Shown here: positions 1-64,000 of the stretch, piece by piece
Position numbering within the stretch: the first letter of the stretch is position 1
How the letters are laid out: the number at the start of each line of letters is the position of its first letter
NCBI GenBank assembly: GCA_016703025.1
Contig: JADJCV010000004.1
Coordinates: 1,775,412 to 1,839,411 of the forward strand
Length of the DNA: 64,000 nucleotides
Direction of reading: 5' to 3'
Source: Candidatus Avedoeria danica
Lineage (GTDB): Bacteria; Chloroflexota; Anaerolineae; Epilineales; Epilineaceae
Notes under the pieces: generated by a model
Seen by the model: the letters and a program-made list of their open reading frames with translations, nothing else
Database searches by the model: none
What the model was told of the DNA's origin: nothing
Position numbers and translations under genes: made by a program

Positions 1-7
1 GGTCGCC

Positions 8-1093
8 ATGCCCCCGCGCCGGCTGAGCGGCCCGGTCGCCGCCTGCGTGATCGCCAACCCGTCGGCCGGCCGCGGCGGCCGCCTGGCCGCTCTCGAAGTC
101 GCCGTCGAACGGTGGCGACGGCGCGGCTGGTCGATTGCGTGGCACTGGACCGGCGGCCCCGGCGACGCCACATCCCTTGCGCGTTCGGCGGCCGCCGACG
201 GCATCGAGGTCGTGGCCGTCGCAGGCGGTGACGGCACCGTGAACGAGGTGGCGAACGGGCTGGCCGGTTCGGCGACGGCGCTGGCGATCCTGCCGGCCGG
301 CACCGCCAATGTCCTGGCCGCGCAGCTCGGCCTCGTGCGTTGGCCCAGCCCGTTGCGCACGCCCGACCTATCGGCCGCCGCCGATTCGCTCGCCGCTGGC
401 GTGATCCGGCGTGTCGACCTCGGGCTGGCCGAGCCGACGGGCAGACCCGGGCGGCACTTCCTGCTGTGGGCCGGCGTGGGCCTCGACGCGGCCATCGTGG
501 CGACGATCGAGGGCCCCGGGCGGCCATTGAAGGAACGCTTCGGTGCGCTTGGCTTCGCCTGGGTCGCGCTGCGGAGCGCCATGCGCGAGCACGGCGGCGA
601 GGCCGTCGTGCGGATCGACGGCGTGCGAACGCGCGGTTGGCTCCGCGGCATCGTCCTCCACAACATCCCGCTCTACGCCGGCCTCGTGCACCTCGCCCCG
701 GAGGCGCGCCTCGACGACGGCCGGTTGGACGCCGTGGTGCTCATGGGCGACACGCAGCGGGGAGCGCTCGGCGCGTGGCTCCGCGCCGGCCACGCCGCGT
801 CGCCCGGCGCGTTCGTCCGTCGTGTCGTCCTCGGACGATCCGACTCGGACCACCCGCTGGCCACGCCGGCCGAAGTCGTCCACGTCGTGGGCCGTCCGCC
901 GCAGGCGGTGCACGTCGACGCCGAACCGTGGGGCACGACGCCGGTGCGCTTCAGCGTCGTGCCGGGCGCGCTGGCGCTCGTCGTGCCGGCCGGCGCACCG
1001 GCCGCGCTCTTTCAGGCGGGGGCGACGCCCGGGCCGCGAGTTGCAGCCGGCGCGTTCGTTCGGCGCCGGCACCCGGCGGCGGTGGACCGATGA
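8..1093 (+). CDS. Diacylglycerol-kinase catalytic-domain lipid kinase (YegS/BmrU-like)
   Basis: 361-aa ORF with the GGDGT and LPAGTANVLA motifs typical of the DAGK_cat family; the start is the first ATG of the window. Confidence 0.8.
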   Translation: MPPRRLSGPVAACVIANPSAGRGGRLAALEVAVERWRRRGWSIAWHWTGGPGDATSLARSAAADGIEVVAVAGGDGTVNEVANGLAGSATALAILPAGTANVLAAQLGLVRWPSPLRTPDLSAAADSLAAGVIRRVDLGLAEPTGRPGRHFLLWAGVGLDAAIVATIEGPGRPLKERFGALGFAWVALRSAMREHGGEAVVRIDGVRTRGWLRGIVLHNIPLYAGLVHLAPEARLDDGRLDAVVLMGDTQRGALGAWLRAGHAASPGAFVRRVVLGRSDSDHPLATPAEVVHVVGRPPQAVHVDAEPWGTTPVRFSVVPGALALVVPAGAPAALFQAGATPGPRVAAGAFVRRRHPAAVDR

Positions 1094-2163
1094 ACCTCAA
1101 GCCGCTCCGGTCGTTGTACGCCCTGCTGGTGTGCGTGCCGCTCACGCCGGCGCTCGCGGCCGCGGGGGCGGACTCCATGTGGGTCTTCGGAACGGCGGTG
1201 CTCGGGCTCATCCCGCTTTCAAGGCTCGTCAGCCGGGCGATCGAAGAGGCGGCAGCGCGCGCCAGCGCGCGTGCGGGCGGCCTGCTCACCGCGACGCTGG
1301 CCTACGCGCCCCAGCTGATCGTGTGCGCGATGGCGCTCGCGGCGGGGCGGCACGGGCTCGTGAAGTCCAGCATCACCGGCGCCTTGCTCTCGATGTTGCT
1401 GCTCGTGATGGGCCTGGCGTTCTTCGTCGGCGGGCTGAAGCACCGGCGCCAGTACTTCAACCGCGAGCAGGCCGAGCTCTCGGCGACGATGATGGTGCTC
1501 TCCGTCATCGCGCTGTCCGTGCCGGCGCTCTACGGGACGTTCGTGCCGCACGTGCGGAACAGCGGCCCGGTCGAGAGCCTGAGCGAGGCCGTCGCGGCCA
1601 TCATGTTGATCGTGTATGCCTTGGCGCTCTACTTCGCGCTCTACTGGGACGGCGACGGCACCGGCATCACCCCACCCCGAGCGGCCGCGCCGCGCTGGCC
1701 GCTCGGCCGTGCGCTCGGCACGCTGGCCGTCGCGCTGCTCGGGATCGGCTGGCTCGGCCACGAGCTCGTCGATCAGATCGGACCGCTGACGCGCGACCAC
1801 GCCGTGTCCGAAACCTTTCTCGGCCTCGTGATCATCCCCCTGGCCACGAACGTCTCGGGCCACCTCGTCGGCGTCGAGATGGCGTGGCGCAACCGCTCGG
1901 ACGTCAGCCTGGCGGTCACGCTCGGCGCCGGGATCCACATCGCCCTCTTCGTCGCCCCGCTGCTCGTGTTCCTCTCGCTCCTCCTCGGCCAGCCGATGGA
2001 CCTCATCTTCAGCCCGCTCGAGCTCGTTTCACTGGCTGCCGCCAGCGGCGTCGCCACGCTCGTGGCGCACGACGGGGCGTCGAACTGGCTCGAGGGCGTC
2101 CTGCTCATCGCGGTGTATGCGATGCTGGCGATGGCGTTCTGGTGGGTGCCCGTCGTCGGCTAG
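1090..2163 (+). CDS. Ca2+/H+ antiporter, CaCA family (ChaA-like)
   Basis: An internal ATG at 1090 forms an ATGA overlap with the upstream stop. The 357-aa polytopic membrane protein has two antiporter-like repeats (GALLSMLLLVMGLAFF.. and ..LVIIPLATN). Confidence 0.7.
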   Translation: MNLKPLRSLYALLVCVPLTPALAAAGADSMWVFGTAVLGLIPLSRLVSRAIEEAAARASARAGGLLTATLAYAPQLIVCAMALAAGRHGLVKSSITGALLSMLLLVMGLAFFVGGLKHRRQYFNREQAELSATMMVLSVIALSVPALYGTFVPHVRNSGPVESLSEAVAAIMLIVYALALYFALYWDGDGTGITPPRAAAPRWPLGRALGTLAVALLGIGWLGHELVDQIGPLTRDHAVSETFLGLVIIPLATNVSGHLVGVEMAWRNRSDVSLAVTLGAGIHIALFVAPLLVFLSLLLGQPMDLIFSPLELVSLAAASGVATLVAHDGASNWLEGVLLIAVYAMLAMAFWWVPVVG

Positions 2164-2208
2164 CGACGGTCCGGAGCGCCGATCCGGCCCCCGGCGCAAG
2201 CGGATGCG

Positions 2209-2238
2209 TTGACCGGACGAGCGATGCGCGGCTAGAAT
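2209..2238 (+). promoter_or_regulatory. Sigma-70-like promoter (-35 TTGACC, 17-18 nt spacer, -10 TAGAAT) upstream of secG
   Basis: Hexamers read directly from the sequence. The track ATG at 2237 lies inside the -10 element, which argues for the downstream secG start at 2288. Confidence 0.4.
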
Positions 2239-2287
2239 GCCGATCTTGCCTGAACGGGGCCGCGGTGCGGCGCCGGTGGAGGATCAC

Positions 2288-2512
2288 ATGGGATTCGTGG
2301 ATTACGTCAAGATCGCGATGATCGTCATCGCGACGTGCCTCGTCGGCCTCGTCATGCTCCAAGCCCGCAACGGTGGCCTGGGGGACATGTTCGGCGGAGA
2401 GAACCTGTATCGGACACGGCGCGGCGTCGAGAAGACGGTGTTCGACATGACCGTCGTCTTCGCGGGCCTGTTCCTGCTGCTGGCGTTTCTGTCCGTCTAC
2501 TACAGCAGCTGA
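2288..2512 (+). CDS. secG: Preprotein translocase subunit SecG
   Basis: The 74-aa product has two TM helices and resembles the SecG consensus (GLVMLQ..GGLGDMFGG). GGAGGA sits 5 nt upstream of the ATG at 2288. Confidence 0.7.
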   Translation: MGFVDYVKIAMIVIATCLVGLVMLQARNGGLGDMFGGENLYRTRRGVEKTVFDMTVVFAGLFLLLAFLSVYYSS

Positions 2513-2515
2513 GCC

Positions 2516-4174
2516 TTGCTCCGCAACCTGCGCTGGCAGATCGCGCTTGCCGCCGCCGGCGTCGCGCTCATCGGCCTTGTCCTGCTGTTCGTCTCCAACC
2601 GCGCGTTCGAGGATCGACCGGCCCGCGGTGGACAGGTCGTCGAAGCCGTCGTCGGCCGTCCGGGCACGTTCAACCCGGTGCTGTCCACGAGCGATGTCGA
2701 GATCGACGTCGCGCGGCTGCTGTTCAGCGGGTTGACCCGCCCCGACAGCGACGGCTCGATTCGGCCCGACCTGGCCGCGGAGTGGTCGATCAGCGACGAC
2801 GGCCGCGTGTACACCTTCCAGTTGCGCGATGCGGTCTGGCACGACGGCTATCCGGTGACGAGCGACGACGTCGTCTTCACGGCCCGGCTGGCCGGCGACG
2901 ACGCCGTCGGGACCGCCAAGCACCCGCTCGCCGCGGCGTGGCGGGACGCCGTGGTCGAGGCGGTCGATGCCACGACGGTCCGCATCACGCTGCGCGAGCC
3001 GTTCGCGCCGTTCCTGGCGGCCACGACGATGGCGCTCGTCCCGGCCCACATCTTCGCCGCCGTGCCGATCGGTGAGATCGCCCGCCACGAGGCCTCGACG
3101 CTGGCCCCGATCGGCACCGGACCTTGGCGCCTCGACCTGCCGGGCGGCCTCGAGCAGGACCAGATCCGGCTCGTGCGATTTCAGCGCCACTGGGACATCA
3201 CCCGCCGCCAGCCCTACCTTGACGGCATGACGCTGCGCTTCTACGACAGCCAGGCGGCCGCGCTCGAGGCGCTCGGGCGGCGCGAGGTCCAGCTGATGGG
3301 CGGCGTGACCCCGGACGCGCTCGCGTTGCTGGGCGATGACGTGCGCCAGCTCAACGCCGTGACGGGCGACTACACGCTCGTCTACCTGAACCCGGCCAAA
3401 GTGCTGTTCGCCGACGCACCGGTCAGGCGCGCCCTCGGCCTGGCGATCGACCGGAGCGGGATCATCCAGGACGTGCTGCGCGGCCAAGGCGCCGTGGCCA
3501 AGAGCCCGATCCCGCCCGGCTCATGGGCGTACGACGCCACTGTGCCCGCGCCCACGTTCGACCGCGCCGCGGCCGAGCAGCTGCTGACGGACGCCGGTTG
3601 GATCGACATCGACGGCGACGGGATCCGCGACCGCGACGGCCGCCCGCTGCGCTTTGCGCTCGACGTGTTCACCGGCGACACCGAGCTCCTGGCCGTTGCC
3701 GGCCGTCTGCGCGACGACTGGCAGAACGTCGGCATCGGCGTCGACGTGCGGCCCGTCGGCCAGGAGGAGATCCGCACGGCGCTGACGGAGCGGAGCTACG
3801 AAGCGGCGCTGTACGGCGTCCGCGCCCGCATGGACGACGACCCGGACCCATACCCACTGTGGCACAGCTCGCAGTCGGAGTCCGGACTGAACTTCGCCGG
3901 CTACGCCGACGCCCAGTCCGACCAGCTGCTCGTGGCGGTCCGACAGATGACCCCCGAAGACGTCGACGGGCGGCGCAGGTTGTACGGCCTCTTCCAGGCC
4001 CGCTTCGCCGAGCTCCAACCCGCCCTCCTGCTCTATCATCCGGTCTACACGACGGCGGTGGTCGACCCGAACCTCGGCGGCGTCCAGCTGCCGGCGTTCC
4101 TCGCCGAGCCGGCCGACCGCCACTTCACCGCGCGCGACTGGTTCGTTCGGACGGAGCGCATCTTCGGGAAGTGA
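2516..4174 (+). CDS. ABC transporter substrate-binding protein, family 5 (peptide/nickel type), membrane-anchored
   Basis: 552-aa protein with an N-terminal TM anchor and SBP_bac_5-like sequence throughout. TTG start 4 nt after the secG stop. Confidence 0.8.
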   Translation: MLRNLRWQIALAAAGVALIGLVLLFVSNRAFEDRPARGGQVVEAVVGRPGTFNPVLSTSDVEIDVARLLFSGLTRPDSDGSIRPDLAAEWSISDDGRVYTFQLRDAVWHDGYPVTSDDVVFTARLAGDDAVGTAKHPLAAAWRDAVVEAVDATTVRITLREPFAPFLAATTMALVPAHIFAAVPIGEIARHEASTLAPIGTGPWRLDLPGGLEQDQIRLVRFQRHWDITRRQPYLDGMTLRFYDSQAAALEALGRREVQLMGGVTPDALALLGDDVRQLNAVTGDYTLVYLNPAKVLFADAPVRRALGLAIDRSGIIQDVLRGQGAVAKSPIPPGSWAYDATVPAPTFDRAAAEQLLTDAGWIDIDGDGIRDRDGRPLRFALDVFTGDTELLAVAGRLRDDWQNVGIGVDVRPVGQEEIRTALTERSYEAALYGVRARMDDDPDPYPLWHSSQSESGLNFAGYADAQSDQLLVAVRQMTPEDVDGRRRLYGLFQARFAELQPALLLYHPVYTTAVVDPNLGGVQLPAFLAEPADRHFTARDWFVRTERIFGK

Positions 4175-4251
4175 TCTTCGGGAAGTGATCTTCGAACAGT
4201 GATCTTCGATCCGTGATCTTCGGACGTTGGTCTTCGGACGGGTAATCTTCG
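4159..4251. repeat. Tandem array of about 7 copies of a ~14-bp unit with core GTGATCTTCGG
   Basis: Copies begin at about 4159, 4172, 4187, 4201, 4215, 4229 and 4244. The first copy overlaps the last codons (..ERIFGK) of the SBP gene, and the array ends about 20 nt before the FtsB-like ORF. Confidence 0.8.
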
Positions 4252-4268
4252 GACAATAGGTCGATCCG

Positions 4269-4841
4269 TTGCCCCGATCGACCGTACTGCGAGGTGAGCC
4301 GATGGGACCGTCGACACCGCCCGGGACGACGCCGGAAGGGCCATGGCCGGTCGAGCCGACGCCGGCCGAGCCAACGCCGGCCGAGCCAACGGCAGCGACG
4401 TCAGCACCGTCCGCGCCCATGCAGTCTGAGCCCGTGCGGTCGGAGCCGCCGCGGCGCCCGCCGCCGCCCGCGCCGCCCCTCTCCCGCGCCAGCAGCCCGG
4501 GCGCACGCCGCGTCGTCGTGCTGGCCGTGTTGGCGCTGCTGTCGGTGTACACCGTTCGGCTCGCCCGCCAGTTCGCCGTGTCCCAGAGCGCCGAGGCCAA
4601 GCGCCTCTCGCTGGCGGCGCGCGTCGCAGCGCTCGAGACCGAGACGGCCGCCATCCAGACCGAGACCGCCTTCGCCGGCAGCGACGCCTACGTGGAGCGC
4701 TGGGCACGCGAGGACCAGCACATGGTCCGCCCCGGCGACCAGCCCGTCCAGGTGGCGCTGGCCACGCCGAGCACGCCGGCGGCGGGGACGCCGGAGGAGC
4801 CGGGGTTGTTCGAACGGTTATGGGGGTGGTTGCGGCGGTAG
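4269..4841 (+). CDS. FtsB/DivIC-like septum formation initiator family protein
   Basis: Pro-rich N-terminus, a single TM helix, then a coiled coil ending ..AYVERWAREDQHMVRPGDQPV, which is typical of FtsB/DivIC. An alternative start is the ATG at 4302. Confidence 0.55.
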   Translation: MPRSTVLRGEPMGPSTPPGTTPEGPWPVEPTPAEPTPAEPTAATSAPSAPMQSEPVRSEPPRRPPPPAPPLSRASSPGARRVVVLAVLALLSVYTVRLARQFAVSQSAEAKRLSLAARVAALETETAAIQTETAFAGSDAYVERWAREDQHMVRPGDQPVQVALATPSTPAAGTPEEPGLFERLWGWLRR

Positions 4842-4915
4842 GGGCGCACGATTGGCTTGTGTTGTGGAGTGGTGCACGTCGTCGGCCGGCCGAGAGGGGA
4901 TCGTTCACCCGTGCA

Positions 4916-4937
4916 GGGCGGCCACGGGGGGCCGCCC
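4916..4937. terminator. GC-rich hairpin (GGGCGGCC-N6-GGCCGCCC) between the convergent FtsB-like and LysM genes
   Basis: 8-bp perfect stem seen in the sequence. There is no strong T-tract. Confidence 0.3.
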
Positions 4938-6260
4938 CTACGGCTCCACCGACGGCGTCGGCCCATCGCCCACCGTCCACGTGAACGCGATCCAGTTCAC
5001 GTCGCCGGACAGCACGGTCGGATCGTCCGAGCCGAGCAGGCTGTCGCCGATCCGGCCGACGGCCACGGCCCAGACGAGTTCACGGCTCGCCCCGAGGGCC
5101 GGGCGGAAGCGCGCCGGTATCCGCGCCGCCGTCGCGCCGCCGCGGACGGTCACGCGCACGGCTTCGTCGATCGGCGCATCGGCCTCGTTCAGCAGAACGA
5201 TGTACGCGATGCCGGGCGGCAGCCGCCCGATGGACGACCAGCGCAGCATCGGCGCATCCCCCGTGATGGCCGTGCCGAAGAGTGGCGACAGCGCGAGCGG
5301 GGCGGCGTAGCGGTCGGCGTCGTCCGTCAGCGGCTCCTGCTGCGCGGCCTGCCCGGCGTCCGAGCCGGGCTGCCCGCCGGCGATCCCGCCCGGCAGCGGC
5401 GTCGCCGTCACGACCTCGGCCGTCTTCATCACGAGCACCTGACCGAGCTGGAGGATCGCGTCGGCGTCCGCCAAGCCGTTTGCGGCCACAACGTCCTCCA
5501 CCGTCACGCCGTTCGCTTCCGCCAGCGTCGACAGCGTGTCGTCCGCCGCGACGGTGACGGACACCGCCTGGACGACGACGGTCAGACCATCGGCCGCACC
5601 GGCCCTGGCCAGGATGTCCGCGGCCAGCGTGTCCGTCGCGGGCGCAGCGGCGTCGACCGCTGGAGGCGCTTCCTGGACGAGCGCGTCGGCCGGCGGCAGG
5701 GCGTCGGACAGCGGGATCTTGATCACCTGCCCGATCGACAGACGGTCGAGCGTCAGCTCGCCGACGTTGGCCGCCAGGATCGCCTCGACCGTCGTGTCGT
5801 TCTCGGAGGCGATGTTCCAGAGCGTGTCACCGGACGCGATCGTGTGCTCGAGGGCCGGCGGAGCGGCCGGGGTCGGCAACGGGGGCAGGGTGGCGGTGGC
5901 CGTGACGACGGCCGTCGCGACGCTCACCGCCATCGTCGGAGGAACCACAACCGCCACGTCCGTGCCGCGAAGCACGACGGCGGGCGGCGCCGGCAGCTGG
6001 CCGGGCGCTCCCGACCGCCACACCAGGATCGCCGCGACGATCGCCGCGAGGCCGACAACGGCCGCCGCGCTCTCGACGAGGACACCGCGGCGCGTCAGCC
6101 GCCATGGCACCCGCGTGCCGCACACCGAGCAGTTGCGCTCGTTGGCGAGCAGCGTCGAGCCGCAGCCGCTGCAGCGCCGCGCGCTGCGTCGAGGGAAACC
6201 GTCGATAAGCCCGACCTCCTGGGTCCGTCGGCCGGCGCGCGCAAACGGGGGGGGGCGCAC
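4938..6260 (-). CDS. Zinc-ribbon / transmembrane / tandem-LysM domain protein
   Basis: N-terminal CxxC..CxxC ribbon, one TM helix, and two LysM repeats (ASGDTLWNIA...; AADDTLSTLA...). The start is uncertain. Confidence 0.6.
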   Translation of the reverse strand: MRPPPFARAGRRTQEVGLIDGFPRRSARRCSGCGSTLLANERNCSVCGTRVPWRLTRRGVLVESAAAVVGLAAIVAAILVWRSGAPGQLPAPPAVVLRGTDVAVVVPPTMAVSVATAVVTATATLPPLPTPAAPPALEHTIASGDTLWNIASENDTTVEAILAANVGELTLDRLSIGQVIKIPLSDALPPADALVQEAPPAVDAAAPATDTLAADILARAGAADGLTVVVQAVSVTVAADDTLSTLAEANGVTVEDVVAANGLADADAILQLGQVLVMKTAEVVTATPLPGGIAGGQPGSDAGQAAQQEPLTDDADRYAAPLALSPLFGTAITGDAPMLRWSSIGRLPPGIAYIVLLNEADAPIDEAVRVTVRGGATAARIPARFRPALGASRELVWAVAVGRIGDSLLGSDDPTVLSGDVNWIAFTWTVGDGPTPSVEP

Positions 6261-6354
6261 GCCGAATGCGCGGCGCGAAGGCTAGCATAGGTGCGAACGC
6301 GGCCGCAAGGCCGACCGGCCCCGCCGATCCTCGAACAAGGGCGACCGAAGGGCA

Positions 6355-7524
6355 TCAGCCCGCCGTGTACCGGCTGGCCGCCCGCACGAGCGCCGCCGTG
6401 ACGGTCGGCTGGCGGAAGACTCCCTCGAGCTCATCCGCCAGCCACGGCCAGCGCTCGACCGTGGTCTGCCGGCGCTGCCGAACGGCCTCGAGGTCGGGCA
6501 CGGCAGCCGCGAGCTCGATCCGCAGCGCCTCGAGCGCGCTGACGACCTCGGCGCGCTCGGTGGCGGGCACGGCCAGCTGGCGGTTCGCGAGCACCTGCAG
6601 GCCGGTGAAGACCTCCTCGAGCGACGCGTCGCGGTCATCGCCGGCCGGCGCACCGGCCCGCGCGGCCGGGGCCTGCATCGCCGAGCCCATCATCTGCGCC
6701 AGGATCGCGCCCATTCCGGCGCCGGCGCCGAGGCCCATGCCCGCGGCAGCCGCGTCACCGGCTCCGCCCCCGCCGCCGCCCCCGCCGCCGAGCATCCGGG
6801 CGGCCTTGAACTTCAAGTAGGCATCCATGTCGCCGATCGCACCCATCGCCGCGCGCTCGTCGATGGCGGCCTGCGTCTCCTCGGTCGCCGAGATGTTCGT
6901 GATGTAGACCTGCTTGAGCGCGATCCCGACGGACAGGAAGGCGTCGCGCAGCCGCGCCGCGAGCCCGGCGGCAAGCTCATCGTACTTGGACGGCAGATCG
7001 AACAGGCCGATGCCGCTCTCGCCCAGCAGGTCCGACAGGCGCGCGACGACGATGCCGCGCAGGTAGCCGACGATGTCGTTCGTCGTGTACAGGCCCTGAC
7101 CGCCGACGATCTTGTTGATGAAGAGGCCGGCGTCGTCGATATCGATCGCCATCGTCCCGAACGCCCGCAGCCGGGCGACGCCGAGGTCCGGGTCGCGCAG
7201 CGCCACCGGTTGGGTCGTGCCCCACTTCACGTCGAGGAACGTGCGGTGGCTCACGAAATAGACCTCGGTCCGGAACGGGCTCTTTCCGCCGAACGGCAGC
7301 CCCATGAGTCCTGTGAGGAGCGGAATGTTCTCGGTGGACAGCGTGTACCGCCCAGCCGAGAACGTGTCCTGCGCCAGGCCGTTGTGGAAGAAGACGGCCG
7401 ACTGGAACTCGCGCACCACCAGCTGCGAGCCGAGCCGGAACTCGCCCGAGCCCCACTCCGGCACGCGGTGCACCATCTCGTTCGGTCCCGGGTTGTCCCA
7501 TTCGATGAGGTCGAGGATCGCCAT
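6355..7524 (-). CDS. SPFH/band-7 domain protein (YdjI-like, flotillin-like)
   Basis: The N-terminal MAILDLIEWDNPGPNEMVHRVPEWGSGEF... region is characteristic of the YdjI-type SPFH family. Central Gly-rich linker. Confidence 0.8.
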   Translation of the reverse strand: MAILDLIEWDNPGPNEMVHRVPEWGSGEFRLGSQLVVREFQSAVFFHNGLAQDTFSAGRYTLSTENIPLLTGLMGLPFGGKSPFRTEVYFVSHRTFLDVKWGTTQPVALRDPDLGVARLRAFGTMAIDIDDAGLFINKIVGGQGLYTTNDIVGYLRGIVVARLSDLLGESGIGLFDLPSKYDELAAGLAARLRDAFLSVGIALKQVYITNISATEETQAAIDERAAMGAIGDMDAYLKFKAARMLGGGGGGGGGAGDAAAAGMGLGAGAGMGAILAQMMGSAMQAPAARAGAPAGDDRDASLEEVFTGLQVLANRQLAVPATERAEVVSALEALRIELAAAVPDLEAVRQRRQTTVERWPWLADELEGVFRQPTVTAALVRAASRYTAG

Positions 7525-7620
7525 CGTTCGTTCTCCTTGTGGTCGGCGGCCGGCACGATGCCCACCGCCCTCGTCCGCGCGCTGCTCGCGCTGCCCGTCG
7601 CCGCTACTCGGCGCCGGGTG

Positions 7621-8598
7621 TCACCCGCTGCCGGACCCCGCGTCGGCCTCGACGCCGACGCCGCGCCAAGCGGCCGGGCCGTCTCCGGGCCGCGCCACCG
7701 CCAGCCAAAGCCACCCGCCCGCATCGCCGGCCATGAACGCCCGCGGCGCAGCGACGCTCCGCCGCCCCGCCGGCCCGCGCACGACCGCCGCGCCGTCGTC
7801 CGACCACGCCGCACGGAACGTGTCGTCCGCCAGCTCGAGCACCGGCGGCGGCGGCCAATCCGGCGGTCCGGCGGCAGCGGCCTCGAACGTGATCCGACGC
7901 CCGTCCCGGTCCTCCCAGAGCACGAGCCCGTCCGCCAGCGACACGCCGACGTCGCCCCGCGCGAAGCGCGCGACCTCGACGACGCGATGGAAGCGCCCGT
8001 CGTCGCTGACCTGTTCACCCGGCGCCACGGCCGCCAGCCCGGCCTGGACGGCCCGCGGCGTCCAATCGCGCGCCGCCAGCGCATCCCGCCGACCGTCCAG
8101 CAACGCGCCGGCCTCACCGACGACCCCGTCGCACGCCTGGACATCGGCCGCCGTCGGATCGCCGCCGGCCGCCGTCGTCGCCAGCTCCGCCAGCGCCAGC
8201 GAGAGCCGGCGATCGGCATCGGCCAGCCACGCGGCGGCGTCCGCCGGCAGCGCCTTGGCGGCGAACCACGGCCCGGACTTCGTCGGCGACGACAAGCGGT
8301 CGATCACGCGGTTCAGCCGGCCGAGGACCGCCTCGATCCGCGCCGCTTCCGCCATCCGTCCGGCATCCACGCCGCGTCGCTGCATGTCGCCCACCCGGTC
8401 ACGGGCAGTGCGCGCGGCCGCGGCCAACGCGGCGCGCGCCGCCCGTTCCGTCGCATCGCGGCGCGCAGCATCGGCGTAGCCGGCAGCGGTCGAGGGCGGC
8501 GGCGCGTCTGCGTCGGCGGCGCCGATCGGCGTGCCATCCGCCGGGGCTGCGCCGGCGGCGGTCGATCCGTGGGTCGGAGGTGGCCACGGCGTCGTCAC
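7621..8598 (-). CDS. Hypothetical protein (YdjH-like position in the operon)
   Basis: 325-aa Ala/Asp-rich protein. Its ATG shares an ATGA overlap with the upstream stop (8595-8598). Confidence 0.45.
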   Translation of the reverse strand: MTTPWPPPTHGSTAAGAAPADGTPIGAADADAPPPSTAAGYADAARRDATERAARAALAAAARTARDRVGDMQRRGVDAGRMAEAARIEAVLGRLNRVIDRLSSPTKSGPWFAAKALPADAAAWLADADRRLSLALAELATTAAGGDPTAADVQACDGVVGEAGALLDGRRDALAARDWTPRAVQAGLAAVAPGEQVSDDGRFHRVVEVARFARGDVGVSLADGLVLWEDRDGRRITFEAAAAGPPDWPPPPVLELADDTFRAAWSDDGAAVVRGPAGRRSVAAPRAFMAGDAGGWLWLAVARPGDGPAAWRGVGVEADAGSGSG

Positions 8599-9335
8599 GG
8601 ACGCGCACCGCCGCCCGGTCCATCGTCGGAGCTGCCGTCGGAGCTGCCGTCAGGGCTGCCGTCGGGCCCGCCCCCGGCACCGGTGCCGGCTTCCGCGCCA
8701 TCGTTCGGTCCGCCGCCGTCGAACGCGATCGCTCCGTCGGCCACCTTGTCCGGGCGCAGCGCATCCGGCCCGCCGCCGGCCGGCGGCGCGACACCGCGCA
8801 CGGTGGCCTGGCCGTCGCCGAGCGCCTGGAAGATCTCGGTGCCGCAGTACGGGCACTGCAGCACGCCGCGGCCGGCGATGTCGATCGTCCCACCGCAGTT
8901 CGGACAGGGTTGGACGCCGGCGGCGCCCTCGCGGCTGTAGAGCACGCCTTCGGACCAGTTCACGTAGCCCGAGAACAGGCCGCGGCCGACGGCCTCCAGC
9001 AGGAGGGCCCGCACCGTCTCGCGCGGCGCTTCGAGTTCGGTCACGGCCTCGCCGATCGAGACCTTGCCTTTCGTCAGCACCAGGTTCAACAGCTTTCGCA
9101 GCTGGGCCGCGCGCGCCTGCGCATCCGTGTCGGCGCTGCCGCGGGCGAAGAGGAGCACGGCCATCCCGCCGAGCGGCAGCGTGGCCAGCAGCGCACCGAA
9201 CAGGCCGAGCGCATACCCTCCGCCGGACAGCACGCCGTCGGCCCGAGCGCCGTTCAGCCAGCCGAGCGCCGCCATGAACAGCCCAACGGCCGCCACGCCG
9301 ACGACGATCCCGAGCAGTCGTGCATTCCGCATCAT
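8595..9335 (-). CDS. Membrane protein with C-terminal zinc ribbon (YdjG-like)
   Basis: The start MMRNARLL forms an ATGA overlap with the DUF2207 stop. Two TM helices are followed by CPNCGG...CPYCGTE. Confidence 0.6.
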   Translation of the reverse strand: MMRNARLLGIVVGVAAVGLFMAALGWLNGARADGVLSGGGYALGLFGALLATLPLGGMAVLLFARGSADTDAQARAAQLRKLLNLVLTKGKVSIGEAVTELEAPRETVRALLLEAVGRGLFSGYVNWSEGVLYSREGAAGVQPCPNCGGTIDIAGRGVLQCPYCGTEIFQALGDGQATVRGVAPPAGGGPDALRPDKVADGAIAFDGGGPNDGAEAGTGAGGGPDGSPDGSSDGSSDDGPGGGARP

Positions 9336-11407
9336 CCGAAACCTCCTCCGCCTCCTCCGCCGCCACCGCCACCGCCGCCGCTGAACCCGCCGCCCGACCA
9401 ACCGCCGCCGCCCGAACCGCCCGACCAACCGGAACCGCCGGACGGCGCCGGCTGGCTGCCGAAAACGACGGCGGCGCTCGAGAGCATGGAGGAGAGACTC
9501 CCCGAGAGCGCGGACAACCCGCCCCCGAGGCGATCACTGGCGCCCTGCAGGTCCGGCATGCCGCCCGACGCGCCGTCGCCGGACGGGCCGAGCGGGCCGC
9601 CGCCCATGCGCCCCGAACCGGCGCCGTGGTCGAACGGCCGCGGTCCGCGGCCCCAATCCACCCACGGCCGGCCGCGTGCATCCTGACCGGCCGGAACGTA
9701 CCACGGCGGCGCCGCGGCGTCCACGCGGGCGAACGCCGCGATCCATTGGCGGTCGATACCGAACGCCACCGCGTAGGGCAGGTAGCGATCGAACAGGTCG
9801 CCGGCCGTCTCGAGATGGCCGCGCTGCTGCTCGATGTTGACCAGCCAGTCGCGGAAGGCCCGCCAGCGCGCCGCGGCCTCGGCCCCGGCCGGCGTCTTGC
9901 GCGGCATCGCCGACGCGGTGAGCAGCGCGGCGATGCTGACGATGAGCAGCACCCCCGGCAGGCACATCGCCAGCGGGATCGTCTCGACGAGCAGGATCGT
10001 GGCGACGAACAGGACGATGCTCAAGACGACGCCGCCGATGCCGAGCCCAATGTACTGCCCGCGCGTCTTGTCGGGACGCGCCGTGAACAGGCCGGCGTCC
10101 ACGACGCTCTCGTACAGCTGGCTGTAGAGCGCCGGGAGCTCGCTGTAGAAGGCGTTCTTGAGGTCGGACAGCTTGCGCCGGTCGCTGCGGCCGAAGACCG
10201 CCTCGACGAGCGCCGCTTCGAACTTCGAGAGCGTCGATGGCGCGCCTGCGCTGCCCGCGTCCGGCGCCCGCTCGAACAGGATGTCCTGACGGACGCCGAT
10301 GCCGAGGAACCCGCCCTCGCTGACCTCGACCATCCGCAGCTCGCCGCGCCGTGCCAGGTCGACGAGCGTCGCAAGGACGTCGCGCAGGTGGGCTTCCTCG
10401 TCCAGCAGCGTGCCGACGACGCCGGGCGCGAGGTCGCTCGGCGGCTCGGCCAGGTAGTCGACGCCGAGATCGAACTCCGGGTCGCGGCCGCGCTGGTACC
10501 ACACCCAGTAGACGCCGAACAGGCCGCTGGCCAGCGCGACGACGCTGAGCAGCGCCACGATGAGGTTGAACAGGGCCAGCCAGCCGTCGGCCTGACCGGT
10601 CGACGTCGCGCCGCCGCGGGCCGCGTCGATCTCGGCCTGCTCGTCCACCCGTTCGGCATCGAGGTCGGCCTGGAAGGCGGTCTCGGTGGCCTGAACGTAG
10701 CCGTGCGGCCACTGGCCGCGCACTTCGACGGAGGCGCCGTTCTCGACGTCCTCGACCCGGATCCGCAGCACGCGGTCCGAGACGCGATCGGCCGGGACCG
10801 GCCGCCACGCCGCGTTCGGCCGCGGTTGGACGTAGCCGCTGCCGTCCGTCCAGCCCGGCACGGCGTCCGGCAGCGTGACCGTGATGACGGCGTTTTCCAC
10901 GAGCGGCCGATCGGGCCGGATGACCGTCCACCACAGCTGGTCGCCGCCCTCGTACGCCCGCAGCGCGCCCGTCACGGTGTACTGGACGATGAACCGGGCG
11001 GAGCGCGGCGCCCGGATCTCGGGGAACCACCACTGGACGCGGATCAGGTCGCCGCGTGGCGTCACGCTGAACGTGTTCGGATCGCCGTCGCCTTCGGCGT
11101 ACGGCTGGTCGGGCGCGTCGACCCGGGCCCCGTGGATGCCGGCCGCGCCTTCGCGGGACAGGTCGACGTAGCCGGTCGTGAAAGCGCCCGCGTCGAACGA
11201 CACCGTGATGTCCTCCACCACGTCGAACGTGCCGTCCGGCTGGACGGCGACGTCGACGGCGTAGGTCTGGTAGTGGGCCTGCTTGCTCTGCGCGGACGCG
11301 CGACCGCCACCCGTCCACGCGAGGGCGACGACGGCCACGGTGATCGCGCCAAGGATCCGTCGTCCGATCGTCTGACTTCTCACTTGCCCTCCTCCACGTT
11401 CGGCCAT
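9332..11407 (-). CDS. DUF2207 domain-containing membrane protein (YciQ-like)
   Basis: Signal peptide, extracytoplasmic domain, TM segments and a Gly-rich C-terminal tail, as in the DUF2207 architecture. The GTG at 11383, with GGAGG 5 nt upstream, is the likelier start. Confidence 0.75.
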   Translation of the reverse strand: MAERGGGQVRSQTIGRRILGAITVAVVALAWTGGGRASAQSKQAHYQTYAVDVAVQPDGTFDVVEDITVSFDAGAFTTGYVDLSREGAAGIHGARVDAPDQPYAEGDGDPNTFSVTPRGDLIRVQWWFPEIRAPRSARFIVQYTVTGALRAYEGGDQLWWTVIRPDRPLVENAVITVTLPDAVPGWTDGSGYVQPRPNAAWRPVPADRVSDRVLRIRVEDVENGASVEVRGQWPHGYVQATETAFQADLDAERVDEQAEIDAARGGATSTGQADGWLALFNLIVALLSVVALASGLFGVYWVWYQRGRDPEFDLGVDYLAEPPSDLAPGVVGTLLDEEAHLRDVLATLVDLARRGELRMVEVSEGGFLGIGVRQDILFERAPDAGSAGAPSTLSKFEAALVEAVFGRSDRRKLSDLKNAFYSELPALYSQLYESVVDAGLFTARPDKTRGQYIGLGIGGVVLSIVLFVATILLVETIPLAMCLPGVLLIVSIAALLTASAMPRKTPAGAEAAARWRAFRDWLVNIEQQRGHLETAGDLFDRYLPYAVAFGIDRQWIAAFARVDAAAPPWYVPAGQDARGRPWVDWGRGPRPFDHGAGSGRMGGGPLGPSGDGASGGMPDLQGASDRLGGGLSALSGSLSSMLSSAAVVFGSQPAPSGGSGWSGGSGGGGWSGGGFSGGGGGGGGGGGGGFG

Positions 11408-11410
11408 CCT

Positions 11411-12002
11411 CTACGCCCCCGCCGCCGCACGGTTGCGCCGCGCGACGACGACGAGGATGTCCGCCGGCCGCCGCCGGGTCCGATCGCCGGGGTTCAGCGA
11501 GAACGCGGTCCGCCTCGACCAGCGCCACGCGGACGTCCGGCAGGTGGTGGAGCACGCCCTGGCAGACGACGGCGTCGACCGCGCCGTCGGCCAGCGGTAG
11601 GTGCTCGGCATCGGCGATCAGCGGCCAGACGCCGGCGATTCCGGCCGCGTTCGCCTTGGCGACGGCCTGCTTGAGCATGCCGCGCGACATGTCCAGCGCG
11701 ACGACGGCCGGTCCGGCAGCGGCGACGGGCAGCGTCGTGCGCCCCGTCCCGCAACCGATGTCCAGGACGACGCGCGCGCCGTCCGCCGCCAGGCGCTCCG
11801 CCCACGGCCGTGCCGTCCAGAGCTGCTGGTACGGGGCGAACTCACGGCCGATCAGACGGTCGTAGCGGGCAGCCTCGCGGTCGTGATGGATCGCGTCGCG
11901 GCGCTTCCAGGCGGTTGGGTCGGACGGGACCGGCACGGCGCCGGTGTGCGCGACGGTCGTGCGCTCGGCCGCGCGGCGTCGAGGGGAGGGGGGTTCGATC
12001 AT
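11411..12002 (-). CDS. Class I SAM-dependent methyltransferase (3' end or frame uncertain)
   Basis: Motif I VLDIGCGTG and an acidic motif II are present. The ATG at 12002 forms an ATGA overlap with the rsmD stop. The reading frame loses methyltransferase character after ..VALVEADRVL and then runs into the DUF2207 gene. Confidence 0.45.
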
Positions 12003-12550
12003 CGCCGCGTCCAGAACTGCAACAGCACGCTCCCGTACTTCCGCTCGTCGAAGCGCTCGAAGTGCTTCACGTCCGGCACCACCGCCTCGCGGGGGTGGAT
12101 CTGCACGACGACCTGCCCGCCGTCGGCGGCGACGATCTCGGGCCGGGCATCCAGCGCCAGCAGGGCGCGCAGCCACATGCCCTTGTACTGGGGCGGCGCC
12201 ACGAAGACGATATCGTACGGCACGTCGGGCGTCGTGGCGAGGACGTCGAACGCGTCGCGGCGCATCACCCGCGCGCGGTCGGCAAGGCCGGTGGCGGTCA
12301 GGTTTGCGCGCACCGTCTTGACGGCGGCCAGCTCGCGGTCGATGAAGTCGCACCATGCCGCGCCGCGGCTGAGGGCCTCGATCCCGACGCCGCCCGTCCC
12401 GGCGAAGAGGTCGAGGACGCGCGCGCCGGGCAGGTCGGGGCCGAGCATGCTGAACAGGGCCTCTTTGGCGCGGTCCGTGATCGGGCGGGTCGCGTCGCCT
12501 GGGACCATGGCCAGGCGGCGGCCCTTGGCGGAGCCGGCGATGACGCGCAC
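11999..12550 (-). CDS. rsmD: 16S rRNA (guanine966-N2)-methyltransferase RsmD
   Basis: 183-aa product with LDLFAGTG and the DIVFVAPPQY (DPPY-like) motif. Confidence 0.8.
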   Translation of the reverse strand: MRVIAGSAKGRRLAMVPGDATRPITDRAKEALFSMLGPDLPGARVLDLFAGTGGVGIEALSRGAAWCDFIDRELAAVKTVRANLTATGLADRARVMRRDAFDVLATTPDVPYDIVFVAPPQYKGMWLRALLALDARPEIVAADGGQVVVQIHPREAVVPDVKHFERFDERKYGSVLLQFWTRR

Positions 12551-12553
12551 GGG

Positions 12554-13576
12554 TCAGCCTTCCGATCCGGCAGCGCGGTGGGCACGATCATCGCCATCGC
12601 CGTTGCCATTTCCATTGCCATTGCCGTCGCCGCCGTCGGCGTCGTCGGCGTCGACCCGCTGCGCCACGGCCGTGACCCACGAGCCGCCGAGAGCCCGGTC
12701 GAGCAACCGGAACAGCGGCTGGGCGACGAGGCGGACCGGGCGGACGTGGAGCACGAAGCGCAGGCTTCGCGCGATCGGCGACGGCAGGCGCTCCTTGGCG
12801 GCCAGCGAGATCGCGAGCGCGGTCAGGAGATAGCTTTCGCTGAGGTACGTCCAGTGCGAGAGCCGGAACCCGGCGTCGGCCAGCGTTCGCTCCAGCGTCG
12901 ACCGGCTGAACACCACCAGGTGCCGCGGCGTGTCCCAGCCCGGCCAGCGCGTGCGCCAGAGCCTGGCCTCCCAGCCGTCGAGAACGGGCGTCGTGACGAC
13001 GAGCCACCCGCCCGGCTTGACGGACGCGGCCACGTGCCGCAGATCGTCGGCCGGATGGTCCAGGTGCTCGACGACGTCCCACAGCGTCGCGACGTCGAAC
13101 GCGGCCGCCGGCAGGTCGGCCCGGTCGACGGTGGTCGACCAGACCGGGATCCCGCGCGCCCGCGCCGCCTCGGCCGCCCACGGCGCCGGCTCGACGCCCG
13201 CGATCACGAGCCCGGCGGTGCGCGCCGCATGAAGAAACGCCCCCGTAGCGCACCCGACGTCCAGCACGCGCCCGCCCGCCCCGGCGAGGCCGCGGACGAG
13301 CGCGACGCGGCGGCGCAGGTCGCGGGCGCGAAACCAGCGGAGCAGCCAGGCGGGACCCTTGCCGCGCCGGACGTAGTCGGGCGGGTAGTAGTCCGCCATC
13401 GCCGCGGGCGCCGGCCGCTCGCGCAGGTAGGTGAGGCCGCAGGACGCGCATCTGGCGTAGCGGAACGTGCCGGGGCCGTCGAACCAGCGGTCGCGGGCGA
13501 CGTGGAGGGGGGTGTGGGCGTCCGTGCGGCAGGCGGGGCACGGGACGGTGATGGGTGTCGGGGCGGGGTGGGTCAT
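12554..13576 (-). CDS. Zinc-ribbon plus class I SAM-dependent methyltransferase domain protein
   Basis: N-terminal CPAC...CASCG ribbon, VLDVGCATG motif I, and VKPGGWLVVT. The C-terminus is a (GN)n low-complexity tail. Confidence 0.7.
   Translation of the reverse strand: MTHPAPTPITVPCPACRTDAHTPLHVARDRWFDGPGTFRYARCASCGLTYLRERPAPAAMADYYPPDYVRRGKGPAWLLRWFRARDLRRRVALVRGLAGAGGRVLDVGCATGAFLHAARTAGLVIAGVEPAPWAAEAARARGIPVWSTTVDRADLPAAAFDVATLWDVVEHLDHPADDLRHVAASVKPGGWLVVTTPVLDGWEARLWRTRWPGWDTPRHLVVFSRSTLERTLADAGFRLSHWTYLSESYLLTALAISLAAKERLPSPIARSLRFVLHVRPVRLVAQPLFRLLDRALGGSWVTAVAQRVDADDADGGDGNGNGNGNGDGDDRAHRAAGSEG
12590..12640. repeat. Hexanucleotide microsatellite (GCCATT-like), about 7 units, encoding the (GN)n tail
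   Basis: Read directly: catcgccattgccattgccatttccattgccattgcc. Confidence 0.6.
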
Positions 13577-13636
13577 GGGGGGTGGATGATACACGGGGGG
13601 TGGGCGCACGGATGCGTGTGCCGCTATGGCCCCGTT

Positions 13637-13719
13637 CTCAGATCACCATTCGTAGACCGCCAGACCACAGTGACCTGCGCCCCGATTGCCGGCGATCTCG
13701 CCTCAGATCACCTGTGATC
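13637..13719. promoter_or_regulatory. Direct repeat CTCAGATCACC (x2) with a GATCACctGTGATC palindrome, 60-140 bp upstream of the minus-strand methyltransferase-rsmD operon
   Basis: Read in the sequence. Candidate operator sites. Confidence 0.3.
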
Positions 13720-15389
13720 CGCAGCCGGACCAACGTTGTCTGAGCGGCCAACCATCTGCCTCCCATGAACGCAGCGCCCACCCGATCCGCATCCCAATCC
13801 CGGCGCGGACGCGCCAGCAGGACTGGGCCCGCGCTTGCACGCGGGGCCCGGCGATTTCCGGTGATCGGAGGTTAGCCCCTCAGTTTGGCGGCCCTTCGGC
13901 CGCCGGGGCAATGCCTTGAGGTCGGCCTTGATGCCGTTGTAGGTGGCAGCGTCGACCGAACCGACTTCCGAGATGTCGTTCACGATGACGACGATCGGCT
14001 GGTCGCTGGTGACGACCGCGGAGCCAAACGAGTTCACCGGCATCGCGTTCGGCGAGTTGCTCGGGAAGAACGTCCAGGCGTTCAACGGCTGGACCACGAC
14101 CTTGCACGCCGCGCCGCAGGAGCTCAGGCCAACGCCCTTGTCATCCGCGAACACGACTTCGATGTTCGCCGGCCCGGTGCCGATGTTCATCACCTGGATG
14201 CCCGTCGTGAACTTCGCCGTCGTGTGACCGCGGCGCGCCAGCGGCAAGGCCACCTTCGTCGCGCCCTGCGCCGCCGGAACCGCGTTGTACGCAGCCGACG
14301 TCTCGGTCAGGTTCTTCGAGTCGTTCACGATCGCCAGGATGTTGCCATCCGACTCGAGCACGGCCGAACCCACGCAGCCCTTCGGCAGCGTCGCCGCCGT
14401 CGGCTGGTAGAACACGTGGCTCGAACCCGCCGGAATGGCCGCCGGGCCCTCCGTGTACGAGTTGCCGGCGCACTCCGCCGAGCCACCGTAGTACTTCGCC
14501 GTCACGTTCACCGGCGCGTTCGTCGGGTTCACGACCGAGATACCGGTCGAGAAGCCCTTCGCCCCGCCCGCGTTCGTCCCCGCCAGCTGCTCCTTGCGGA
14601 TCAGCGGCGCGTACAGCTTCATCGCGGCGCCTTCCGGCGGCACGCCTTCGAACGCGTACACGGCCTTCTGGCTGCTCTCGATGTCGACGAACGACTGGAC
14701 GCCCACGTCCACCGCGCTCGTCACCTTCATCGAACCCAGGAAGCCGCCCGGCGTGTTCGGCTGCACGCCGATGAACGCCGCGTCCTTCGAAAGGTCGAGC
14801 GTCACCGACGAACCCGGCTGCACCTGGTACGTCTTGTTCACCACCGCCGTCGTGTTGCCCTGCGCGAACAGCTCAACGGTCACCGTGGCCACCTGGCCCG
14901 TGTCCGTGTTCTGGATCGACACGAGCGACGTCTGGCCGTAGTACTTGATGACCGACAACGGCACGAACACTTCCTTTGCCCGGCTGAACGTTCGAGTAGA
15001 TCGCCGCAGCGCCCGACGTCGTCCAGTCCGTGCGCGCGATCGCCGCGATCTGGCGGTCGGCGCTGATGATCGCCGCGTACGCGCCGTTCGTCAGCTCCGT
15101 CACCGTCGGCAGGTACATGTTCACCGCGCCGCCCGCCGGTACGTTCGGCCGCGACACCTGGATCGCCGTCACCGCCGACGTGCTCTGCTTGTAGAAGTCC
15201 GCCAACACCGTCGCCGACTGCGTCGCGTCCAGGTTCTGCACCTGGATACCCGTCGCGCCTGCTCCCTGGATCCCGGCCAGGCGGCTGGCGCCACACCGCC
15301 GGCTGCCCACCCTGGAACATCCCGGCCGCGGCCATCGCCACGCCCGCCACCACTCCAACACCGGCCGTCATTACGACGAGCTTCTTCAT
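13708..15389 (-). pseudogene. Secreted repeat-domain (CARDB-like, ~100-aa repeats) protein interrupted by two +1 frame changes
   Basis: AAGGAG sits 10 nt before the ATG at 15389, followed by the signal peptide MKKLVVMTAGVGVVAGVAMAAAG. The repeats then continue in a second frame (..TGIQVQNLDATQ..) and a third (..VSIQNTDTGQ.., ..TGIQVMNIGTGP..). The C-terminal about 70 aa of the last frame look like a wrong-frame readthrough. Confidence 0.55.
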
Positions 15390-15632
15390 CTCGGGTCCGC
15401 TCCTTGTGGATTCCTGTGAGATCGGGTTCGGCACCTCATCGGCGCCTCTGGGGGCCTCGACACCGGATTGCGGTGGAGGCATCCCCACCGACGGGAGCTC
15501 AGTGTAGGCGGCCGATCGGCCGCCGCCCATGGTCCGTGGGGTGCACCGTGGGCCGAATCGGCTACGACTTTCGGTGTATTGCCGAGGGAAAGCCCACGAA
15601 TCGGCGCCTCAACGCCCCGGATTCGGCTGCGA

Positions 15633-16544
15633 TCACGGCGCTTCGATCGTCGCGGTGTCCGTCACGGCCAGCGTGTCCGTCAGGAGGGCGGTGTCCGTCA
15701 GGACGTCGGTCACCGCGGGCTCGTCGTACGCGTCCGGCGCCTCGGGCGTGTAGTCCGACAAGTCGTCGTCGGCGCGATCCGTCGGGCGGCTCTCGAGCAG
15801 CTTCACCTGCGAGTCGGCCATGTAGTACGCGCTGCTGCCGTGATCGGCGATCCGCTGGATCGTCTGGAAGTCCTCGTAGGCGGCGTTGAACCGGCCGAGC
15901 GAGTAGTTCAGCATCGCCCGGTTCTGCCACGCGTCGATGTTGTTGTCGATCGCGATCGCCCGATCGAAGTCCGCCATCGCCTTGACGTTGTCGCCCCGGT
16001 TCTGGTGCGCGAAGCCGCGGTTGCCGAACGCCTGCGAAAGCTGGTCGTTGATCGCGAGCGCTTCGTCCAGCTTCTCGATCGCCGTCACGTAGTCCCCGTC
16101 GTCGATGTACAGCCGGCCGATGTTCGCGATCGCCTCGGCGTAGTCGGGCTTGAGTTCGAGCGCGGCATCGAGGTCCGCCCGCGCCTCGTCGCGCCGGCGC
16201 AGGTTGATGTAGGCCACGGCCCGGTTGTTCAGGACCTCGTAGCGGTTGTAGCCCTCCGGCGACGACGCCTCGGTCAGCTCGAGGGACTTCGTGCAATCGC
16301 CGACGGCCTCGTTGTGGAGCAGGAGCGCGTCGTTGGCGATGCAGCGGTTGGCGTACGCGAACGGCAGGTCGATCCCGCGCTCGATCGCCTTGTCGAACGC
16401 CAGGAGCGCCCGTTCGTTGTCTCCTTGCGCCAGATAGTTCTGCCCCGTGATGAGCGGGCTGCGGAAGGCGGAGCAGCCGGCCGTCAGCAGGGCGATAAGG
16501 ACGGATGAGGCGCTGACGACGCGGCGGATCGAGGGCTGGGTCAA
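15633..16544 (-). CDS. TPR-repeat lipoprotein
   Basis: Lipobox LLTAGC, then multiple TPR units (AYANRCIA.., AYINL.., AIANIG.., AFGNRG..). Confidence 0.75.
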   Translation of the reverse strand: MTQPSIRRVVSASSVLIALLTAGCSAFRSPLITGQNYLAQGDNERALLAFDKAIERGIDLPFAYANRCIANDALLLHNEAVGDCTKSLELTEASSPEGYNRYEVLNNRAVAYINLRRRDEARADLDAALELKPDYAEAIANIGRLYIDDGDYVTAIEKLDEALAINDQLSQAFGNRGFAHQNRGDNVKAMADFDRAIAIDNNIDAWQNRAMLNYSLGRFNAAYEDFQTIQRIADHGSSAYYMADSQVKLLESRPTDRADDDLSDYTPEAPDAYDEPAVTDVLTDTALLTDTLAVTDTATIEAP

Positions 16545-16731
16545 TTCAGGACTCCCGGGGATGGCGCACGCGGACGGAATGCTTCATCGAGCGTGCCGGA
16601 GGAGCGTACTGGAGGAGCGTGCCAGAGGCGTGCGGACGGCGCAATACGCCGAACGTCGTAGCGCGGTCGATCCGCGTCGATCCGGCGATGGGTCCCGGCA
16701 CGTCGAGGGGTCCGATGGTGGTAGTGACCCC

Positions 16732-17652
16732 CTAACCCCCTTCGTCGTCCGGGCGGGCGATCCGAACCCACGCCGTCGCCAACACGAGCCAGCTGACCTC
16801 GACGGCGATCATCCACAACCGCCATGCCACGACGAGCCCGAGCGCCACGGCGCTCGATCCGTACAGTGGCTCGAGGAGGAGGACCATCCCGAGATCCTTC
16901 ACCAGCCCGGTCAGCGGAAGCGGCCCCATCAGGTTGCCGAGCGCCACCGCCAGCGAGCCGATGCCGATCGCGTCCGGCAGGGAAGCCGTCGGGCTCACGG
17001 CGCGCATGAACGCGTACAGCGCCACGCCGGAGAGCATGAGCACGCCGACGCCGCGCGCCAGCCAGAACCGCACGTGGCCGCCGTCGAACGCCGGCAGGGT
17101 CGAGATGGCCGTCCGGCGCCCGGTCAGGCGGCCGCCGAAGGCGACGAGGCGCCGGAACACCACGGGCTGCACCGCCGCAAGGGCGAACGCCGCCACGACG
17201 ACGAGCACCCAGACGCCGACCGGCGGAGCGGACGCCGCCCACGGCAGCGTCGCGCCGTACAGGACGAGGCCGGCGACGCCGAGCACCACCCACTCGATCG
17301 TCGTCGCCGCACCGACGGCCAGCGCATCCGCGCGGCCGTACGCGGCCAGGCGGCCGAGCGGCGTCCAGATCCCGCCGGGCACGACATGCGCCAGCGCCGC
17401 AAGGGCGTAGCGCTGCGCGTGCTGCGCCGGACGCGCCCGCACGCCGAACGCCGCGACGATCCGCCGCCAAGTGTCGACCATCAGGATCGCGCCGGCCGTC
17501 TGGACCGTCCACGTGACGGCGAGCCACCGGGCGTCGAGCCGGAACGCACTCGCCAGCGTGCCCCGCACGCGCCGGAGCTCACCGTACAACCGCACGCCGA
17601 CGACGCCGACGACAACCGCCGCCAAGACGACGCCGGCCGCGAGCCGGAACAT
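16732..17652 (-). CDS. UPF0104 / lysylphosphatidylglycerol-synthase-TM-like (flippase-like) membrane protein
   Basis: 307-aa polytopic protein beginning MFRLAAGVVLAAVVV.., typical of the UPF0104 family. The same frame continues upstream without a stop, so the start is inferred. Confidence 0.65.
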   Translation of the reverse strand: MFRLAAGVVLAAVVVGVVGVRLYGELRRVRGTLASAFRLDARWLAVTWTVQTAGAILMVDTWRRIVAAFGVRARPAQHAQRYALAALAHVVPGGIWTPLGRLAAYGRADALAVGAATTIEWVVLGVAGLVLYGATLPWAASAPPVGVWVLVVVAAFALAAVQPVVFRRLVAFGGRLTGRRTAISTLPAFDGGHVRFWLARGVGVLMLSGVALYAFMRAVSPTASLPDAIGIGSLAVALGNLMGPLPLTGLVKDLGMVLLLEPLYGSSAVALGLVVAWRLWMIAVEVSWLVLATAWVRIARPDDEGG

Positions 17653-17768
17653 CCGCCAACGGCGATCCCGGAGGCGCCGAACGGGGAACGCCGCGCCGGC
17701 CCCGGATTGCCCGTACGCGGCGCCCGCGTCGGTGCCGCCGGTCTCGACGCCGGCCGCCCCGGCGCGCT

Positions 17769-18745
17769 TCAGTCCAGCACCACGCGCAGCCCGTTGGGCG
17801 GCGCCGGGTACATGTGGCGGTGTTCGTACAGCCACTGCGGGTGGGCGACGACGGCCTCGCCGTGTGCGTGCGCGGCACACGCGATGAACTCGCGCTTGGC
17901 GGCGAGCCACGGCACCGGCAGCGCGCTGACGCCGTTCAGCACGGCGTTGCCCGTCCCCCTTGACGAGCGAGCGCACATTGCGGCCGCGGTACGTCGGCCA
18001 GACGTTGGCCGTCGCGAGCTCGGCCACGCGGTAGTGGCTGGCCTCGAGCAGCCGCCGCACCTCGACGGGCGCGTACTCGCGCTGGTGGCGGCCGTAGATC
18101 CCGTAGCCGGAGTACGGAAACTCCGTCGGGCGGTTGAAGAACAGGTTCACGAGGCGCTTGATGTTGATGAAGTTCGGCACGGTGATGAACATCAGCCCGC
18201 CCGGCGCCAGGACCCGGTGGCTCTCGGCCAGCGTGTGGCTCGGGTTGTAGCCGAGGTGCTCGAGCGTCTCCATGAACAAGACCGCGTCGAAGTGGTCGTC
18301 CGGGTACGGGAAGGCATCGCGCTCGATGTTGAAGATCCGGACGTCGATCGTCAGGCGGGACGGCGGCCCGCCGAGGGCCGGCACGTCGAGGACGACGCGG
18401 CCGGACGGCTGCCGCGGCGCCTCGCCCGGCCACGACCCGGCCCTCGACGCTGACGGCGTCGATCTCGGCGCCGAACGCGCTGTGGACGAGCGTCGTGAAG
18501 AAGTACGGCGCCGCGCCGAGCTCGAGGATCCGCAGCGGCCGGCCGACGACGGGCGGCAGATGGCGATCGATCATCCGCAGGCTGAGCGCGGCCGACTTGC
18601 CGTGCAGCCAGGCGTACTTCTCGAGGTCGGCGCGCGCCCGGACCAACAGGTCGCGGTCGAGCGTGTCCTCGACGATCCGGACCTGGCCGAGCACCGCCGC
18701 AAGCGCGGCCGGATCCTTGGCCAGCCGCAGCACCTCAGCGTTCAT
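17769..18745 (-). pseudogene. Class I SAM-dependent methyltransferase split across three reading frames
   Basis: N-terminus (MNAEVLRLAK...ILELGAAPYFF..) in one frame, core (FPYPDDHFDAVLFMETLEHL..APGGLMFITVPN) in a second, and C-terminus (..PVPWLAAKREFIACAAHAHGE..VVLD*) in a third. The ATG at 18745 overlaps the GT2 stop (ATGA). Confidence 0.55.
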
Positions 18746-19813
18746 CGTCGCCCATCCCTTCCATATGTGCCGCTTGGGTCGGCGACGTCCGCTGACCCGA
18801 TGGCGGTCGGCCAGGCCGACGCCTGCCGCGACCCTACGTCGCGGCAGCCCGCCGCGAGCCCGCGCACGTAAGCCGCGCCGGTCGCCGGACGGCCGCCCAG
18901 GAGCGACCGCGCCAGCGTCAGCCCGAGGCTGACGATCCGATACGCGACGACGACCGCGCGGTGCGCGCCGCGGCTGTGGGCCGCATAGTACGGCACGCTC
19001 GAGCGCGCCAGCAGGTACGCCTGCCCCGGCGAGCCGACGCCGGTGGACGCCGCGACGTGGTGGGCGATGCGCGCGCTCGGCACGTGCGCCAGGCGGAAGC
19101 CGGCCGCGCGGGCGCGCAGGCAGAGATCGTGGTCCTCGTAGTAGACCCGGAAGCGCTCGTCGAACAGGCCGATCCGCTCCCAGAGGGCGCGGCGGACGAG
19201 ATGCAGCAGCCGTTCGCCCAGTCGATGTCGTACGGATGGGGGGAAGGCGGGTCGGCCGTCGTGTCGTGCGCGTCGAGGGTCCAGGGTCGCCGGAATCCGG
19301 CCGATGGCCAGACGGCGCCCGGCGGATCGAAGTACGTGACGGTCGGCGCGACGAGGCCGATCGGACCGCGACGCGGCGCACGGCCGGGCAGCGGCGCGGC
19401 GGCGAGCTCGGCCACGGCGGCGCCGGCGTACAGCTCCGTCAGCAGGGACGGCGCGGCGACGGTGTCGTTGTTCACGAGCAGCGTCCAGGCCGCACCTTCG
19501 TCCAACGCCCGCCGGATCCCGACGTTCGCGCCGGCCGCGAAGCCGAGATTCTCGGGGAGGGCCACGAGCACGACATGCGGAAACGCCGCGCGCCCGCCTC
19601 GGCCGAGCCGTCCGTCGACCCGTTGTCGACGACGACGATGCGGTGTTCGACACCGGCCGGGACGGACATCGCTTCCAGGCTCGCAAGGCACGCCAGCGTC
19701 AGCTCGCGGCGGTTCCAGTTCAGGACGATCGACGCCACGACGACATCGGGCGGCTCGGTGCGCATGATGGGTCGTGTCACCGTCGCCAGAGAGCGGATGA
19801 AGGAGTCGTTCAT
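18742..19813 (-). pseudogene. Family 2 glycosyltransferase split across three reading frames (two -1 shifts)
   Basis: N-terminus ..ASIVLNWNRRELT..IVVVDNGSTDGS in one frame, middle ..FPHVVLVALPENLGFAAGANVG..LVNNDT..YDIDWANGCC in a second, and C-terminus LVRRALWERIGLFDERFRVYYEDHDL.. in a third. Confidence 0.55.
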
Positions 19814-19866
19814 CGAAGCCGGCCGTGCATCCGCGGTCCCTCACCCGGCGCGCAGTGGCGCGCCTG

Positions 19867-20039
19867 CCCTCTCCCGCGGGGGCGGGAGAGGGCGGTCCAG
19901 CCGGGGGCCGACGCGTCGATCCACTCGATCCCCCACGCAATGGATGGATCCTTTCTCCCGCCCCCATGGGAGAAACGCGGTACCCAAACGCGCCTGCCGG
20001 CGCGTTTGGGGCCCAATGGTGGCAGCGCCGCAGGCGCTG
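19867..20039. repeat. Four consecutive perfect or near-perfect hairpins between the rSAM and GT2 genes
   Basis: CCCTCTCCCGC/GCGGGAGAGGG (19867-19892), TTTCTCCC/GGGAGAAA (19952-19975), CCCAAACGCGCC/GGCGCGTTTGGG (19983-20010), and CAGCGCC/GGCGCTG (20023-20039). Confidence 0.5.
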
Positions 20040-20082
20040 ACGGATAGAGGGAGAGTTCGGCGGGCATGACTTGACCGGCTCT

Positions 20083-21178
20083 CTAGAACCCTTGACGATC
20101 GAAGAACAGCTTGAACATCGCCACCTGATCGCGCAGGCTGCGGCTGCGGTAGCAGTTCAACAGGCACGGCGCCTTGCACGGCTTCATCTTGTCGCGCACG
20201 TCCTGGGCGTGGGCCGACTCCCAGATCTGGCGGGGGTGGGTCGTCCGGACGTTGCCGACGAGGTCATCGACGGTGTAGCAGAAGTTCACGTCGCCGCGCG
20301 GGCCGATGTTGAACGTGCTGTAGCGGACCATGCACTCGTCCGGTCGCGGGTGGCTGGAGGGGCTCGCGGAAGTAGTGCTGCATCGCCACGAGGTGCTCAT
20401 CGGGGTTCCAGACGGCTTTGCCGGCGCGCTTGAGTTCGCGCACGGCCTCAAGGGCATCGTGGACCGCGTCGGGGTCGCGCGGCCAGTGTGGGTTGCGCTC
20501 GAACCATGCCGGGTCCATCCCCTCGTCCGTCGCGAACGTCGGATACAGCGGCTGGAACAGGACGCGGTCGACGCCAAGGCCGAGGGCCCACTCGGCGGTG
20601 GCAGCCATGTCGGCGTACGTCTCCTCCATGATGATCGACGCCACGCCGAGAACGATGCTCGGGTCGCGGCGCAGGTTCAGCACGGCCTCGACGCAGCGGT
20701 CGTAGAGCGGCACGCCCCGGCAGCGGTCGTGCACCTCACGGTTGAGCGTGTCGATCGAGATCGACAGGAAGTCGGGTCCGACCTCGCGAATGCGGTCGCA
20801 GGCCGACGGCGTGAGGTACATCCCGTTCGTCGACATCTTCGTCTTGATGCCGATGTCGCGGCAGTGCGCCAGGATGTCGAACATCCCGCGCTTCTGGAAC
20901 GGCTCGCCGCCGGAGATGACGATGAAGAACGGCCCGAGCCAGGAGCGCAGGTCGTCGAGGACGCGCTTCCATTCGTCCACGTCCAACTCGTTGTGCGCCT
21001 GGAGCGTCCAGATGTCGCACATCGTACAGCGCGCGGCGCACGCGTCGGTGATGATCACCGATACCTTGTCGGGCTTGCCGAGCGGGCGATCGAGGCTGTA
21101 GCTTGCCTTCAGACGCAGGTGGTTCAAGCCCTGCGTGGCGGCGAACTGCACATCGGCCAGCTGGATATCTGTGCGCAT
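20083..21178 (-). pseudogene. Radical SAM / SPASM-domain enzyme (anSME-like size) with one +1 frame change
   Basis: N-terminal CAARCTMC (CX3CX2C) and the radical-SAM core lie in one frame. The C-terminal SPASM-like ..ECMVRYSTFNIGPRGDVNFCY..KPCKAPCLLNC.. lies in another. The junction is near 20300. Confidence 0.55.
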
Positions 21179-21311
21179 GGTGTGACCCCGTCAGAGGCGC
21201 CGGTTCATCGAACCAGCCGGTCGAACATCGTGGGCGATCATCGTCGCCGCGCATTGAGACAGCGGAAACGACCGCCGCGGGTCCGCATGGCACGGACCGG
21301 CGTGATCCCGG

Positions 21312-21341
21312 TCATCGTGCCCCGGACTCGTCCGGGGCACG
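21312..21341. terminator. Perfect 14-bp inverted repeat ATCGTGCCCCGGAC-tc-GTCCGGGGCACGAT immediately 3' of the GT2 stop
   Basis: Read directly from the sequence. It lies between the GT2 stop (21343) and the rSAM start (21178) on the minus-strand transcript. Confidence 0.4.
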
Positions 21342-21342
21342 A

Positions 21343-22197
21343 TCATAGCGCCGGATCGGCCGCACCGAGGCACCATGCCAGCTTGGTGGCGTACACCGCC
21401 GGCCACGTCAGCGGGTAGCGCCGCCCCGGGCGACCCGCACCGTACAGCCGCGCCGTCGCCACCGCCGCGATGGCGGGTGCCAGCGCGTACAGCGCGAGCG
21501 GTCGGTAGATCCACGTCACACCGTCGAAGGCCGTCGGATGGCGCTGTCGCACGCCGACCATCCACCGCCCGCTCATGTACCAGTGGCGCCACATGTCGGC
21601 GGCCGTCGTCCGCGTCGGCCGGTGGAAGATCCACGCCGCGGGGTCGAGGAACGGTCGATGGCCGGCCGCCGCCAGCCGGATCGTCCAGTCGATGTCCTCG
21701 CCGCAGCGCAAACCGGGGTCCATCGCACCGACGTCGTCGACCGCCGTGGCCCGCACGCTCAGGTTCAGCGTCGGCAGGAAGGGGCGCGGGCCGGCGGGCA
21801 GGTGCGCGTCCACGTTGTGGAACATGGACAGGTTGTCCGCCAGTTGCCAGTACGGCCGCGGATCGTAGAGGACGGCGCCGCCCACGACGGTCTCGCCGGC
21901 GGCGTGCCGGGCGAGGTGGGCGGCCAGCCAGCCGGGTTCGGCGACGCAGTCCGCATCGAGGAAGACGTAGACGTCCCCGCTCGCCGCCTGGATGCCGCGG
22001 TTCCGCGCCCCGGCCGGCCATTCCGGCCGCTCGGTGTACAAGAATCGCACCCGCGGTTCGCCCGCCAGGCGCCCCGGACCGTCGCGGCCGACGACGATGA
22101 CCTCGTGCGCCCGCGCGCCCGCCTGGGCGAACACGCTCGCCACGGCGCGGTCGACGACGGGCGAGTCCAGGTTCGGGATGATGACCGAGGCCTTCAT
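21343..22197 (-). CDS. Family 2 glycosyltransferase
   Basis: MKASVIIPNLDSP.., DAD motif (FLDADC). ATGA overlap with the GT4 stop at 22194-22197. Confidence 0.75.
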   Translation of the reverse strand: MKASVIIPNLDSPVVDRAVASVFAQAGARAHEVIVVGRDGPGRLAGEPRVRFLYTERPEWPAGARNRGIQAASGDVYVFLDADCVAEPGWLAAHLARHAAGETVVGGAVLYDPRPYWQLADNLSMFHNVDAHLPAGPRPFLPTLNLSVRATAVDDVGAMDPGLRCGEDIDWTIRLAAAGHRPFLDPAAWIFHRPTRTTAADMWRHWYMSGRWMVGVRQRHPTAFDGVTWIYRPLALYALAPAIAAVATARLYGAGRPGRRYPLTWPAVYATKLAWCLGAADPAL

Positions 22198-23474
22198 CGC
22201 GCCGTCCCGGGCGCCGGCGCGCGATCGACGGCAGCGGCCTCGCCGACGCCCGCGGCCCCGTCGCCAACGCCCGCGTCGCCGACCAAGCCGACGAGCGCCG
22301 CCACGTACGCCGCCCAGCCGATCCGGCCCCGCGCCGCGACGGACCCCGCGCGCAGCCGCGCCGCCAGCCCTGGCTCCTCGCACAGCCGCACCACGGCCGC
22401 GGCCAGCGCCCGGGCATCCCCCGGCGGCACGACGAGCCCGGCGTCGCCGTCGACGACGACCTCGGGCAGCCCGCCGACATCCGTCACGATCATCGGGACG
22501 CCGTGCTCGATCGCCAACGTCAGGACGCCGCTCGAGGTGGCGGCGCGGTAGGGCAGGACGACGGCGTCGGCGGACGCGAACAACGGGGCCACTTCCTCGT
22601 TCTGCACGTAGCCGTCGCGGAGCGTCACCGCGTCGCCGAGTCCGAGCCGATCGGCCTGTGCGCGGAACGCATCGGCCCTCTGCCAGAACTCGCCGGCGAC
22701 GACGAGCCGCACGCCCGGCACGGCCTCGCGGGCGATGGCGAGCGCGTCGATGAGGACATCCAAGCCCTTGTACGGGCGGACGAGGCCGAAGAAGAGGAGC
22801 GTCGGCGCCGGCCCGATCGGCAGCGGTCGAACTTCATCGGGGGCGGCATCGCCTGGCGCGGTGGCGTCGAGCGCGGCATCGCCGGGCATGGCGCCGTCCG
22901 CGCCGTCGCCCGCCAGGTGGTGGAGCGGCAGCGCGGCGCGCGCCACGGCGCCCGGCATCCGCGCCCGCTCGCCGACGATGCCCTCCAGGACGGCGACGAG
23001 CGGCGTCGCGTGGACGAGCCAGCGGTCGCCGCGGCGGAGCGCGAGCGCGGTCAGCCAACGGGCCAACCGGCCGGGCGCGTCGTGCGGCAGGACATTGTGG
23101 CAGATCAGCACGATCGGCGGGCGCCGGCCGCGCCGGCCGAGGAGGGCGCTGAAGCCGACGACGAACGGGGCGAAGAACGGCACCCACCAGACGAGGAGAA
23201 CGGCATCCGGCCGTGCGGCGCGCACGCGGCGGGCGACGGCGGGCCAGCCGATCGGCCAGAGCGGCGCGATGATCCGTTCGGCCGGAACGCGCACCGGCTG
23301 TTCGGACGGGTCGATGACGGTCCGGCCCGGGAAGAGCCAAGCGGGGTAGAGGCTGCGAAAGGTCAGCGTCGTGACCTCGTGGCCGGCACCGGCGAGCGCC
23401 CGCGCCAGCAGGGCGGTGTGCTGGGCGATCCCGCCACGATACGGCCACACCGGTCCGATCAGGACCCAGCGCAT
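22194..23474 (-). CDS. Glycosyltransferase family 4 (GT-B, GT1/GT4-type)
   Basis: N-terminus MRWVLIGPVWPYRGGIAQH.. and a C-terminal EX7E-like region (LPYRAATSSGVLTLAIEHGVPMIVTDVGGLPEVV). Confidence 0.75.
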   Translation of the reverse strand: MRWVLIGPVWPYRGGIAQHTALLARALAGAGHEVTTLTFRSLYPAWLFPGRTVIDPSEQPVRVPAERIIAPLWPIGWPAVARRVRAARPDAVLLVWWVPFFAPFVVGFSALLGRRGRRPPIVLICHNVLPHDAPGRLARWLTALALRRGDRWLVHATPLVAVLEGIVGERARMPGAVARAALPLHHLAGDGADGAMPGDAALDATAPGDAAPDEVRPLPIGPAPTLLFFGLVRPYKGLDVLIDALAIAREAVPGVRLVVAGEFWQRADAFRAQADRLGLGDAVTLRDGYVQNEEVAPLFASADAVVLPYRAATSSGVLTLAIEHGVPMIVTDVGGLPEVVVDGDAGLVVPPGDARALAAAVVRLCEEPGLAARLRAGSVAARGRIGWAAYVAALVGLVGDAGVGDGAAGVGEAAAVDRAPAPGTAR

Positions 23475-23491
23475 CAGGCGGTCGACGCGGT

Positions 23492-24127
23492 CTAGGGCTG
23501 GTCCAGCCGGAAGCCGTAGCCCCGGATGGTCACCACATAGCTGTGCCGGGCGTCGTGCTCGGCCAGGCGCTGCCGGCAGCGCTTGACGAGAGCGTCGATC
23601 GAATCGTCGCTCACGCCGTCCCGCTCGGTCTCGGGCCAGACGGCGCCGACGATCGACTCGCGCGGCACCGGCCCGCCGTCGGCGTCGAGGAGGACCTTGA
23701 TCAGCCCGAACTGCTGTGCCGAGAGCGGCGGCGCCAGCACCTGGCCGTTCACGAAGACGTGCATCGTCTCGGGGTCGATCCGGATGCCGCGACCGGAGAA
23801 AGCGAGCGGCGCGGTGGCGTCGGCATCCACGTACCACAGCTTGTAGCGGGCCGAGATCGAGATGTCGTCACCGTCCTTCAGCGGTCGCGGTTCGCCGGTC
23901 ACGGGCTGGCCGTTCAGCCATGTCCCGTTCTTGCTGCCGTTGTCCACGAGGACGTAGCCGCGGCCGCTGCGGCGCACGGCGGCGTGCTGACGCGACACCG
24001 AGCGATCCGGCAAGCAGATCGCACACTCGGCGTCCCGGCCGATGACGATGACCTCGCGCCCGGCCAGCGGCCAGGTGCGCTCGGCAGCGCCATCGCGGAG
24101 CACGATCATCGCCCCTTCTTCTGCCAC
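23492..24127 (-). CDS. FHA-domain protein with C-terminal OmpR/PhoB-type winged-helix DNA-binding domain
   Basis: FHA signature (VIVIGRDAECAICLPDRSVSRQHAAV...GSKNGTWLNG) plus a trans_reg_C-like C-terminus (..VKRCRQRLAEHD..YVVTIRGYGFRL). Alternative start at 24109. Confidence 0.7.
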   Translation of the reverse strand: MAEEGAMIVLRDGAAERTWPLAGREVIVIGRDAECAICLPDRSVSRQHAAVRRSGRGYVLVDNGSKNGTWLNGQPVTGEPRPLKDGDDISISARYKLWYVDADATAPLAFSGRGIRIDPETMHVFVNGQVLAPPLSAQQFGLIKVLLDADGGPVPRESIVGAVWPETERDGVSDDSIDALVKRCRQRLAEHDARHSYVVTIRGYGFRLDQP

Positions 24128-24202
24128 GGTGCCCTCCCGCGACGACTATAGCACGACCGCGGGGCCGCATCGGCCGACGCGGAGCGCGCCGGGAATCGCG
24201 CC

Positions 24203-24237
24203 GCACGCGCTTGACCCGCCGGCCGCCGTCGCCCTAC
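24203..24237 (+). promoter_or_regulatory. Sigma-70-like promoter (-35 TTGACC, 17-nt spacer, -10 TACCCT) for the Ser/Thr kinase gene
   Basis: Hexamers read in the divergent intergenic region between the FHA gene and the kinase gene. Confidence 0.3.
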
Positions 24238-24246
24238 CCTGCCCGT

Positions 24247-25335
24247 ATGCGCAACCTCGAGCCCGACATCGTGCTTCGCGACCGCTACCGCTTGGTCGAG
24301 CTCGTCGGTCAAGGCGGTGCCGGCGCGGTCTGGCGTGCGGACGACCTGCGTTTGGCCGGCCGCGTCACCGCCGTCAAGGCGATCCTGCCGGACGTCGGCT
24401 CGGCGGCCGACCGGGCCGATCGCCAGGCACAGTTCCACCGCGAGGCCAGCATGTTGGCGCGCCTCGACCATCCGGCCCTGCCCAAGGTCTCGGACTATTT
24501 CGAGGACGACGGGACGGACTTCCTGGTCATGGACTACGTCGACGGGCCCGACCTTCGCCAGGTCGTCGATGCCGCGCTGGCGGCGGGCGAGCTCCTCGAC
24601 GTCGAGCGTGTGCTCGGCTGGGCCGATCAGCTCCTCGACGCCGTCGCCTACCTGCACGCCCAGTCGCCGCCCGTGCTGCACCGCGACATCAAGCCGGCGA
24701 ACATCAAGCTCGTGGCGGGCGAACGGATCAAGCTCGTCGACTTCGGCCTCGTCAAGGCGATGGACCCGGCCGACCCCCGGACGCTCACCGTGGCGCGCGG
24801 CGTCGGATCGCTGCCCTACACGCCGCTCGAGCAGTATGCCGGCGACACCGGCCACACGGACGTCCGGGCCGACCTCTACGCCGTCGGCGCGACGCTGTAC
24901 CACCTCATGACCGGCCGGCCGCCGGACACCGCCCAGGACCGCTTCCTGCTGCCCAATGCGCTCACCCGCCCGCGCCGGCTCAACCCCGACGTGCCGTCGC
25001 GCGTCGAGTCCGCCATCCTGACGGCGATGGCGCTCCACCCCGAGCGCCGGCCGCCGACGGCCGAGGCGCTGCGCGCGCTCCTCGTCGGCGACGCGCCGGT
25101 CCTCGGCAGCGTCGAGCTCGGTACGGCGGGGCTGGCGTGGCGGCAGGCGATCTGGGACAACGCCGGCCTGATCGCGCTCGTCGCGCTGCTCGTGTTGCTC
25201 ACCGTCGTCGCGACCTGGCAGGCGACCGCCGCGAGCGCGCCGGCCGCGGCGCCGACGGCAAGCGCTGGATCCACCGCCACCGCACCGATCGCCACGCCGA
25301 CGGGGCCAGCGGCAGCAGCGCCAGCAGGAAGCTGA
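24247..25335 (+). CDS. Hanks-type Ser/Thr protein kinase with C-terminal TM anchor
   Basis: Gly loop GQGGAGAVW, VAVK-like lysine, HRDIKPANI catalytic loop, DFG, and SLPYTPLEQ. A TM helix lies near the C-terminus. Confidence 0.8.
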   Translation: MRNLEPDIVLRDRYRLVELVGQGGAGAVWRADDLRLAGRVTAVKAILPDVGSAADRADRQAQFHREASMLARLDHPALPKVSDYFEDDGTDFLVMDYVDGPDLRQVVDAALAAGELLDVERVLGWADQLLDAVAYLHAQSPPVLHRDIKPANIKLVAGERIKLVDFGLVKAMDPADPRTLTVARGVGSLPYTPLEQYAGDTGHTDVRADLYAVGATLYHLMTGRPPDTAQDRFLLPNALTRPRRLNPDVPSRVESAILTAMALHPERRPPTAEALRALLVGDAPVLGSVELGTAGLAWRQAIWDNAGLIALVALLVLLTVVATWQATAASAPAAAPTASAGSTATAPIATPTGPAAAAPAGS

Positions 25336-27967
25336 GCACCGGCGCCTGGTAAGCCGGGTTCCAACTGCGCGGCCAGAGTCGGCCGCCGCTCGGCAGCCAG
25401 CTGGGCATGCGCAACCCGCCGACGAGGACGAGCAAGTAGCCCGCCAGCCCGCAAGCGAGGCTGAGCAGGAAGAGCCGCACCGCACGTGAAGGCACGCGCG
25501 GTCCCTCGCCGGCACCGAAGACGATCACGCCGGCCAGCAGGATCAGCGTCAAGCTGAAGAGCAGGATGCTCCAGTCGGCCGGCAGCTGTCGGATCGCCAG
25601 CGGCCCTTGGCCGGCGGTCGGCGTCGGGACGTCGAGGACGCTGCCGCTGACGTGGACGACGAGCGGTGCGCTGGCCAGCCCGCTGTCCAGCACGGCGGTG
25701 ATCTCGATGTCGCCCTGGCGATCCGCCGGGAGCGTGACGGTTGCCCGGCCATCGACGGTCTGCCCGACGACGTCGCGCAGGTAGACGTCCTCCGCGGGGT
25801 CGTAGCCGCGGACGGTGACCGTCGTGCCGTCGGGCACGGGGTGGCCATTGGCGTCCCGGATCTCGCCCGTACGCACCGTGATCCGCCCGCCGTGGGCGAC
25901 CGCGGCGTCCGGCCGGCCGCCGACCAAGCTGAGGTCGATCACCTGGCCGGATGCGGGGAGGAGCTGGGTGGCGAGGTCGTAGCCGGCGCCCGGCACCGAG
26001 ACCGGGCTCGCCCCGACCGCCGCCTCGTCCCCGAACACGGCGCGCAAGGCCACGCGCACGAACGGCCCCCCCGGACTGTAGACGGCATAGTAGGCGGCCA
26101 GCCGGGAAATCTCGCTGGCGTCGAGGCCGTACGGCGCGTCGAACGCAACGGCCACCAGTCGCTGGCCGGCCGACTCGGTCTCACTGGCCTGCAGGAACAG
26201 CCGCGGCGCATCCGAGCCCGGCGCCTCGGTCGGCCGGACGTCCCGCATGAAGAAGACGATCCAGTCGGCCTGGGCGACACCGCGCGCCACTTCGTCCTGC
26301 CGTGCCGCGCTCAACGGCGGCACGAGCGATGGGTTGTTCTCGGCAGCGATCCGGCCGGTGGCCCCGAGCCATGCCCGAAGCTCGCGGGCGGTCACGACGC
26401 CGACGTCCTCGGCGCGGACGATTCGCCGCGTGCCCGACCCCGTCGGGCCGTACGTCAGCAGGCACGTCGCGAGGACCTCGTCGGGGTCGAGCACCCACTG
26501 GGGCGGACACCCGTCGCACTCCCGGCTGTCGCGCGCGTCGACGACGAACAGCAGGCGATCGCCGGATTGCGGCGACGGCACCGGGGCACGGCCACCGCCG
26601 GCCGTCGGCGGGGCGAACAGCGTGAGCGCGGCGCGGGCGACGGCCTGCGCATCGTCGCCCCCCAGTCCGGTGGACGCAGGCGCGGCCTCGGCATCGACGG
26701 CGACGCCGTCCGGCGTGGCCGCAGCGTACAGCGCGCGCTTGCGGGCCAGGACGCGGCGCAGCGCCCGGTCGACGGCCTCGCGAACGTTGTCGTCCTCCTC
26801 GTAGGCCGCGGTGAGCCAGGCGAGCGCCTCCTCGATCTCCGCGGGCGAACGGGTCGGGTCGTCGGGCACGTCGAAGCCGGACAGGTTGAGGACGTCGTTG
26901 CCGGCCAGGAGCGCCTCGCGCACGACGCGGCGCACATTGAACGCCGCTCCCTGCGGGTCGGTGTAGCGCCGCACGCCGGCCAGCCCGAGTCCGGGGCTGA
27001 AGAGGAGCCCGCCGCCCTCCCGCCAGGCATCGAGGCTCGGTAGCTGGCCGCGCAGGTAGGCAAGGCCGCTGCCGTCGAGGGACAGCGGCCGATCGATCTG
27101 CCGCTGGACACCGCGGAACCGGACGTGGGTCGTCACGAGCGCGTCGACGACGCTGGAGCGGTTGTCCCGCGGCTCGACAACGGCCACGAACGGCACGAGC
27201 TCGGTGCGCCGCAGGTCGTCCAGGCTGCTCTCCACGATCGGCAACTCGGCGGTTTGGCTCCGGTCGGCGCCGCCGACGCCCGGGAAGCTGCCGGCGGCCA
27301 CGGCCACCCGCCCGTCGCTGCCGCGGTGGATGCCGCCGACGATCTCCCGGCCGAGCTTGGCCACCCACGACGGGTTGCCGCCGAGCGCCCGGGCGCCGAG
27401 GTCGCCGGTGCTGCCCGGGCGCGGCTGGGCGACGACATCCAGGTTGGGACCGAGCCAAAGGTTGACGCCGACGGCCCGCAGCTCACGCCCGACGACCTCG
27501 CCGACGCGCCCGGCCAACGCCGGGTCCCACGTGGCGCCGAGGGCCATCGCGCTCGGTACGTCGGTCATGCCGCCGCGCAGCGGGCTGAGCGGGAACGCCG
27601 CCCCGTCGCTGTCGACGGCAATCCACAGCGGGACGAACGCCGCGTGTCGTGCGGCGCGCGCCTGCAGCGCGTTCGCCAGCAGCGCCACCTGGCGCGGCGT
27701 GTCAGGTGCGTTCAAAAAGTTGCCGGCGCGCGGGTCGACGATGACGCCGCCGACACCCTGATCGACGAGGCGGGCGATCGCGCGATCGTCGGACACGCCG
27801 TCGCCCCGGAACGGCACGAGGAGGAGCTGGCCGACGCGCTCCGCGGGGGTCATGTCGGCGATCAGGGCGTCGATCTCGCCGGCGGCCGTTGCCGCTCGGG
27901 GCGGCACGGCGGTCGCACAGGACGCGGCGAGGGCCGCGGCGAAGCAGAGAAGTGTTCGGGTGCGCAC
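25199..27967 (-). CDS. Glycoside hydrolase family 3 (NagZ-like beta-N-acetylhexosaminidase) with a large C-terminal extension and TM helices
   Basis: GH3 N-terminal domain (TPAERVGQLLLVPF, ..VGGVIV..). The start is uncertain: the GTG at 27967 gives a plausible signal peptide. The 3' end overlaps the convergent kinase gene by about 137 bp. Confidence 0.6.
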   Translation of the reverse strand: MRTRTLLCFAAALAASCATAVPPRAATAAGEIDALIADMTPAERVGQLLLVPFRGDGVSDDRAIARLVDQGVGGVIVDPRAGNFLNAPDTPRQVALLANALQARAARHAAFVPLWIAVDSDGAAFPLSPLRGGMTDVPSAMALGATWDPALAGRVGEVVGRELRAVGVNLWLGPNLDVVAQPRPGSTGDLGARALGGNPSWVAKLGREIVGGIHRGSDGRVAVAAGSFPGVGGADRSQTAELPIVESSLDDLRRTELVPFVAVVEPRDNRSSVVDALVTTHVRFRGVQRQIDRPLSLDGSGLAYLRGQLPSLDAWREGGGLLFSPGLGLAGVRRYTDPQGAAFNVRRVVREALLAGNDVLNLSGFDVPDDPTRSPAEIEEALAWLTAAYEEDDNVREAVDRALRRVLARKRALYAAATPDGVAVDAEAAPASTGLGGDDAQAVARAALTLFAPPTAGGGRAPVPSPQSGDRLLFVVDARDSRECDGCPPQWVLDPDEVLATCLLTYGPTGSGTRRIVRAEDVGVVTARELRAWLGATGRIAAENNPSLVPPLSAARQDEVARGVAQADWIVFFMRDVRPTEAPGSDAPRLFLQASETESAGQRLVAVAFDAPYGLDASEISRLAAYYAVYSPGGPFVRVALRAVFGDEAAVGASPVSVPGAGYDLATQLLPASGQVIDLSLVGGRPDAAVAHGGRITVRTGEIRDANGHPVPDGTTVTVRGYDPAEDVYLRDVVGQTVDGRATVTLPADRQGDIEITAVLDSGLASAPLVVHVSGSVLDVPTPTAGQGPLAIRQLPADWSILLFSLTLILLAGVIVFGAGEGPRVPSRAVRLFLLSLACGLAGYLLVLVGGLRMPSWLPSGGRLWPRSWNPAYQAPVLSFLLALLPLAPSAWRSVRWRWIQRLPSAPRPARSRRSPARSRRR

Positions 27968-28603
27968 GGTGGGCAAGGATAGGGAATCCGCGGCCGAACG
28001 CCAGCGCCGGCCGCGCGGGGCGGTCGGGCGCCGACGCCGTGTCGGCCGTCGGACGCGACCGCACGACCCGGTTGACAGAATGGCCCGCGGCATGTTAATG
28101 TAGTTGTAACTCGCACGCTCGCACGGCGGCCGACGAAGGGTTGCGACAACGCCCTTCACCGAGTTGTGCGCGTGGACCTGAGGGCCGACTCGGGGTCGTT
28201 TGGCGGTCGAGCCGGCCCAACGACAGTCTACGGAGGTCATCCGGCCCGTGTGCGCAGCGACCGGTGTTATGCATGAAGAGAGGCGCCTGGCGACGAAGTC
28301 CTGGGTCTGCCCCTGCCCGAGCTCTGACGGGACCGCGCGCCGGCGCCTCTCGCCCGTGCATAACGGTGTTGGGAAATTGGGCGTTACGCACGGTTGTCGA
28401 TTGCGACTTCATTCCTGGACGATCCCCCATGCGTAGGGAGTGACGCAATACGGCCGATAGACACGGACCGCGGAGCGGCCCGTCTTCTCAGTTCGGGTCT
28501 CCTCGGTGCGATTGCGTTGAGGAGCGACGAGTCCGGCAATGGCGGGCTGTCAGAGATTGCCGTTTCCGCTGCCCCGGACGGCGAACGCGATGCGGAGGAA
28601 CAA

Positions 28604-31600
28604 GGCATGAGCCATCGACACGCGGCGGTGTTGCTGACAGCGGGAGCCGCCCTGCTGGTTGTCCTGACCGGCTCGACCACGACGCGCGGGGCGGCGCCAA
28701 GCACCGCCGACCACCCGACTTCCCTTCCGGCCCCGTGGTCGGCCGACGGCGGCGGCTTGCCGGGGGTGCTCGGTCCAGGCGACGCCGCGTCGGCACCCGC
28801 CGGCCTCGGCCTCGTGCCGCGATCGCGCGGCGCCGGTTCGCCGGGCGTGGCGGCCGGTGGGCGGGCCGCCGAGCCGCTGCAATCGGACCAGGTCGACGAC
28901 CCGGGCTACATTCCGAACCGCCTCGTCGTCGGTTTTCGTCCGGAGGCGACCGACGAGTACAAGCGCAAGCTACACGAAAAGTACGGCGGTCAGGTCATCG
29001 ACCAGATCAACAACCTGAACATCCAGGTCCTGCGGGTCACGGACACGGACCTGCTCACCCAGGTGCGGGCCTATCAGTCCGAAGTGCAGGTGGCCTTTGC
29101 CGAGCCGGACTACTTGGCCCACATCCTCGGCAGCCCCGACGCGGTGGCGCCCCGTGCGGACACCGCCGCCGGGCAGGCCGGCGGACGGAACCCACTGGCC
29201 CGACTCGGCCTCCAGATCACACCGAACGACCCGATGGTCGGCTCGCAGTGGCACCACACCAAGATCGAGTCGGCGGCCGCGTGGGACCGCCAGCGCGGCG
29301 CTGGGATCACGATCGCCATCGTCGACACGGGCACGAACTGCAGCCATCCGGATCTGGCCGGCAAGTGCGTCGCGGGCTATGATTATGTCAACCGAGACAA
29401 CAACCCGGCCGATGACCAGGGCCACGGCACCCATGTCGCCGGCATCGCGGCGATGCAGACGAACAACGGGGTCGGCGGCGCCGGCGTCGGTTGGGACAGC
29501 CGGATCATGCCGGTCAAGGTGCTTGACCGAACGGGCAACGGCGGTCATTCCGCGATCGCCAGCGGGATCACGTTCGCGGCCGACAACGGCGCGCAGGTGA
29601 TCAATATGAGCCTGGGCGGCGCGTTCACATCCTCGGCGCTCCGGAATGCGGTCGACTATGCGATCCAGCGCGGCGTCGTCGTCTTGGCGGCGGCCGGCAA
29701 CGAGAATACGTCGAACCCGAGCTATCCGGCGGCTTACAACGGCGTGATCGGGATCTCGGCCACCTCGCAGTCGGATCAGCGGGCCAGCTTCTCGAACTAC
29801 GGCAACGCGATCGACGTCGCCGCGCCCGGCGTCGCGATCCTCTCGACGGTCATGACGGGCGGCTACCAGCCATGGAGCGGCACGAGCATGGCCTGTCCCG
29901 TCGCGGCCGGGCTCGCAGCGCTCCTCGTGGCCCAGAACCCGAGCCGTACGCCGGCCCAGGTCGAACAGATCCTCGAGCAATCGGCCGACGACCTCGGGGA
30001 TGCCGGCTGGGATCCGTATTTCGGCTGGGGCCGGATCAACGCCCGCAAGGCCCTGAACCTTGCGCCCGGCACCACGACGCCCGGCACGCCCGAGGGCGGC
30101 GGCACGAGCACCGCCCCGCCGCCGATCCAGGCCACGGCAACGCCCTCCGGCAACTTCGTTCTCCAGGTCGAAGAGCTGATCAACCTGAAGCGCGCCAGCG
30201 CCGGCCTCAACCCGCTGGCCTCGAGCCAACAGCTGCGCAACGCCTCGACCCGCCACTCGAACGACATGGCGTCCGGCAACTTCTGCGGCCACGACGGCAC
30301 GGATGGCAGCACCGCCCAGTCGCGGATGTTGGACGCGGGCTACGGCCAGCCGTACGGTGAGATCGTGGCCTGCGGCCTCGTGTCGCCGGCGGCGGCCGTC
30401 GAAGCATGGTGGAACAGCCCCGCGCACAAGGCGATCATGTTGTGCACGACGTGCACCGAACTCGGCGCCGGGTACCGCAACATCGGCACGTACGGCCATT
30501 TCTGGACGGTCGACTTCGGCCGCCGGTCCGTGTCGGGCGCCACGCCGACGCTGGCGAGCACGGTGCCGCCGCCGGTGACCGGCACCGCTGCGCCGTCCGC
30601 AACGCCGCCGCTGCCCACGCCGACGCTCCACGCGCCGCCGGGTGGCGTGAACGTCGAGATCGCGCCGCGCAACAACAAGGCCGGCTGGGTCGTGAGCAAC
30701 GTGCCCAACCAGAACTTCTTCACGGATGAGGAGGACACGTTCACCGGAACGTACGCCAACCGGACCTATCACGGCGCGGCCCAGTTCGAGCTCGGCGTGA
30801 TCCCGGCCGGCGCGACGATCAACAGCGCCCGGCTGGAGATGATCGGCCGGGACGCCTCGTTCCTCGGGGTCGGCGGCACATGGACGGTGAACCTGCTGCG
30901 GACGGACATCGACGGCGGCTTCGCCGGCCAGGGCTACACCGGGATTCACAATGCGGCCATCGACGTCACGCTGATGCCGCTCCTCGGGCGCGACCTCTTG
31001 GGCGAATCGCAGAAGAACGCGTTCAACATGGACGATGGCGCGCTGAACGTGCTCCGCGCGCGGCATCTCGGCTCGCGCGCCCTTTCGATCCGGATGGACG
31101 GGCCGCCCCCCGGCGGCAACGTCACGAACCTCTTCACGTGGGACACCGGCTACGGCCAGACGACGCGCTACGCCGGCGTGCGGCTGTTCGTGAACTACAG
31201 CACGGCCGGTAGCGGTCCCCCGCCGTCCGCCACGCCGTCGCCGACCGAGCCGCCGGCACCGAACACGGCCACGCCGACCGTCGGCGCATCCCCGACCCCG
31301 ACCACGACGCTTGTCCCGCCGACAGCGACGTTCACCGCACCGCCGCCGCCGCCGACCGTCACACCGTCGCCGACGCTCGTCCTGCCGCCGACGCGCGAGC
31401 CGGACGGCAACGAGATCGACATCCTGCCGGCATGCCTCGACGTCGGCTATGTCCGATCGTACGAGGCGTTCAACCACTTCTGCGACGACGACATGTTCAC
31501 CGGCTATTATCAGGGCCGGATCTACTTCGGCGGCGTTCAGTTCGACCTCTCGGCCGTGCCGGCCGGTCGGGCGGTGCGCAGCGCGCGGCTCCTGATGAAT

Positions 31601-32392
31601 GGCCTGTCGACCCGCTACCTGTCCGATGCGGGCAATGGCGTCTGGGAGGCGAACCTGCTCGAGGCCGCCGTCGACGGCGGCTGGCGCGGCGTGTCGTACG
31701 AGTCGCTGCGCAGCGCCAGGATCTCGTCCAAACTCCAGCCGCAACTGCACCAGTACGACCTTGGCGTCGGCATCCAGAACGTCTTCACATTCGACGCGAC
31801 GCAGCTGCGCGAGCTCGAGTTCCGCAAGGAAGCCACCGGCAAGGTCAGCTTCCGGATGGACGGCCCGCAGGTCGGCGTGAGCAACGTCATGGACTGGGAC
31901 ACCGGCTTCGGCGCCGGGCAGCGGAACCCGCCGATTCTGCGGGTCACGCTCGGCCCGCCCGGCAGCGGCGAGCCGGTGCCGACGAAGTCAACGGACGACT
32001 TGGCGAAGATCAACGAGATCGTGGCCGAGATCAACCGGGTGCGCGTGGCCAGCGGCCGCGGCACGGTGGCGGTGTCCAGCGAGCTGCAGTCCGCGGCCGG
32101 CACGCACAACACGGACATGATCCGCAACAGCTTCTTCAGCCACACCGGCAGCGACGGCTCGTCGCCCGCCCAGCGCGTCGCACGCACCGGCTTCCCCGCC
32201 ACGGCAGTCGGCGAGCTGCTGGCCGCCGCCAACGGCACGCCGGCGGTCGTCGTGCAGGCCTGGCTGGATCAGGGGCAGCGGGACACCGTCCTCGACCCGA
32301 CGTACACCCAGATCGGCGCCCACTACCAGTTTGTCCGCGCCGTCGGCTACCAGCATTACTGGACGGTGGTGCTCGCCGCACGGGCCCGTTGA
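28604..32392 (+). CDS. Subtilisin-like S8 peptidase fused to two CAP (SCP/PR-1) domains and two copies of a ~150-aa module (DNRLRE-like?)
   Basis: GGAGGA sits before the ATG at 28604, followed by a signal peptide. The Asp/His/Ser triad contexts are DTGT, HGTHVAG and GTSMA. CAP-like segments lie near aa 560-680 and at the C-terminus, joined by Pro/Thr linkers. The module motif is FDLSxIPxGAxIxSARLEMIG. Confidence 0.8.
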   Translation, partial: GMSHRHAAVLLTAGAALLVVLTGSTTTRGAAPSTADHPTSLPAPWSADGGGLPGVLGPGDAASAPAGLGLVPRSRGAGSPGVAAGGRAAEPLQSDQVDDPGYIPNRLVVGFRPEATDEYKRKLHEKYGGQVIDQINNLNIQVLRVTDTDLLTQVRAYQSEVQVAFAEPDYLAHILGSPDAVAPRADTAAGQAGGRNPLARLGLQITPNDPMVGSQWHHTKIESAAAWDRQRGAGITIAIVDTGTNCSHPDLAGKCVAGYDYVNRDNNPADDQGHGTHVAGIAAMQTNNGVGGAGVGWDSRIMPVKVLDRTGNGGHSAIASGITFAADNGAQVINMSLGGAFTSSALRNAVDYAIQRGVVVLAAAGNENTSNPSYPAAYNGVIGISATSQSDQRASFSNYGNAIDVAAPGVAILSTVMTGGYQPWSGTSMACPVAAGLAALLVAQNPSRTPAQVEQILEQSADDLGDAGWDPYFGWGRINARKALNLAPGTTTPGTPEGGGTSTAPPPIQATATPSGNFVLQVEELINLKRASAGLNPLASSQQLRNASTRHSNDMASGNFCGHDGTDGSTAQSRMLDAGYGQPYGEIVACGLVSPAAAVEAWWNSPAHKAIMLCTTCTELGAGYRNIGTYGHFWTVDFGRRSVSGATPTLASTVPPPVTGTAAPSATPPLPTPTLHAPPGGVNVEIAPRNNKAGWVVSNVPNQNFFTDEEDTFTGTYANRTYHGAAQFELGVIPAGATINSARLEMIGRDASFLGVGGTWTVNLLRTDIDGGFAGQGYTGIHNAAIDVTLMPLLGRDLLGESQKNAFNMDDGALNVLRARHLGSRALSIRMDGPPPGGNVTNLFTWDTGYGQTTRYAGVRLFVNYSTAGSGPPPSATPSPTEPPAPNTATPTVGASPTPTTTLVPPTATFTAPPPPPTVTPSPTLVLPPTREPDGNEIDILPACLDVGYVRSYEAFNHFCDDDMFTGYYQGRIYFGGVQFDLSAVPAGRAVRSARLLMNGLSTRYLSDAGNGVWEANLLEAAVDGGWRGVSYESLRSARISSKLQPQLHQYDLGVGIQNVFTFDATQLRELEFRKEATGKVSFRMDGPQVGVSNVMDWDTGFGAGQRNPPILRVTLGPPGSGEPVPTKSTDDLAKINEIVAEINRVRVASGRGTVAVSSELQSAAGTHNTDMIRNSFFSHTGSDGSSPAQRVARTGFPATAVGELLAAANGTPAVVVQAWLDQGQRDTVLDPTYTQIGAHYQFVRAVGYQHYWTVVLAARAR

Positions 32393-32460
32393 CGGTCTGA
32401 CGGACCGGACGGCGCAGGCGATCAGACCGATTCACCGCCGCTTCGATTTCTGACGACAAG

Positions 32461-32498
32461 ACGGCGCCCTGGATCCCGCAAGGGAACCAGGGCGCCGT
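32461..32498. terminator. Bidirectional rho-independent-type terminator (ACGGCGCCCTGG-N14-CCAGGGCGCCGT, followed by TGTT)
   Basis: 12-bp perfect stem between the convergent S8 gene and the secreted-protein gene. Confidence 0.5.
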
Positions 32499-32525
32499 TG
32501 TTCGCGTCGTGAGGACGAGCTGCCG

Positions 32526-34460
32526 TTACGGGATCGGGGTCTCGAAGGCGGACACCGCCGGCCGCGTGCGCGACGCGATCGGCTGCGAGCGCACGAAACC
32601 GCTCGTGCGCAGTGCGATCGGCAGGAAGATCGTGCCCGTGCTGACGATCGACACGCCCGCGACCGGGGGCTTGCCGACCTCGACGATGTTCGAGTTCGCC
32701 TTGGCCCCATCGGCCTCGACCTCGACGATGACGTCGCCGTCGCGACCGTCCGACACGATGTAGACACCGGCCAAGTTGGACTGGCTCGGCGGCACGATCG
32801 TCCGGCCGCGGTCGGTGATCAGGTCGATCGACGTGCCGGAATTGACGACCTCGGGCTCGTTCTGGCCGGGCACGCGACGCTCGTACGCCAGGTAGCCGAC
32901 GCTCGGCGGCAGAAGGCGGAGCTTGACGGGGGTCCCGTCGGCCACGTTGTTCCCGTTCAGATCCTTGATCTCGACGGTCACGCCGCCGCGTCGATCCCGG
33001 ATCCGGTGGATCGCCTTCGGGTTGACGATGATCCGCATGTTCACCGCCGGGCCGACGACGTTGAACTTCGTTGCCGCCTCGATGTCGCCGGCGTCGGCGC
33101 GCAGCGTGACTTGGCCGTGATCGGGCTGCGGCGCCGGGACGGCGCTGCCGGCCGTATACGTCACCTCGGCCACGCCCTCGACCGGCGTCACCTCGGCCGA
33201 GCTCAGCGTCCCGAACCCGGTCGGATCGAGCGAGAACTCCACCTTGGTCCCGGACACGGGCAGGCAGTTGCGGTCCGTGACGAACGCGCTGAAGCGCGCC
33301 TGATGGTTCACGCCTGGTGCGGTGACGCTCGTGGCGAATACGGCCGTGGCACCGTCGGGATACGTCAGGCGCAGCCCGCCGAGGTTGCCGCGGTCCGTCT
33401 GGTCGGGGCTCGGGAAGATGAGCGCCGGTGCGCCCGGATCGCCGACGGTCCAAAGCGCCGTGTCGGCCGGCGTCGTACGCTGCTGCCCGCCGACAACGTC
33501 GAACAGGTCCGTGTTGTACTGGACGCACGCCTGCAACCGGCTGCCCTGGTAGCTGGCGGTGGTGCGTGGGATCGCCCAACCCGTCGTGTCGCTCGGCACG
33601 GCCGCGAGGCCGGTGGCGACCTTGGTCTGCGCGGTGGCGATGAGGGCCGTCGCTTCGGCGACGATCATGCAACCGCGCGCCGGGTCCGGCTTGATCGGCG
33701 GCCCCTCGTTGGCCTGCTGCGGCTGGAGGAGGCCGGGCACCTGCTGCAGCTTGACCAGCGCCTGTTCCAGCGCGTTCCGGGCCGCCGACAGGTCGGGCAC
33801 GGCTGCGGCGCCGGCGCGGCCGGGCGCCATGTCCGGCAGGCCAAGCATCGCCTGCAACGTGCGGCTGAGCTCACTCGTCGTCAGCGCCGAGGCGTCGAGC
33901 GGATCGAGGATCGTCGGCAGCCAGCGCTGGTAGGGGTGCGGGGGCGAGGCCGTCGGCGTTGGCTGGCCGGGCTGCGGCGTCGGCAGCTGGATCGGCCACG
34001 TGTCCGGCGGCGGCGGGAAGTTCTGGCACTTGGTGCCGACCGAAGCGATCGACTCGGACAACGCCAGCTGGGTCACGCTGATCGCCGATCGATAGCTCGA
34101 CACGAAGTCGGCGGCCGAAACGGCGATGGAGCGCTTGCCGGCACCGGCGCTGAGCGCCGGCAGCGACTGCTTCTTGACCACGACCCCGGAGAGATCGCGC
34201 AGCTGGACCACGAACTGCTCACCGCCGGCGGCATTGTCGTAGGCCACGACGGCGAAGAGGCTGGTGGCGGCTGCACCGAAATTGCGTCGGGGGTCACCAT
34301 CACGCACGTCGCTCATGTAGAGCTGGGCGTTCACGCGATCGGTCTGGGCGAGGGGCGCGGCCGCGGCCGGGTGGGCCGGGCCGCCGACGACCATCAGGAC
34401 ACCGATGGCGACGCCGAGGGTCGAGAGCACGGTGACCAGGACGGCGGACAAACGTGGCAT
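32526..34460 (-). CDS. Secreted protein with Ig-like (Big-type) repeats
   Basis: AAGGAG sits 9 nt before the ATG at 34460, followed by the signal peptide MPRLSAVLVTVLSTLGVAIG. A Pro-rich linker and beta-rich repeats follow. Confidence 0.6.
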   Translation of the reverse strand: MPRLSAVLVTVLSTLGVAIGVLMVVGGPAHPAAAAPLAQTDRVNAQLYMSDVRDGDPRRNFGAAATSLFAVVAYDNAAGGEQFVVQLRDLSGVVVKKQSLPALSAGAGKRSIAVSAADFVSSYRSAISVTQLALSESIASVGTKCQNFPPPPDTWPIQLPTPQPGQPTPTASPPHPYQRWLPTILDPLDASALTTSELSRTLQAMLGLPDMAPGRAGAAAVPDLSAARNALEQALVKLQQVPGLLQPQQANEGPPIKPDPARGCMIVAEATALIATAQTKVATGLAAVPSDTTGWAIPRTTASYQGSRLQACVQYNTDLFDVVGGQQRTTPADTALWTVGDPGAPALIFPSPDQTDRGNLGGLRLTYPDGATAVFATSVTAPGVNHQARFSAFVTDRNCLPVSGTKVEFSLDPTGFGTLSSAEVTPVEGVAEVTYTAGSAVPAPQPDHGQVTLRADAGDIEAATKFNVVGPAVNMRIIVNPKAIHRIRDRRGGVTVEIKDLNGNNVADGTPVKLRLLPPSVGYLAYERRVPGQNEPEVVNSGTSIDLITDRGRTIVPPSQSNLAGVYIVSDGRDGDVIVEVEADGAKANSNIVEVGKPPVAGVSIVSTGTIFLPIALRTSGFVRSQPIASRTRPAVSAFETPIP

Positions 34461-34653
34461 GTGGGGCATCTCCTTGGGTACGGATGAAGGCAACCAGCGA
34501 GCCTGACTGCGGACGCAGAGGATCGCAGGCGCGGCGTCCGCGCGGGCATCACATGCCAGCAGCGGCGCCGGAACACACGGTGGTCTTGACGTCAAGACGC
34601 ACAGGACGCGGTCAAGGTCACGGGGCGCGTCCCGCGCGTCACGGAAGGGCGCA

Positions 34654-36015
34654 CTATAGCCGGCGGCGGAACCAAAGGGCGAGCCCCACCAACACCGCGA
34701 TGCCGGCTCCGAGGACGATGAGGTTCGGACCGCCCCCGCCCGCCGGTGTCGAACCGCTCGATGTTGCGTTGCCCGCCGGCACGGTGAACGTCGGCAGCGG
34801 CACGCTGCCGGATGCCTCGTTCCCGGCGGCCGACCCGCCCGCCAGCGGCTGCGCCCCGCCGGCATTCTGCGGATCGCTCGCACCAGGCGGCACGGCGGCG
34901 CCCGCGCCGTCCTGCGGCGTCGGGAGCCCGAGCGCGACGGACGTGGCCGCCTTGCTCTCGACGAGCGCCGCCATCTGGGCGGACTGCGTCGCCACGACGG
35001 GCTTGCCCACCTCGACAGCCGCCGTGCTGCGGCCTGCCTGCGTTGTGTCGGCGGACACGGCTGTCGTCGGGACGGGCGTGTTCTGTCGCGTGCCCGCGCC
35101 GGAACCACCGCCACCGCCGGTGAACGTGGCCGGCAGCCGGGGCGTCGCCGACGGCGCCGCCGTGACTTCGGCGGCGGCGTTGTTCGGGCTCTTGTTCGAC
35201 GCCTGGATGACGACGAGATCCGCGCTCCCGGCCGCCGTGGAGGCCATGCCGAGCTCGTCGACGGTCACCGAGACGGTGTAGGGCGCGCTCTCGGCGTACA
35301 ACGCCGCCATCGTGAACGACGTGAGCTTGCCGACCTCCTCATCGAGTTCGCCGGCCGCGGTGGCGAGCTCGATCGCCACGGGCGCGAGCTGCGCCAAACG
35401 GGCGCGCGTTGCCGTGACATCGGTCACGGCGATCCCAAGGATGTCGGACACCGCTTCCTGCACCTCAGGGTAGAGGCGGTCGATCGTCTGCTTGGCCCCG
35501 AGCGCCGCGCCGGTCAAGCCGGCGCGGTCCATCGGCACGAGCACGCGCCCGAGAGAGCGCAGATCGCGCTCGAGGCTCGTCCGCGCGTTCACGATCTCGC
35601 CGTCGACGCGGCGCGTGTCGGCGCCCATCTCGGCCAGTTCGAGGATGTCGTCGCAATAGAGTTCGACCAAGCCGGCCGCGCCGTGGACGAGATCGGTGGC
35701 CCTCAACTCCACCCGGGCCGTGCCGGCGCCGCTGTAGCGCTCGGCCTCGAGATCGAGCAGCGGCTCGCCGCTGTTGTCGAAGACATCGACCTTGATCCGC
35801 GTCTTGTTCGCATCCGTGTAGTCGAACAACGCCCAGGCGCTCGTCGCATCGGTCGGCACGTTGCCGGACTCGACGGCGTCACCGCCGGCCTCGGTCGTCG
35901 AGATCCGGACATTCGAGACCTTCGTGATCGCCTGCGCCGATTGCGCCCACAGCGGGGTGAGAAGCAGCGCCGCGGCAAGGCCGGCGCCTGCGAGCATGCG
36001 TCGCATTGGGTACAT
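34654..36015 (-). CDS. Secreted protein, paralog family member 1, with C-terminal GGPN-TM-RRRL tail
   Basis: Signal peptide ..TPLWAQSAQA. The N-terminal beta-domain is homologous to the two downstream-listed paralogs. The C-terminus reads ..GGGGPNLIVLGAGIAVLVGLALWFRRRL. Confidence 0.6.
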   Translation of the reverse strand: MYPMRRMLAGAGLAAALLLTPLWAQSAQAITKVSNVRISTTEAGGDAVESGNVPTDATSAWALFDYTDANKTRIKVDVFDNSGEPLLDLEAERYSGAGTARVELRATDLVHGAAGLVELYCDDILELAEMGADTRRVDGEIVNARTSLERDLRSLGRVLVPMDRAGLTGAALGAKQTIDRLYPEVQEAVSDILGIAVTDVTATRARLAQLAPVAIELATAAGELDEEVGKLTSFTMAALYAESAPYTVSVTVDELGMASTAAGSADLVVIQASNKSPNNAAAEVTAAPSATPRLPATFTGGGGGSGAGTRQNTPVPTTAVSADTTQAGRSTAAVEVGKPVVATQSAQMAALVESKAATSVALGLPTPQDGAGAAVPPGASDPQNAGGAQPLAGGSAAGNEASGSVPLPTFTVPAGNATSSGSTPAGGGGPNLIVLGAGIAVLVGLALWFRRRL

Positions 36016-36087
36016 CGTCCACACGTCCTTGTCTGTATTCGTTGCGGTTCGGTCGGCACGGCGTGCCGCGAGCCGCGGTCGGGGCGA

Positions 36088-36804
36088 TCAGCGCTGCTTG
36101 AGCGCCGACATACCAGCCCACACCACGATTGCCAACAACACGATGACGCCAAGGCCGCTCCCGAGGAGCAGGAGCTGGCTCGGCTCGCCCGCCCGCGGCG
36201 CGGCGGCATCGTTGCCGCCGGCGGGCGGATTGACCACGGGCGCCGCCGGATTGACGCCACCCGAGTTCGCGTCGACCGGCACGTTCTGGACGTTGCTCGC
36301 CGGGATCACCTCGGCATTGCCGACGAGGAGCGTCAGGCCGTCGGCCGGGCTCTCCCGTCCGTCGACCTCGACGTAGGCGTTCACGAGGTACTCGGCATCC
36401 GCGAGGGGTTCCTCGAAGGTGAACTCGACCGAGTTCGTGCCCGGCACCGAGAGCTCCGCCTCCTGCATGCCAGCGATGACCCCTTGCGGCGCGATGACCT
36501 TGATCACGGCGCGCCGGGCGGCCGTGCCGTCGTACTCGAACCACACCTTGAACTGCTTCGTGCCGGCGGGCGCCTTGAAGAGCTTCTCGCCGGCCGGTGC
36601 CGGCTGCTCCCAGACCGTCTGGCCGGTGTCGTCGCCGATGCGGATGTTGCCGACGGTGGCGCGCCCGGACTGCGCAAAGACGGGCACGACGAGCGTGCCG
36701 GCAGCGACGGCGGCGCACAACAGCGCGCCGATGCGGCCAAGCCACACACGCAGGAAGGCGCCTTGGTCCGCACGCAGGTCGGCACGATGGCGGTGGATGC
36801 TCAT
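36088..36804 (-). CDS. Secreted protein, paralog family member 2, with PEP-CTERM-like tail
   Basis: Signal peptide, then an N-terminal domain similar to member 1 (VGNIRIGDDTGQTV..FKVWFEYDG..). The C-terminus reads ..AGEPSQLLLLGSGLGVIVLLAIVVWAGMSALKQR. Confidence 0.6.
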   Translation of the reverse strand: MSIHRHRADLRADQGAFLRVWLGRIGALLCAAVAAGTLVVPVFAQSGRATVGNIRIGDDTGQTVWEQPAPAGEKLFKAPAGTKQFKVWFEYDGTAARRAVIKVIAPQGVIAGMQEAELSVPGTNSVEFTFEEPLADAEYLVNAYVEVDGRESPADGLTLLVGNAEVIPASNVQNVPVDANSGGVNPAAPVVNPPAGGNDAAAPRAGEPSQLLLLGSGLGVIVLLAIVVWAGMSALKQR

Positions 36805-37079
36805 GCGTTTCTCCTCGCGCCGGCGCTGGCGCGCGGCGCATGATCTGACGATGTCGAGATGGACGTCGCCGAGCGCCCAGTGTCGGGGCACGGCGTAAGC
36901 CTTGGCTGAAGCCCGGGTAAGCGCCGCCTGAGCGGACGGTGGCCCAGGCATGGCGCGCCGCAGCGGCCATCGTCCCTACGGTGCGACCGAGGGCAAGGGA
37001 TGGCGATCATATCACCCGGCGACTCTGACGCCAAAAGCCGGACACGGTGGCGCGCCCGCCCTGCCGCGCTGGCTTACGC

Positions 37080-37976
37080 TCAGCGCTGGCGGAGGATTGC
37101 GCCCTTGCTCACGACCGGCAGGTGGATGCGGGCCGGCCCCCACACCCAGAACTCCGCGGTGACGGCGATATCGCCCGCCACCTCCACCTGGACCACAAAG
37201 GTGTCCGTCGCGTGGTGCCCGGTCGCCGGGAGCGGCAGATCGCGCTGCTGAGCCGCCTGCGCGCTCAGGTCCGTCGACGCCAGCACGACCTCGCCGAGCA
37301 ACGTATCCACCTGCGCCGCCCGACGCTGCTTGCCGGCGACATCGTCCGGCGGCAGCTCGATCGCCCGCGCGAGGATGAGGATCGCGTCACGCAGCGACCC
37401 GTCGATTTCGGCGACCGCGGCGGCAGGCGCCGGCGGGAGATCGATGCCGCCCAGCAGCTCCGCCGTCCACACCAGCCGCAGGACGGCCGCCTCCGCCGAC
37501 CGGAGGTACTCCTGCACGCCGACGCTGCGCTCCGCGGCCTGCTTCGCGCTCTGCTTGGCATCGCGCGCATCGGCGCTCAAGCCGCCTGTGAGCACGCCGT
37601 ACACCGCCGTACCTTCGATGTCGATCGTCGCGGTGCCGTCGCCGCTGTAGCGCGCACCGTGGCTGAACGCCGTCACGCCGCCGCGGCCCTTCACGACGAC
37701 CCGGATCTCCTGGTCGGCCGCTTGCTCGTACGCAAAGCGGGCGTACACATGGCGCGTGCCTTCGTCGAAGAGGGCGGCCTCAGCCGTGGCGGTGGACGTC
37801 GGAACCGGCGGCGGGCCCGCGTCGGGCCGGGCGGCCACATAGAGGGACGTCACGCGCACGGCGGTGGTGTCCGCCTCGGCCGGCCGCCCGCCGGTGATCG
37901 CGGCGAGGGCGGCGATGCCGAGTGCGGCAGGGCACGCGCGGCGCAGCAGGCGGCCGGCAAGGGTCGGTCCGGTCAT
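37080..37976 (-). CDS. Secreted protein, paralog family member 3
   Basis: Signal peptide MTGPTLAGRLLRRACPAALGIAALAA. Shares the ..RYSGDGTATIDIEG.. region with member 1 (..RYSGAGTARVELRA..). Confidence 0.55.
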   Translation of the reverse strand: MTGPTLAGRLLRRACPAALGIAALAAITGGRPAEADTTAVRVTSLYVAARPDAGPPPVPTSTATAEAALFDEGTRHVYARFAYEQAADQEIRVVVKGRGGVTAFSHGARYSGDGTATIDIEGTAVYGVLTGGLSADARDAKQSAKQAAERSVGVQEYLRSAEAAVLRLVWTAELLGGIDLPPAPAAAVAEIDGSLRDAILILARAIELPPDDVAGKQRRAAQVDTLLGEVVLASTDLSAQAAQQRDLPLPATGHHATDTFVVQVEVAGDIAVTAEFWVWGPARIHLPVVSKGAILRQR

Positions 37977-38172
37977 CGGGATCCTCCGTCTGGGGTCGCG
38001 TGGCGGGCAGGTCGGACAAGACACACGCCGGGGCGGAGCGCGTCGAGCGTTCGAGAGTCCGGTGATGGTAGTGCGTGCGGCACGGCGCAAGCAAGGTCGG
38101 TGACGCCGCGGTTTCGATCACGGGCACGGCAGCCGCAGATCGCCGTTACGGGGTCGGCCTCACGGACAGCCT

Positions 38173-41103
38173 CTAACGCAGTCGGGGCGGACGCCGGACG
38201 GTGAATGCGCGCACGACGAGCGGCAAGTAGACCCGCGGCCCGTGCTCGGGCGAGAGCCCGAACAGGACGGTCGTCGTCGTCCCGTCCGTGACGAAGGCGC
38301 CCTGTTCGGCCGGGCCGGTGACCACCCAGCCGGAGGGCGGCGCGACGCTCACGAAGAAGACGCCGGTCGGGAGGGTCGCACAGACAGGACGGTCCTCGCG
38401 GCTGCGGAGCTGCCGGTAGGTCGTGTGGCGGTCCGTCAGCACGTCGATGAGGACGTCGCTCTGCGCCGCCTCACCGGCGTCGCGGAAGCCGTCGCGGTTG
38501 CGGTCGTCGAACACGTCGACGCAGACCGTTCCTTGCGGGCCGTTCACGGTGGGTTCGGGCGTCGGCGAGAGGGTCGGGGCGCGCGTCGGCGGGAGCGTCG
38601 GGCCGCGGGTGGGCGTGGCGGTCGGACGCGGCGGGCTCGGCGTCGCGCTGGGCGTCGTCGGCGCGCGGGCGCCGAAGGCGAACGTCACGGACGCTTCGGC
38701 CATCGGTGCGCTGAAGTCGTATGCCCGCGCTCCGGAGGCCACGAGGTTGCGCGGCAGCTCGACGAGCTCGAGGCGGTAGGCGCCGTCCGCGAGGCCGCTC
38801 CAGCAATGATCGGGATCGTTCGAGCCGTCCGTCGTCCACGTGATGAAGACGCCCGAGAGCTGGTGCGTCAGCCGAAGCGTTGCCCCGGCCAGGAACCGCT
38901 CGCCGGCGTCGCGCCGGCCGTCGCCGTTGCGGTCGTCGAAGGCGATGATGCACGCCTGGCGGCCGGTAAACGTGGCGGGATCGCGCGTCGGGGTCGGCGG
39001 CCCGCTTGGCGTGTGGGTGGCCGTCACGCCGGGCGGCGTCGGCGTGGCGGAAGGGGTGCGCGGATCGACGGTCGGGCCGTCGGTCGGCGGCGGGACGGTC
39101 GGTTCGGGCGGTCGGGTCGGAGTGGCGCTCGGCGTCGCACTGGGCGTTTGGGCGAGGGCGGTCAGGGCGAGCCACGTGGCCGTGGCGCCCGGCCCTGCCG
39201 ACGCCGTGACGGCCGGCGCCGCGGTCATCGTCGCAATCCAGGCCGAGGTAGCGGTCGCGGCGGCAGCCGTCAGGGTCGGTCCGGCGATGACCGTCGCGGC
39301 GACCTCGGTGCGGAACGCCGCGATCGTGGCCGTGGCGCCGGCGACGGCGGTGGCGGTCTGGGCGATCGGCGGGACCGTGGCCGACGGCGTCGGGGACACG
39401 GACGGCGTCGGCGACAGCGTCGGCACGGCCGAGACCGTCGCGATCGATGTGGACGGCGCTGTGGCGGTGATCGACGGCGTGGCGCTCGAGCCGCCGCCCG
39501 TCGTCGGCGACGTCGGCGGCGTCGGCGACGCGGTCGGGACAGGGGTCAGCGTGGCGGCGAGGCCGATCGCGTAGCTGACGACGAGCGCCGGGCCGCTGGC
39601 GGGATCCGGCGGGGAGGGCTCGCGGTTGTAGACGTCGACGCCGGAGTGCCACGCCGCCAGGTTGTTCTCGTCGGGCAGCGGACCGTCGACCCGGAACGAG
39701 GCGCGGCCCGTCCCGTCGACGCGCGCCTCGAGGAGCGGCAGCTGCGCCGGCGCGAACCCGAACGCGTTCTTCCGCCCGGGCAGGAGGTCGGTCTCCTCGA
39801 GCGAGAGCCCGATCTGGGCCGCGATGGCCGCCGTGCTGACGGTCGTGAACGTGGCATCGCGCCAGCCCGCATCGATCTGCTCGTTCAGCAGGGCGAGCTT
39901 CCACTCGCCGGTCTTCAGGAACTCGTTCGTCTGGCCGATGAGCTCGACGCGCGCGCCAAGGATGTTCGCCTCGGGCGGGATCTCGGACAGATCGAACTGG
40001 ATCATCCCGTAGTGCGGGTTGTCGCCGCGGCCCCACATGCCGGCGTAGATCGAGGCGTAACCCAGGTGGTTCTTCCGGTCGCGCTGCGCCGAGACCTTGG
40101 GCACGTAACCGACGTCGGCGGGCGCGGGCCGGAGCGTGATCGTGTCGAACGACTGGGCGGGCGGCGGCGTCGGCGTCACCGTCGGCGGCGGGCCGGCGTA
40201 CGTCGGCAGCGGCGTCGGGGTGACGGTGGCGTTGCCCGCCAGCCACTGGGCGGCGTCGGTGTACTCCGTCTTGCAGTCGCGCGGGCAATACTTCACGGTC
40301 ACCGTCGCGCGGTCGACGACCTTGATGATCCCTTGCGCCTGGTTCGATTCCTGCGTCGAGAACCGCAGCGGCTGGACCGCCCGGAACAGCGGGAACGATG
40401 CGGCGTCCTCGACGAGCTCGACGAGGATGCCGACCGGATCGGCGTCGCTGACGACGCGAACGGTGATCCGGTCCTTCTTGGAGGCGTCGAGGTTCGCCGC
40501 CGGGTCGCGCGCCGTGATGTCCGCCTGCGCCGCAGCGCCGTAATAAACGTCGGCGTCGAAGGCGACGTAGAGGCCGACGTACCACTCGATTCCGGCGCCG
40601 ATGCCCGAGAACGGACCCTCGGGCCAAACCGCCGACGTGTAGTACGGGCTGCCGCCGGGCGGAATGCCGTTCTTCTTCTCGAACGTGATCGTCTCACAGC
40701 CCACACCACTGTACACGATGCCGTCGGGGTGGTTGACGAACTGCCGGCCGCCGCCCGAGTCCTTGACGAACACGCGGACGAGGTCCTCGAACGAGTGGCA
40801 GTAGATGATGTGGACGGTGTCCGTGCCCGCCGGGAACTCGGTGACGCCGGGGCCCTGCATGCAGTGGTTGTCGTCCAGCTGGGCCTGGTAGGTCTCGTCG
40901 CACATGTGGAGGTGCCAGGCCGGCGTGATGACCGGGGTCGTGCAGTACGGCGGGCAGGCCTGCGCGGCGGCGCGCGGCGGCACGGCCGTGGACACGACGT
41001 CCAGCACGAACAGCAGCGCCGACACCGCAATGCACAGGCCGAGCGGCCCGAGGCGGCGTGCGGCGCTCCGCAGGGGGGCGGAGGGCTGCGGGAAGGTTGC
41101 CAT
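38173..41103 (-). CDS. Large secreted multidomain protein with a Cys-rich N-terminal domain, the shared ~150-aa module, Pro/Thr/Ala linkers and two SdrD-B-like Ca-binding domains
   Basis: Signal peptide, then ..MIQFDLSEIPPEANILGARVELIGQ.., which matches the module in the S8 protein. Two C-terminal FDDRN[GR]DG[RF]RDAGE repeats follow. Confidence 0.75.
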   Translation of the reverse strand: MATFPQPSAPLRSAARRLGPLGLCIAVSALLFVLDVVSTAVPPRAAAQACPPYCTTPVITPAWHLHMCDETYQAQLDDNHCMQGPGVTEFPAGTDTVHIIYCHSFEDLVRVFVKDSGGGRQFVNHPDGIVYSGVGCETITFEKKNGIPPGGSPYYTSAVWPEGPFSGIGAGIEWYVGLYVAFDADVYYGAAAQADITARDPAANLDASKKDRITVRVVSDADPVGILVELVEDAASFPLFRAVQPLRFSTQESNQAQGIIKVVDRATVTVKYCPRDCKTEYTDAAQWLAGNATVTPTPLPTYAGPPPTVTPTPPPAQSFDTITLRPAPADVGYVPKVSAQRDRKNHLGYASIYAGMWGRGDNPHYGMIQFDLSEIPPEANILGARVELIGQTNEFLKTGEWKLALLNEQIDAGWRDATFTTVSTAAIAAQIGLSLEETDLLPGRKNAFGFAPAQLPLLEARVDGTGRASFRVDGPLPDENNLAAWHSGVDVYNREPSPPDPASGPALVVSYAIGLAATLTPVPTASPTPPTSPTTGGGSSATPSITATAPSTSIATVSAVPTLSPTPSVSPTPSATVPPIAQTATAVAGATATIAAFRTEVAATVIAGPTLTAAAATATSAWIATMTAAPAVTASAGPGATATWLALTALAQTPSATPSATPTRPPEPTVPPPTDGPTVDPRTPSATPTPPGVTATHTPSGPPTPTRDPATFTGRQACIIAFDDRNGDGRRDAGERFLAGATLRLTHQLSGVFITWTTDGSNDPDHCWSGLADGAYRLELVELPRNLVASGARAYDFSAPMAEASVTFAFGARAPTTPSATPSPPRPTATPTRGPTLPPTRAPTLSPTPEPTVNGPQGTVCVDVFDDRNRDGFRDAGEAAQSDVLIDVLTDRHTTYRQLRSREDRPVCATLPTGVFFVSVAPPSGWVVTGPAEQGAFVTDGTTTTVLFGLSPEHGPRVYLPLVVRAFTVRRPPRLR

Positions 41104-41158
41104 GGCTCGCGGGTTGAGACGTGCAGGACGGCGCCGGCGTTACGGTCAGCCGATGGAC

Positions 41159-41229
41159 GGATCGGGTGAGGGATCGGGGGAGGGATCGGGGAGGGATCGG
41201 GTGAGGGATCGGGTGAGGGATCGGGCAAA
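41159..41229. repeat. Tandem array of 6 copies of a 12-bp unit GGATCGGG(T/G)GAG
   Basis: Copies start at 41159, 41171, 41183, 41194, 41206 and 41218. The array lies in the divergent intergenic region between the 976-aa gene and clpC. Confidence 0.8.
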
Positions 41230-41263
41230 TGATCTATCGCGTCTCTGATACGGCGCGGCGACG

Positions 41264-41300
41264 TCTTCATTGGCGGGCCGTCTGGCCGCCGCTTATACTT
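41264..41300 (+). promoter_or_regulatory. Candidate clpC promoter (-35 TTGGCG, 17-nt spacer GGCCGTCTGGCCGCCGC, -10 TTATACT)
   Basis: Hexamers read about 40 nt upstream of the clpC start. The spacer is a partial palindrome. Confidence 0.3.
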
Positions 41301-41335
41301 GCGGCCAGTGCGATCAAGTGAGGAGACGCCCGAAC

Positions 41336-43834
<2,499 letters not shown>

Positions 43835-43837
<3 letters not shown>

Positions 43838-44111
43838 TACCCCGCCACTGGACATGCCTGGGGTGCCCGACAGCGTACGGAGGCCGGAGATTCTGCAGTG
43901 GCAGGGCACTAGTACTCCACCACTGAACATGCTCGTGGCGGCCACCAGAGTAGGGAACCCCTAGAATCCACAGTGGTGGAGTACTCGGAGCACTTGGCGC
44001 GCAGTTTGCGGCGGTGGTCCTGCACGTACGCCAGGGAATCGATCACAGTACGATCGATCACGGTACGCATGTGGAGTTGGTGCAAGATCACAGTGATCTT
44101 GGGTCAACTCC
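43835..44111. repeat. Lower-GC noncoding island holding a duplicated ~75-bp element, a 15-bp tandem direct repeat and a 39-bp perfect palindrome
   Basis: Element copies at 43835-43905 and 43909-43984, each reading CTAGTAC(T)CC(G/A)CCACTG(G/A)ACATGC ... CAGTGG. The second carries the 12-bp inverted repeat ACTCCACCACTG/CAGTGGTGGAGT. Direct repeat ATCGATCAC(A/G)GTACG x2 at 44039-44068. Palindrome GGAGTTGGTGCAAGATCACAGTGATCTTGGGTCAACTCC at 44073-44111. Confidence 0.6.
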
Positions 44112-44187
44112 ACGTGCCGTTTCTAGGGCGACATCCCACCGCGGTCTGCGTCGATATGCTGCGGGCTCACCGAATCGCCTACCGCCC

Positions 44188-45339
44188 CTACCGCCTCTCC
44201 CGCCCCTCCTCGACCACCTCGTGCTCGATGTCCACCCCCCCGCGCCGTCGCCCCCGCAGCCCGCGCGCGATCCGCGGCCCGGTGGGCTCGGGCGCGCGGC
44301 CGAGGAGGTAGCCGAGGCCGGTGACGACGGCGGCGCCGGCGACGACGGCGAGCCAGGCGAGGAGCGGCGTGCTGTCGCCCCCGCCCAGTCCGCCGAGCGC
44401 CGCGGTGAGGCGGTTCACCACGTCGCGCGCCATTCCCGCGACCGCGCCTCCGCCGGTGCCGCCGCCGCCCATCTCCGAGGCCGGCGCGGACGCAGCGACG
44501 AGGCTGTCGGACTGGGCGGTGACGCCGTCCGCCGTCGCTTCGGGCGGTCCGTCGTTGACGATCACGTTGACCGGGGCGTCGAGAACGACGTCGTGCTCCA
44601 CCCCATCGGCCGTGGTCACGGACGATGCGCCGGCGTTCAGCGTCAGCTCGGCGCTGCCGGCGGTCAGGGCCGCGAACGTGACGGTGGCGATGTTGGGGGT
44701 ACCGGTGGACAGCTGGGAAGGGTCGGTGGCGGTCAGCACCAAGGAAAGGCGCAGGCGGCCCGGCTCGAGGCGGTGCTTGAAGTCCGCTTGCGCGCCGCTC
44801 ATGGTCAGCAACGGGTCGACGGTGATCGCGGTCACCGCCACGCGGTCGGCGTCGAAGTGGAGGTCGAGCGCAACGCGCTGCACGGGCGCATCCGGCGACT
44901 GCAGCGCGACCGACACCGCTCGACCGCCCTCGGCCGCCAACATGAGCATCGTCGGCGAGAGCATGACGCGAACGGCGGCCGCGTCGCCGGCCGGGGCCTC
45001 TTCCGTGGCCGCATCCCCGGCGGCGCCGGCCTGCCCCGTGAACGGGGCTCCGAGGCCGGATGTCGGGTCGGTCGTCGGCACTCCGAACGGCATGCCGCCG
45101 AACGCGGGCGTCGGGACGCCGTACGGCGCCCCGCCGACGCCGAGGCCGTTCGGCGCCCCATCGCCGGACGGCGGCGGGTAGCTGCTGCCGGGCAGGTTCA
45201 GCGGCGCCTGGGCATCCGCCGTCGCGCGCGTGCCGACGGCGACGAGCACCGCCAGGCACACCACTGCGAACAGGAACGGCCGCCCGGCCACCCGTCGCTC
45301 GTCGGACGAAGGCGCCGGCCTAACGGGATCGGATCGCAT
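44188..45339 (-). CDS. Membrane-anchored protein with cohesin-like domain and Gly/Pro-rich N-terminal region
   Basis: N-terminal TM or signal segment, then a beta-domain (..VALDLHFDADRVAVTAITV..ATVTFAALTAGSAELTL..), a C-terminal TM helix and a basic tail. Confidence 0.5.
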   Translation of the reverse strand: MRSDPVRPAPSSDERRVAGRPFLFAVVCLAVLVAVGTRATADAQAPLNLPGSSYPPPSGDGAPNGLGVGGAPYGVPTPAFGGMPFGVPTTDPTSGLGAPFTGQAGAAGDAATEEAPAGDAAAVRVMLSPTMLMLAAEGGRAVSVALQSPDAPVQRVALDLHFDADRVAVTAITVDPLLTMSGAQADFKHRLEPGRLRLSLVLTATDPSQLSTGTPNIATVTFAALTAGSAELTLNAGASSVTTADGVEHDVVLDAPVNVIVNDGPPEATADGVTAQSDSLVAASAPASEMGGGGTGGGAVAGMARDVVNRLTAALGGLGGGDSTPLLAWLAVVAGAAVVTGLGYLLGRAPEPTGPRIARGLRGRRRGGVDIEHEVVEEGRERR

Positions 45340-45922
45340 ACGGCAGGTAGATGTGCGGCTGCGGCACCGGCGTCGGCTCGATGATCGCGAACTCGGCGGC
45401 CTCGAGATCGGCTGCGATCGGCTCGTTGGCGGTGTTCGTCAGGAGGAGCTGCCGGAGGACGACGACCGCCTGACCGGGTGCGATCGCCCGGAAGCGGAGC
45501 GTGGCCAGGTCGCCGTTGCCGCCGACACCGGGGACCGACGAGCCCGGCGGCTGCGGCAGCGTGTACACCAGGAAGTCGATCGAGTGGTCCGTCACGCGCG
45601 GCGGGATCGTCTCGATCTGACGGCCCGTCGTGCCGAGCCAGTCCGTCGGCTCGACGGCCTCGAGCTCGACGAGCGCCTCGTCCCAGTCGATGCCGGCCTG
45701 GTAGCCGGCCAAGTCGGTCACCCCGCTCACGCCGAGCGTCAGCGTGACCCAGCCGCCCGGGGCGATGCTCTGCTCCGACGGGGTCAGCCGTGCCGTCGCA
45801 CCCTGCGCCGTTGCCGCCGGCACGACGTGCAGCAGCAGGGCGAGCGCCACGCCAACGACACCGAGGCACGCGGCGTGCGCGGCCCGGTTCGAAGCGGAAG
45901 AGGCGGGGGTCTGTGGCTCCAT
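45320..45922 (-). CDS. Secreted cohesin-like domain protein
   Basis: Inferred start MEPQTPASS.. with a signal peptide. Cohesin-like segment ..APGGWVTLTLGVSGVTDLAGYQAGIDWDEALVELEAVE..LATLRFRAIAPGQAVVVL. Confidence 0.5.
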   Translation of the reverse strand: MEPQTPASSASNRAAHAACLGVVGVALALLLHVVPAATAQGATARLTPSEQSIAPGGWVTLTLGVSGVTDLAGYQAGIDWDEALVELEAVEPTDWLGTTGRQIETIPPRVTDHSIDFLVYTLPQPPGSSVPGVGGNGDLATLRFRAIAPGQAVVVLRQLLLTNTANEPIAADLEAAEFAIIEPTPVPQPHIYLPYAIRSR

Positions 45923-46063
45923 CGGCGCCGGCGATTGTAGTGGGGCGGCGGAGACAGGGGCAAGCGCCGATCGGGTGGCTCGCCGTCGCGCCGCTTCGTC
46001 GTCGCCCTTCGGTGCGCTATGCTCCGGCGCGCTGCGCGACACCCCCAGCCGGAGAATCGCCCG

Positions 46064-46843
46064 ATGCGGATCCTCTTCACCCTGATCACCACCGCGGCCG
46101 TGGCGGCGCTCGCGGCGTCGACGGCGGGCTGCAACGCCGGCGGCGCGGACGGAGACGGTGCGCACGACGTCGGCACCACGGTCGGCGACCGGTCGACGGC
46201 GGGCGTGCCGGCGGATGCGATCGGCGGCGCACCCGGCATCGTCGATGACGGCGGATCTCCTTCCGCTGCGCAGCCGGAGGCGGCGGCTGCGGTGAACGAC
46301 TTCGCGGCAGCCGAGGGCATCGAGCCGGGGTCGGTGACGGTGGTGGAGGTCAAGCCGGTCACGTGGCCCGACAGCGCACTCGGCTGTCCGTCGCCCGGCG
46401 AGATGTACACGCAGGCGCTCGTGCCGGGCTACGAGGTCCGGCTCAGCGCCGGCAACAAGACGGGGGTCTACCACACGAACCGCGGCAAGAGCGGTGCGAT
46501 CGCCATCCGTCGCTGCGGTGCGGCGACGATCGCGTCAAGCGACGATCCCGTCGTGCTCACCCGGATCCGCGCGGACCTCGCCGGCCGGATCGCACCGGGC
46601 ACCCCCGTGGTTCTCGAGCGCAGCGGGCCGGTGGCGGCGACGACCCTCGTCTGCCCGGGCACGCCGGATGCGCCGGCCGATCCGAGCGCACCGACGCTGC
46701 AGTTGGCCGTGTCGGAAGCGCTGTTCCGCGTCGGGTCGGATCGACATGCCTACCGGGTGTGGAATGGGCAGTTCATCTACTGCGGGATCGCGCCGCCCGC
46801 CGAACCGGTCGGCGCCGGAACGCCGACGGTGGCGACGTCGTAG
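46064..46843 (+). CDS. Lipoprotein of unknown function
   Basis: MRILFTLITTAAVAALAASTAGC lipobox. Confidence 0.55.
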   Translation: MRILFTLITTAAVAALAASTAGCNAGGADGDGAHDVGTTVGDRSTAGVPADAIGGAPGIVDDGGSPSAAQPEAAAAVNDFAAAEGIEPGSVTVVEVKPVTWPDSALGCPSPGEMYTQALVPGYEVRLSAGNKTGVYHTNRGKSGAIAIRRCGAATIASSDDPVVLTRIRADLAGRIAPGTPVVLERSGPVAATTLVCPGTPDAPADPSAPTLQLAVSEALFRVGSDRHAYRVWNGQFIYCGIAPPAEPVGAGTPTVATS

Positions 46844-46885
46844 GACCGGCCGTGGAATCCCCACCGCCGGCGGCAAGCGGCCGGA

Positions 46886-47536
46886 TCATCCGTCGAGGTC
46901 GATCAGCCCGCGCCGGATCGCCACGCGCACGAGATCGACGAGGTTGTGGACGTCGAGCTTGGCCATGAGCTGCGTGCGGTGGCGTTCGACGGTCTTGATG
47001 CTGATCGCGAGCGCATCCGCGATCGCGCGGTTCGTGTGCCCGTGGCCGATCAGGCGCAGCACCTCCTGCTCCCGCTGCGTGAGCGTCGCCGGGACGGTTT
47101 CCGCCGCGGCGCCGGCGGCCGGGTACGGCGCGGTCAGGAGCGCGGCCGAGACCGCCGGGCTGAGGTAGGTTCCGCCGCGGCGGGCGGCGCGGATCGCCAG
47201 GAGCAGTTCGTCCGTGACGGAGTCCTTGAGCACGTAACCACGCGCCCCGTTGGCCAGCGCGCGGCGGGCCAGCGCCTCCTCCGCGTGCATCGTCAGGACG
47301 ACGACGGCGGTCGGGATGCCCAGCGCCGTGACCTGGGCCGCGGCCTCGAGACCGGACAACCCGGGCATGCTGATGTCCGTCACGAGGACGTCGGGGGACA
47401 GCGCCTTGACCATGGCCAGCGCCGACGCACCGTCACCGGCCTCGCCCACGACCTCGATGTCGTCCGACTTGTCGAGCAGCGCGTGGATGCCCTCGCGTAC
47501 CAGCCGATGGTCGTCGGCGATCACGACCCGGATCAT
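46886..47536 (-). CDS. NarL/FixJ-family response regulator (REC + LuxR-type HTH)
   Basis: MIRVVIADDH.., DVLVTDISMPG, and C-terminal LTQREQEVLRLIGHGHTNRAIADALAISIKTVERH. Confidence 0.85.
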   Translation of the reverse strand: MIRVVIADDHRLVREGIHALLDKSDDIEVVGEAGDGASALAMVKALSPDVLVTDISMPGLSGLEAAAQVTALGIPTAVVVLTMHAEEALARRALANGARGYVLKDSVTDELLLAIRAARRGGTYLSPAVSAALLTAPYPAAGAAAETVPATLTQREQEVLRLIGHGHTNRAIADALAISIKTVERHRTQLMAKLDVHNLVDLVRVAIRRGLIDLDG

Positions 47537-47642
47537 CCGCTCACCTCTTCCGTGATTGACCGTCCGCTCATCGATCCGCTCATCGAAACGGACTGTCCGG
47601 TCATCGAAGCACCGTCCGCACATCGAAACGGGATAGGCGGCT

Positions 47643-48821
47643 TCACGTGGAGCCGCCTTCCGCCCGATCCGGCGCCACCGGCGCCTTCGGCGGGCCGAAG
47701 GGCAGCGTTGCCACCAGCCGTGCGCCGGCGGCGGCGCGGCTGTCGATCGTGAGGTCGCCGCCGAGGAGCTCGAGCCGCTCGCGCATCCCGACCAACCCGA
47801 GACCGTCGCCGGTCCGCTCGCCGCGCGCGTCGGGCGCAAACCCGACGCCGTCGTCCGCGACGGTCACGTGGACGAGGTCATGCTCATGGCCGAACGTCAC
47901 CAGGACGTTGGCGGCCTGGGCGTGGCGAGCGACGTTCGTCAGCGCTTCCTGGACGAAGCGGTAGAGGCTGATGCTGGCCGCGTCCTGCAGCGGCACGCGG
48001 TCGGCGGCCGGCGCGGCGCGGAACTCGATCCGCAGGCCCGTCCGCTGGGCGAACGTCCGGCAGTGGTCTTCGATCGTGGCCACGACGCCGAGCGCATCCA
48101 TCGCCGGCGGCCGGAGCCCGTGGGCCAGCGCACGGAGCGACTCGCGCGTGGAGTCGACGAGTCCGATCACGTCGTCGATCTCGCGCGCGACGCGGGTCAG
48201 GCGCGCCGGCAAGTCGTCACGAATCAGCTGAAGGCTGATCTTGAGCGCGGTGAGCGCCTGCCCGGCCTCGTCGTGCAGCTCCCGGCTGACCCGGTGCCGC
48301 TCCTCCTCCTGGGCCATCACGACCTGGCGGGCCAGCGTCTGGATGGCCGCCTCGGCCCGGCGGCGAGCGGTGACGTCGTGGGCATAGACGCGCACGACCA
48401 TTCGCTCGCCTTCCTGGGTGCGCGTGATCTGCTGTTCGAAGATCGCCGAGCCCGTGTCGACCTCGCGCCAGACCTTGTCCGTGGCGCCGCGCTCGAGCTG
48501 TGCGATGACGTCATCGATGCCGGCGAGGAACGGGTGCCGCTTGCCGCGATCGCCCAGCTCGGGCAACAGCGCGCCGGCCACCGGGTTGCAGTACGTCACG
48601 CGGCCGTCGCGGTCCGTTTCGATGACCAGGTTGGGGTTCTGCTCCGGGAACGTCGCCAGCCGCTCGAGCTTCGCGCGTTCGTGGGCATGCGTGGCCGCCG
48701 CCTCCTCGAGCGCGGCCAGTCGCTCGAGGAGCGCGCCGACGTCGACTTCGGCGCCGTCGTCGGCACCGCTCGGCGCCCCCATCGCCCTCTGTTCTGCGTT
48801 CATCCGTGCATTATGGCGCAT
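47643..48821 (-). CDS. Sensor histidine kinase (PAS + HisKA_3 + HATPase_c), partner of the NarL-type response regulator
   Basis: H-box ..RVSRELHDEAGQALTAL.., N-box ..VQEALTNVARHA.., and G-boxes DDGVGF..GLGLVGMRERLELLGG. Alternative start at 48803. Confidence 0.8.
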   Translation of the reverse strand: MRHNARMNAEQRAMGAPSGADDGAEVDVGALLERLAALEEAAATHAHERAKLERLATFPEQNPNLVIETDRDGRVTYCNPVAGALLPELGDRGKRHPFLAGIDDVIAQLERGATDKVWREVDTGSAIFEQQITRTQEGERMVVRVYAHDVTARRRAEAAIQTLARQVVMAQEEERHRVSRELHDEAGQALTALKISLQLIRDDLPARLTRVAREIDDVIGLVDSTRESLRALAHGLRPPAMDALGVVATIEDHCRTFAQRTGLRIEFRAAPAADRVPLQDAASISLYRFVQEALTNVARHAQAANVLVTFGHEHDLVHVTVADDGVGFAPDARGERTGDGLGLVGMRERLELLGGDLTIDSRAAAGARLVATLPFGPPKAPVAPDRAEGGST

Positions 48822-49974
48822 CGCTGCCCGGGCGCCGATACCCGGCGGTCGACTCGGTCCCGAGCGGCACGAAGCCCTCGCCGAGCACCTGGGCCACCGG
48901 CATGACGATGACGAACGCCTTCGGATCGGCCGCCTCGACACACGTGCGCAGCTGTGCGACCTCGGTCACGGTCAACGCGCACAGGAGCACCGAGCGGTCG
49001 GCGCCCGAGTACATGCCGGTGGCCGCCATGCCCGTCACGCCGCGGTGCATCTCGGTCATGATCCGCTGGCTGACCTCGGTCGCCCGGTCCGTGATGATCA
49101 GCGTCGTCAGCTCGGCGCGGCGGCGGCTGGGGCGGTACCACGCGCCCCGGTCGCTCATCGGCCCGGTCAGCTTGGACGATCCGCCGCCCTGGCCGCCCTT
49201 GCGCGCCGCGGTGCGCGCCCGGCCGAGCAACTGGCGCTCGACGAACCGCGGCAGCACCTCGCCGGCCGAGTCCTGCAGCTGGACCGTCCACAACCCAACC
49301 GCCCCGACGACGACGTAGAACGCCACGCCGAGGGCAATGACGACCTCGCCCGCCAGCGGTCCGAGCCGGGCGTTCCCGACGAACATGGTCCACGTCGTCG
49401 CCGGCTCGGGATGGAGCGAGACGCTCACGGCCCAGGCCATGGCCAGCAGGACGTAGATCAGCATGTAGTTGCGCCGGAAGCGGCGGCCGATCGCCTCCCA
49501 GTTCGAGATCGGGAACGACGGGTGGAGGAGGTTCTCCGCCAAGCTCTCGGCCCAATCGGGGGCCGGCCGAAACGGCGGGACGAGCATCGCCGCGAAGAAG
49601 TCCGTCTCGAGGAGCCGGACGCGGTACGCCCACATCTCGTAGTACCGGTAGCGGCGGGCCTCGATGAGCAGAAAGATCGTGATGAGCACGGTGTTCAAGA
49701 TGATCACGCCGTGGTCCTGCGGGCCGCGCGAGCTGAACGCGAACGAGATCGCGGCACCGGTGGCGATCACGGCCCAGTTCGTCGTCGTGTCGAGCCGCGT
49801 GCGCCACGTGTTCGATCGCTGCACCTCGGCGCGGAAGAAATGGACCATGGCCGTGTTGAACTCGGCCGAGCGCATCTCGTAGCCGCGGTACGTCCAGACG
49901 GCGTTCTCGGACGTCCGGCGGGCCGCAGCCTCCGGTGTGTCCGGCGTCGGATCGGACGGTTCGTCTGTCGCCAT
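48811..49974 (-). CDS. DUF2270-like membrane domain fused in frame to a DUF2179-like C-terminal domain
   Basis: N-terminal ..WTYRGYEMRSAEFNTAMVHFFRAEVQRSNTWRTRLDTTTNW.. (DUF2270-like, multiple TM helices) and C-terminal ..LIITDRATEVSQRIMTEMHRGVTGMAATGMYSGADRSVLLCALTVTEV.. (DUF2179-like). There is no stop codon between them. Confidence 0.5.
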   Translation of the reverse strand: MATDEPSDPTPDTPEAAARRTSENAVWTYRGYEMRSAEFNTAMVHFFRAEVQRSNTWRTRLDTTTNWAVIATGAAISFAFSSRGPQDHGVIILNTVLITIFLLIEARRYRYYEMWAYRVRLLETDFFAAMLVPPFRPAPDWAESLAENLLHPSFPISNWEAIGRRFRRNYMLIYVLLAMAWAVSVSLHPEPATTWTMFVGNARLGPLAGEVVIALGVAFYVVVGAVGLWTVQLQDSAGEVLPRFVERQLLGRARTAARKGGQGGGSSKLTGPMSDRGAWYRPSRRRAELTTLIITDRATEVSQRIMTEMHRGVTGMAATGMYSGADRSVLLCALTVTEVAQLRTCVEAADPKAFVIVMPVAQVLGEGFVPLGTESTAGYRRPGSDAP

Positions 49975-50196
49975 TCTCGGAACGTTCCCCCCTCGCACGC
50001 GGCACCGATGGGCACCGTCGCCGGTCCGCACGCGCGACGGTAGCGTAAGGCGGGCGGTGGGGCAACCCCTCCGACGGACATCTCCAGGGCGCCCGCCGCG
50101 TCTGCGGAAACGCACAGCTTCCCCCAATCCGCCCCGAGCCGCTACGATGCCTCCATCCACTGCCATCCGCTCGCCGTCCCAACTGCGAGAACCCCC

Positions 50197-52014
50197 TTGC
50201 CCACCCCCGCCGTGCTCGCCGTCGCGATCATCGCCGTCGCCATCGCCGTGATGCTCACCTCCCGCGCCCGACCGGACGTCGTCGGTCTGACCGCGGCGCT
50301 TGCGCTCGGCGTCGTCGGCGTGCTCACGGCGGACGAGGTGTTCGCCGGGTTCAGCCGATCGTCCGTGGTCACGATCATGGCGGTCTTCGTCATGGCGGAC
50401 GGGTTGCGGCGGGCCGGCGTGACGGACGCGCTGGCGGCGCTCCTCCTCCGGTTCGGCGGCCGCCGCGAGCCCCGCCTCGTGGCGACGCTCATGCTCACAG
50501 GCGCAACGCTGAGCCTGTTCATGAACAACATCGCCGCCGCGAGCGTCGTGCTGCCGATCGTGCCGAGCGCGGCGCGGCGGACGGGCGTCCGGCCGTCCCG
50601 CCTGCTCATGCCGCTGGCCTTCGGCACGACGCTCGGCGGGATGGCGACGCTCCTGACGACGACGAACATCGTCGTCAGCGGTGCGCTGCGCGACCGCGGG
50701 CTCGCCGCGTTCGGGCTGCTGGACTTCGCGCCCGTCGGCGGCGTGCTGGCGTTGTGCGGCATCGCCTACATGACGCTCTTCGGACGCCACCGCCTGCCGG
50801 CGCATGACCTCGGCGGACCGGACGGTCCGGACGCGCAGGCGCTGCTTGAGCTGTACGGCATCCCGGAGCGGCTCCTCCGGCTGCGCGTGCCGGAGGGCAC
50901 GTTCCTGCACGGGCGCACGCTGACCGAGAGCACGATCCGCGAGCGCTTCGACGCCCATGTCGTCGCCGTCGAGCGCGACGGCGACGTGACGCACGCTCCG
51001 TCGCCGGACTTCGTCCTGCGCACGGGCGACGTGCTCGTCGTGCAGGGACGCCTCGAGGACCTCGTGGCCCGCGACGTCGCGCCGTACTTCGAGGTGCTGC
51101 CGGTGGGCGGATGGGCCAAGGGCGCGCTGGCCGAAGGCGACGCCGTCGTGCTCGAGGCGGTCCTCGCGCCGCGGTCGGCGCTGATCGGTCAGACGCTCCG
51201 CACCGCCCACTTCCGCGCCAAGTACGGCTTCAACACGCTCTCGATCTGGCGCCGCGGCGCCCCGCTGGCCGCCGGGCTGGCGGATCAGTCGCTCCGCTTC
51301 GGCGACGCGCTGCTGCTGCGCGGACCCGCCGCGAACATCGCCGCGCTGCGCACCGAGCCCGGCCTCATCCTGCTGGCCGAGCCCGACGTGCTGGCCGCCG
51401 AGCCGCCGCTCGTGGCGTGGCGCGGCCGGCTTGCCCTGGCGGTGTTCGTCGGCACGATCGTCCTCGCCGCCCTCAACGTCCGTCCGGTCTCGGAGGTCAT
51501 GTTCGCCGGCGCGCTGCTCATGGTCATGCTCGGCACGCTCTCGATGGACCAGGCGTACCAGGCGATCGAGTGGAAGACGGTGTTCGTGGTGGCGGGGATG
51601 CTGCCGCTCGGGATCGCGCTGACCAAGACCGGCGCGGCGACGGCGGCGGCCGATGCCGTCGTCGGCGCGCTCGGCGCGCTCGGGCCGCGGGCGGTGCTCG
51701 GCGGCCTCGTGGTCGTCACCGTCCTCCTGGCGCAGGTCATGCACGGTGCGGCGGTGGCGACGATCATGGCCCCGATCGCGCTGGATGCCGCCGCGGTCGT
51801 GCATGCCGACCCGCGGGCGATGGCCCTCGGCGTCGCGATCGCCACCTCGATGGCGTTCATCACACCGCTCGGCCACCCCGTCAACCTGCTCGTCATGAGC
51901 GCCGGCGGCTACCGCGGCCGCGACTTCGCCGTCGTCGGCGCGCCGCTGGTGGCGCTGCTCGTGCCGTTGCTGCTTGTCCTGTTGCCGTGGTGGATGCCGT
52001 TGATCGGTCCGTGA
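50197..52014 (+). CDS. SLC13/DASS-family permease with two central TrkA_C (RCK_C) domains
   Basis: 605-aa protein with the CitMHS/ArsB-like TM topology and two ..VPEGTFLHGRTL../..VLAPRSALIGQTL.. RCK_C-like inserts. Start codon TTG or GTG is uncertain. Confidence 0.7.
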   Translation: MPTPAVLAVAIIAVAIAVMLTSRARPDVVGLTAALALGVVGVLTADEVFAGFSRSSVVTIMAVFVMADGLRRAGVTDALAALLLRFGGRREPRLVATLMLTGATLSLFMNNIAAASVVLPIVPSAARRTGVRPSRLLMPLAFGTTLGGMATLLTTTNIVVSGALRDRGLAAFGLLDFAPVGGVLALCGIAYMTLFGRHRLPAHDLGGPDGPDAQALLELYGIPERLLRLRVPEGTFLHGRTLTESTIRERFDAHVVAVERDGDVTHAPSPDFVLRTGDVLVVQGRLEDLVARDVAPYFEVLPVGGWAKGALAEGDAVVLEAVLAPRSALIGQTLRTAHFRAKYGFNTLSIWRRGAPLAAGLADQSLRFGDALLLRGPAANIAALRTEPGLILLAEPDVLAAEPPLVAWRGRLALAVFVGTIVLAALNVRPVSEVMFAGALLMVMLGTLSMDQAYQAIEWKTVFVVAGMLPLGIALTKTGAATAAADAVVGALGALGPRAVLGGLVVVTVLLAQVMHGAAVATIMAPIALDAAAVVHADPRAMALGVAIATSMAFITPLGHPVNLLVMSAGGYRGRDFAVVGAPLVALLVPLLLVLLPWWMPLIGP

Positions 52015-52103
52015 ATCCAGCAGGCCGTGAGTCAGGCCGTCCGCGAATCGTGTAGAATCGCCCGCCCGCCCCCATCCCATCGCCGCCCGAAAGGCCACCG
52101 CCC

Positions 52104-53627
52104 GTGTCCATCGAAGCCGACCTCGCCGAACTCAAGGCCCGGCTGCAGGAGATCGACGACCTGCAGAGCACGAACTCGGTTTTGGGCTGGGACCAAGCGG
52201 TCTACATGCCGCCGGGCGGCGCGGCGGCCCGCGGCCGGCAATCGGCGCTGCTGAGCCGGCTGTCGCACGAGCGCATGACGGACCCGGCGGTCGGCCGGCT
52301 GCTCGACGCGCTCACCGCGTGGGCCGCGGGACTGGATCCGGACAGCGACGAGGCGTCGCTCATCCGCGTCACGCGCCGGGACCACGACCGCGCGACGCGC
52401 GTGCCTTCCGCGTTCGTCCAGCGCGTGAGCGCCCATCTGGCGGCGAGCTACCACGCCTGGGAACGCGCACGGCCGGCGAACGACTTTGCGAGCGTGCGGC
52501 CGTTCCTCGAGACGACGGTGGCGCTCAGCCGCGAGTACGCGGGCTACTACGAGGGCTTCAACCCGGCCTACACGCACCCGTTCGACGCGCTGATCGATCT
52601 GGCCGAGGAAGGGATGACGGTGGCCAGCGTGCGGGCGCTGTTCGACGAGCTGCGAGCCGGCCTCGTGCCGCTGCTCGCGCAGATCCGCACCCGGCCCGAG
52701 ATCGACGACGGCTGTTTGAAGGGCGACTTCCCCGAGGACGCGCAGCGGACGTTCGGCGAGACCGTCATCCGGGCATACGGCTACGACTTCACGCGCGGCC
52801 GCCAGGACAAGACCGCTCACCCGTTCATGACCAAGCTCGGCCTAGGCGACGTCCGGATCACGACGCGGTTCAAGTCGGACGATCTGTCCGAGGGGCTGTT
52901 CTCGACGCTGCACGAGGCCGGACATGCGATGTACGAGCAGGGCGTCGCCGACGAACTCGACGGCACGCCCCTCTTCAGCGGCGCGACGTCGGGCGTCCAC
53001 GAGAGCCAGTCGCGGCTCTGGGAGAACCTCGTCGGCCGGAGCCGGCCGTTCTGGCGGCACTACTACGGTGCGCTGCAGTCCGCCTTCCCGGCGCAGCTGA
53101 TGGGTGTCGACGACGAGACGTTCTATCGCGCGATCAACCGGGTTTCGCCGTCCCTCATCCGCACGGATGCCGACGAAGTGACCTACAACCTCCACATCAT
53201 GCTGCGGTTCGATCTCGAGCTGGCGCTGCTGGATGGGTCGTTGGCCGTCGCCGACCTCCCCGAGGCATGGCGGGAGCGGATGCGCTCCGACCTCGGCGTC
53301 GTTCCAGCGGACGACTCCGACGGGGCGCTGCAGGACGTCCACTGGTTCGGCGGCCTGGTCGGCGGCGCGTTCCAGAGCTACACGCTCGGGAACATCATGA
53401 GCGCGCAGTTCTTTGCGGCGGCACGGCGTGACCTGCCCGACCTCGACGGGTCGATCGCTGCCGGCTCGTTCGGCGAACTCAGAAGCTGGCTGACGGCGCA
53501 CGTCTACCGGCACGGCCGGAAGTTCACGGCGCCGGAGATCGTGACGCGCGCGTGCGGCCAGCCGATGTCGATCGCGCCGTACATGGCCTACCTGCACGCC
53601 AAGTACGGGGCGCTGTACGGTCTTTGA
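52104..53627 (+). CDS. M32 metallocarboxypeptidase (carboxypeptidase Taq family)
   Basis: HEAGHAMYEQG zincin motif and overall M32-like sequence (..DPFDALIDLAEEG.., ..IRTDADEVTYNLHIMLRFDLE..). Confidence 0.85.
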   Translation: MSIEADLAELKARLQEIDDLQSTNSVLGWDQAVYMPPGGAAARGRQSALLSRLSHERMTDPAVGRLLDALTAWAAGLDPDSDEASLIRVTRRDHDRATRVPSAFVQRVSAHLAASYHAWERARPANDFASVRPFLETTVALSREYAGYYEGFNPAYTHPFDALIDLAEEGMTVASVRALFDELRAGLVPLLAQIRTRPEIDDGCLKGDFPEDAQRTFGETVIRAYGYDFTRGRQDKTAHPFMTKLGLGDVRITTRFKSDDLSEGLFSTLHEAGHAMYEQGVADELDGTPLFSGATSGVHESQSRLWENLVGRSRPFWRHYYGALQSAFPAQLMGVDDETFYRAINRVSPSLIRTDADEVTYNLHIMLRFDLELALLDGSLAVADLPEAWRERMRSDLGVVPADDSDGALQDVHWFGGLVGGAFQSYTLGNIMSAQFFAAARRDLPDLDGSIAAGSFGELRSWLTAHVYRHGRKFTAPEIVTRACGQPMSIAPYMAYLHAKYGALYGL

Positions 53628-53791
53628 CGGCCGGGGCGCCGTTCGGACCGGAATCGGACGTGCCTCGACGCCGATTCGGGCCTCCAGCGGGGTGCCGTTG
53701 GTTGACCGTTGCTCCCCGCCAACCTTAGAATCCCCCGCCGCACACGGGGGCCTGGCCCGATGCCCACACGGGTGCCGCGCCAAGCCGCCCC

Positions 53792-55267
53792 GTGCGCAGA
53801 GGCCCGATGTGCGGCCTTCCGCTTCTCTCAAGACGTCGAATGGGAAACGCGATGCCCAGCAACAGCCCGACCCGTGACAGCTCGACCGGTGGCGGCCCGT
53901 CCGGCCACCACGCACCGGACACCGGTCGGACCACCAGCCGGATCGTCATGGTCGCGCTCGGCGCAGCGCTGCTCGTCGGCCTGGCGCTCGTCGGTCTGCT
54001 GGCCTTCGCCGCCACGCCATCGAGCGCTCTCTACGGGACGGCGCGAACACCGTCGCTGTCCCGGACGGCGTCGGACGTGGCGGCCGATCTGAGCACGCTC
54101 TACAACCGGGTCACGTGGATCGCCGTCGTGATCTTCGTCCTCGTTCAAAGCGCGATCCTGTACGCCGCGCTTGGCTTCCGCCGCAAGTCGGACAACGATC
54201 CCGAGCCGGTCCAAACGCACGGGAACAACACGCTCGAGGTGATCTGGACGGTGGTCCCGTCGCTGATCGTCCTCGGGCTGGCGTTCCTGAGCTACCGCGA
54301 GATGCGCGCAGAGTACGTGACCGAGGTGCCCGACGACCTCGTCATCACCGCCACCGGCTACAGGTGGTATTGGGCCTTCGACTACGCCGACAAGACGCTC
54401 GGCGGGCCATCGGCGCCGTTGACGCTGACGACCTCCACCGAGCTTGTGATCCCGGTCAATCGTCCGGTCAAGGTCCTCATCGACAGCCAGGACGTCATCC
54501 ACAGCTTCTGGGTGCCGCAGCTGGCGGGCAAGCGCGACGCGGTGCCCGGTGCGCGCGACGGCGGGTACGGGATGAACTCGGTGTGGTTCGAGGCCGACAC
54601 GCCCGGCCGCTACGAGGGTCAGTGTGCCGAGCTGTGCGGGACGTGGCACTCCGGGATGCGGTTCTCGGTCGTCGCGCTGCCGGAGGCGGAGTACGCGGCG
54701 TGGGCCCGCGCGATGGCCGAGGTGCCGAAGGCGCCGACGGATGCGGCCTCGCCCGCGTACGCCGGTTACACATACGCCAAGGCGGTGTGCAGCGCCTGCC
54801 ACATGCTCGACCTCGTCGGGCCGGGCGGCGGACACGTCACGGAGACGCTGCAGGCCGGGAGCTCGTCCACGCGCGGCCCGAACCTGACCCGCGTCGCATC
54901 CCGCAGCCACTTCGCCGGCGGCATGTTCGAGACGACCGACGAGAACCTGCACAGCTGGCTGGCGGACCCGCAGGCGCTCAAGCCCGGGACGCTGATGAGC
55001 ATCAACGTCGCCGATGAGAAGACCGCCGCCGACGTCATCGCGTTCCTGAAGAGCCTCGCGATCGACGAGGCGGTGCTGGCGCCGGTTCGCGCCGCCGGCC
55101 CGCAGAACGTGCCGAACGACCTCGACGGGCTCGGCGAGATCGGTGGCGGCGCGGCGGATGAGCACGGCGGCGACGGCGAGCACCAAGACGAAGGTGACGG
55201 CGAGCACGACGCCCGTGCACCACGGGACGACACGCACCTGGCAAGCACGTTGGAGAGAACACGATGA
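53792..55267 (+). CDS. ctaC: Cytochrome c oxidase subunit II fused to a C-terminal cytochrome c domain (caa3-type)
   Basis: CuA site ..HSFWVPQLAGKRDAVPG..CAELCGTWHSGM.. and a CSACH haem c motif. The start could be internal (MGNAMPSNSP). Confidence 0.8.
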   Translation: MRRGPMCGLPLLSRRRMGNAMPSNSPTRDSSTGGGPSGHHAPDTGRTTSRIVMVALGAALLVGLALVGLLAFAATPSSALYGTARTPSLSRTASDVAADLSTLYNRVTWIAVVIFVLVQSAILYAALGFRRKSDNDPEPVQTHGNNTLEVIWTVVPSLIVLGLAFLSYREMRAEYVTEVPDDLVITATGYRWYWAFDYADKTLGGPSAPLTLTTSTELVIPVNRPVKVLIDSQDVIHSFWVPQLAGKRDAVPGARDGGYGMNSVWFEADTPGRYEGQCAELCGTWHSGMRFSVVALPEAEYAAWARAMAEVPKAPTDAASPAYAGYTYAKAVCSACHMLDLVGPGGGHVTETLQAGSSSTRGPNLTRVASRSHFAGGMFETTDENLHSWLADPQALKPGTLMSINVADEKTAADVIAFLKSLAIDEAVLAPVRAAGPQNVPNDLDGLGEIGGGAADEHGGDGEHQDEGDGEHDARAPRDDTHLASTLERTR

Positions 55268-56922
55268 CGACGATCAGCGGGGACGTGGCCGTCCTGCGCA
55301 AGCCGGGCGTGTGGGACAAGGGCATCGCCTCGTGGCTCGCGACGGTCGACCACAAGCGGATCGGCCTGATGTACATCGTGACGTCCGGCATCTTCTTCGT
55401 CGCCGGCGCCTACCTGGCGCTGCTCGTGCGCCTCGAGCTCGCGCTGCCCGGGCGACAGCTCATCGGCCCGGACACGTACAACCAGGCGTTCACGATGCAC
55501 GCCACGACGATGATCTTCCTCTTCGTCATCCCGATGTGGGTCGGCATCGGCAACTACCTTGTGCCGCTGATGATCGGCGCGATCGACATGGCTTTTCCGC
55601 GCCTCAACGCGCTCTCGTATTGGGTCTTCCTGTTCGGCGCGCTGTTCATGTACTCCAGCTTCCTCGTCGGCACGCCGGCGGCCGCGGGCTGGACGAGCTA
55701 CCCGCCGCTGACGAACAACGTCTACTCGCCCGGCGTCGGCGTCGACTTCTGGATCGCCGGCGTCCTGATCGTCGGCACGGCGTCGATGCTCGGTGCGGTG
55801 AACTTCCTGGTGACGATCTGGAATCTTCGCGCACCCGGCATGACGTGGATGCGCATGCCGATGTTCGCATGGGCCCAGTTCGTCACGTCCCAGCTCGTGC
55901 TCTTCGCGACGCCGATGCTGACCGGCGGCCTGATCCTGCTGTTGTTCGATCGGACGCTCGGCACGCACTTCTTCACCGCCGACGGCTACCCGGTCCTCTT
56001 CCAGCACATCTTCTGGTTCTACTCCCACCCGGCGGTCTACATCATGATCCTGCCGGCCTTCGGCGTCGTCTCGGAGATCCTGCCGGTCTTCAGCCGCAAG
56101 CCGCTCTTCGGATACAAGGCGCTCGTGTTCGCCACCGCCGGCATCGGCATCCTCGGCTTCCTGGTCTGGGCGCACCACATGTTCACCGTCGGCCTCAACC
56201 CGAACGCCCAGCTGGTGTTCATGACCGCCACGATGTTCATCGCCGTCCCGACCGGCGTGAAGTTCTTCAACTGGATCTTCACGATGTGGGGTGGTTCGGT
56301 CCGTCTGGCCACGCCGATGCTGTTCACGGTGGCCTTCCTGAGCATGTTCCTCATCGGCGGCATCTCCGGCGTCTACCTGGGCAACGTCCCGATCGACTGG
56401 CAGCTGCACGACACGTACTACGTCGTCGGCCACCTGCACTACGTCCTGTTCGGCGGCTCGGTGTTCGGGATGGCAGCCGCGTTCTACTACTGGTGGCCCA
56501 AGCTGTTCGGCAAGATGCTCGACGAGGGCATCGGCAAGGTGCACTTCTGGTTGCAGCTCATCGGCTTCAACTTGACGTTCTTCCCGATGCACATTCTGGG
56601 CGTCCGCGGTATGCCGCGCCGGATCTACGACTACGCCCCTGACCGCGGCTGGGTGTTCTGGAACTTCGTCGAGACCATCGGCACGCTGGTCCTCGGCGTC
56701 GCCTTCCTCGTCTTCCTCTACAACGTCTGGATCACGCGCAAGCGCAACGTCCCGGCACCGTCCGACCCGTGGGACGGCTACACGCTCGAATGGGCCACGA
56801 CATCGCCGCCGCCGGCCCACAACTTCGACCGCCTCCCGCCCATCCTCAGCGAGCGTCCGCTGCGCGACCTGCGCTTGGCGCGAGCTGCGCGCGCAGCCGC
56901 ACCGCAGTCTGGAGAACGATGA
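55264..56922 (+). CDS. ctaD: Cytochrome c oxidase subunit I
   Basis: Highly conserved COX1 sequence (..WFYSHPAVYIMILPAFG.., ..HHMFTVG.., ..YYVVGHLHYVL..). ATGA overlap with the subunit II stop. Confidence 0.9.
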   Translation: MTTISGDVAVLRKPGVWDKGIASWLATVDHKRIGLMYIVTSGIFFVAGAYLALLVRLELALPGRQLIGPDTYNQAFTMHATTMIFLFVIPMWVGIGNYLVPLMIGAIDMAFPRLNALSYWVFLFGALFMYSSFLVGTPAAAGWTSYPPLTNNVYSPGVGVDFWIAGVLIVGTASMLGAVNFLVTIWNLRAPGMTWMRMPMFAWAQFVTSQLVLFATPMLTGGLILLLFDRTLGTHFFTADGYPVLFQHIFWFYSHPAVYIMILPAFGVVSEILPVFSRKPLFGYKALVFATAGIGILGFLVWAHHMFTVGLNPNAQLVFMTATMFIAVPTGVKFFNWIFTMWGGSVRLATPMLFTVAFLSMFLIGGISGVYLGNVPIDWQLHDTYYVVGHLHYVLFGGSVFGMAAAFYYWWPKLFGKMLDEGIGKVHFWLQLIGFNLTFFPMHILGVRGMPRRIYDYAPDRGWVFWNFVETIGTLVLGVAFLVFLYNVWITRKRNVPAPSDPWDGYTLEWATTSPPPAHNFDRLPPILSERPLRDLRLARAARAAAPQSGER

Positions 56923-57161
56923 TGGATGACTTCGAGGGCGAGGAACTGCATGTCCATCTGCCGCCGCCGACGCCGTGGCCGCTCGTGTTCGGCCTCGGCA
57001 TCGCGCTGATGATGGCCGGCTTGGTCGTGTTCGCCCGCGAGCCGAAAGAGCTGGGCGAGTTGGCCTTCCCGTTGTTCGGGGCCTTCATCTTCTTCTTCGC
57101 GCTGGTCATGATGCTGCGCGACGACGTCAAGGCGAGCAGGCATGGCGACCCGCATCACTAG
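56919..57161 (+). CDS. Small two-TM membrane protein, oxidase-associated (subunit IV-like?)
   Basis: 80-aa product whose ATG overlaps the ctaD stop (ATGA). Two predicted TM helices. Confidence 0.45.
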   Translation: MMDDFEGEELHVHLPPPTPWPLVFGLGIALMMAGLVVFAREPKELGELAFPLFGAFIFFFALVMMLRDDVKASRHGDPHH

Positions 57162-57792
57162 CCCCGGCCCGCTCGGCCACCTGCCGCGGCGGCCCGTACC
57201 GCCGCCCGGCCTCGAGCCCGAGGCGCTGGCGGAGGCGTACCGCGCCGCCGGCCCGCGCAACCGGCGGCTGGCGATGCGCTTGGCGATCGTGGCCGAGGCG
57301 CTGTTCTTTGCCGGGCTGATCGCGGCGGTGTGGCAGATCCGACGCGACGCGACGGTGTGGCCGCCCGCCGGTGCGCCGCTGCCGGATCGAACGCTGCTCC
57401 TGACCAACACGGCGGTCCTCCTGGCTTCGGCCGTCACGGCCTGGCTTGGCCTGCGCTCGTTCGAGCGCGGCCGTGCCCGCGCCGGCTTGGCATGGACGGG
57501 CGCGACGACCGCGCTCGGCGTCGGGTTCCTGTACGGCCAATGGCGCGAGTTCGTCCACATGGGCGGCTGGCAGGCCGGCGAGGATCTCTTCTCGCCGTTG
57601 TTCAACATCCTGTCCGGCTTCCACGCCGCGCACGTCTTCGCCGGCCTCGTGCTGCTGCTCGTGACGCTCGCGTTCGGGTTCGGCGGCCGGATCACCGCCG
57701 GCGACCACCTCGTCGCCCGACTGAGCGCCTGGTTCTGGTGGCTCGTCGCCGCCGTTTGGCTGGTGCTGCTCTTGTCCTTGTTGTCGTTCTGA
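57142..57792 (+). CDS. Haem-copper oxidase subunit III-like protein (short form)
   Basis: 216-aa protein with about five TM helices and a COX3-like C-terminal region (..FHAAHVFAGLVLLLVTL..). Confidence 0.55.
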   Translation: MATRITSPGPLGHLPRRPVPPPGLEPEALAEAYRAAGPRNRRLAMRLAIVAEALFFAGLIAAVWQIRRDATVWPPAGAPLPDRTLLLTNTAVLLASAVTAWLGLRSFERGRARAGLAWTGATTALGVGFLYGQWREFVHMGGWQAGEDLFSPLFNILSGFHAAHVFAGLVLLLVTLAFGFGGRITAGDHLVARLSAWFWWLVAAVWLVLLLSLLSF

Positions 57793-57876
57793 GCCGAGGA
57801 TGTCGCCGCCTGCGGTCGGCTTCGCGGTCGCGGTTCGAATCGTCCACGACGTTCTCGTCATCCTTCCGGGAGGGTC

Positions 57877-58557
57877 TTGCCCATGAGCGCTCATGTCGAT
57901 GCCCCGGCACTGGCCGCACCAGCGGCCACCGCCACCGGGCTGCCATCGCGCAAGCTGGCCGTCTGGCTGTTCCTGGGCAGCGAGATCCTGTTCTTCTCCG
58001 CCCTGATCTTCAGCTACATCGTCCTGCGCATGACGTCGCCGCTGCCGACGGCCGCCGACCCGAATCCGGTGGGCATGTGGCCAACGCCTCATGAGATCCA
58101 GCATATCCTCAACATCCCGCTAACCGCGCTGAACACGTTCCTTCTCATCGTCTCGAGCGTGAGCGTCGTGATGGGGCTGGATGCGATCCAAAAGGGCAAC
58201 AAGAAGGCGCTGACGCGCTGGCTGGGCGTCACGCTCGTGCTCGGGATCACCTTCCTGTCCATCCAGGGATACGAGTACTTCAAGCTGCACGAACACCATC
58301 TGTGGTTCAACAGCATCCCGCAGGAGCTGAGCGACAAGGGCCGCAACGTCCTGATGGGGACGACGTTCTACGCGATGACCGGCTTCCACGGAATGCACGT
58401 CTTCGCGGGCGTCGTCATGCTCCTCATCTTCTTCGTGAAGTCGGCCCTCGGCCTGTACACCCAGCAGGATCACGAGGGCATCGAGCTGTTCGGCCTCTAT
58501 TGGCACTTCGTCGACCTCGTCTGGATCATCCTCTTCACGATCGTCTACCTGCTGTAG
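57877..58557 (+). CDS. ctaE: Cytochrome c oxidase subunit III
   Basis: ..FLGSEILFFSALIFSYIV.., ..TGFHGMHVFAGVVMLL.., ..YWHFVDLVWIILFTIVYLL. Confidence 0.8.
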   Translation: MPMSAHVDAPALAAPAATATGLPSRKLAVWLFLGSEILFFSALIFSYIVLRMTSPLPTAADPNPVGMWPTPHEIQHILNIPLTALNTFLLIVSSVSVVMGLDAIQKGNKKALTRWLGVTLVLGITFLSIQGYEYFKLHEHHLWFNSIPQELSDKGRNVLMGTTFYAMTGFHGMHVFAGVVMLLIFFVKSALGLYTQQDHEGIELFGLYWHFVDLVWIILFTIVYLL

Positions 58558-58613
58558 CCGTCGAACTGCTGTAGCCGTCGAAGTGTAGCCATCGCATCCC
58601 CCGGAGTACGCAC

Positions 58614-59015
58614 GTGTCCGAGCAAGCCACCGCCGCGGAGTCCCACACCGCCGAACTGAACGCCGTCGCCCATCACGGCCCGACGGTCAAAGCCTACTGG
58701 ATCGTCTTCGTGCTCCTGGCCGTGCTGACGCTCGTCGAGATTCAGATACCGACGATGATCGACGCAGGCGACCGGGCGCGGCCGAGCGGCTTGCTCGTCA
58801 TCGGGCTCATGGTCACGGCCCTCATCAAGGCCGGTCTCGTAGCGGCGTTCTACATGCATCTGAAGTACGACAGCCGCACCTACACCTATATGATGATCGT
58901 CGCCACGATCGTCATCATGTTCTTCCTTTGGCTGCTGACCTGGGGCACGGTCGGACCGTTGGACTTCGATCTGTTCAGCAGCGGGATGGCGGCGATCGCC
59001 TCCCGCTCGGCGTAA
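58614..59015 (+). CDS. Cytochrome c oxidase subunit IV (prokaryotic CtaF-like)
   Basis: 133-aa three-TM protein with ..KAYWIVFVLLAVLTLVEI.. and ..FYMHLKYD.. motifs. GTG start. Confidence 0.6.
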   Translation: MSEQATAAESHTAELNAVAHHGPTVKAYWIVFVLLAVLTLVEIQIPTMIDAGDRARPSGLLVIGLMVTALIKAGLVAAFYMHLKYDSRTYTYMMIVATIVIMFFLWLLTWGTVGPLDFDLFSSGMAAIASRSA

Positions 59016-59202
59016 CCCGCCCGCGATGCCCTGCACCGCACGTCACGGACGCCCTTGTCTTTGACGAGGTCATTGACAAGGGTTGCGGCCCTCGCTATAG
59101 TCGCCGACCACTCTGGGCCGCCTCCCACGCGGCGCCGATCGCACCCGCGATCGCGCATCCGCGGCATGCGATGCTGCCCGCACCACCCTGAGGAGATCAC
59201 GC

Positions 59203-60909
59203 ATGTCGCGCACCACCCTGCGGGCCGTGCGGGCGCTGGCCGCCGGCGTCCTGTTCGCCGGCGTAGCCGCCTGCGGCGAGCCGCCAGCACCGCTGCCCGA
59301 GTCCACGCCCATGACGGCGTCCTCCGCGCCCACCGAAGGACCCGAGGTCGGCAAGACGCCGGCCGACACGCTCGTCTTCGGCCACGCCGACGATGCGACG
59401 AAGCTCGACCCGGCCGACGTGACGGACAGTGAATCGCTCCTGGCCACGTGGCAGATCTTCGAGGGCCTCACGCGCTACAAGGCCGGTGGCACCGAGGTCG
59501 AGCCGGCTCTGGCCACGGAGTGGTCGGCCAGCGACGACGGTCTCACGTGGACGTTCAAGCTCCGGACGGGCGTGAAGTTCCACGACGGCACGGACTTCAA
59601 CGCCGACGCCGTGGTCTGGAATTTCAACCGCTGGTTCGATCCCACCCATCCCCAGCACTTCGCCGACTGGGAGTTCGAGTACTGGAAATCGATGTTCCAG
59701 GGGCTGAAGGACGAGAAGAACGACGACGGCACGCCGAAGTCCGTCTTCGCCGGCGCCGAGGCCGTCGATGCCTCCACCGTCAAGCTGACGCTCAACCGTC
59801 CGAGCGCGCCGCTCCTGCAGAACCTGGCGATGGGCAACTTCGCGTTCTCGAGCCCGGCGTCCGTCGAAGCCGCCGGCAGCGCGTACGGCACGCCGAATGG
59901 CAGCCCGATCGCCATCGGCACCGGGCCGTACAAGGTGGCGGAGTGGATCAAGGACGATCGGCTGCTGCTCGAGACGAATGCCGACTACTGGGGCACCCCG
60001 CCGGCCACGGCGAACCTCGAGCTGCGCTCGATCCCCGACAACACGTCGCGTTTCCTCGCCCTCCAGAACGGCGAAATCGACGGCATGACCCAGCTCAACC
60101 CCGACAACATCGCCACGGCCCAGGAGGACACCAACCTGACCGTGACGTTCGAGCCGCCGAACAACGTCGGCTACATCGGCTTCAACCAGGCCAAGGCGCC
60201 GTGGGACAACATCGACTGCCGCAAGGCCGTTGCGCAGGCGATCGACAAGTCGGCGATCGTCGACACGATGTACGCCGATGATGCCGAGCCGGCGGCGCAG
60301 ATGATGCCGCCCAGCCTCTGGGGCTACAACAAGGCTCTCACGGACCATGCGTTCGACATGGCCGGCGCCAAGACATCGCTCGAGGCGTGCCTCGCCAAGT
60401 CCACGCTACCGGAGAAGGTGCAGTTCTACGTGATGCCGGTGGCCCGCTTCTACTTCCCGCAGCCCAAGGAGTTGGGCGAGTACATCCAGGCGCAGCTCCA
60501 GGAGCTGGGCGTCACGACCGAGATCCAGTCGCCCGATTGGGGCACGCAGTACTTGCCCGACGTTCGGGACGGCAAGGCCGAGCTGTTCATGCTCGGCTGG
60601 GGCGGCGACAACGGCGATCCGGACAACTTCCTGTGCCAGTTCTTCTGCGGCGCCGAGTCGTCGTTCTTCAGCAAGGACGGCCAAGCGGCGCCGCCGGACG
60701 AGGCGCTCGCCACCCTCCTCAAGGAGGCCTCGGCGACGACCGATCCGGCCAAGCGAACGCAGATGTACGAGCAGGCGAACCAGATCGTGCACGACCTTGT
60801 CCTGGCCGTGCCGCTCGTCCATCGATCGCCGCCGATCGTCTTCCGCGCCACCGTCACCGGCTACACGGCCAGCCCGCTCCAGCACGTGCTGGTAGGGGTC
60901 AAGAAGTAG
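59203..60909 (+). CDS. ABC transporter substrate-binding lipoprotein, family 5 (DppA/OppA-like)
   Basis: Lipobox ..FAGVAAC, then SBP_bac_5-like sequence throughout. Confidence 0.8.
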   Translation: MSRTTLRAVRALAAGVLFAGVAACGEPPAPLPESTPMTASSAPTEGPEVGKTPADTLVFGHADDATKLDPADVTDSESLLATWQIFEGLTRYKAGGTEVEPALATEWSASDDGLTWTFKLRTGVKFHDGTDFNADAVVWNFNRWFDPTHPQHFADWEFEYWKSMFQGLKDEKNDDGTPKSVFAGAEAVDASTVKLTLNRPSAPLLQNLAMGNFAFSSPASVEAAGSAYGTPNGSPIAIGTGPYKVAEWIKDDRLLLETNADYWGTPPATANLELRSIPDNTSRFLALQNGEIDGMTQLNPDNIATAQEDTNLTVTFEPPNNVGYIGFNQAKAPWDNIDCRKAVAQAIDKSAIVDTMYADDAEPAAQMMPPSLWGYNKALTDHAFDMAGAKTSLEACLAKSTLPEKVQFYVMPVARFYFPQPKELGEYIQAQLQELGVTTEIQSPDWGTQYLPDVRDGKAELFMLGWGGDNGDPDNFLCQFFCGAESSFFSKDGQAAPPDEALATLLKEASATTDPAKRTQMYEQANQIVHDLVLAVPLVHRSPPIVFRATVTGYTASPLQHVLVGVKK

Positions 60910-60971
60910 CATACGCGACCGGTCTCGGCTGGTCGGCACCAGCGCCGACCAGCCGCGCCAGCGCCTGACCC

Positions 60972-61973
60972 ATGCTGTCCTACATCGTCCGCCGCGTCCT
61001 CGCCGTCGTCCCGGTTCTCATCGGGATCTCGTTCCTGACGTTCGCGCTCCTGCACGTGATCGGCAACCCGTGCGTTGCGCTCCTCGGCGATCACTTCACG
61101 CCGGACGCATGCGCGGACATCCGTCTGCGCTATCGACTCGACGATCCGCTGCCCGTCCGCTATGCCCACTTCGTCGGACGGATGCTGCACGGCGACCTCG
61201 GCAACTCGATCACGACGAAGCGCCCCGTCGTCGCCGAACTGGCCGAGAAGCTCCCAGCGACGTTCGAGCTCGCGCTAGCCGCCATCGTGCTGGCCGTCCT
61301 CGCCGGGATACCGCTCGGCATCGTGGCCGCCGCGCGCCACAACTCGGCCATCGACGTCGGCGCGATGGTCTGGGCGATGCTCGGCGTCTCGATGCCGGTG
61401 TTCTGGCTCGGCCTCATGCTGATCTACGTCTTCGCCTTCCAGCTCGGCTGGTTCCCGAGCCTCGGCCGGCTGCCGTCGGGGCTCACGATCCCGCGCTGGA
61501 GCGGGATGTACACGCTCGATGCGCTTCGCACCGGCGACATGCAGGCTTTCAAGATCGTGCTCCAACACCTCGCGCTCCCCGCGTTCGCCCTCTCCACGAT
61601 CCCGGCGGCATTCATCGCCCGCATCACGCGCTCGAGCATGCTCGAGGTGCTCGGTCAGGATTACATCCGGACGGCACGGGCCAAAGGCGTGACGGAGCGG
61701 GCGGTTGTGGCCCGCCATGCGCTGAAGAATGCGCTCCTGCCGCTCGTCACCGTCATCGGCCTCCAGACCGGGGCGCTGCTCTCGGGCGCCGTGCTGACCG
61801 AGACGATCTTCGCCTGGAACGGCGTCGGCCGCTGGACGGTCGATGCGATCACCGGCAGTGATTACCCGGTCGTCCAGGCCGGCGTGCTCGTGTTCGCGGT
61901 GACGTTCGTGTTCATCAACCTCATCGTCGACCTGTCCTACGTCTGGCTCGACCCGCGCATCCGCTACGAATGA
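60972..61973 (+). CDS. ABC transporter permease (DppB/OppB-like)
   Basis: MLSYIVRRVLAVVPVLIGISFLTF.. and an EAA-like loop ..YIRTARAKGVTERAVVARHALKNA.. Confidence 0.85.
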   Translation: MLSYIVRRVLAVVPVLIGISFLTFALLHVIGNPCVALLGDHFTPDACADIRLRYRLDDPLPVRYAHFVGRMLHGDLGNSITTKRPVVAELAEKLPATFELALAAIVLAVLAGIPLGIVAAARHNSAIDVGAMVWAMLGVSMPVFWLGLMLIYVFAFQLGWFPSLGRLPSGLTIPRWSGMYTLDALRTGDMQAFKIVLQHLALPAFALSTIPAAFIARITRSSMLEVLGQDYIRTARAKGVTERAVVARHALKNALLPLVTVIGLQTGALLSGAVLTETIFAWNGVGRWTVDAITGSDYPVVQAGVLVFAVTFVFINLIVDLSYVWLDPRIRYE

Positions 61974-62878
61974 GCGCCCTCGACCTGGCGCTGCCGCCGC
62001 GCCCAGCACCCGCCCGCTCCCCGCTGCGCGACGCGATGCGCCGCGTCCGGGCCAGCCGCCTTGCGGTGGCCGGCCTTGGCATCATCGGCTTCCTGACCTT
62101 ATGCGCCATCGCCGCACCGTGGATCTCGATCCAGCACCCGGACGCCGACGGCATCTGGTCGGCCTTCATGCGCGACGCCAAGCAGCCGCCGTCGCTCCGA
62201 CACTGGATGGGGACGGACAAGCTGGGACGCGATCTGGCCAGCCGCATCGTCTACGGCGCCCGCACGTCGCTGCTCATCGGCGTGACGAGCGTCTCGCTTG
62301 CGATCGCCGTCGGCGCGGCGCTCGGCGCGGTGGCGGGCTTCTTCGGTCGCTGGGTGGATGCGGTGATCATGCGCCTGATGGACGTCATGCTCGCGTTCCC
62401 AAGCCTCTTGCTGGCGCTCGGGATCGTGGCGCTGACCGGCCCGCGCCTGCTGAACGCCATGCTGGCCGTGGGCATCGTCTCGATCCCGACATATGCGCGG
62501 ATCGTTCGGGCCAGCGTTCTGGCCGAGGTTGGCAAGGACTACGTGACGGCCAGCCGGGCACTGGGCGCGAGCCCGATGCGCCTCCTGCTCCACCATGTCA
62601 TGCCCAACGCGCTGGCGCCGCTCATCGTCGCTGCAAGCCTCGGCATCGGCACCGCCATCCTCGAGGCCGCCGGCCTCGGGTTCCTCGGCCTCGGCGCCCA
62701 GCCGCCCCTCGCGGAATGGGGGCTGATGCTCGCGGACAACCGCCAGAGCATGACCAGCTTCTGGTGGCTCGTCACATGCCCCGGCGTCGCGATCATGCTC
62801 ACCGTCCTCGGATTCAACTTGCTGGGCGACGGCCTGCGCGACGTCCTCGACCCACGCCTGCGCGGCGGTCGACGATAG
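61970..62878 (+). CDS. ABC transporter permease (DppC/OppC-like)
   Basis: ATGA overlap with the upstream stop. ..WMGTDKLGRDLASRIVYGAR.. and an EAA-like ..YVTASRALGASPMRLLLHHVMPNA.. Confidence 0.85.
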   Translation: MSALDLALPPRPAPARSPLRDAMRRVRASRLAVAGLGIIGFLTLCAIAAPWISIQHPDADGIWSAFMRDAKQPPSLRHWMGTDKLGRDLASRIVYGARTSLLIGVTSVSLAIAVGAALGAVAGFFGRWVDAVIMRLMDVMLAFPSLLLALGIVALTGPRLLNAMLAVGIVSIPTYARIVRASVLAEVGKDYVTASRALGASPMRLLLHHVMPNALAPLIVAASLGIGTAILEAAGLGFLGLGAQPPLAEWGLMLADNRQSMTSFWWLVTCPGVAIMLTVLGFNLLGDGLRDVLDPRLRGGRR

Positions 62879-62921
62879 CCGCGCGGCCCCATCCGACCCA
62901 CCACGACCAAGGAGCGCTCTC

Positions 62922-63632
62922 GTGAACCCAACCCTGCACCCGGACACCGCGCGACGACATCCCAGCCGGCTCACCGCCGCGCTGCTCGCGCTGTGCGCCA
63001 CACCTCTGCTCATCACCGCCTGCCGCCCATCGCCGTCCGGCGATGCGGTTGGCGACGGGGCGAGCACCGCCATCACCGCCACGCTCGGCGCCGATGCCTC
63101 CGGCAGCATCACTCCGCCGGCCGGCGCCGCCGCGACGGGTGCCGTGACGTCGACCGCGGCCGCCATGCCGACGACGGCCGAACACCTGACCGCCGAAGAC
63201 GAGGCGGCCATGATCTCGCTCATCCGCACGCTGTTCGGTCCGGTGACGGGCTCCGCCGAGCCCGACATGCAGGACACGATCGTCCGCCAGATCTCCACCA
63301 TTCAGCTGCGGGCGCTGCGCGGCGAGGAAGGGCCGACGGCAGGCGTCTACGGCTATTCGGCCGGGCTCGTTTGGATCGTCGGCTTCAAGACGTCGGCGCC
63401 GCTGACGCTCTCGACGTTTGCGGCCGACGAGTCGACGCTGATCGACCTGAAGGACCTCGGCCCGACGGCATCGCTGGCGGGGCCGGACGGCAAGACGAGC
63501 GTCTACTACATCGTCTCGACCCAAAGCGTCGAGGGTGACCGTCGGTTCGTGCCGATGAGCCAGGGCGTGCTGGTGGAAGGCAAGTCGAAGTGGACGCTGG
63601 ACGATCTCGCCAAGCTGCCCGCTACGCCGTGA
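62922..63632 (+). CDS. Lipoprotein of unknown function
   Basis: GTG start. ..LLALCATPLLITAC lipobox. Thr/Ala-rich linker, then a globular domain. Confidence 0.5.
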   Translation: MNPTLHPDTARRHPSRLTAALLALCATPLLITACRPSPSGDAVGDGASTAITATLGADASGSITPPAGAAATGAVTSTAAAMPTTAEHLTAEDEAAMISLIRTLFGPVTGSAEPDMQDTIVRQISTIQLRALRGEEGPTAGVYGYSAGLVWIVGFKTSAPLTLSTFAADESTLIDLKDLGPTASLAGPDGKTSVYYIVSTQSVEGDRRFVPMSQGVLVEGKSKWTLDDLAKLPATP

Positions 63633-63659
63633 GGGTCGGTCGGTGCGGCGCCTGCATGC

Positions 63660-64000
63660 TCACTCGTCCCCGTCCGGCGCCGTCGGCCCTGGCCGCCGTG
63701 GCCGGCTCCGCCGCGTCGGGTGGGGGCTGGCCGGCTCGTCGCCGGACTCCCGCCGCCGCGCGCTGAACGCGGCCAGCCGGGCCTCGACCGCCGCGTTGGC
63801 GGTGCCGTCCGGGTAACGGCCGTCGGCCGCGCGTTCGCCGGCCGGCAGACCGGTCAGGAGCGACAGACCGGAATCGACGTGATCGACGGTCCACACGTGG
63901 AACTGACCGGCCGCGACAGCCTTGACGACGTCAGGGCGCAGCATGAGATGTTGGGCGTTGGCGGCCGGGATGGCGACACCTTGCGTGCCGGTCAGGCCAT
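63660..64000 (-). CDS. 3' fragment of a gene running off the window; C-terminus resembles Lon-like (S16) protease C-terminal regions
   Basis: ..AGQFHVWTVDHVDSGLSLLTGLPAGERAADGRYPDGTANAAVEARLAAF.. Weak, motif-level resemblance only. The N-terminus lies beyond position 64000. Confidence 0.3.
   Translation of the reverse strand, partial: GLTGTQGVAIPAANAQHLMLRPDVVKAVAAGQFHVWTVDHVDSGLSLLTGLPAGERAADGRYPDGTANAAVEARLAAFSARRRESGDEPASPHPTRRSRPRRPGPTAPDGDE

Follow-up and report, generated by a model that had tools for sequence, protein, structure and literature searches.

Bacterial VNTRs, or minisatellites, which are exploited in MLVA typing, consist of head-to-tail units of 10-100 bp that are gained and lost whole between near-identical strains; they contain variant units, are most unstable at their most homogeneous end, and can overlap both a gene end and the intergenic spacer beside it. 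Iterons and direct-repeat operators likewise comprise several direct repeats with a conserved core, and iterons measure 17-22 bp, are fixed in number, are conserved among relatives, and are recognized by a cognate binding protein. Contingency tracts are built from units of 1-8 nt, are located within ORFs or among the elements of a promoter, and turn expression on or off; one such phase-variable simple-sequence contingency locus is the TAAA tract that lies upstream of the Neisseria meningitidis gene nadA (PMC2791445). Finally, MIRUs (mycobacterial interspersed repetitive units) are tandem, intra-operon units of 40-100 bp that follow the direction of transcription, are dispersed over many loci, and are coupled to the downstream start codon. 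The small ORFs in them run into the neighbouring stop with a 4-nt overlap (PMC12548453).

Here we describe a 14-bp tandem array within a 64-kb stretch of DNA (the window, whose coordinates are used throughout) from a lineage labelled Ardenticatenales by NCBI and placed in Chloroflexota by taxonomy, and we consider it likely that this array is a young, still mutating VNTR (i.e., a minisatellite with variant units) in an intercistronic spacer. Direct reading, TRF (period 14; overlapping rows scoring 79, 55 and 104) and a repeat search (six in-register copies, spaced 14, 14, 14, 14 and 15) all place the array at 4157-4255, with seven head-to-tail units of which the sixth is 15 bp long. The features of the locus, all on the forward strand, are:

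2288-2512, +, secG, which stops 3 nt before the start of the next gene (Pfam PF03840; gene calls)
2516-4174, +, SBP_bac_5 gene (SBP) for a peptide/nickel-type ABC transporter substrate-binding protein, 552 aa, ending in ...ERIFGK* (ORF list; Pfam PF00496, E=6e-68; gene calls on identical contigs)
4157-4170, +, unit u1, CGCATCTTCGGGAA
4171-4184, +, unit u2, GTGATCTTCGGGAA
4185-4198, +, unit u3, GTGATCTTCGAACA
4199-4212, +, unit u4, GTGATCTTCGATCC
4213-4226, +, unit u5, GTGATCTTCGGACG
4227-4241, +, unit u6, TTGGTCTTCGGACGG, 15 nt
4242-4255, +, unit u7, GTAATCTTCGGACA
4172-4174, +, present TGA stop of the SBP gene, made at the u1/u2 junction (sequence; ORF list)
4171-4198, +, unstable part of the array, unit types GGGAA (u2) and GAACA (u3) (alignment of six contigs)
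4171-4245, +, four predicted mini-ORFs linked by GTGA stop/start overlaps, VIFGK, VIFEQ, VIFDP and VIFGRWSSDG (sequence)
4245-4259, +, former gene end ATCTTCGGACAATAG, which includes the old TAG stop (4257-4259) and is today untranslated (the identical 15-mer ends the SBP gene in ten sister contigs)
4259-4283, +, inverted repeat GGTCGATC-N9-GATCGACC, right behind the old stop (repeat search; folding)
4291-4304, +, Shine-Dalgarno-like GAGGTGAG (4291-4298) and ATG start (4302-4304) of the divIC-like gene (sequence)
4302-4841, +, gene for a DivIC/FtsB-like septum-formation initiator of 179 aa, whose N-terminal Pro/Thr/Glu tail is rich in repeats (Pfam PF04977, scoring 30.2 bits where the cutoff is 28.9; orthologue alignment)

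An earlier note, made from the DNA alone, had recognized seven units at 4159-4251: the array is real and the count stands, but the span given was slightly short at both ends. Its reading of the first copy as the terminal IFGK* of SBP agrees with 4157-4174, where the gene ends as ATC TTC GGG AAG TGA within u1/u2 and u1 supplies the last four codons (IFGK). The array does not, however, extend to about 20 nt before the FtsB-like gene, the actual gap being 46 nt to ATG 4302 (42 nt from the old TAG), and the GATC attributed to the core occurs at five sites limited to units 2-5 and is absent from the other units. Each unit combines a conserved 10-nt core, GTGATCTTCG, with four variable last positions, such that 8 of the 11 inter-unit substitutions fall in 4 of the 14 columns (p=0.003, or 0.04 when corrected for the post-hoc choice of columns), a skew that speaks against the VNTR reading in that it could reflect constraint on the core. 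A further point against a young array is that divergence between units is about 13%, far above what the roughly 4% divergence to the single-copy sister lineage predicts; the array may mutate at a raised rate, or it may be older and have collapsed in the relatives. Within the 64-kb window, the exact 11-mer GTGATCTTCGG is confined to the array, and a motif search allowing 0-1 mismatch yields five matches inside it and two elsewhere, each with one mismatch (44093 and 54128); this concentration argues that the array is not a product of chance.

The state that preceded the array is preserved in close relatives. A sister lineage, represented by ten contigs (95.3-95.8% SBP DNA identity), has one ATCTTCGGACAATAG as the end of the SBP gene, followed by the same hairpin, though in a similar but imperfect form, by the RBS, and by an ATG 42 nt past the stop. 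Two outgroups are also single-copy (IFGR* with TAG at 87% identity, IFFGR* at 81%), and in them, as in the sister lineage, the single copy reads ...CGC ATCTTCGGACAATAG. The MGPSTPP start of the divIC-like protein is kept in the sister lineage and the nearest outgroup, whereas the 81%-identity outgroup starts otherwise. By parsimony across these sequences, the array is the derived state, and because the sister lineage and both outgroups are single-copy, it represents a recent, lineage-specific duplication of the 3' end of the gene, much as the first reading of an iterated duplication had supposed. The distance from the SBP stop to the divIC-like start is 113-169 nt with the array versus 42 nt in the single-copy state, and this longer untranslated spacer is the sole effect of the array that the sequences show. 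Since the ancestral spacers are 3 nt and 42 nt, the three genes probably form a secG-SBP-divIC transcription unit headed by secG.

Comparing copy number across strains, as had been suggested, revealed length polymorphism. Among contigs with 100% identity in the SBP coding DNA, the following alleles occur, most of which come from short-read metagenome assemblies:

6 units, contig L001
7 units, the window and contigs L003, L005, L190, L192 and L193
8 units, contig L004
10 units, contig L002 (a 1.9-Mb contig)

Across about 7 kb, array-bearing contigs are 99.78-99.93% identical and differ in length only at the array, at one 15-bp in-frame repeat, and by a 1-nt intergenic indel near 4930. In the alignment of six contigs, array changes are exact 14-nt multiples (-14, +14 and +42 nt), involve whole units at the 5' end, and affect only the two unit types that are most homogeneous: depending on the strain, there are 1-2 units of the GGGAA type (u1 and the copies of u2 taken together) and 1-4 of the GAACA type. 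Because L001 and L004 share five SNPs despite carrying 6 and 8 units, copy number has changed on several branches. The locus thus combines a single unit repeated head-to-tail, whole-unit steps between close genomes, and conserved flanks, as VNTRs do. Of the slipped-strand locus proposed earlier, the polymorphic copy number is borne out, but the SBP C-terminus is unaltered, its stop lying at the first unit junction. A further 7-unit contig, L147, was set aside as unreliable (3x coverage, truncation at the contig end, and several base differences in the array), and Logan (k=31) contigs L006 and L191 break within the array, a hint at variation inside a single population. A metagenome scan with the 19-nt left flank returned 17 chance matches and one sister-lineage contig, and no new alleles. 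A second array, of 12 bp at 41159-41225, differs between these strains too, with copy numbers of about 2.5 to 6.3, indicating that repeat instability is general in the array-bearing genome.

On the reading that we favor, a young VNTR, the final 14 nt of SBP (ATCTTCGGACAATA) were tandemly duplicated in one lineage of this uncultured wastewater bacterium. Each junction carries T(A/G)A in the SBP frame, such that the first junction always restores a stop; because of this regeneration the protein is still 552 aa long, and the last residue alone, Q to K, differs from the single-copy state. Slippage or unequal recombination among the near-identical 5' units would then gain or lose whole units, and the 3' units have decayed through point mutation, the last of them being the old gene end with its old TAG. 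Slippage is the presumed mechanism, and the array presumably evolves close to neutrality. Insertion of a mobile element with target duplication was rejected, as the inserted material is the duplicated motif alone.

Set against the described systems, the array resembles VNTRs in its variant units, its whole-unit gains and losses, its instability at the most homogeneous end, and its position over a gene end and spacer, and it departs from the usual VNTR in that its birth is visible through a single-copy, 95.8%-identical sister lineage and in that the unit restores the stop codon of its source gene. Like MIRUs, it lies between co-oriented genes of a probable operon with a mini-ORF overlapping the upstream stop; unlike them, it has a 14-bp unit derived from the local gene end, was seen at one locus only with no other copy in the window, and has a last mini-ORF that ends 56 nt before ATG 4302 and does not overlap the downstream start. 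It shares with contingency loci a tract upstream of a gene whose length would be altered by slippage, but it follows a stop codon, no promoter was detected, and all alleles encode the same SBP protein. Direct repeats and a conserved core recall iterons, yet the unit is 14 bp, its number is variable, and the sister lineage and two outgroups have a single copy, not an array, at the corresponding position. The array is an ordinary VNTR of a known kind, not a demonstrated regulatory site, and its origin is unusually well documented.

Searches for a regulatory signal gave no support for a promoter, an iteron, a structured RNA or a role of methylation. The earlier note had called the array promoter-proximal, but a scan of 3900-4600 detected no sigma-70-like promoter or terminator, and the single-copy relatives have just 42 nt there, which makes the site an intercistronic spacer. 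Rfam gave no relevant match for the region at E<=10 or for the whole window at gathering thresholds, and the spacer RNA folds no better than shuffles (z=+1.66, i.e., less stable), which argues against a structured RNA. Pairing of the CUUCG cores with the CGAGG of the RBS, as an anti-Shine-Dalgarno device, was rejected because the predicted opening energy of the SD-AUG region is flat across unit numbers (8.4-9.1 kcal/mol for 1, 6, 7, 8, 10 and 14 units). A scan of a genome collection for three ATCTTCG cores at 14-nt spacing recovered more than 120 arrays, a lower bound, from many phyla; among the matches listed, the most similar unit was GTAATCTTCGGGAA in an unrelated cyanobacterial MAG (L119), and the window's own species was not among them. 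In control scans of viral contigs, ATCTTCG gave 1 match versus 9 and 8 for two 7-mers of the same composition, so that the hits resemble tandem repeats of a generic sort rather than members of one family.

We regard it as very improbable that the units are iteron-like sites for a regulator or for a protein sensitive to GATC methylation. The contrast between a conserved 10-nt core and a variable 4-nt tail, the five GATC sites of units 2-5, and the GTGATC palindromes at 13706-13719 and 44086-44098 would suit such a function, but the array is missing where the flanking genes are 95.8% identical, its copy number is not constant, its 11-mer is found nowhere else in the window, and its 14-bp period does not match the helical repeat. 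The likeness to the sites at 44.09 kb and 13.7 kb, raised earlier, dissolves on inspection: those are true palindromes (GATCAC-N1-2-GTGATC) and have in common with the array the hexamer GTGATC alone, which occurs 75 times in the window. Nor did the idea of a methylation-sensitive element find support, GATC being neither enriched nor depleted in the window (578 observed versus 566 expected). Even less credible is that assembler errors in a metagenomic repeat created the copy-number differences. Most alleles do come from short reads and two Logan contigs break in the array, but the perfectly periodic stretch of the 7-unit allele is only about 35 nt, well below read length, the 7-unit form recurs in at least six separate assemblies, the 10-unit form sits on a 1.9-Mb contig, and the alleles differ by clean whole units while the rest of the sequence is colinear.

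Effects on the downstream gene deserve somewhat more weight, although each is unlikely. By analogy with MIRUs, terminating ribosomes might re-initiate along units 2-5 and always arrive at the same position, 56 nt ahead of the divIC-like start, thereby buffering the insertion; we judge this relay improbable. GTGA overlaps link the units to one another and also to the SBP stop, and in every allele the chain is present and ends at the same TAA (4243-4245); its -4 overlap is the classic coupling spacing thought to be exploited by MIRUs (PMC12548453). However, by our own reasoning, such a chain arises from any 3n-1 unit in which A, G or T stands before the needed stop, so that its existence is no evidence of selection; judged from the sequence, the predicted chain is a by-product of a 3n-1 unit carrying a stop. 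Moreover, the GTGs have no preceding Shine-Dalgarno-like sequence, and the chain falls 56 nt short of the next gene. There is a slim chance that copy number instead acts as a rheostat, tuning translation of the divIC/ftsB-like gene or survival of its transcript through the distance between the SBP stop and the RBS within the operon, by loss of translational coupling and exposure of untranslated RNA. Coupling efficiency drops as intergenic distance rises (PMC12548453), and here the spacer has lengthened from 42 nt to 113-169 nt; in addition, the array lineage has no promoter-like site between the two genes, unlike the more distant relatives with their conserved TTGACG-N17-TATCGT, and the divIC-like gene therefore probably depends on upstream transcription. 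But the predicted accessibility of the SD-AUG region is equal for 1 to 14 units, the ancestral 42-nt gap was already too long for termination-reinitiation coupling, and the 7-unit allele is both modal and dominant, with no sign of bimodal ON/OFF lengths.

A young VNTR remains our reading of the locus, and the array alone reveals no new regulatory mechanism. It flags a site at which short-read assemblies break off and units may be miscounted; paired with the 12-bp array at 41.2 kb, it could also serve as a strain marker for Ardenticatenales sub-populations in wastewater metagenomes. Above all, it offers a clean natural example of the birth of a bacterial VNTR, in which the last codons of a gene are duplicated as a 14-nt unit that persists thanks to the in-frame stop it brings along, and that afterwards turns unstable. 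It is doubtful that the array is non-neutral, whether through GTGA-linked pentapeptide mini-ORFs that relay ribosomes or through a length that sets the output of the essential divIC/ftsB-like gene from the secG-SBP-divIC transcript; if it were, strains of this wastewater Chloroflexota lineage would possess a heritable and fast-mutating control on cell division.

The tandem array described in the earlier note is present, with seven consecutive units within 4140-4260. Read directly from the sequence, the units and the two genes at their ends are as follows:

2516-4174, plus strand: SBP_bac_5 solute-binding protein (SBP) ORF (Pfam E=6e-68)
4157-4170, plus strand: unit 1, CGCATCTTCGGGAA
4171-4184, plus strand: unit 2, GTGATCTTCGGGAA
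4185-4198, plus strand: unit 3, GTGATCTTCGAACA
4199-4212, plus strand: unit 4, GTGATCTTCGATCC
4213-4226, plus strand: unit 5, GTGATCTTCGGACG
4227-4241, plus strand: unit 6, TTGGTCTTCGGACGG
4242-4255, plus strand: unit 7, GTAATCTTCGGACA
4302, plus strand: start ATG of the DivIC-like septum-formation gene (Pfam DivIC 30.2 bits, cutoff 28.9)

Tandem Repeats Finder assigned a period of 14 (overlapping rows, scores 79, 55 and 104), and a repeat search of the window recovered six in-register copies at spacings of 14, 14, 14, 14 and 15; GTGATCTTCGG, at one mismatch or fewer, occurs five times inside the array and twice in the remainder of the 64-kb window. G+C dips locally to 52-56%, against ~72% in the surroundings. 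The SBP gene ends in ATC TTC GGG AAG TGA, its last four codons coming from unit 1 and its stop codon straddling the unit 1/2 junction. Downstream, GAGGTGAG at 4291-4298 precedes the DivIC-like ATG, and orthologue comparison shows the N-terminus MGPSTPP kept in relatives. The Pro-rich N-terminal tail of this protein, much shorter in relatives, is encoded with in-frame 15-bp repeats (PAEPT, QSEP motifs) at 4346-4391 and 4415-4447.

Ten contigs of a sister lineage, every one of them single-copy, encode three SBP variants of the same 90% cluster (P0122, P0123 and P0127; 97.6-97.8% amino-acid and 95.3-95.8% DNA identity). There the gene ends in ...GAGCGC ATC TTC GGA CAA TAG, then GTCGACCGGCTGCCCCGATCGACCGTACTGCGAGGTGAGGAGATG; the 15-mer ATC TTC GGA CAA TAG equals window 4245-4259 exactly, and the sequence 3' of the TAG matches 4260-4304 save a few substitutions. 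Because of this identity, the last array unit is the original SBP gene end, the TAG at 4257-4259 is its surviving stop, and the remaining units sit between that gene end and the codon CGC. Relatives at 87% DNA identity (...ATCTTCGGGCGCTAG, 33-nt spacer) and 81% (...ATCTTTTTCGGCCGCTGA, spacer of ~106 nt carrying a conserved promoter-like TTGACG-N17-TATCGT) are also single-copy, and by parsimony the array originated in the window's lineage after its split from the 95.8% sister. Duplication of 14 nt, ATCTTCGGACAATA, yields ...GGA CAA TAA TCT..., placing an in-frame stop at the junction, a TAA retained in unit 7 (GTAATC) and now TGA in the younger units (GTGATC); such a stop explains why the SBP still has 552 residues, with only the last altered (Q to K). 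The single-copy gene end in sister lineage and outgroups thus supports the suggested duplication of the gene's 3' end, and the stop at the unit 1/2 junction speaks against copy number altering the SBP C-terminus.

Alleles were collected from contigs encoding exactly identical SBP protein or identical DivIC-like protein, in independent assemblies (wastewater metagenomes and MAGs). The array-bearing organism carries the NCBI label 'Ardenticatenales bacterium'.

Array alleles by contig
6 units: L001
7 units: window, L003, L005, L190, L192, L193
8 units: L004
10 units: L002, 1.9-Mb contig of GCA_963852785.1

In L001, L004 and L002, with 6, 8 and 10 units, the DNA coding for the SBP matches the window's at 100% identity, and array-bearing contigs share 99.78-99.93% identity across ~7 kb. 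Their alignment contains only three length differences: the array, a 15-bp in-frame duplication in the L002 DivIC-like gene (+5 aa, QSEPT) and a 1-nt intergenic indel. The array differs by exact whole units (-14, +14 and +42 nt), with gains and losses restricted to units of the GGGAA type (one or two) and the GAACA type (one to four) and units 4-7 constant across aligned alleles. Since L001 and L004 have five SNPs in common against the other contigs, there were at least three independent length changes; these fell within the accumulation of ~25 SNP columns in 7.3 kb, so that, by our own arithmetic, changes at this locus are about a thousand times as frequent as those at any one base, a crude ratio rather than a measured rate. 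Two Logan k=31 contigs (L006 at its 3' end, L191 at its 5' end; runs ERR712369 and ERR712380) end at the GGGAA units, where no 31-mer is repeated at the break points, and these breaks may point to more than one allele inside one sample. Comparison across strains thus revealed length polymorphism, and the slippage proposed earlier is supported to the extent that near-identical contigs have 6, 7, 8 or 10 units.

A second array varies as well:

41159-41225: 12-bp array GGATCGGGTGAG x5.7, in a divergent spacer

Its neighbours are a minus-strand gene of 976 aa that starts at 41103 and, on the downstream side, a Clp ATPase gene (41336-43837). The array lies upstream of a promoter-like pair TTGGCG...TATACT and has ~2.5, 5.7 or 6.3 copies among contigs with identical Clp protein. 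Tandem-repeat instability is therefore general in this genome, which favours seeing nothing out of the ordinary in the 14-bp array. Just 3' of the Clp gene (43834-43985) are long imperfect inverted repeats (17-nt arms 43834/43896, 28-nt arms 43911/43958), for which Rfam returned no match.

The iteron-like regulator array that the earlier note had also proposed is not supported: the motif lacks copies in the sister lineage and a search of the 64-kb window found it unique to the array. Two sites that the earlier note had likened to the array are true palindromes, GATCACCTGTGATC (13706-13719) and GATCACAGTGATC (44086-44098), sharing with it just GTGATC, which occurs 75 times in the window. Palindromes of the form GATCAC-N1-2-GTGATC number two against 0.04 expected, and they may be an operator of some regulator. 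The one at 44086-44098 forms the centre of an inverted repeat with 25-nt arms (44067-44117), before which stand two copies of ATCGATCACAGTACG (44038-44067). A methylation role found no support, GATC being unbiased (578 observed, 566 expected from trinucleotides). On the same measure CTAG is strongly depleted in the whole window (12 against 45); other 4-bp palindromes tested were near expectation, TCGA and AGCT ~20% above. One argument against pure neutrality comes from units 2-7, where the final four positions hold 8 of 11 column changes (p=0.003; 0.04 corrected for rotation). A second is that unit-to-unit divergence (~13%, 11/84 positions by our own count) exceeds that predicted from the 4% lineage divergence, which we read as a raised mutation rate inside the array or as an array somewhat older than it looks; alternatively, it could reflect weak constraint on the core.

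A promoter-proximal role gained no support either: simple sigma-70 and intrinsic-terminator patterns were absent from 3900-4600, and the ancestral 42-nt spacer leaves no room for them. Most likely, we infer, the array is an untranslated stretch within a secG-SBP-divIC transcript. Three contigs at 83-85% SBP amino-acid identity (L007 4663-4768, L009, L010) conserve the sigma-70-like TTGACG-N17-TATCGT between the SBP and divIC-like genes; its lack in the window's lineage and sister, with their spacer of only 42 nt, suggests a switch from own promoter to co-transcription. Rfam had no match for the array region, and its 181 nt gave a poorer fold than 192 out of 200 shuffled sequences (z=+1.66). 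The ribosome-binding site of the DivIC-like gene contains CGAGG, to which the CUUCG cores are complementary; an anti-SD decoy was rejected, as SD-AUG opening energies (9.1, 9.0, 8.8, 8.7, 8.8 and 8.4 kcal/mol at 1, 6, 7, 8, 10 and 14 units) predict no copy-number effect.

Three ATCTTCG cores at 14-nt spacing recur in at least 120 arrays of many phyla (185,579 species genomes scanned); in viral contigs the pattern matched once, against 9 and 8 matches for two same-composition control 7-mers. We took the arrays to be generic tandem repeats of 7 and 14 bp without family kinship to the window array, with the caveat that the control used viral contigs rather than species genomes. The closest unit among the matches listed, GTAATCTTCGGGAA x6 in a cyanobacterial MAG (L119), was taken to be coincidence. 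Arrays of (C/T)ATCTTCGATCCTC occur on several contigs of one Verrucomicrobia MAG (L013, L028, L043, L054) and on L035, L047, L063, L116 and L122 (MAGs labelled Gemmatimonadales, Abditibacteriaceae, Blastocatellia and Verrucomicrobiaceae), and look like a dispersed 7/14-bp repeat family. On L101 and L121, ATCTTCG-type 14-bp arrays directly adjoin, on its upstream side, what resembles the 5' end of a putative tRNA gene on the opposite strand.

A unit length of 3n-1 nt, together with the GTGA inside each repeat, turns units 2-5 into a chain of mini-ORFs (VIFGK, VIFEQ, VIFDP, VIFGRWSSDG), each beginning one base before the preceding stop. At every copy number the last of them terminates at TAA 4243-4245, which leaves 56 nt to the DivIC-like ATG. 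This -4 overlap, the classic spacing for translational coupling, is shared with mycobacterial interspersed repetitive units, which are thought to use it (PMC12548453). A 14-nt unit needing a stop gives such a chain almost automatically, and we therefore regard the chain as a by-product; an effect of spacer length or of the chain on division-gene expression seems quite improbable. The array is a bacterial variable-number tandem repeat whose ancestral state is clearly documented and whose unit regenerates the stop codon of its source gene, and it would gain interest if spacer length or mini-ORFs did influence expression of the division gene.

Follow-up and report, generated by a model that had tools for sequence, protein, structure and literature searches.

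The window analysed here is a 64,000-nucleotide stretch of a 2,918,923-nt contig of the MAG Aved_18-Q3-R54-62_BATAC.767 (JADJCV000000000, Ardenticatenales), obtained from sample Aved_18-Q3-R54-62 of BioProject PRJNA629478. The features considered, most of them belonging to a cluster of surface-glycan and other cell-surface genes, are listed below with the single-base changes they contain. All are on the minus strand.

11413..12002, minus strand, UbiE-like methyltransferase gene (291 aa in five conspecific assemblies), outside the interval first flagged and in the same anomalous stretch
13796..13870, minus strand, 3' flank of the secreted-protein gene, with private 1-nt indels at 13867 and 13796 and six private substitutions
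13915..15389, minus strand, secreted four-module beta-sandwich protein, 490 aa, a two-copy gene, with 1-nt insertions at 15291 (+G, A to GG) and 14977 (+A)
15454..15496, minus strand, non-coding leader of the secreted-protein gene, with three private 1-nt indels at 15496 (+T), 15486 (G5 to G4) and 15454 (C6 to C5)
15633..16544, minus strand, TPR lipoprotein, 303 aa, intact, its protein sequence identical to that of a conspecific genome
16732..17652, minus strand, polytopic membrane protein, 306 aa, intact and free of private indels
17769..18745, minus strand, class I SAM methyltransferase, intact length 324 aa, in three pieces through 1-nt insertions at 18443 (+G, GG to GGG) and 17959 (+G, GGGG to GGGGG)
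18742..19813, minus strand, GT2 glycosyltransferase, intact length 357 aa, in three pieces through 1-nt deletions at 19593/19594 (a T missing between Gs) and 19200/19201 (-C, CC to C)
20083..21178, minus strand, radical SAM (rSAM)/SPASM gene, intact length 364 aa, with a 1-nt insertion at 20362 (+C, CCC to CCCC)

The coding phase switches inside these minus-strand genes, as seen in a GC3 frame plot and in a 7-state GC3 HMM. Pfam matches are divided in the same manner: Radical_SAM (1-166) lies in one frame of the rSAM gene and SPASM in another, parts of the GT2 profile (3-43 and 53-103) and of GT2_3 (164-212) are found in different frames, and the middle fragment of the methyltransferase holds the second half of Methyltransf_11 (profile positions 49-95). 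When intact orthologues were used as tblastn queries, the rSAM protein was spread over two frames of the window and the GT2 and methyltransferase proteins over three each; the same queries matched the comparison loci L001, L002 and L003 in one frame each. Nucleotide alignments gave the exact positions of the seven coding lesions, one in the rSAM/SPASM gene and two in each of the genes for GT2, the methyltransferase and the 490-aa secreted protein.

The sequence-only reading of this DNA had proposed that four genes of the cluster are split over several reading frames, and all of these approaches bear it out. Its junction estimates fall within 65 nt of the aligned lesions, and it gave the gene limits and the direction of the shifts (+1/+1, -1/-1 and a single +1) correctly. 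The two interleaved genes that it described as intact do have uninterrupted frames. Two of its names were not upheld. The 306-aa membrane protein, called flippase-like, has no match in Pfam or NCBIfam, and a YbhN/UPF0104-like name is carried by one homologue only (JGI). The secreted protein, called CARDB-like, has no Pfam or NCBIfam match to that or any other family; its modules of about 115 aa have their best fold matches among TM1070/ASRT-type beta-sandwiches.

Four GenBank proteins annotated on the same contig correspond exactly to the broken ORFs of the window; locus tags IPG72_10555 and IPG72_10575 are given for two of them. MBK6769429.1 is the N-terminal piece of the rSAM protein (304 aa), without SPASM. 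MBK6769426.1 is the C-terminal piece of GT2 (113 aa), the sole part of this protein kept in GenBank. MBK6769425.1 is a 550-aa chimera, in which the middle piece of the methyltransferase reads through into the next gene, that of the membrane protein. MBK6769422.1 is a 418-aa read-through fragment of the secreted protein.

Several lesions lie beyond those noted earlier: a lost stop codon, a damaged terminator, the three indels of the 5'-UTR and an internal deletion in the UbiE-like gene. The secreted ORF extends to 13708 because its stop codon TAG reads AAG at 13915-13917. The intrinsic terminator (~13815-13830) has a GC stem and a T7-8 tract in contigs L025 and L031; in the window the T tract is gone and the stem is short of one G. 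The deletion is private, 284 nt long and out of frame, located at 11497/11498 with CGCGT(T)C microhomology. Both the stop-codon substitution at 13917 and this deletion may be true strain differences.

The conspecific set consists of short-read MEGAHIT, SPAdes, JGI and Logan contigs and one long-read MAG. L025, which is the same contig as L047, is the closest genome to the window; L001, L002, L003 and L008 were also used as comparison loci. Private indels were scored over the ~46.4 kb of the window covered by at least two conspecific assemblies. The conspecific assemblies that cover the lesions are 99.3-99.8% identical to the window, and all four genes are intact in them. One of them, GCA_963852785.1, encodes rSAM (364 aa), GT2 (357 aa), methyltransferase (324 aa), membrane protein (306 aa), TPR (303 aa) and secreted protein (490 aa). 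The ten single-base indels of 14977-20362 set the window apart from all of the 6-13 conspecific contigs that cover each of them. Relative to L025, it carries seven frameshifts and one stop loss as disabling mutations, and the six sites covered by L001 and L008 agree. The rSAM, GT2 and methyltransferase genes are also single-frame in four related species where covered. Matches in the genome-collection scan came from other species only, at no more than 93% identity, and the metagenome scan gave one contig, belonging to the 93% species; the lesions were found in no other contig of the genome and metagenome collections searched.

The indels are strongly clustered. All 13 private 1-nt indels, some of them non-coding, lie in 13796-20362, that is in 6.6 kb of the 46.4 kb compared, whereas the 70 private substitutions are spread across the whole 46.4 kb (Fisher p = 1.7e-6). 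The conspecific comparison revealed no private indels in 1-11497, 20363-28745 or 45266-64000. The segment 28.7-45.3 kb, outside that comparison, is covered in part by the GC3 HMM, with L001 up to 31.1 kb, and the HMM gave no frameshift signature there. The ten indels of 14977-20362 are all of 1 nt; seven of them alter a run of at least two bases, the others being single Ts at 19593 and 15496 and the change of A to GG at 15291. Three of the ten lie in the non-coding leader, and the indel process is therefore not limited to coding sequence. No common sequence or methylation-like motif was apparent by eye in the contexts of the sites.

After frame correction, the three enzyme genes show no sign of relaxed selection. 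The dN/dS values against L001 are 0.032 for rSAM, 0.089 for the methyltransferase and 0.239 for GT2, compared with 0.13-0.20 for the intact neighbours, and the frame-corrected sequences of the three genes have no in-frame stops. When changes on the lineage of the window were polarised with L003, 50 were synonymous and six non-synonymous. Compared with L025, the three genes together contain five indels and only two substitutions in 3.1 kb (Fisher p = 3e-7). If indels make up at most ~20% of neutral mutations, five of them should be accompanied by no fewer than 18 non-synonymous changes; the probability of six or fewer when 18 are expected is 0.001.

On the basis of these sequence comparisons, the frameshifts are most probably residual consensus errors in one unpolished stretch of an R9.4.1 MAG with low coverage; the stretch spans ~13.8-20.4 kb and may begin as early as 11.5 kb. 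We prefer this explanation to pseudogenes or phase variation because, among the assemblies compared, only this Nanopore metagenome assembly of low coverage has the splits. The sequence-only reading had left three options side by side, and it is the second, poor consensus with homopolymer indels, that stands; pseudogenization and phase variation are disfavoured. The indels are mostly of one base, in short G/C runs, in coding and non-coding sequence alike and without accompanying substitutions, which fits an unpolished long-read consensus. The assembly was built with CANU, then Racon, medaka r941 twice and Racon once with Illumina reads, and its coverage is limited: npcov 18.39 (Nanopore R9.4.1) and ilmcov 11.05 (Illumina) (PMC8012365, Supplementary Data 3). 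In R9.4.1 consensus sequences, gene calls are broken up by remaining homopolymer indels, and short-read polishing is required for bins with coverage below 40x (PMC9262707).

The window resembles the R9.4.1 homopolymer indels described by Sereika et al. 2022 (PMC9262707; the IDEEL-type truncated-protein signature) in its 1-nt indels, mostly in short G/C runs, with abutting ORFs, in its origin from a CANU/medaka MAG at 18x that was polished with Illumina reads at only 11x, and in that the changes are private to this assembly and not seen in short-read or newer long-read assemblies of the species. It differs in that the indels are confined to 6.6 kb, the other ~40 kb compared having none that are private, and in that some changes are unrelated to homopolymers. 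Two of the seven coding indels (the T lost at 19593 and A to GG at 15291) are of this latter kind, and the stop-codon substitution and the microhomology-flanked deletion are atypical of Nanopore errors; these count against an origin by error. So does the lack of any indel over the 1.8 kb of the two interleaved intact genes, which is marginally unexpected at a uniform local error rate (P ~0.06).

Polishing would have left the stretch of ~13.8-20.4 kb uncorrected, probably where local read support was poor. The stretch adjoins both a 1.47-kb gene present in two copies and a junction that is IS-prone and varies among strains; the reads behind its consensus were therefore probably few or of mixed strain origin. 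Such a local drop in coverage or mixture of strains has to be assumed, since polishing failed here and yet worked in 40 kb of flanking sequence with the same GC content. In the organism itself, the GT4-GT2-rSAM/SPASM-GT2-methyltransferase-membrane protein-TPR-secreted protein locus is most likely intact, as it is in all its relatives.

Genuine and very recent pseudogenization, by which the Avedøre strain would have inactivated its surface-glycan operon and the secreted protein through real frameshifts, selection being lifted after the first of them, seems improbable to us. The lesions do strike functionally linked genes of one minus-strand cluster, next to a strain-variable and IS-prone junction; the stretch includes mutation-like, non-homopolymer lesions (the stop loss, the loss of the terminator T tract and the 284-nt microhomology deletion); and the private SNPs indicate that the window represents a distinct strain. 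The explanation nevertheless fails because the conspecific and related assemblies are intact, selection is not relaxed and an indel to substitution ratio of 5:2 is implausible for decay. Three of the four genes have two lesions each and yet no premature stop substitution, the indels are just as dense in the non-coding leader and trailer, and the low-coverage R9.4.1 source is one in which such errors are expected.

Decaying surface-polysaccharide loci are known from the O-antigen and capsule genes of Yersinia pestis and Shigella, and multi-hit pseudogenes from Mycobacterium leprae. Recent pseudogenes usually have one lesion each, and old multi-hit ones carry many substitutions, stops and deletions. 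The window is like these cases in having several frameshifted genes of a glycan pathway with intact neighbours. It is unlike them in that hardly any substitutions accompany the indels, of which there are up to two per gene, in that the signatures of purifying selection are strong, and in that no second genome shares any of the lesions.

Slightly less probable again is a real and localised burst of +/-1 indels that has just silenced the glycan operon and the adjacent, abundant secreted protein in one activated-sludge Ardenticatenales strain. The neighbouring IS hot spot and two-copy gene could have provoked it, for example through recombination or error-prone repair. Such an event would be multi-hit and indel-only, without substitutional decay.

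A chimeric consensus, in which strains or the two paralogous copies were blended and polishers added indels where the haplotypes disagree, is very unlikely. In its favour, the secreted gene of the window lies in the context of copy A and yet has 4-5 mismatches to copy B against ~17 to copy A of L025. The 11.5-13.7 kb part is also only 95-98.7% identical among conspecific assemblies, and the short-read contigs of six assemblies end at the secreted gene. The rSAM, GT2 and methyltransferase genes, however, are single-copy in the loci examined and near-identical among strains (two substitutions in 3.1 kb), and a polisher would thus meet few haplotype differences there that could mislead it.

Phase variation by slipped-strand mispairing, or programmed frameshifting at the ribosome or during transcription, is scarcely credible for this cell-surface locus. 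Most of the indels do alter the length of a mononucleotide run, but these tracts measure only 1-5 nt at the coding junctions, well short of the 7-8 nt or more that is typical of contingency loci, and the longest run of the region (G6 at 19238) is unaffected. At each site, the 6-13 conspecific contigs all show one and the same in-frame length, and the sites are scattered in gene bodies, twice per gene. Surface-glycan genes are often phase-variable in other bacteria, and the contingency loci of Campylobacter, Haemophilus and Neisseria include glycosyltransferase and methyltransferase genes with poly-G/C tracts of at least 8 nt. The window shares with them surface-glycan genes in which the frame is set by the length of G/C runs, and differs in its short mid-gene tracts without length polymorphism. 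The orthologues are single ORFs, in conspecific assemblies and, for rSAM, GT2 and the methyltransferase, in the four related species where covered; the split architecture is not conserved and there is therefore no conserved recoding site.

With consensus error as the preferred explanation, the frame disruption is very likely not a real biological feature, as far as the assembled sequences allow this to be judged. Its significance is then mainly that of a quality flag: part of the 'high-quality' public MAG JADJCV000000000 would hold uncorrected indels, and at least four GenBank proteins, the rSAM piece, the GT2 stub, the methyltransferase-membrane protein chimera and the read-through fragment, would be misleading. 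Inference of a loss of glycan modification, of gene fusions or of pseudogene load from this MAG would likewise mislead. If the lesions were true, they would record the shutdown of a surface-glycan pathway in a filamentous wastewater bacterium through indels alone, an unusual process that the evidence makes unlikely. An intact version of the locus is present in GCA_963852785.1.

The G+C content of the window is about 72 per cent, which fills all frames with long spurious ORFs; the true coding phase was therefore sought through third-position GC (GC3), using a sliding GC3 plot and a seven-state GC3 HMM. These analyses assign 13.7–21.2 kb wholly to the minus strand, with changes of coding phase inside four genes that are not accompanied by a stop/start boundary. 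The genes of this region, with the seven coding 1-nt lesions, are as follows.

20083–21178, minus strand, radical SAM (rSAM)/SPASM enzyme; lesion at 20362
18742–19813, minus strand, GT2 glycosyltransferase; lesions at 19593 and 19200
17769–18745, minus strand, methyltransferase; lesions at 18443 and 17959
16732–17652, minus strand, membrane protein of 306 aa; intact, among the broken genes
15633–16544, minus strand, TPR lipoprotein of 303 aa; intact, among the broken genes
13915–15389, minus strand, secreted protein; lesions at 15291 and 14977

Pfam places Radical_SAM (1–166) and SPASM in separate frames of the rSAM gene. The three frames of the GT2 gene carry Glycos_transf_2 3–43, then 53–103, then Glyco_tranf_2_3 164–212, and the second half of Methyltransf_11 falls in the middle one of the three methyltransferase fragments. 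GC3 phase switches and Pfam frames thus confirm that four genes are split across frames, as the sequence-only reading had described; it was essentially right on the gene limits, on where the junctions lie and on the direction of each shift, and the interleaved membrane protein and TPR lipoprotein genes are intact, as it said.

Scanning a genome collection with the rSAM fragment yielded syntenic loci from Ardenticatenales/Anaerolineae MAGs. Locus L001 is about 93 per cent identical to the window over 15.3–31.1 kb, and L002 and L003 about 80–88 per cent; L008, of the same species as L001, came from a metagenome scan. In L001, L002 and L003, the rSAM (364 aa), GT2 (approx. 320–358 aa) and methyltransferase (approx. 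324 aa) genes occupy one frame each, versus two, three and three in the window. Alignment with L001 and L008 resolved the lesions to single bases and revealed no net frameshifting indel in the coding sequence of 21.3–31.1 kb. Once the frame is restored, the three enzyme genes contain no in-frame stop and their dN/dS values against L001 are 0.032 (rSAM), 0.089 (methyltransferase) and 0.239 (GT2), the intact membrane and TPR genes giving 0.196 and 0.126. With L003 as outgroup, 50 synonymous and six non-synonymous codon changes are assigned to the window lineage in these three genes; neither dN/dS nor the polarised changes give any sign of relaxed selection in them. In the window, as in its conspecifics, a segment of some 300 nt (19782–20082) separates the rSAM stop from the GT2 core. 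It is missing from L001 and L008, where GT2 follows rSAM almost directly; the GT2 N-terminus varies between species.

The conspecific assembly GCA_963852785.1 (loci L025, L036, L041 and L047) is 99.3–99.8 per cent identical to the window and has all the genes intact: rSAM (364 aa), GT2 (357), methyltransferase (324), membrane protein (306), TPR (303) and secreted protein (490). The same genes are also intact on independent short-read contigs from several wastewater metagenomes (ENA MEGAHIT and SPAdes, JGI, Logan). The interval 14977–20362 holds ten 1-nt indel sites, and at each of them no covering conspecific contig agrees with the window (6–13 per site, L025 and L047 being the same contig). 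Seven of the ten lengthen or shorten a run of at least two bases by one base; three of the ten belong to the non-coding leader of the secreted gene, whose 3′ flank holds further indels. Private differences were scored over the 46.4 kb for which two or more conspecific assemblies give coverage: the 70 private substitutions are spread throughout, and all 13 private 1-nt indels fall within 13796–20362, while 1–11497, 20363–28745 and 45266–64000 are free of private indels (indels versus substitutions, affected stretch versus controls, Fisher p = 1.7e-6). Against L025, the three enzyme genes show five indels and two substitutions (Fisher p = 3e-7).

The split genes are very probably an assembly artefact, resulting from uncorrected long-read consensus errors. 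This explanation is preferred because the indels are one-base and run-associated regardless of coding status, are private to one low-coverage R9.4.1 assembly and come without accompanying substitutions, in genes otherwise strongly constrained. The source MAG (Aved_18-Q3-R54-62_BATAC.767, JADJCV000000000, Ardenticatenales) has coverages of 11.05 (Illumina) and 18.39 (Nanopore) (Supplementary Data 3, Singleton et al. 2021, PMC8012365), and was assembled using CANU with corMinCoverage=0, Racon, two rounds of medaka (r941 model) and one Illumina Racon round (PMC8012365). In R9.4.1 assemblies, leftover homopolymer indels fragment gene calls, and bins below 40x require short-read polishing (PMC9262707). 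Four GenBank products from the source contig, derived from the broken genes, are misleading.

13708–14964, MBK6769422.1 (IPG72_10555), 418 aa; letter for letter the truncated secreted-protein ORF of the window, with a 71-residue read-through tail
16732–18384, MBK6769425.1, 550 aa, 'methyltransferase domain-containing'; chimera in which the middle piece of the methyltransferase runs on into the membrane protein, exact window ORF
18742–19083, MBK6769426.1, 113 aa; GT2 C-terminus, exact window ORF
20264–21178, MBK6769429.1, 304 aa; rSAM without SPASM, exact window ORF

Real pseudogenization of the surface-glycan genes and the secreted protein is unlikely, as each gene would have to be hit twice while gaining hardly any substitutions. 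If indels make up no more than about 20 per cent of neutral mutations, then 18 or more non-synonymous changes should accompany five indels; six at most are observed (Poisson P = 0.001). Three lesions unlike Nanopore errors help it slightly. The stop of the secreted gene (13915–13917) is AAG in the window versus TAG in L025 and in L031, a further comparison locus. The intrinsic terminator at approximately 13796–13870, a GC stem with T7–8 in both loci, lacks one stem G and the T tract in the window, and this surrounding stretch holds 14 private differences in about 250 nt. At 11497/11498, a private out-of-frame deletion of 284 nt truncates a UbiE-like methyltransferase (approx. 11413–12002, minus strand; 291 aa in five conspecific assemblies). 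Its ends have a common CGCGT(T)C microhomology, with five private substitutions within 30 nt; either a genuine deletion in this strain or a misassembly could explain it. Phase variation or programmed frameshifting is most improbable, and each fails its defining tests: the coding-junction runs are just 1–5 nt, conspecifics show no tract polymorphism and the orthologues are single-frame. Of the three options originally offered, poor local consensus is therefore retained as the best explanation, and the biologically interesting readings, pseudogenization and phase variation, are not supported.

Searching protein sequences with the reconstructed secreted protein as query recovered P0001, a 490-aa protein that is 100 per cent identical to it and is encoded on many contigs; the cluster of P0001 also includes the 418-aa MBK6769422.1. 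The gene has two near-identical genomic copies (window 13918–15389, minus strand; L025 and a further locus, L026, both 10001–11473), whose homology runs exactly from the ATG to the last sense codon. Copy A adjoins the TPR/glycan cluster, and copy B is flanked by an aldehyde dehydrogenase on one side and ABC permeases on the other. The window copy has context A and a sequence nearer to copy B (4–5 mismatches) than to copy A (approx. 17), which points to gene conversion within the pair; the encoded surface protein is probably abundant. In four related species and two conspecific assemblies, the contigs, most of them short-read, all end within the first 170 nt or so of the gene. In the adjacent sequence, GCA_963852785.1 carries an IS cluster of about 9.5 kb (L025 11730–21270), not found in the window, inserted at approximately 13611–13660 and encoding an IS256-type transposase (Transposase_mut), a 761-aa GEVED-domain protein, an IS3-type (rve) transposase and an IS66 transposase. 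This insertion marks the junction beside the secreted gene as an insertion hot spot, and identity among strains is only 95–98.7 per cent over 11.5–13.7 kb. We infer that the consensus errors stay local owing to poor read support near the two-copy gene and this strain-variable junction: the error stretch adjoins a 1.47-kb gene with two near-identical copies, and low or mixed-strain read support there would leave Nanopore errors unpolished.

The secreted-protein family numbers 232 proteins or more, about 490 aa long and mostly metagenomic; apart from PF18986 in a few of them, they have no Pfam domain. The AlphaFold model (alignment A1) is all-beta (pLDDT 87, pTM 0.86), and Foldseek matches its modules to TM1070 (1nc7) and the Anabaena sensory rhodopsin transducer (2ii8) with probability 1.0. 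The earlier label 'CARDB-like' thus finds no support from Pfam, and a TM1070/transducer-type fold is predicted instead.

Other strain differences come without indels or in frame. The 21 private substitutions at 9770–10652 (about 900 nt of a DUF2207 gene) and the six within about 140 nt at 26048–26183, both without indels, resemble short tracts acquired by recombination with a divergent strain. In-frame length differs among low-complexity repeats of the strains at 12598–12626, where a repeat encodes (GNG)n at the C-terminal end of a 351-aa methyltransferase-like gene, and at 8663, where the 12-nt repeat unit is GACGGCAGCCCT.

Follow-up and report, generated by a model that had tools for sequence, protein, structure and literature searches.

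The question raised by this locus is what is made by a string of glycosyltransferase (GT) genes that also encodes a radical SAM (rSAM) enzyme and a methyltransferase (MT), and whether the Ser/Thr kinase and the FHA-winged-helix (FHA-wHTH) regulator encoded beside it belong to the same system. The region lies in a window of 64,000 nucleotides, which is the whole stretch of DNA analysed. All the genes and domains listed in a preliminary description were found in place with strong statistics (Table 1), but the frameshifts described below had been missed, and the translational coupling and the SPASM motif that it reported proved to be partial and incomplete, respectively. Indeed, 4-nt overlaps occur at two junctions only (GT4/GT2a and GT2b/MT), and the remaining gaps in the minus-strand string measure 17, 164, 269, 116 and 187 nt, so that the operon is translationally coupled in part only.

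Table 1. Features of the kinase/regulator and glycosyltransferase region (positions in the window).
Feature	Position	Strand	Remarks
TPR lipoprotein, LTAGC lipobox	15633..16544	-	303 aa; Pfam TPR_1 E 1.3e-25
Polytopic membrane protein, MprF flippase-domain fold (LPG_synthase_TM/UPF0104/'PplT')	16732..17652	-	306 aa
SAM-dependent methyltransferase (MT)	17769..18745	-	324 aa when intact; Pfam Methyltransf_11, Methyltransf_23
GT2 glycosyltransferase 'GT2b'	18742..19813	-	357 aa when intact; Pfam GT2 fragments
GC-rich spacer, 269 nt	19814..20082	.	between rSAM and GT2b
Radical SAM enzyme, SPASM-like C-terminal domain	20083..21178	-	364 aa when intact
GT2 glycosyltransferase 'GT2a'	21343..22197	-	284 aa; Pfam Glycos_transf_2 E 1.8e-15
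GT4 (GT-B) glycosyltransferase	22194..23474	-	426 aa; Pfam
FHA + OmpR-type winged-helix (Trans_reg_C) regulator	23492..24127	-	211 aa; Pfam
Divergent intergenic region	24128..24246	.	between kinase and FHA-wHTH regulator genes
Hanks-type Ser/Thr kinase	24247..25335	+	362 aa; Pfam Pkinase E 2.8e-32
Membrane-anchored GH3 glycoside hydrolase	25199..28240	-	Pfam Glyco_hydro_3 E 2.5e-26

The cluster is kept as a unit in other genomes, and its gene order recurs in at least ten independent contigs, so the arrangement is not due to chance. The full order (GH3 and kinase, then, divergently, FHA/wHTH, GT4, GT2a, rSAM, GT2b, MT, membrane protein and TPR lipoprotein) is present in L002, L009-L011 and L091, can be followed up to the contig end in L001, L012, L018 and L019, and occurs in L013 with an insertion between GT2a and rSAM. 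A core of GT2a, rSAM, GT2b/MT, membrane protein and TPR lipoprotein without the regulators was found in L005, L006, L014, L015 and L020, and the rSAM gene also adjoins GT2 genes in L003, L007 and L021. The core is conserved across Chloroflexota MAGs, the TPR lipoprotein being a conserved downstream neighbour in clusters with and without the kinase pair, and MT is fused to GT2b in L002 (708 aa), L005 (664 aa) and L011. The locus is thus a conserved, uncharacterised Chloroflexota operon, whose rSAM enzyme lies outside every curated family scanned.

In the window, rSAM, GT2b and MT are each split over two or three reading frames by five single-base indels, located at 20362 (+C), 19594 (-T), 19201 (-C), 18443 (+G) and 17959 (+G). 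The first one (CCC to CCCC) shifts the frame of rSAM, the two deletions split GT2b, whose Pfam GT2 fragments lie in three frames and whose frame changes are exposed by tblastn against the L002 fusion protein, and the last two insertions split MT. None of the five occurs in L009, L010 or L011, or in L091, L092 or L093; the latter three are 99.4-99.6 % identical to it, and all their genes are intact, including a GT2b of 357 aa. Between 20362 and 17959 (2.4 kb), the five indels stand against one substitution relative to a 99.4 % identical genome. Given this ratio and the intact genes of three near-identical assemblies, the frameshifts are, on sequence comparison, almost certainly assembly or sequencing errors and not marks of pseudogenes. 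That rSAM, GT2b, MT and the gene of a 490-aa protein are true pseudogenes in this strain, the pathway being lost, appears quite unlikely. Seven of the eight window-specific single-base indels lie within coding sequence in 5.4 kb and the adjacent 7.3 kb has none, a bunching that a uniform error process would not give and that could reflect a strain-specific burst of slippage; moreover, synteny with L091 ends about 1.3 kb farther on, at a place where transposases are found in L091, which suggests a variable region. However, five indels for one substitution is the reverse of what natural divergence gives and is usual for errors in a consensus, four of these indels lengthen or shorten short G/C runs, GC3 is at least 0.9 in every fragment, the window branch has no excess of changes at codon positions 1+2, i.e. 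of non-synonymous type (rSAM 4:14, MT 1:8), and the three intact assemblies are independent, two of them coming from other sequencing runs.

The rSAM family is tightly conserved, with a mean column identity of 68 %, an invariant CX3CX2C motif and six further invariant Cys. Pfam identifies a Radical_SAM domain (E 8e-24) and a SPASM domain (E 1e-7, 32.6 bits versus a cut-off of 21.5), which upholds the SPASM assignment at domain level, but five C-terminal Cys are invariant (C283, C301, C335, C339, C343) instead of the canonical seven. HMM placement of the enzyme matched no known maturase: the best NCBIfam scores are 75-77 bits versus cut-offs of 300-650, MftC was rejected (57-59 bits versus 265), and anSME was not among the 25 best-scoring NCBIfam families listed for either of two closely related orthologues scanned. 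The closest solved fold is that of the sugar-nucleoside decarboxylase BlsE, with SkfB, SuiB and anSME scoring close, and another sugar enzyme, DesII, is also in the Foldseek list. BlsE, DesII and BtrN, which are rSAM enzymes that act on sugars, share 17-18 % identity only with the cluster enzyme and differ from it in Cys pattern, the BlsE NCBIfam model gives 47-48 bits versus a cut-off of 400, and these three enzymes belong to antibiotic pathways and not to envelope GT/flippase operons. An RRE domain is absent, only a single helix preceding the CX3CX2C motif. Relatives from other phyla are encoded beside two GT2 genes (L022, 40 % identity) or beside Wzy_C and GHL15 genes (L064, 34 % identity), and in distant relatives GT2 genes are still found alongside, but the genes of the TPR and secreted proteins are not.

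An rSAM/SPASM enzyme together with GT2 and a methyltransferase could also belong to a RiPP or mycofactocin-like redox cofactor pathway, in which a small peptide would be matured, glycosylated and methylated as by MftC, MftF and MftM, the last being the methyltransferase of the mycofactocin system. The gene combination does recall the mycofactocin locus (Haft 2011, PMC3023750), and MftF is the top NCBIfam match of both GT2 proteins (95 and 64 bits). This reading is nonetheless very improbable: the scores are far below the MftF cut-off of 280, so that GT2a is not a member of that family, and likewise far below that of MftC, the rSAM enzyme lacks an RRE, and MftA, MftB, MftD, MftE, a PqqD/RRE gene, a peptidase and a conserved small ORF are all missing from the cluster. 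The gaps between the genes range from 2 to 299 nt, shrink to 2-72 nt in relatives and carry non-triplet indels, so that they hold no conserved precursor ORF, in agreement with the earlier statement that no peptide precursor is nearby. The 269-nt spacer, which contains several perfect hairpins, has no second copy in the window. L091, of the same species, also has it, and in L009, 93 % identical, it has shrunk to 2 nt; no Rfam family or terminator-like site was detected in it.

Among the remaining proteins, GT4 matches Glyco_trans_1_4 (E 5.3e-29), Glycos_transf_1 and Glyco_trans_4_4 in Pfam and reaches no NCBIfam equivalog (GpgS, 41.7 bits versus a cut-off of 480), and both GT2 proteins resemble, below cut-off, EPS EpsD and rhamnosyl- and galactofuranosyl-transferases (NCBIfam). 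The 306-aa membrane protein itself has no Pfam match; PF03706 is matched by three of its eight orthologues (L002, 43.7 bits versus a cut-off of 33.4), and the top five Foldseek PDB matches of its AF2 model (pLDDT 81) are all MprF, with TMq of 0.50-0.62 versus about 0.15 for the next PDB match, which sustains its description as a UPF0104 (LPG-synthase-TM-like) protein. A recognisable lipid-acceptor-defining enzyme, a priming phosphoglycosyltransferase and a sugar-nucleotide synthesis gene were not found in the cluster.

The cluster is reminiscent of the operons gpgSDF of Pseudomonas aeruginosa and hexSDF of Clostridioides difficile, in which GT and UPF0104 flippase genes make glycolipids (PMC12713373). 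As in the cluster, a single operon encodes a cytoplasmic GT (gpgS being a GT4), a tailoring enzyme and a putative flippase of UPF0104/MprF-like type that stands alone, and the product, a membrane lipid whose head group is a modified sugar, is what could be proposed for the cluster as well; the tailoring enzyme is a deacetylase there, whereas the cluster has an rSAM enzyme and a methyltransferase, three GTs and no deacetylase. Flippase activity of MprF-like proteins has been shown only for aminoacyl-PG, that of GpgF being unverified (PMC12713373). PplT domains frequently occur next to, or in fusion with, domains of the GT-A, GT-B, kinase and SAM-methyltransferase types, Chloroflexi included (bioRxiv 10.1101/2022.03.11.483950). 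Two rSAM enzymes, the calditol synthase Cds and the hopanoid enzyme HpnJ, remodel lipid-bound sugars (PMC13459092), HpnJ acting downstream of the GT2 enzyme HpnI on a sugar already carried by a membrane lipid; the likeness is one of pathway logic only, and their lipids are archaeal tetraethers and hopanoids.

The interpretation that we modestly favour is that two modules lie side by side in this uncultured, Ardenticatenales-like Chloroflexota genome, with artefactual frameshifts: a membrane glycoconjugate pathway with radical sugar tailoring (module B) and a phospho-threonine signalling unit (module A). The domains, the folds, the conserved gene order, the lack of a known family for the rSAM enzyme and the intact genes of sister assemblies are observed; from these we infer which class of substrate is used, what chemistry takes place, that a lipid is flipped and that the regulator acts on the string. 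Module B (GT4, GT2a, rSAM, GT2b, MT, MprF-like and TPR proteins) could form an assembly line at the cytoplasmic face for a small membrane-anchored glycoconjugate, which would be either the head group of a glycolipid or a short glycan linked to a lipid. The glycosyltransferases would put sugars on a lipid acceptor, the methyltransferase would O-methylate one of them, and the rSAM enzyme could tailor a nucleotide sugar or a lipid-bound sugar by oxidation, epimerisation, decarboxylation, deoxygenation or ring contraction; the MprF-like protein would transfer the completed lipid to the outer leaflet, for possible handling by the exported TPR lipoprotein. The carbohydrate or lipid-linked substrate suggested by the preliminary description is supported by the absence of an RRE and of a precursor ORF, by the MprF fold and by the GT2/Wzy_C neighbours of distant relatives; the cluster proved conserved, with partial coupling, and the regulator pair is not integral to it (see below).

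A secreted or cell-wall polysaccharide could instead be produced, from a polyprenyl-phosphate-linked repeat unit, with the rSAM enzyme tailoring a soluble nucleotide sugar, as BlsE and DesII act on nucleotide-linked sugars, and with export and polymerisation genes located elsewhere. More distant orthologous clusters do contain a Wzx-type Polysacc_synt flippase (L003), YfhO (L007) or a Wzy_C protein (L064), and the below-cut-off resemblances of the GT2 proteins point the same way. We consider this rather unlikely, as a priming phosphoglycosyltransferase, Wzx, Wzy, an ABC exporter and a chain-length regulator are absent from the window's cluster and its close relatives, which have instead the MprF-type flippase-fold protein, whose characterised partners are phospholipid and glycolipid head-group pathways (PMC12713373). 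Protein modification is an unlikely alternative too; the rSAM enzyme would modify the TPR lipoprotein or the 490-aa protein before it is exported, much as anSME acts on sulfatases, the GTs and MT would glycosylate it, and the MprF-like protein would flip a lipid-linked sugar donor. SPASM enzymes with solved structures act mostly on peptides or proteins, SkfB, SuiB and anSME scoring near BlsE, the TPR lipoprotein persists beside both cluster types, the signal-anchored, secreted, Thr/Val-rich 490-aa protein follows in the window, L002 and L091, and the AglD proteins of archaeal N-glycosylation contain UPF0104 domains (PMC5898192). Against this, the rSAM enzyme has no RRE or other peptide-binding N-terminal domain, Pfam finds no oligosaccharyltransferase (STT3/PglB/PglL-type) or GT-C in the window's cluster, distant relatives retain GT2 and lose both candidate substrates, and the 490-aa protein is detectable in few loci.

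Module A would comprise the membrane GH3, the single-pass Hanks kinase and the FHA-wHTH regulator. The kinase, for which we took the gene model of L091 (99.4 % identical), has intact catalytic motifs read from the sequence (HRDIKPAN, DFG, PLE) and is predicted to cross the membrane with one TM helix (residues 306-324), which leaves a tail of about 38 aa outside the cytoplasm; it scores 190 bits with NCBIfam PknB-like (cut-off of 450 not reached), and the last 137 nt of its gene are shared with the convergent GH3 gene. The GH3 protein has two predicted C-terminal TM helices and is weakly NagZ-like (NCBIfam beta-N-acetylhexosaminidase, 50.8 bits versus a cut-off of 207). The regulator joins, as had been described, an FHA domain (residues 27-91, E 1.8e-22) and a winged-helix output domain (Trans_reg_C, residues 135-208, E 4.8e-12) in one protein without receiver or BTAD domain, and canonical pThr-binding residues can be read in its FHA domain (G30-R31, S45-x-x-H48, N67-G68); of the best 150 50 %-cluster representatives, 75 or more match it end to end.

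In Mycobacterium tuberculosis, PknH-EmbR controls the arabinosyltransferase genes embCAB, and the interaction of kinase and regulator depends on the FHA domain (PMC4601284). Both systems associate a membrane Hanks kinase and an OmpR-type winged-helix/FHA factor with cell-envelope glycosyltransferase genes, but EmbR is a SARP-family protein of order wHTH-BTAD-FHA, unlike the FHA-wHTH regulator, and the kinase of the window has no extracellular sensor domain. By analogy, a phospho-threonine-dependent transcription switch is plausible, in which FHA would read the autophosphorylated kinase and winged-helix DNA binding would be altered. As the regulator gene leads the minus-strand string, its stop codon 17 nt before the GT4 start in every locus of the subclade, it would set transcription of the string in this subclade. 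The kinase/FHA-wHTH pair is linked to the GT cluster in one subclade only and is not integral to it: although adjacency holds there, the pair is absent from seven orthologous clusters, and in L013 genes on the opposite strand stand between it and the rSAM half. Its most persistent neighbour is the GH3 gene, and the GH3-kinase-FHA/wHTH trio occurs without downstream GT or rSAM genes in the more distant genomes L088 and L089. Since the pair exists without the cluster there and the cluster without the pair in L005 and others, the link may be recent or incidental.

In the divergent intergenic region, a generic sigma-70 scan gave nothing above chance, so the promoter assignment is one that we infer, and no operator motif conserved in all loci upstream of the regulator gene was found in the alignment of 10 regions. 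On the kinase strand, a conserved TTGACC-N17-TACCCT element ends about 6 nt before the kinase ATG, and the kinase mRNA is therefore probably leaderless, as judged from this spacing. On the regulator side, close relatives have in common an extended -10-like element, GTGCTATAGTC, and a GGGAGGG Shine-Dalgarno sequence. GTCAA is invariant across the 10 aligned orthologous intergenic regions.

Pfam scans recovered every domain that a preliminary description, made from the sequence alone, had named in this region, namely the kinase, FHA-wHTH (winged helix), GT4, GT2, radical SAM (rSAM) and methyltransferase (MT) domains. The G+C content of the window is about 72 %, and frames were chosen on the basis of third-position GC and homology. 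The features are collected in the table; numbers with the prefix L denote homologous loci or contigs compared with the window.

Table. Features of the kinase/regulator and glycosyltransferase region and its flanks (window coordinates)
Feature	Position	Strand	Matches and remarks
Hanks kinase	24247..25335	+	Pkinase PF00069 (E 2.8e-32); single TM helix, short external tail
FHA + Trans_reg_C regulator, 211 aa	24127..23492	-	E 1.8e-22 and 4.8e-12
GT4	23474..22194	-	Glyco_trans_1_4 (E 5.3e-29)
GT2a	22197..21343	-	Glycos_transf_2 (E 1.8e-15)
Radical SAM enzyme with SPASM-like C-terminus	21178..20083	-	Radical_SAM PF04055 (E 8e-24); SPASM (E 1e-7)
GC-rich spacer, 269 nt	19814..20082		between rSAM and GT2b; several perfect hairpins, e.g. 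CCCAAACGCGCC-GGCA-GGCGCGTTTGGG
GT2b	19813..18742	-	GT2 pieces across three frames
SAM methyltransferase (MT)	18745..17769	-	Methyltransf_11 and _23
Membrane protein, 306 aa	17652..16732	-	PF03706 in some orthologues; MprF fold (predicted)
TPR lipoprotein	16544..15633	-	TPR_1 (E 1.3e-25)
Signal-anchored protein, 490 aa	13915..15389	-	Thr/Val/Ala/Gly-rich; lower-G+C patch; no Pfam or NCBIfam match
Membrane-anchored GH3 hydrolase	28240..25199	-	converges on kinase gene, 137 nt overlap
Secreted protein, 1332 aa	28394..32392	+	fervidolysin-like prodomain, subtilase, two CAP domains
SdrD_B-like protein, 988 aa	38173..41139	-	after four large ORFs without Pfam match

In the window, rSAM, GT2b and MT are each broken over two or three frames, a feature that had escaped the preliminary description. 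Comparison with L009, L010 and L011 (about 87-93 % nucleotide identity) revealed five indels restricted to the window, namely +C at 20362, -T at 19594, -C at 19201, +G at 18443 and +G at 17959, four of which alter the run length of a short G or C tract. A search for homologues of the membrane protein retrieved the same species in L091 (GCA_963852785.1, a 1.945-Mb NCBI contig) and in two independent Logan assemblies (L092 and L093). These three sequences are 99.4-99.6 % identical to the window and all their genes are whole, including rSAM (364 aa), GT2b (357 aa), MT (324 aa) and the downstream 490-aa gene. Over the stretch 20362 to 17959, five indels and one substitution set the window apart from L091, against 18 substitutions and no indel in the 7.3 kb upstream of this stretch. 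In total, eight single-base indels are unique to the window relative to L091-L093 (the five already listed plus 15455, 15292 and 14977); they are packed into 5.4 kb, with none in the adjacent 7.3 kb, and in a Viterbi scan of codon positions over the full window, frame breaks were essentially confined to about 15-20.4 kb. This clustering suggests that the source assembly is locally unpolished here. GC3 is high throughout every gene fragment, and codon positions 1 and 2 show no excess over position 3 on the window branch; in this branch-specific count, where numbers are small and GT2b is noisy on both branches, no relaxed selection was seen in rSAM and MT. Pseudogenisation, or a decaying operon, was rejected because of the three intact, nearly identical assemblies and the 5:1 ratio of indels to substitutions. 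The five frameshifts are very probably assembly or sequencing errors in a poorly polished stretch, and a very recent, strain-specific decay is improbable. The biological reading of the cluster rests on the intact gene versions and not on the broken ones of the window. For MAG sequence of this kind, the case speaks for a comparison with sister assemblies before a seemingly broken gene is interpreted.

With the reconstructed rSAM as query, 43 close homologues of about 360 aa were found, and the few bearing taxon names belong to Chloroflexi or Anaerolineae. The full order GH3-kinase<->FHA/wHTH-GT4-GT2a-rSAM-GT2b-MT-membrane protein-TPR lipoprotein is present in L002, L009-L011 and L091, and is the same as far as the contig end in L001, L012, L018 and L019. 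In L013, genes for an M23 peptidase and an EamA transporter on the opposite strand split regulator-GT4-GT2a from rSAM-GT2b-MT-flippase-MT-TPR, and in several genomes GT2b and MT form a single fused protein. Since the gene order recurs across loci, the cluster is conserved as a unit in relatives. The regulator pair and the cluster had also been presented as one unit; they are indeed linked in one subclade, but this was overstated, as the pair is absent from L005, L006, L014, L015 and L020, and the cluster from L088 and L089. The former five encode GT2a-rSAM-GT2b/MT-membrane protein-TPR without kinase, FHA protein or GT4, at similar rSAM identity (about 70 %), and the latter two keep the GH3-kinase<->FHA/wHTH trio (46-47 % identity for the FHA-wHTH protein), followed by unrelated genes. 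The occurrence of the trio without GT genes and of the core without regulators indicates that two modules were joined in this subclade; the oldest partner of the regulator pair is the GH3 gene and not the GT operon. The qualification of the operon as translationally coupled was likewise too strong.

In more distant clusters (51-58 % identity), GT4/GT2/rSAM/GT2/MT are kept and joined by a second rSAM, by a Wzx-type flippase or by YfhO; these clusters may belong to a family of related loci for glycan tailoring. The extra rSAM/SPASM genes, one or two per distant cluster, lie at L003:11255-12454, L007:4108-5223 and L007:11156-12271; the Wzx-type flippase is encoded in L003 and a 974-aa YfhO protein in L007. 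In a CFX6-type genome (L005:1-6704), the cluster adjoins two 1300-aa proteins with TCAD9, NACHT and FGE-sulfatase domains, which are probably unrelated.

The rSAM belongs to the radical SAM superfamily by motif and Pfam domain, and its predicted fold resembles solved SPASM/twitch enzymes. Its CX3CX2C motif (C47-x3-C51-x2-C54) is invariant in 23 aligned sequences, as are C162, C283, C301, C335, C339 and C343, and the mean column identity of the family is 68 %. As regards the earlier SPASM label, PF13186 scores above its cut-off (32.6 bits vs 21.5) and the first half of the canonical seven-Cys motif (CX9-15GX4C...CX2CX5CX3C...C, two auxiliary clusters) fits, as C283-x12-G296-x4-C301. However, the label goes too far for the Cys complement: the second half reads C335-x3-C339-x3-C343, giving five invariant C-terminal Cys vs seven, and the core adds C162 and C106.

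The preliminary description had set its reading against that of a known maturase, such as an anSME acting with a sulfatase. No NCBIfam model was approached by the rSAM (best scores 75-77 bits vs cut-offs of 300-650; BlsE model 47-48 bits vs 400), anSME is absent among the best 25 of the 34-43 NCBIfam matches, all far below cut-offs, and the ORFs scanned by Pfam within 2513..11410 and 11999..41139 contain no Sulfatase domain. A Sulfatase-family gene occurs about 9 kb from the cluster only in the distant L003. Mycofactocin MftC/MftF was also rejected (MftC 57-59 bits vs 265; MftF 95 and 64 bits vs 280), and no MftA/B/D/E partner gene is present in any syntenic locus examined. In the AF2 model (pLDDT 87), a single helix (residues 7-29) precedes the core, and thus no RRE (PqqD-like) domain is present. 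Between relatives, the intergenic gaps of the cluster range in length from 2 to 299 nt and include non-triplet indels; no conserved precursor peptide therefore exists, in agreement with the earlier observation that none is nearby. Lacking both an RRE and an adjacent conserved precursor ORF, the rSAM was rejected as a RiPP maturase. Relatives in other phyla (40 % and 34 % identity) adjoin two GT2 genes, or Wzy_C and GHL15 genes. Taken together, the absence of a curated family, of an RRE and of a precursor ORF, and the GT2/Wzy_C neighbours of relatives, point to a carbohydrate-type substrate.

The 306-aa membrane protein of the window has no Pfam match at E<=1 and no NCBIfam match. PF03706 is matched by three of its eight syntenic orthologues (L002: 43.7 bits vs 33.4, profile positions 4-298 of 302). 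At the sequence level, a profile search of the PDB returned nothing, and only the fold search was informative: for an AF2 model built on database homologues (pLDDT 81), MprF accounts for all of the top five PDB matches (TMq 0.50-0.62, about 315 columns), and the next match has a TMq of 0.15. The protein is thus predicted to have the fold of the MprF transmembrane domain and is a putative flippase. Stand-alone PplT/UPF0104 (MprF-flippase-like) proteins are known to occur next to GT-A, GT-B, kinase and methyltransferase domains or in fusion with them (bioRxiv 10.1101/2022.03.11.483950), and a UPF0104-type protein is the third gene product of the glycolipid operons gpgSDF and hexSDF (PMC12713373). 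These operons encode a GpgS-type synthase, a deacetylase and a UPF0104 flippase, whereas a GT paired with a flippase-fold protein is all that the window shares with them: its GT4 scores 41.7 bits vs a cut-off of 480 with the GlcN_PG_synth (GpgS) model, and Pfam scans detected no deacetylase domain in the cluster.

The kinase carries the HRDIKPAN, DFG and PLE motifs of a Hanks-type Ser/Thr kinase and has no PASTA domain (PknB_PASTA model 190 bits vs 450). In the regulator, as had been proposed, an FHA domain and a winged helix are joined in one 211-aa protein: FHA is N-terminal (residues 27-91), with the canonical pThr-binding residues, and Trans_reg_C is C-terminal (135-208). This layout, together with the short length and the lack of a BTAD match, excludes an EmbR/SARP protein; EmbR has the reverse order, an OmpR-type wHTH, BTAD and then a C-terminal FHA. 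An OmpR/PhoB response regulator was rejected as well, given that Response_reg is not matched and that the models cover only the C-terminal 95-100 residues, far below cut-offs. The nearest characterised analogue of the pair is PknH-EmbR, which controls embCAB (PMC4601284), and by analogy the pair would regulate transcription via pThr. The regulator gene lies 17 nt upstream of GT4 in all subclade loci. The architecture of about 210 aa is common and its family large, as at least 75 of the best 150 matches, representing distinct 50 %-identity clusters, match end to end; no characterised member of this compact family was found. The kinase and the FHA-wHTH protein form a natural genetic pair for probing the wiring from pThr to transcription outside Actinobacteria.

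In the kinase/regulator intergenic region (24128..24246), the element TTGACC-N17-TACCCT is conserved in ten genomes; its end about 6 nt before the kinase ATG would imply a leaderless kinase mRNA. An extended -10-like element, TGCTATAGT, precedes the regulator gene in close relatives. A generic promoter/terminator scan found nothing above chance and missed both elements, and the ten intergenic regions share no operator beyond the putative kinase promoter element. The 269-nt spacer is kept in the same species (L091), shrinks to 2 nt in L009 (93 % identical) and is absent from all compared loci outside the species. With a single copy in the window and no Rfam match, it gave no sign of being a mobile element or a repeat family, and may be an internal terminator, an attenuator or an insertion scar.

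The gene content is consistent with a pathway in which the GTs would build a short glycan at the cytoplasmic face, with a membrane lipid as acceptor, MT would methylate this glycan, the rSAM would carry out a radical tailoring, the MprF-like protein would translocate the finished product and the TPR lipoprotein would work outside the membrane. Radical SAM enzymes acting on lipid-bound sugars have precedents in Cds and HpnJ (PMC13459092). No priming phosphoglycosyltransferase, Wzx, Wzy or ABC exporter was detected by Pfam among the ORFs of 11999..32392, and among the loci examined Wzx, YfhO or Wzy_C are confined to distant relatives. The lack of a priming phosphoglycosyltransferase, Wzx/Wzy or an ABC exporter in the subclade favours a glycolipid rather than a polymer; the alternative, a polymer or a teichoic-acid-like decoration, draws on the Wzx or YfhO of these distant relatives. 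The ingredients of the proposed glycolipid pathway are known (glycolipid operons with a GT and an MprF-like flippase, sugar-tailoring radical SAM enzymes, STPK/FHA/wHTH regulation), and no rSAM+GT+UPF0104 pathway was found described in the literature searched, whose coverage is incomplete, so that this is absence of evidence only. The preliminary interpretation is largely reasonable, and the observation behind it is real and conserved.

Anaerolineae and Ardenticatenia are abundant filaments in wastewater and sediments, and their envelopes are poorly characterised. The cluster is a conserved, compact, eight-gene candidate pathway for a lineage-specific glycolipid or lipid-linked glycan, and contains a very highly conserved rSAM family of about 360 aa without characterised member. 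As a speculative extension, which we regard as rather doubtful, this family might catalyse an undescribed radical reaction on a lipid- or nucleotide-bound sugar (e.g. ring contraction, C-epimerisation or C-C bond formation), yielding a methylated envelope glycolipid specific to Chloroflexota, for which an MprF-type flippase would be the exporter, and the FHA-wHTH proteins might be a widespread, uncharacterised class of one-component transcription factors in which direct reading of the pThr of a kinase replaces the receiver, here coupling GH3 wall turnover to glycolipid synthesis.

Concerning the flanks, the 3'-end overlap of the convergent kinase and GH3 genes (25199..25335) measures 137 nt in the window and L001, 23 nt in L002 and 4 nt in L088, and in L001 and L002, too, the GH3 gene is accompanied by the gene for the subtilase-CAP protein. 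Further along, four large minus-strand ORFs (32526..38117) gave no match in the Pfam scan, and within the SdrD_B-like ORF the stretch 38940..39536 has a codon-position GC pattern resembling opposite-strand coding. On the other side, the 490-aa gene, frameshifted in the window at 15292 and 14977, is kept downstream of the cluster in L002 and L091 and could encode a surface or sheath protein. The window and L091 (99.4 % identical) cease to be syntenic at about 13660, beside the indel-rich stretch; past this strain-variable junction, L091 (13995-20921) encodes Transposase_mut and rve-type transposases, and the window a Methyltransf_23 protein and RsmD.

Follow-up and report, generated by a model that had tools for sequence, protein, structure and literature searches.

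A conserved Chloroflexota locus encoding a CAP-domain subtilase beside a family of predicted surface proteins

Our analysis of the window (the whole stretch of 64,000 nucleotides examined here, from an Ardenticatenales MAG) shows that six adjacent genes, A to F, make up a locus that is real and uncharacterised, yet largely assembled from familiar parts, and that is conserved among filamentous Chloroflexota not yet in culture. A secreted S8 subtilase (A) is transcribed convergently with five genes for predicted exported proteins, of which B to E share one orphan beta-sandwich and F carries the same repeated module as A. We suggest that the locus specifies a stress-regulated surface assembly associated with the envelope, together with a co-localised protease, and is lineage-specific to the Ardenticatenales and related Anaerolineae, a reading to which we would give slightly less than even weight. 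All six open reading frames are present with coding-type GC3 (0.85-0.93; Table 1), and the database name of every cluster product is 'hypothetical protein'. The first-pass annotation had called these giant secreted proteins. Secretion agrees with what we observe, in that all products have an N-terminal hydrophobic signal-like segment (A, B, D and F) and/or a C-terminal anchor; 'giant' is too strong for proteins of 976 and 1262 residues.

Table 1. Coordinates of genes, domains and signals at the locus, in positions of the window.
Feature	Position	Strand	Remarks
GH3 glycosidase	25199..28240	-	NagZ-like; C-terminal Ig-like domain, hydrophobic membrane segments
Leader hairpin	28277..28350	-	74 nt, 5' end of GH3 mRNA; invariant apical core GCUCGGGCAGGGGCAGACC
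Putative GH3 ECF-sigma-type promoter	28360..28388	-	CGTAAC-N17-CGTTAT
Gene A	28604..32392	+	Secreted S8 subtilase, 1262 aa; propeptide, CAP, module, module, CAP
A, prodomain	28880..29110	+	Fervidolysin-type, N-terminal; PF22148, E 3.6e-14
A, S8 catalytic domain	29297..30031	+	PF00082, 210 bits, E 6e-62; intact Asp/His/Asn/Ser
A, CAP domain 1	30173..30517	+	PR-1/YkwD-like; PF00188; TIGR02909 YkwD under cut-off
A, module copy 1	30635..31201	+	DNRLRE/CBM96-fold; NF033679 match at residues 695-746, 22.4 bits
A, module copy 2	31397..31954	+	DNRLRE/CBM96-fold; copy used for structure model
A, CAP domain 2	31991..32374	+	Second PF00188 stretch; NF052539 DalA-like match, residues 1130-1257, under cut-off
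Gene B	32526..34460	-	N-terminal region aligning to C/E-type domain, putative Ig-like (Big_1-type) domains, tail
B, tail	32607-32630	-	IFLPIALR; 7/7 orthologs
Gene C	34654..36015	-	E paralog, ~170-aa low-complexity linker, TM helix 431-449, RRRL tail
Gene D	36088..36804	-	N-terminal half a beta-domain lacking the helical insertion; linker, TM helix 211-229 (LLAIVVWAG)
Gene E	37080..37976	-	Beta-sandwich (41-121, 260-277) with inserted four-helix bundle, disordered tail
E, tail	37104-37127	-	IHLPVVSK; 15/17 sequences
E, four-helix bundle	37248-37613	-	Residues 122-243; AF2 model
Gene F	38173..41103	-	976 aa; signal peptide, Cys-rich N-domain, module, linker, two SdrD_B domains, tail
F, tail	38209-38232	-	VYLPLVVR; 32/55 sequences, many F entries being fragments
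F, first SdrD_B domain	38734-38943	-	PF17210
F, module	39571-40155	-	DNRLRE/CBM96-fold
Putative F ECF-sigma-type promoter	41118..41144	-	CCGTAAC-N17-CGTC, 15 nt upstream of F start codon
clpC	41270..43837	+	Pfam; conserved divergent neighbour, marks cluster boundary
clpC sigma-70-like promoter	41270-41299		Promoter scan

The subtilase and its repeated module

As claimed earlier, A is an S8 subtilase that carries a pair of CAP domains, both identified by Pfam, and the module in duplicate, as seen by BLASTP. Its start codon is backed in orthologs by a conserved GGAGG-N7-ATGAGCCA, and its PF00082 match exceeds the threshold and is accompanied by the oxyanion Asn and a full Asp/His/Ser triad (VDTG at 240, HGTHV at 274, NMSLG at 334 and GTSMA at 426), an intact catalytic set by which we predict an active subtilisin-type protease. 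Two stretches match PF00188 (101 bits, E 7.5e-29) and place A in the CAP/PR-1 superfamily, although it falls under the cut-offs of both CAP equivalog models, YkwD and DalA. Assignment as a mycosin was rejected, with TIGR03921 scoring 238.6 bits against a cut-off of 278.75 and no ESX/T7SS genes found among the neighbours.

The module spans ~190 residues in A (678-866 and 932-1117) and F (317-511), the two A copies matching that of F by BLASTP at E 4e-17 and 9e-25, and the signature first quoted for it is visible in the three-way alignment. The first-pass annotation had named a match of the module to a well-characterised family as grounds for refutation, and this has partly come about: the modelled copy has the beta-sandwich of the DNRLRE/CBM96 fold seen in the solved members 7vbo and 8wab, and weak DNRLRE matches recur in sequence. 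We therefore read the module as a diverged version of an established sugar-binding fold and not as an unknown domain. Its copies in the window score 22.4 and 13.6 bits against NF033679, short of its 34-bit cut-off for membership, and 39 of 46 module-family members match that model at E<=0.1 (best E 1.6e-8); PF24517 is matched by 1/46, at E 0.009 and under the curated cut-off. Sequence searches of the PDB returned just spurious Diablo/Smac and carrier-protein matches, kinship being visible by fold alone. The ligand residues of CBM96 are Lys10, 22, 25, 27, 31, Arg36 and Tyr159 (PMC9971899), and as no sequence alignment between the module and 7vbo was detectable these are without mapped counterparts.

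A word-indexed search with the module recovered only 2 proteins and an exhaustive HMM search was needed; in 68 sampled family members the Pfam partners are mainly peptidase-related. We counted S8 in 11, CAP in 12, DPPIV_N in 4 and PD40 propellers in 21, with PKD, M6, M28, M24, M4, M20 and M36 as further partners, whereas carbohydrate-related partner domains were limited to single cases of CBM_20 and a cellulose-binding domain. The S8/CAP combination is therefore a recurrent design specific to the clade. Since the curated cut-offs failed and the partners are peptidases rather than polysaccharide lyases, glycan binding by the module is extrapolated from its fold. These partners also suggest a general accessory module of extracellular peptidases, and with it an alternative that we consider rather unlikely, namely that A is a nutritional exoprotease retained at the surface, with modules that keep it attached to particles or matrix on which it feeds, whereas F and B to E would be ordinary surface proteins functionally unrelated to it. 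That A has its own promoter region, lacking ECF blocks, is consistent with such a role. However, A adjoins B to F in every locus covering the region, despite surface-gene identity of ~30%, and F bears the module but no peptidase domain.

Paralogs, stalk protein and C-terminal tails

The description of C, D and E as mutual paralogs holds. Comparison by hhalign of ortholog-group profiles, with signal peptides removed, gave 99.9% for C-E (E 1.5e-33 over 226 columns), making them paralogs over the whole of E, with 95.5% for D-E and 87.6% for C-D, though by BLAST the relationship is weak (E 0.02-0.9). The set is nonetheless larger than the three first named, as B also belongs to it (B-C 96.3% over 207 columns, B-E 95.2%). 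B to E thus share an orphan beta-sandwich, which holds a four-helix insertion in C and E (modelled in E) and, by alignment, in B. The AF2 model of E, built from a shallow 10-sequence alignment, has a pLDDT of 71 overall and >90 in the bundle, with moderate confidence outside it. Profile searches with the C/E family found no PDB sequence and no Pfam relative, and no solved structure resembled E beyond generic four-helix bundles. We also considered the N-terminal domain of F as a homologue of the B-E domain (BLAST E 0.004) but found this unsupported, the hhalign probability being just 2-20%. The Big-like repeats claimed for B stay below the Big_1 threshold (PF02369, 21-22.5 bits against a gathering value of 34.9), but the match recurs at an equal position in the window protein and 2/5 orthologs scanned, a third giving Invasin_D3 at 20.4 bits, and an Ig-like fold in B is plausible.

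F was correctly described as a 976-residue protein combining the module with two SdrD-B-like domains: two stretches match PF17210 above the Pfam cut-off (41.2 bits against 29.7, E 2e-10), and the domain is also precomputed for most F orthologs. Its mature N-terminus, CPPYC, is invariant, and a Pro/Thr/Ala linker of ~200 residues separates the module from the SdrD_B domains. At their C-termini the proteins follow two patterns. C and D have a transmembrane anchor at this end; among orthologs the C-terminus of C is conserved, and the D helix strongly so. B, E and F instead have a conserved tail, R-[IVL]-[YF]-L-P-x-[AV]-x-[RK], that is too short for a membrane span and that in B lies ~33 residues before the protein end. 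The background frequency of the motif is 0.28% of internal 45-residue windows, and in the window together with L001-L009, related loci by our numbering, it is found in B, E and F only. It was rejected as an LPXTG-type sortase substrate, being [YF]LPxxx[RK] with no hydrophobic helix after it; we found no sortase or exosortase gene among the cluster genes or immediate neighbours, no candidate sorting enzyme linked to the tail, and nothing relevant in the literature on sorting signals of Chloroflexi or on subtilases of Ardenticatenales. The tail might be processed, whether by A or by some enzyme encoded elsewhere, or it might serve as a donor strand for C and D. That it is a new Chloroflexota sorting or docking signal of the envelope, with the B-E domain as building block of an undescribed ECF-regulated surface assembly on filaments, we offer as a long shot.

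A set of paralogous beta-sandwich proteins anchored in two different ways could also suit an S-layer-like or sheath-like lattice of B to F on the filament, in which C and D would be the membrane anchors and A the maturation protease. We judge this quite improbable. Residues 180-316 of F weakly match Kustd1514, a family of S-layer glycoproteins (E 0.0035), and the earliest descriptions of the DNRLRE domain come from cell-surface proteins of archaea and, as PMC9971899 reports, from S-layer proteins. However, the Kustd1514 match is partial (14.7 bits against a cut-off of 1400), Pfam and NCBIfam reveal no SLH domain or other S-layer hallmark, and E has only the generic structural likeness noted above. 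More doubtful again, in our view, is that the module, whose fold resembles the TGF-beta prodomain, regulates or chaperones the protease in the manner of a prodomain rather than binding glycan.

Gene order, promoters and the proposed assembly

The order GH3-A-B-C-D-E-F-clpC is kept, whole or in its visible part, in nine collinear loci (W, which is the window, L001-L004, L007, L008, L010 and L011), and is unbroken in each related locus that extends far enough. The six-gene block persists to ~73% ClpC identity, by which point E, D and C are at ~30%. By comparison, of the four genes that lie beyond clpC all are retained only in L002 (99% ClpC identity), with no match in ~7 kb past clpC of L003 (92%) or past clpC in L006-L009. 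Co-conservation of the cluster, for which the first-pass annotation suggested a test, is therefore borne out over a chance neighbourhood: nine loci share the order, whereas a ClpC identity of 92% already goes with different genes past clpC. From ortholog comparison clpC itself probably starts near 41333 (MMPFDRFTE). As the related loci come from one clade of MAGs (Ardenticatenales, Anaerolineales or Caldilineae), part of the synteny may be shared ancestry; that such kinship is all there is, with no system behind the gene order, is hardly credible given the contrast across clpC and two promoters of the same ECF type bracketing the block.

These promoters lie upstream of F and of the neighbouring GH3 gene, each with a -35 ending in AAC, a spacer of 16-17 nt and a -10 of CGT(C/T). 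According to PMC5758882, the consensus of ECF promoters pairs 'AAC' in the -35 with 'CGT' in the -10 element, and the regulons of ECF factors act in envelope stress. Upstream of F, CCGTAAC and CGTC are invariant (N16/17) across 9 aligned loci in which the spacer is otherwise unconserved, and each locus has a single copy of the motif, in all cases immediately upstream of F; CGTAAC-N16/17-CGTTA stands at the equivalent place before GH3 in 7/7 loci spanning that region. We would infer from these sequences that both promoters are ECF-sigma-dependent. The window holds 3 matches to the ECF-type motif against 0.55 expected, of which the third, upstream of E (38126-38150), was set aside as chance or lineage-specific because it is not conserved in relatives. 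No ECF sigma gene was found within the window. The predicted co-regulation is limited to F and GH3, since A has no ECF motif upstream and E and D seem to have sigma-70-like promoters of their own.

The GH3 product matches Pfam Glyco_hydro_3 (E 2.5e-26), with beta-N-acetylhexosaminidase as its top NCBIfam model (E 1.3e-13, under cut-off), has hydrophobic segments at 892-910 and 923-941, and is syntenic in L010 and L011. Its leader hairpin is conserved in W, L002, L003, L007, L008, L010 and L011, with a consensus fold of 22 pairs, 3 of them covarying, and an MFE of -49.3 kcal/mol (z -3.8); its strand is fixed because a U-G pair occurs in all five sequences. The leader had no Rfam match at E<=1, an Rfam search of the locus gave zero matches, and a simple terminator scan of the locus gave nothing exceeding background.

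The surface assembly that we favour draws on domain identities, paralogy, synteny and the conservation of motif and promoters, and might work as follows. C and D would be tethered to the membrane through their C-terminal helices, the tail of B, E and F may dock or sort these proteins at the envelope, and F would be a long stalk protein built on its SdrD_B domains. If the module in F and in A binds an envelope or matrix glycan, it would put both on the same polymer, where A could trim surface proteins or drive their turnover. From their shared ECF-sigma-type promoters, at least F and the NagZ-like, membrane-anchored GH3 next to the cluster would switch on together, as members of an envelope-stress or envelope-remodelling regulon. 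Wastewater sludge and sediments are rich in filamentous Anaerolineae and Ardenticatenales, of which nearly all are uncultured and the envelope is poorly understood. The locus offers as handles a co-conserved surface-protein set, an orphan domain family and a candidate C-terminal targeting motif, together with a divergent subfamily of CBM96-like domains found on many of the phylum's extracellular peptidases and a defined ECF-type promoter usable to find the remaining regulon and its sigma factor. Current ideas are not overturned; the value lies in annotation and in testable envelope biology of the clade.

Comparison with known systems

Several parts of the locus resemble known systems while differing in their combination. 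Similar to fervidolysin-type multidomain secreted subtilases, A has a prodomain, an S8 domain with a complete triad and accessory beta-sandwich domains at its C-terminal side, but it joins two CAP domains and two DNRLRE-fold modules in one chain. The module has a sequence identity of 8-13% to DNRLRE/CBM96 members, of which 7vbo binds alginate and 8wab chondroitin sulfate, the predicted ligand of the module being a glycan; moreover, it has conserved motifs of its own (NHFGDDD, QFDLS, FRxDGP and WDSGYG), and its partners are peptidases, CAP domains or PD40 propellers, where those of its relatives are polysaccharide lyases. Two SdrD_B domains separated by Pro/Thr-rich linkers give F the layout of the MSCRAMM SdrD B-repeats, a layout usual in stalks that carry a binding domain away from the cell, although F is without the LPXTG anchor, A-region and SD repeats and leaves the full-length MSCRAMM_SdrD model unmatched (12.6 bits against 2500). 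In common with the sigma-M/X/W/V regulons of Bacillus subtilis, the F and GH3 promoters have AAC at -35, a 16-17 nt spacer and CGTC or CGTT at -10, and the targets are envelope proteins and a cell-wall-type glycosidase; here, however, the host is a Chloroflexota, no sigma factor is linked to the locus and the dependence is deduced from sequence. Finally, LPXTG/sortase and PEP-CTERM/exosortase signals are, like the tail, short conserved C-terminal motifs with a basic residue, but the tail of B, E and F has no TG, no PEP and no membrane-spanning stretch after it. Haft's 'choice-of-anchor' families are a further comparison for such signals: as in these, one shared N-terminal domain is found here with alternative anchors, either a transmembrane helix (C and D) or the motif (B and E).

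A conserved cluster beside clpC

The cluster formed by the S8 subtilase gene A, the smaller exported-protein genes B to E and gene F, encoding a 976-aa protein, is genuine, and its coherence goes beyond what the first-pass annotation could see. G+C is about 72% across the window, and codon-position GC singles out one coding frame per gene. The F product matches an NCBI protein at 100% identity, and the members of its 90% cluster carry the name 'hypothetical protein [Ardenticatenales bacterium]'. Scanning one genome per species for relatives of F, we recovered nine loci, all from Anaerolineae-type MAGs, and a metagenome scan with A yielded two more full loci. Wherever the contig extends (the window, L001-L004, L007, L008, L010 and L011), the genes keep the order clpC / F E D C B / A, and the paralogs are thus clustered rather than scattered in related genomes. 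The four genes past clpC are conserved in the closest relative (L002) only and find no match in the available post-clpC sequence of L003 (92% ClpC identity) and L006-L009, so that the block is better conserved than its surroundings. ClpC declines from 99% to 73% identity across the loci, while E, D and C drop as low as 25-39%, as fast-evolving surface proteins typically do.

An FHA-domain/OmpR-type regulator and a Ser/Thr protein kinase (23492-25335) adjoin the NagZ-like glycosidase gene GH3; L011 (57% A identity) additionally retains all three, and the two might be regulators tied to the cluster. In the stretch 41270-41340 (plus strand), the longest clpC ORF begins at TTG 41270, within a conserved sigma-70-like promoter, TTGGCG-N18-TATACT, and orthologs indicate a start near 41333 (MMPFDRFTE). 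Elsewhere (4938-11410 and 53729-56922) the window holds genes for LysM, SPFH/Band-7 and DivIC-like proteins, a DUF2207 membrane protein with a Gly-rich tail and cytochrome c oxidase subunits II and I, which look ordinary.

Table. Coordinates of genes and sequence elements in the window
Feature	Position	Strand	Remarks
GH3 glycosidase	25199-28240	-	NagZ-like
Conserved 74-nt hairpin	28277-28350	-	Directly downstream of GH3 promoter, 5' end of GH3 transcript
ECF-sigma-type promoter of GH3	28360-28388	-	CGTAAC-N17-CGTTAT in window
A	28604-32392	+	
B	32526-34460	-	
Tail of B	32607-32630	-	Conserved among orthologs
C	34654-36015	-	
D	36088-36804	-	
E	37080-37976	-	
Tail of E	37104-37127	-	Conserved among orthologs
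F	38173-41103	-	
Tail of F	38209-38232	-	Conserved among orthologs
ECF-sigma-type promoter of F	41118-41144	-	CCGTAAC-N16/17-CGTC, invariant; window, L001-L004, L006-L011
clpC	about 41333-43837	+	

The proteins and their C-termini

Mutual paralogy of C, D and E, as first proposed, was unconvincing by BLAST (E-values 0.02-0.9), and is borne out by profile-profile comparison of ortholog groups built from the related loci with signal peptides stripped: C-E 99.9% (E-value 1.5e-33, 226 columns), D-E 95.5% and C-D 87.6%. B, at 96.3% with C and 95.2% with E, therefore belongs to the set too, and the C/E relationship is shown independently by distant loci, where the C-position gene matches E better than C. 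Of the Big-like repeats ascribed to B, Big_1/Invasin_D3 matches do recur at one position in its orthologs, but all are sub-threshold. In an AlphaFold model of E, built from a shallow alignment (pLDDT 71), residues 41-121 and 260-277 form a beta-sandwich with an inserted, confidently predicted four-helix bundle (residues 122-243) and a disordered C-terminal tail. The domain of B to E is treated here as an orphan family.

The C-terminus of C and D is a transmembrane helix with basic residues after it, strongly conserved among orthologs. B, E and F are closed by a short tail, R-[IVL]-[YF]-L-P-x-[AV]-x-[RK], which lies about 33 residues from the C-terminal end in B and 7-20 in E and F. The tail was found in 7/7 B, 15/17 E and 32/55 F sequences, many F entries being fragments; among internal 45-residue windows, 0.28% show a similar pattern. 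In the window and L001-L009 it is confined to the B, E and F genes, and it also closes two or three other, unrelated proteins bearing the repeated module (including P0074 and P0132). An LPXTG-type signal was considered; the tail is not LPXTG-like and has no hydrophobic helix after the motif. No published description was found in the literature, and it is no known sorting signal.

The S8-CAP architecture assigned to A holds (Peptidase_S8 E-value 6e-62; CAP in two stretches). A carries a fervidolysin-type prodomain and, since its Asp, His, Asn and Ser catalytic motifs are retained, should be an active protease. F likewise has SdrD_B domains in two stretches above threshold, and the 8 cysteines within its first ~280 residues suggest a disulfide-rich or metal-binding N-domain. 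Its predicted signal-peptidase site, AQA, precedes a mature N-terminus CPPYC (residues 49-53, about 40945-40959, minus strand), and AQACPPYC is invariant across all orthologs.

A promoter pair and a leader hairpin

The F-clpC spacer is unconserved save for two blocks, CCGTAAC and CGTC, 16-17 nt apart, which end 15-45 nt 5' of the F start codon and occur in this arrangement once per locus, always just upstream of F. CGTAAC-N16/17-CGTTA likewise lies upstream of GH3 in 7/7 loci covering that region (window, L002, L003, L007, L008, L010, L011). ECF-sigma promoters, which govern envelope-stress regulons, are recognised by their 'AAC' at -35 and 'CGT' at -10 (PMC5758882). CGTAAC-N16/17-CGT is seen three times in the window against 0.55 expected, always on the minus strand and intergenic within the cluster; the third site, upstream of E, is not conserved. 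The same promoter type upstream of both genes suggests that GH3 and F are co-regulated. ECF blocks are absent upstream of A, and no ECF sigma gene lies within the window.

E is preceded by a conserved sigma-70-like element, CCTTGC-N17/18-CTACCAT (38050-38090, minus strand; F-E spacers of L001-L003), and D by a sigma-70-like site, TTGGCG-N17-TATGAT (37006-37034); both seem to have their own promoters, so F, E, D, C and B are probably not one operon. Between the F and clpC promoters lies a tandem repeat (41155-41225; 5.7 copies of the 12-nt unit GGATCGGGTGAG), whose absence from L002 (92% identical) points to a recent, lineage-specific expansion.

The GH3 hairpin (MFE -49.3 kcal/mol, z -3.8) has an invariant apex, GCUCGGGCAGGGGCAGACC, and three covarying pairs in its outer stem; a U-G pair in 5/5 sequences marks the GH3-sense strand as the folded one. 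It has no match in Rfam and may act as a new leader element, cis-regulatory or mRNA-stabilising in function.

A proposed envelope assembly and its module

Taken together, the best-supported reading of the cluster is an envelope-associated assembly, in which C and D would be membrane-tethered and B, E and F tail-bearing; B to E are paralogs of one another, and F, with an N-terminal domain of its own, would be a long stalk protein. A, a co-conserved and predicted active protease, shares with F a module of glycan-binding type, and F and GH3 transcription would be coupled via one ECF-type promoter. Glycan binding, the role of the tail, the protease substrates and ECF dependence are what we infer here. 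On the sequence data, that A is a feeding protease with unrelated neighbours appears unlikely to us, an S-layer-like coat is less probable still, and a prodomain-like role for the module is the least probable of the three. Novelty rests with the cluster as a conserved unit, its orphan domain, its C-terminal tail and its promoter pair; the module fold is not new, being already known as a carbohydrate-binding fold.

The module repeat is genuine (A 678-866 and 932-1117 against F 317-511, E-values 4e-17 and 9e-25), with the signature described earlier visible in the alignment. It had been presented as an unknown module of ~150 aa, a view that gives way here: it is a divergent subfamily of the DNRLRE/CBM96 fold. 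No Pfam model matches it, the NCBIfam DNRLRE domain does so weakly (22 bits), and a word-indexed search returned two near-identical fragments and nothing else. When 1.84 billion cluster representatives were searched exhaustively by HMM, 566 proteins scored at E<=1e-3 and 117 of them at E<=1e-30, hence a large family, and 39/46 diverse members match the DNRLRE model NF033679 individually (best E-value 1.6e-8). The CBM96 paper treats CBM96 as the same thing as the DNRLRE domain (PMC9971899; PMC2447325), and for its own structure it reports secondary matches to BMP9 and pro-activin entries similar to the module's (PMC9971899). Some TolB-like-named Anaerolineae proteins also bear it. Characterised CBM96/DNRLRE members sit in another context: among 68 members of the module family the partners are PD40 propellers (21), CAP (12), S8 (11), PKD, DPPIV_N and assorted metallopeptidases rather than lyases.
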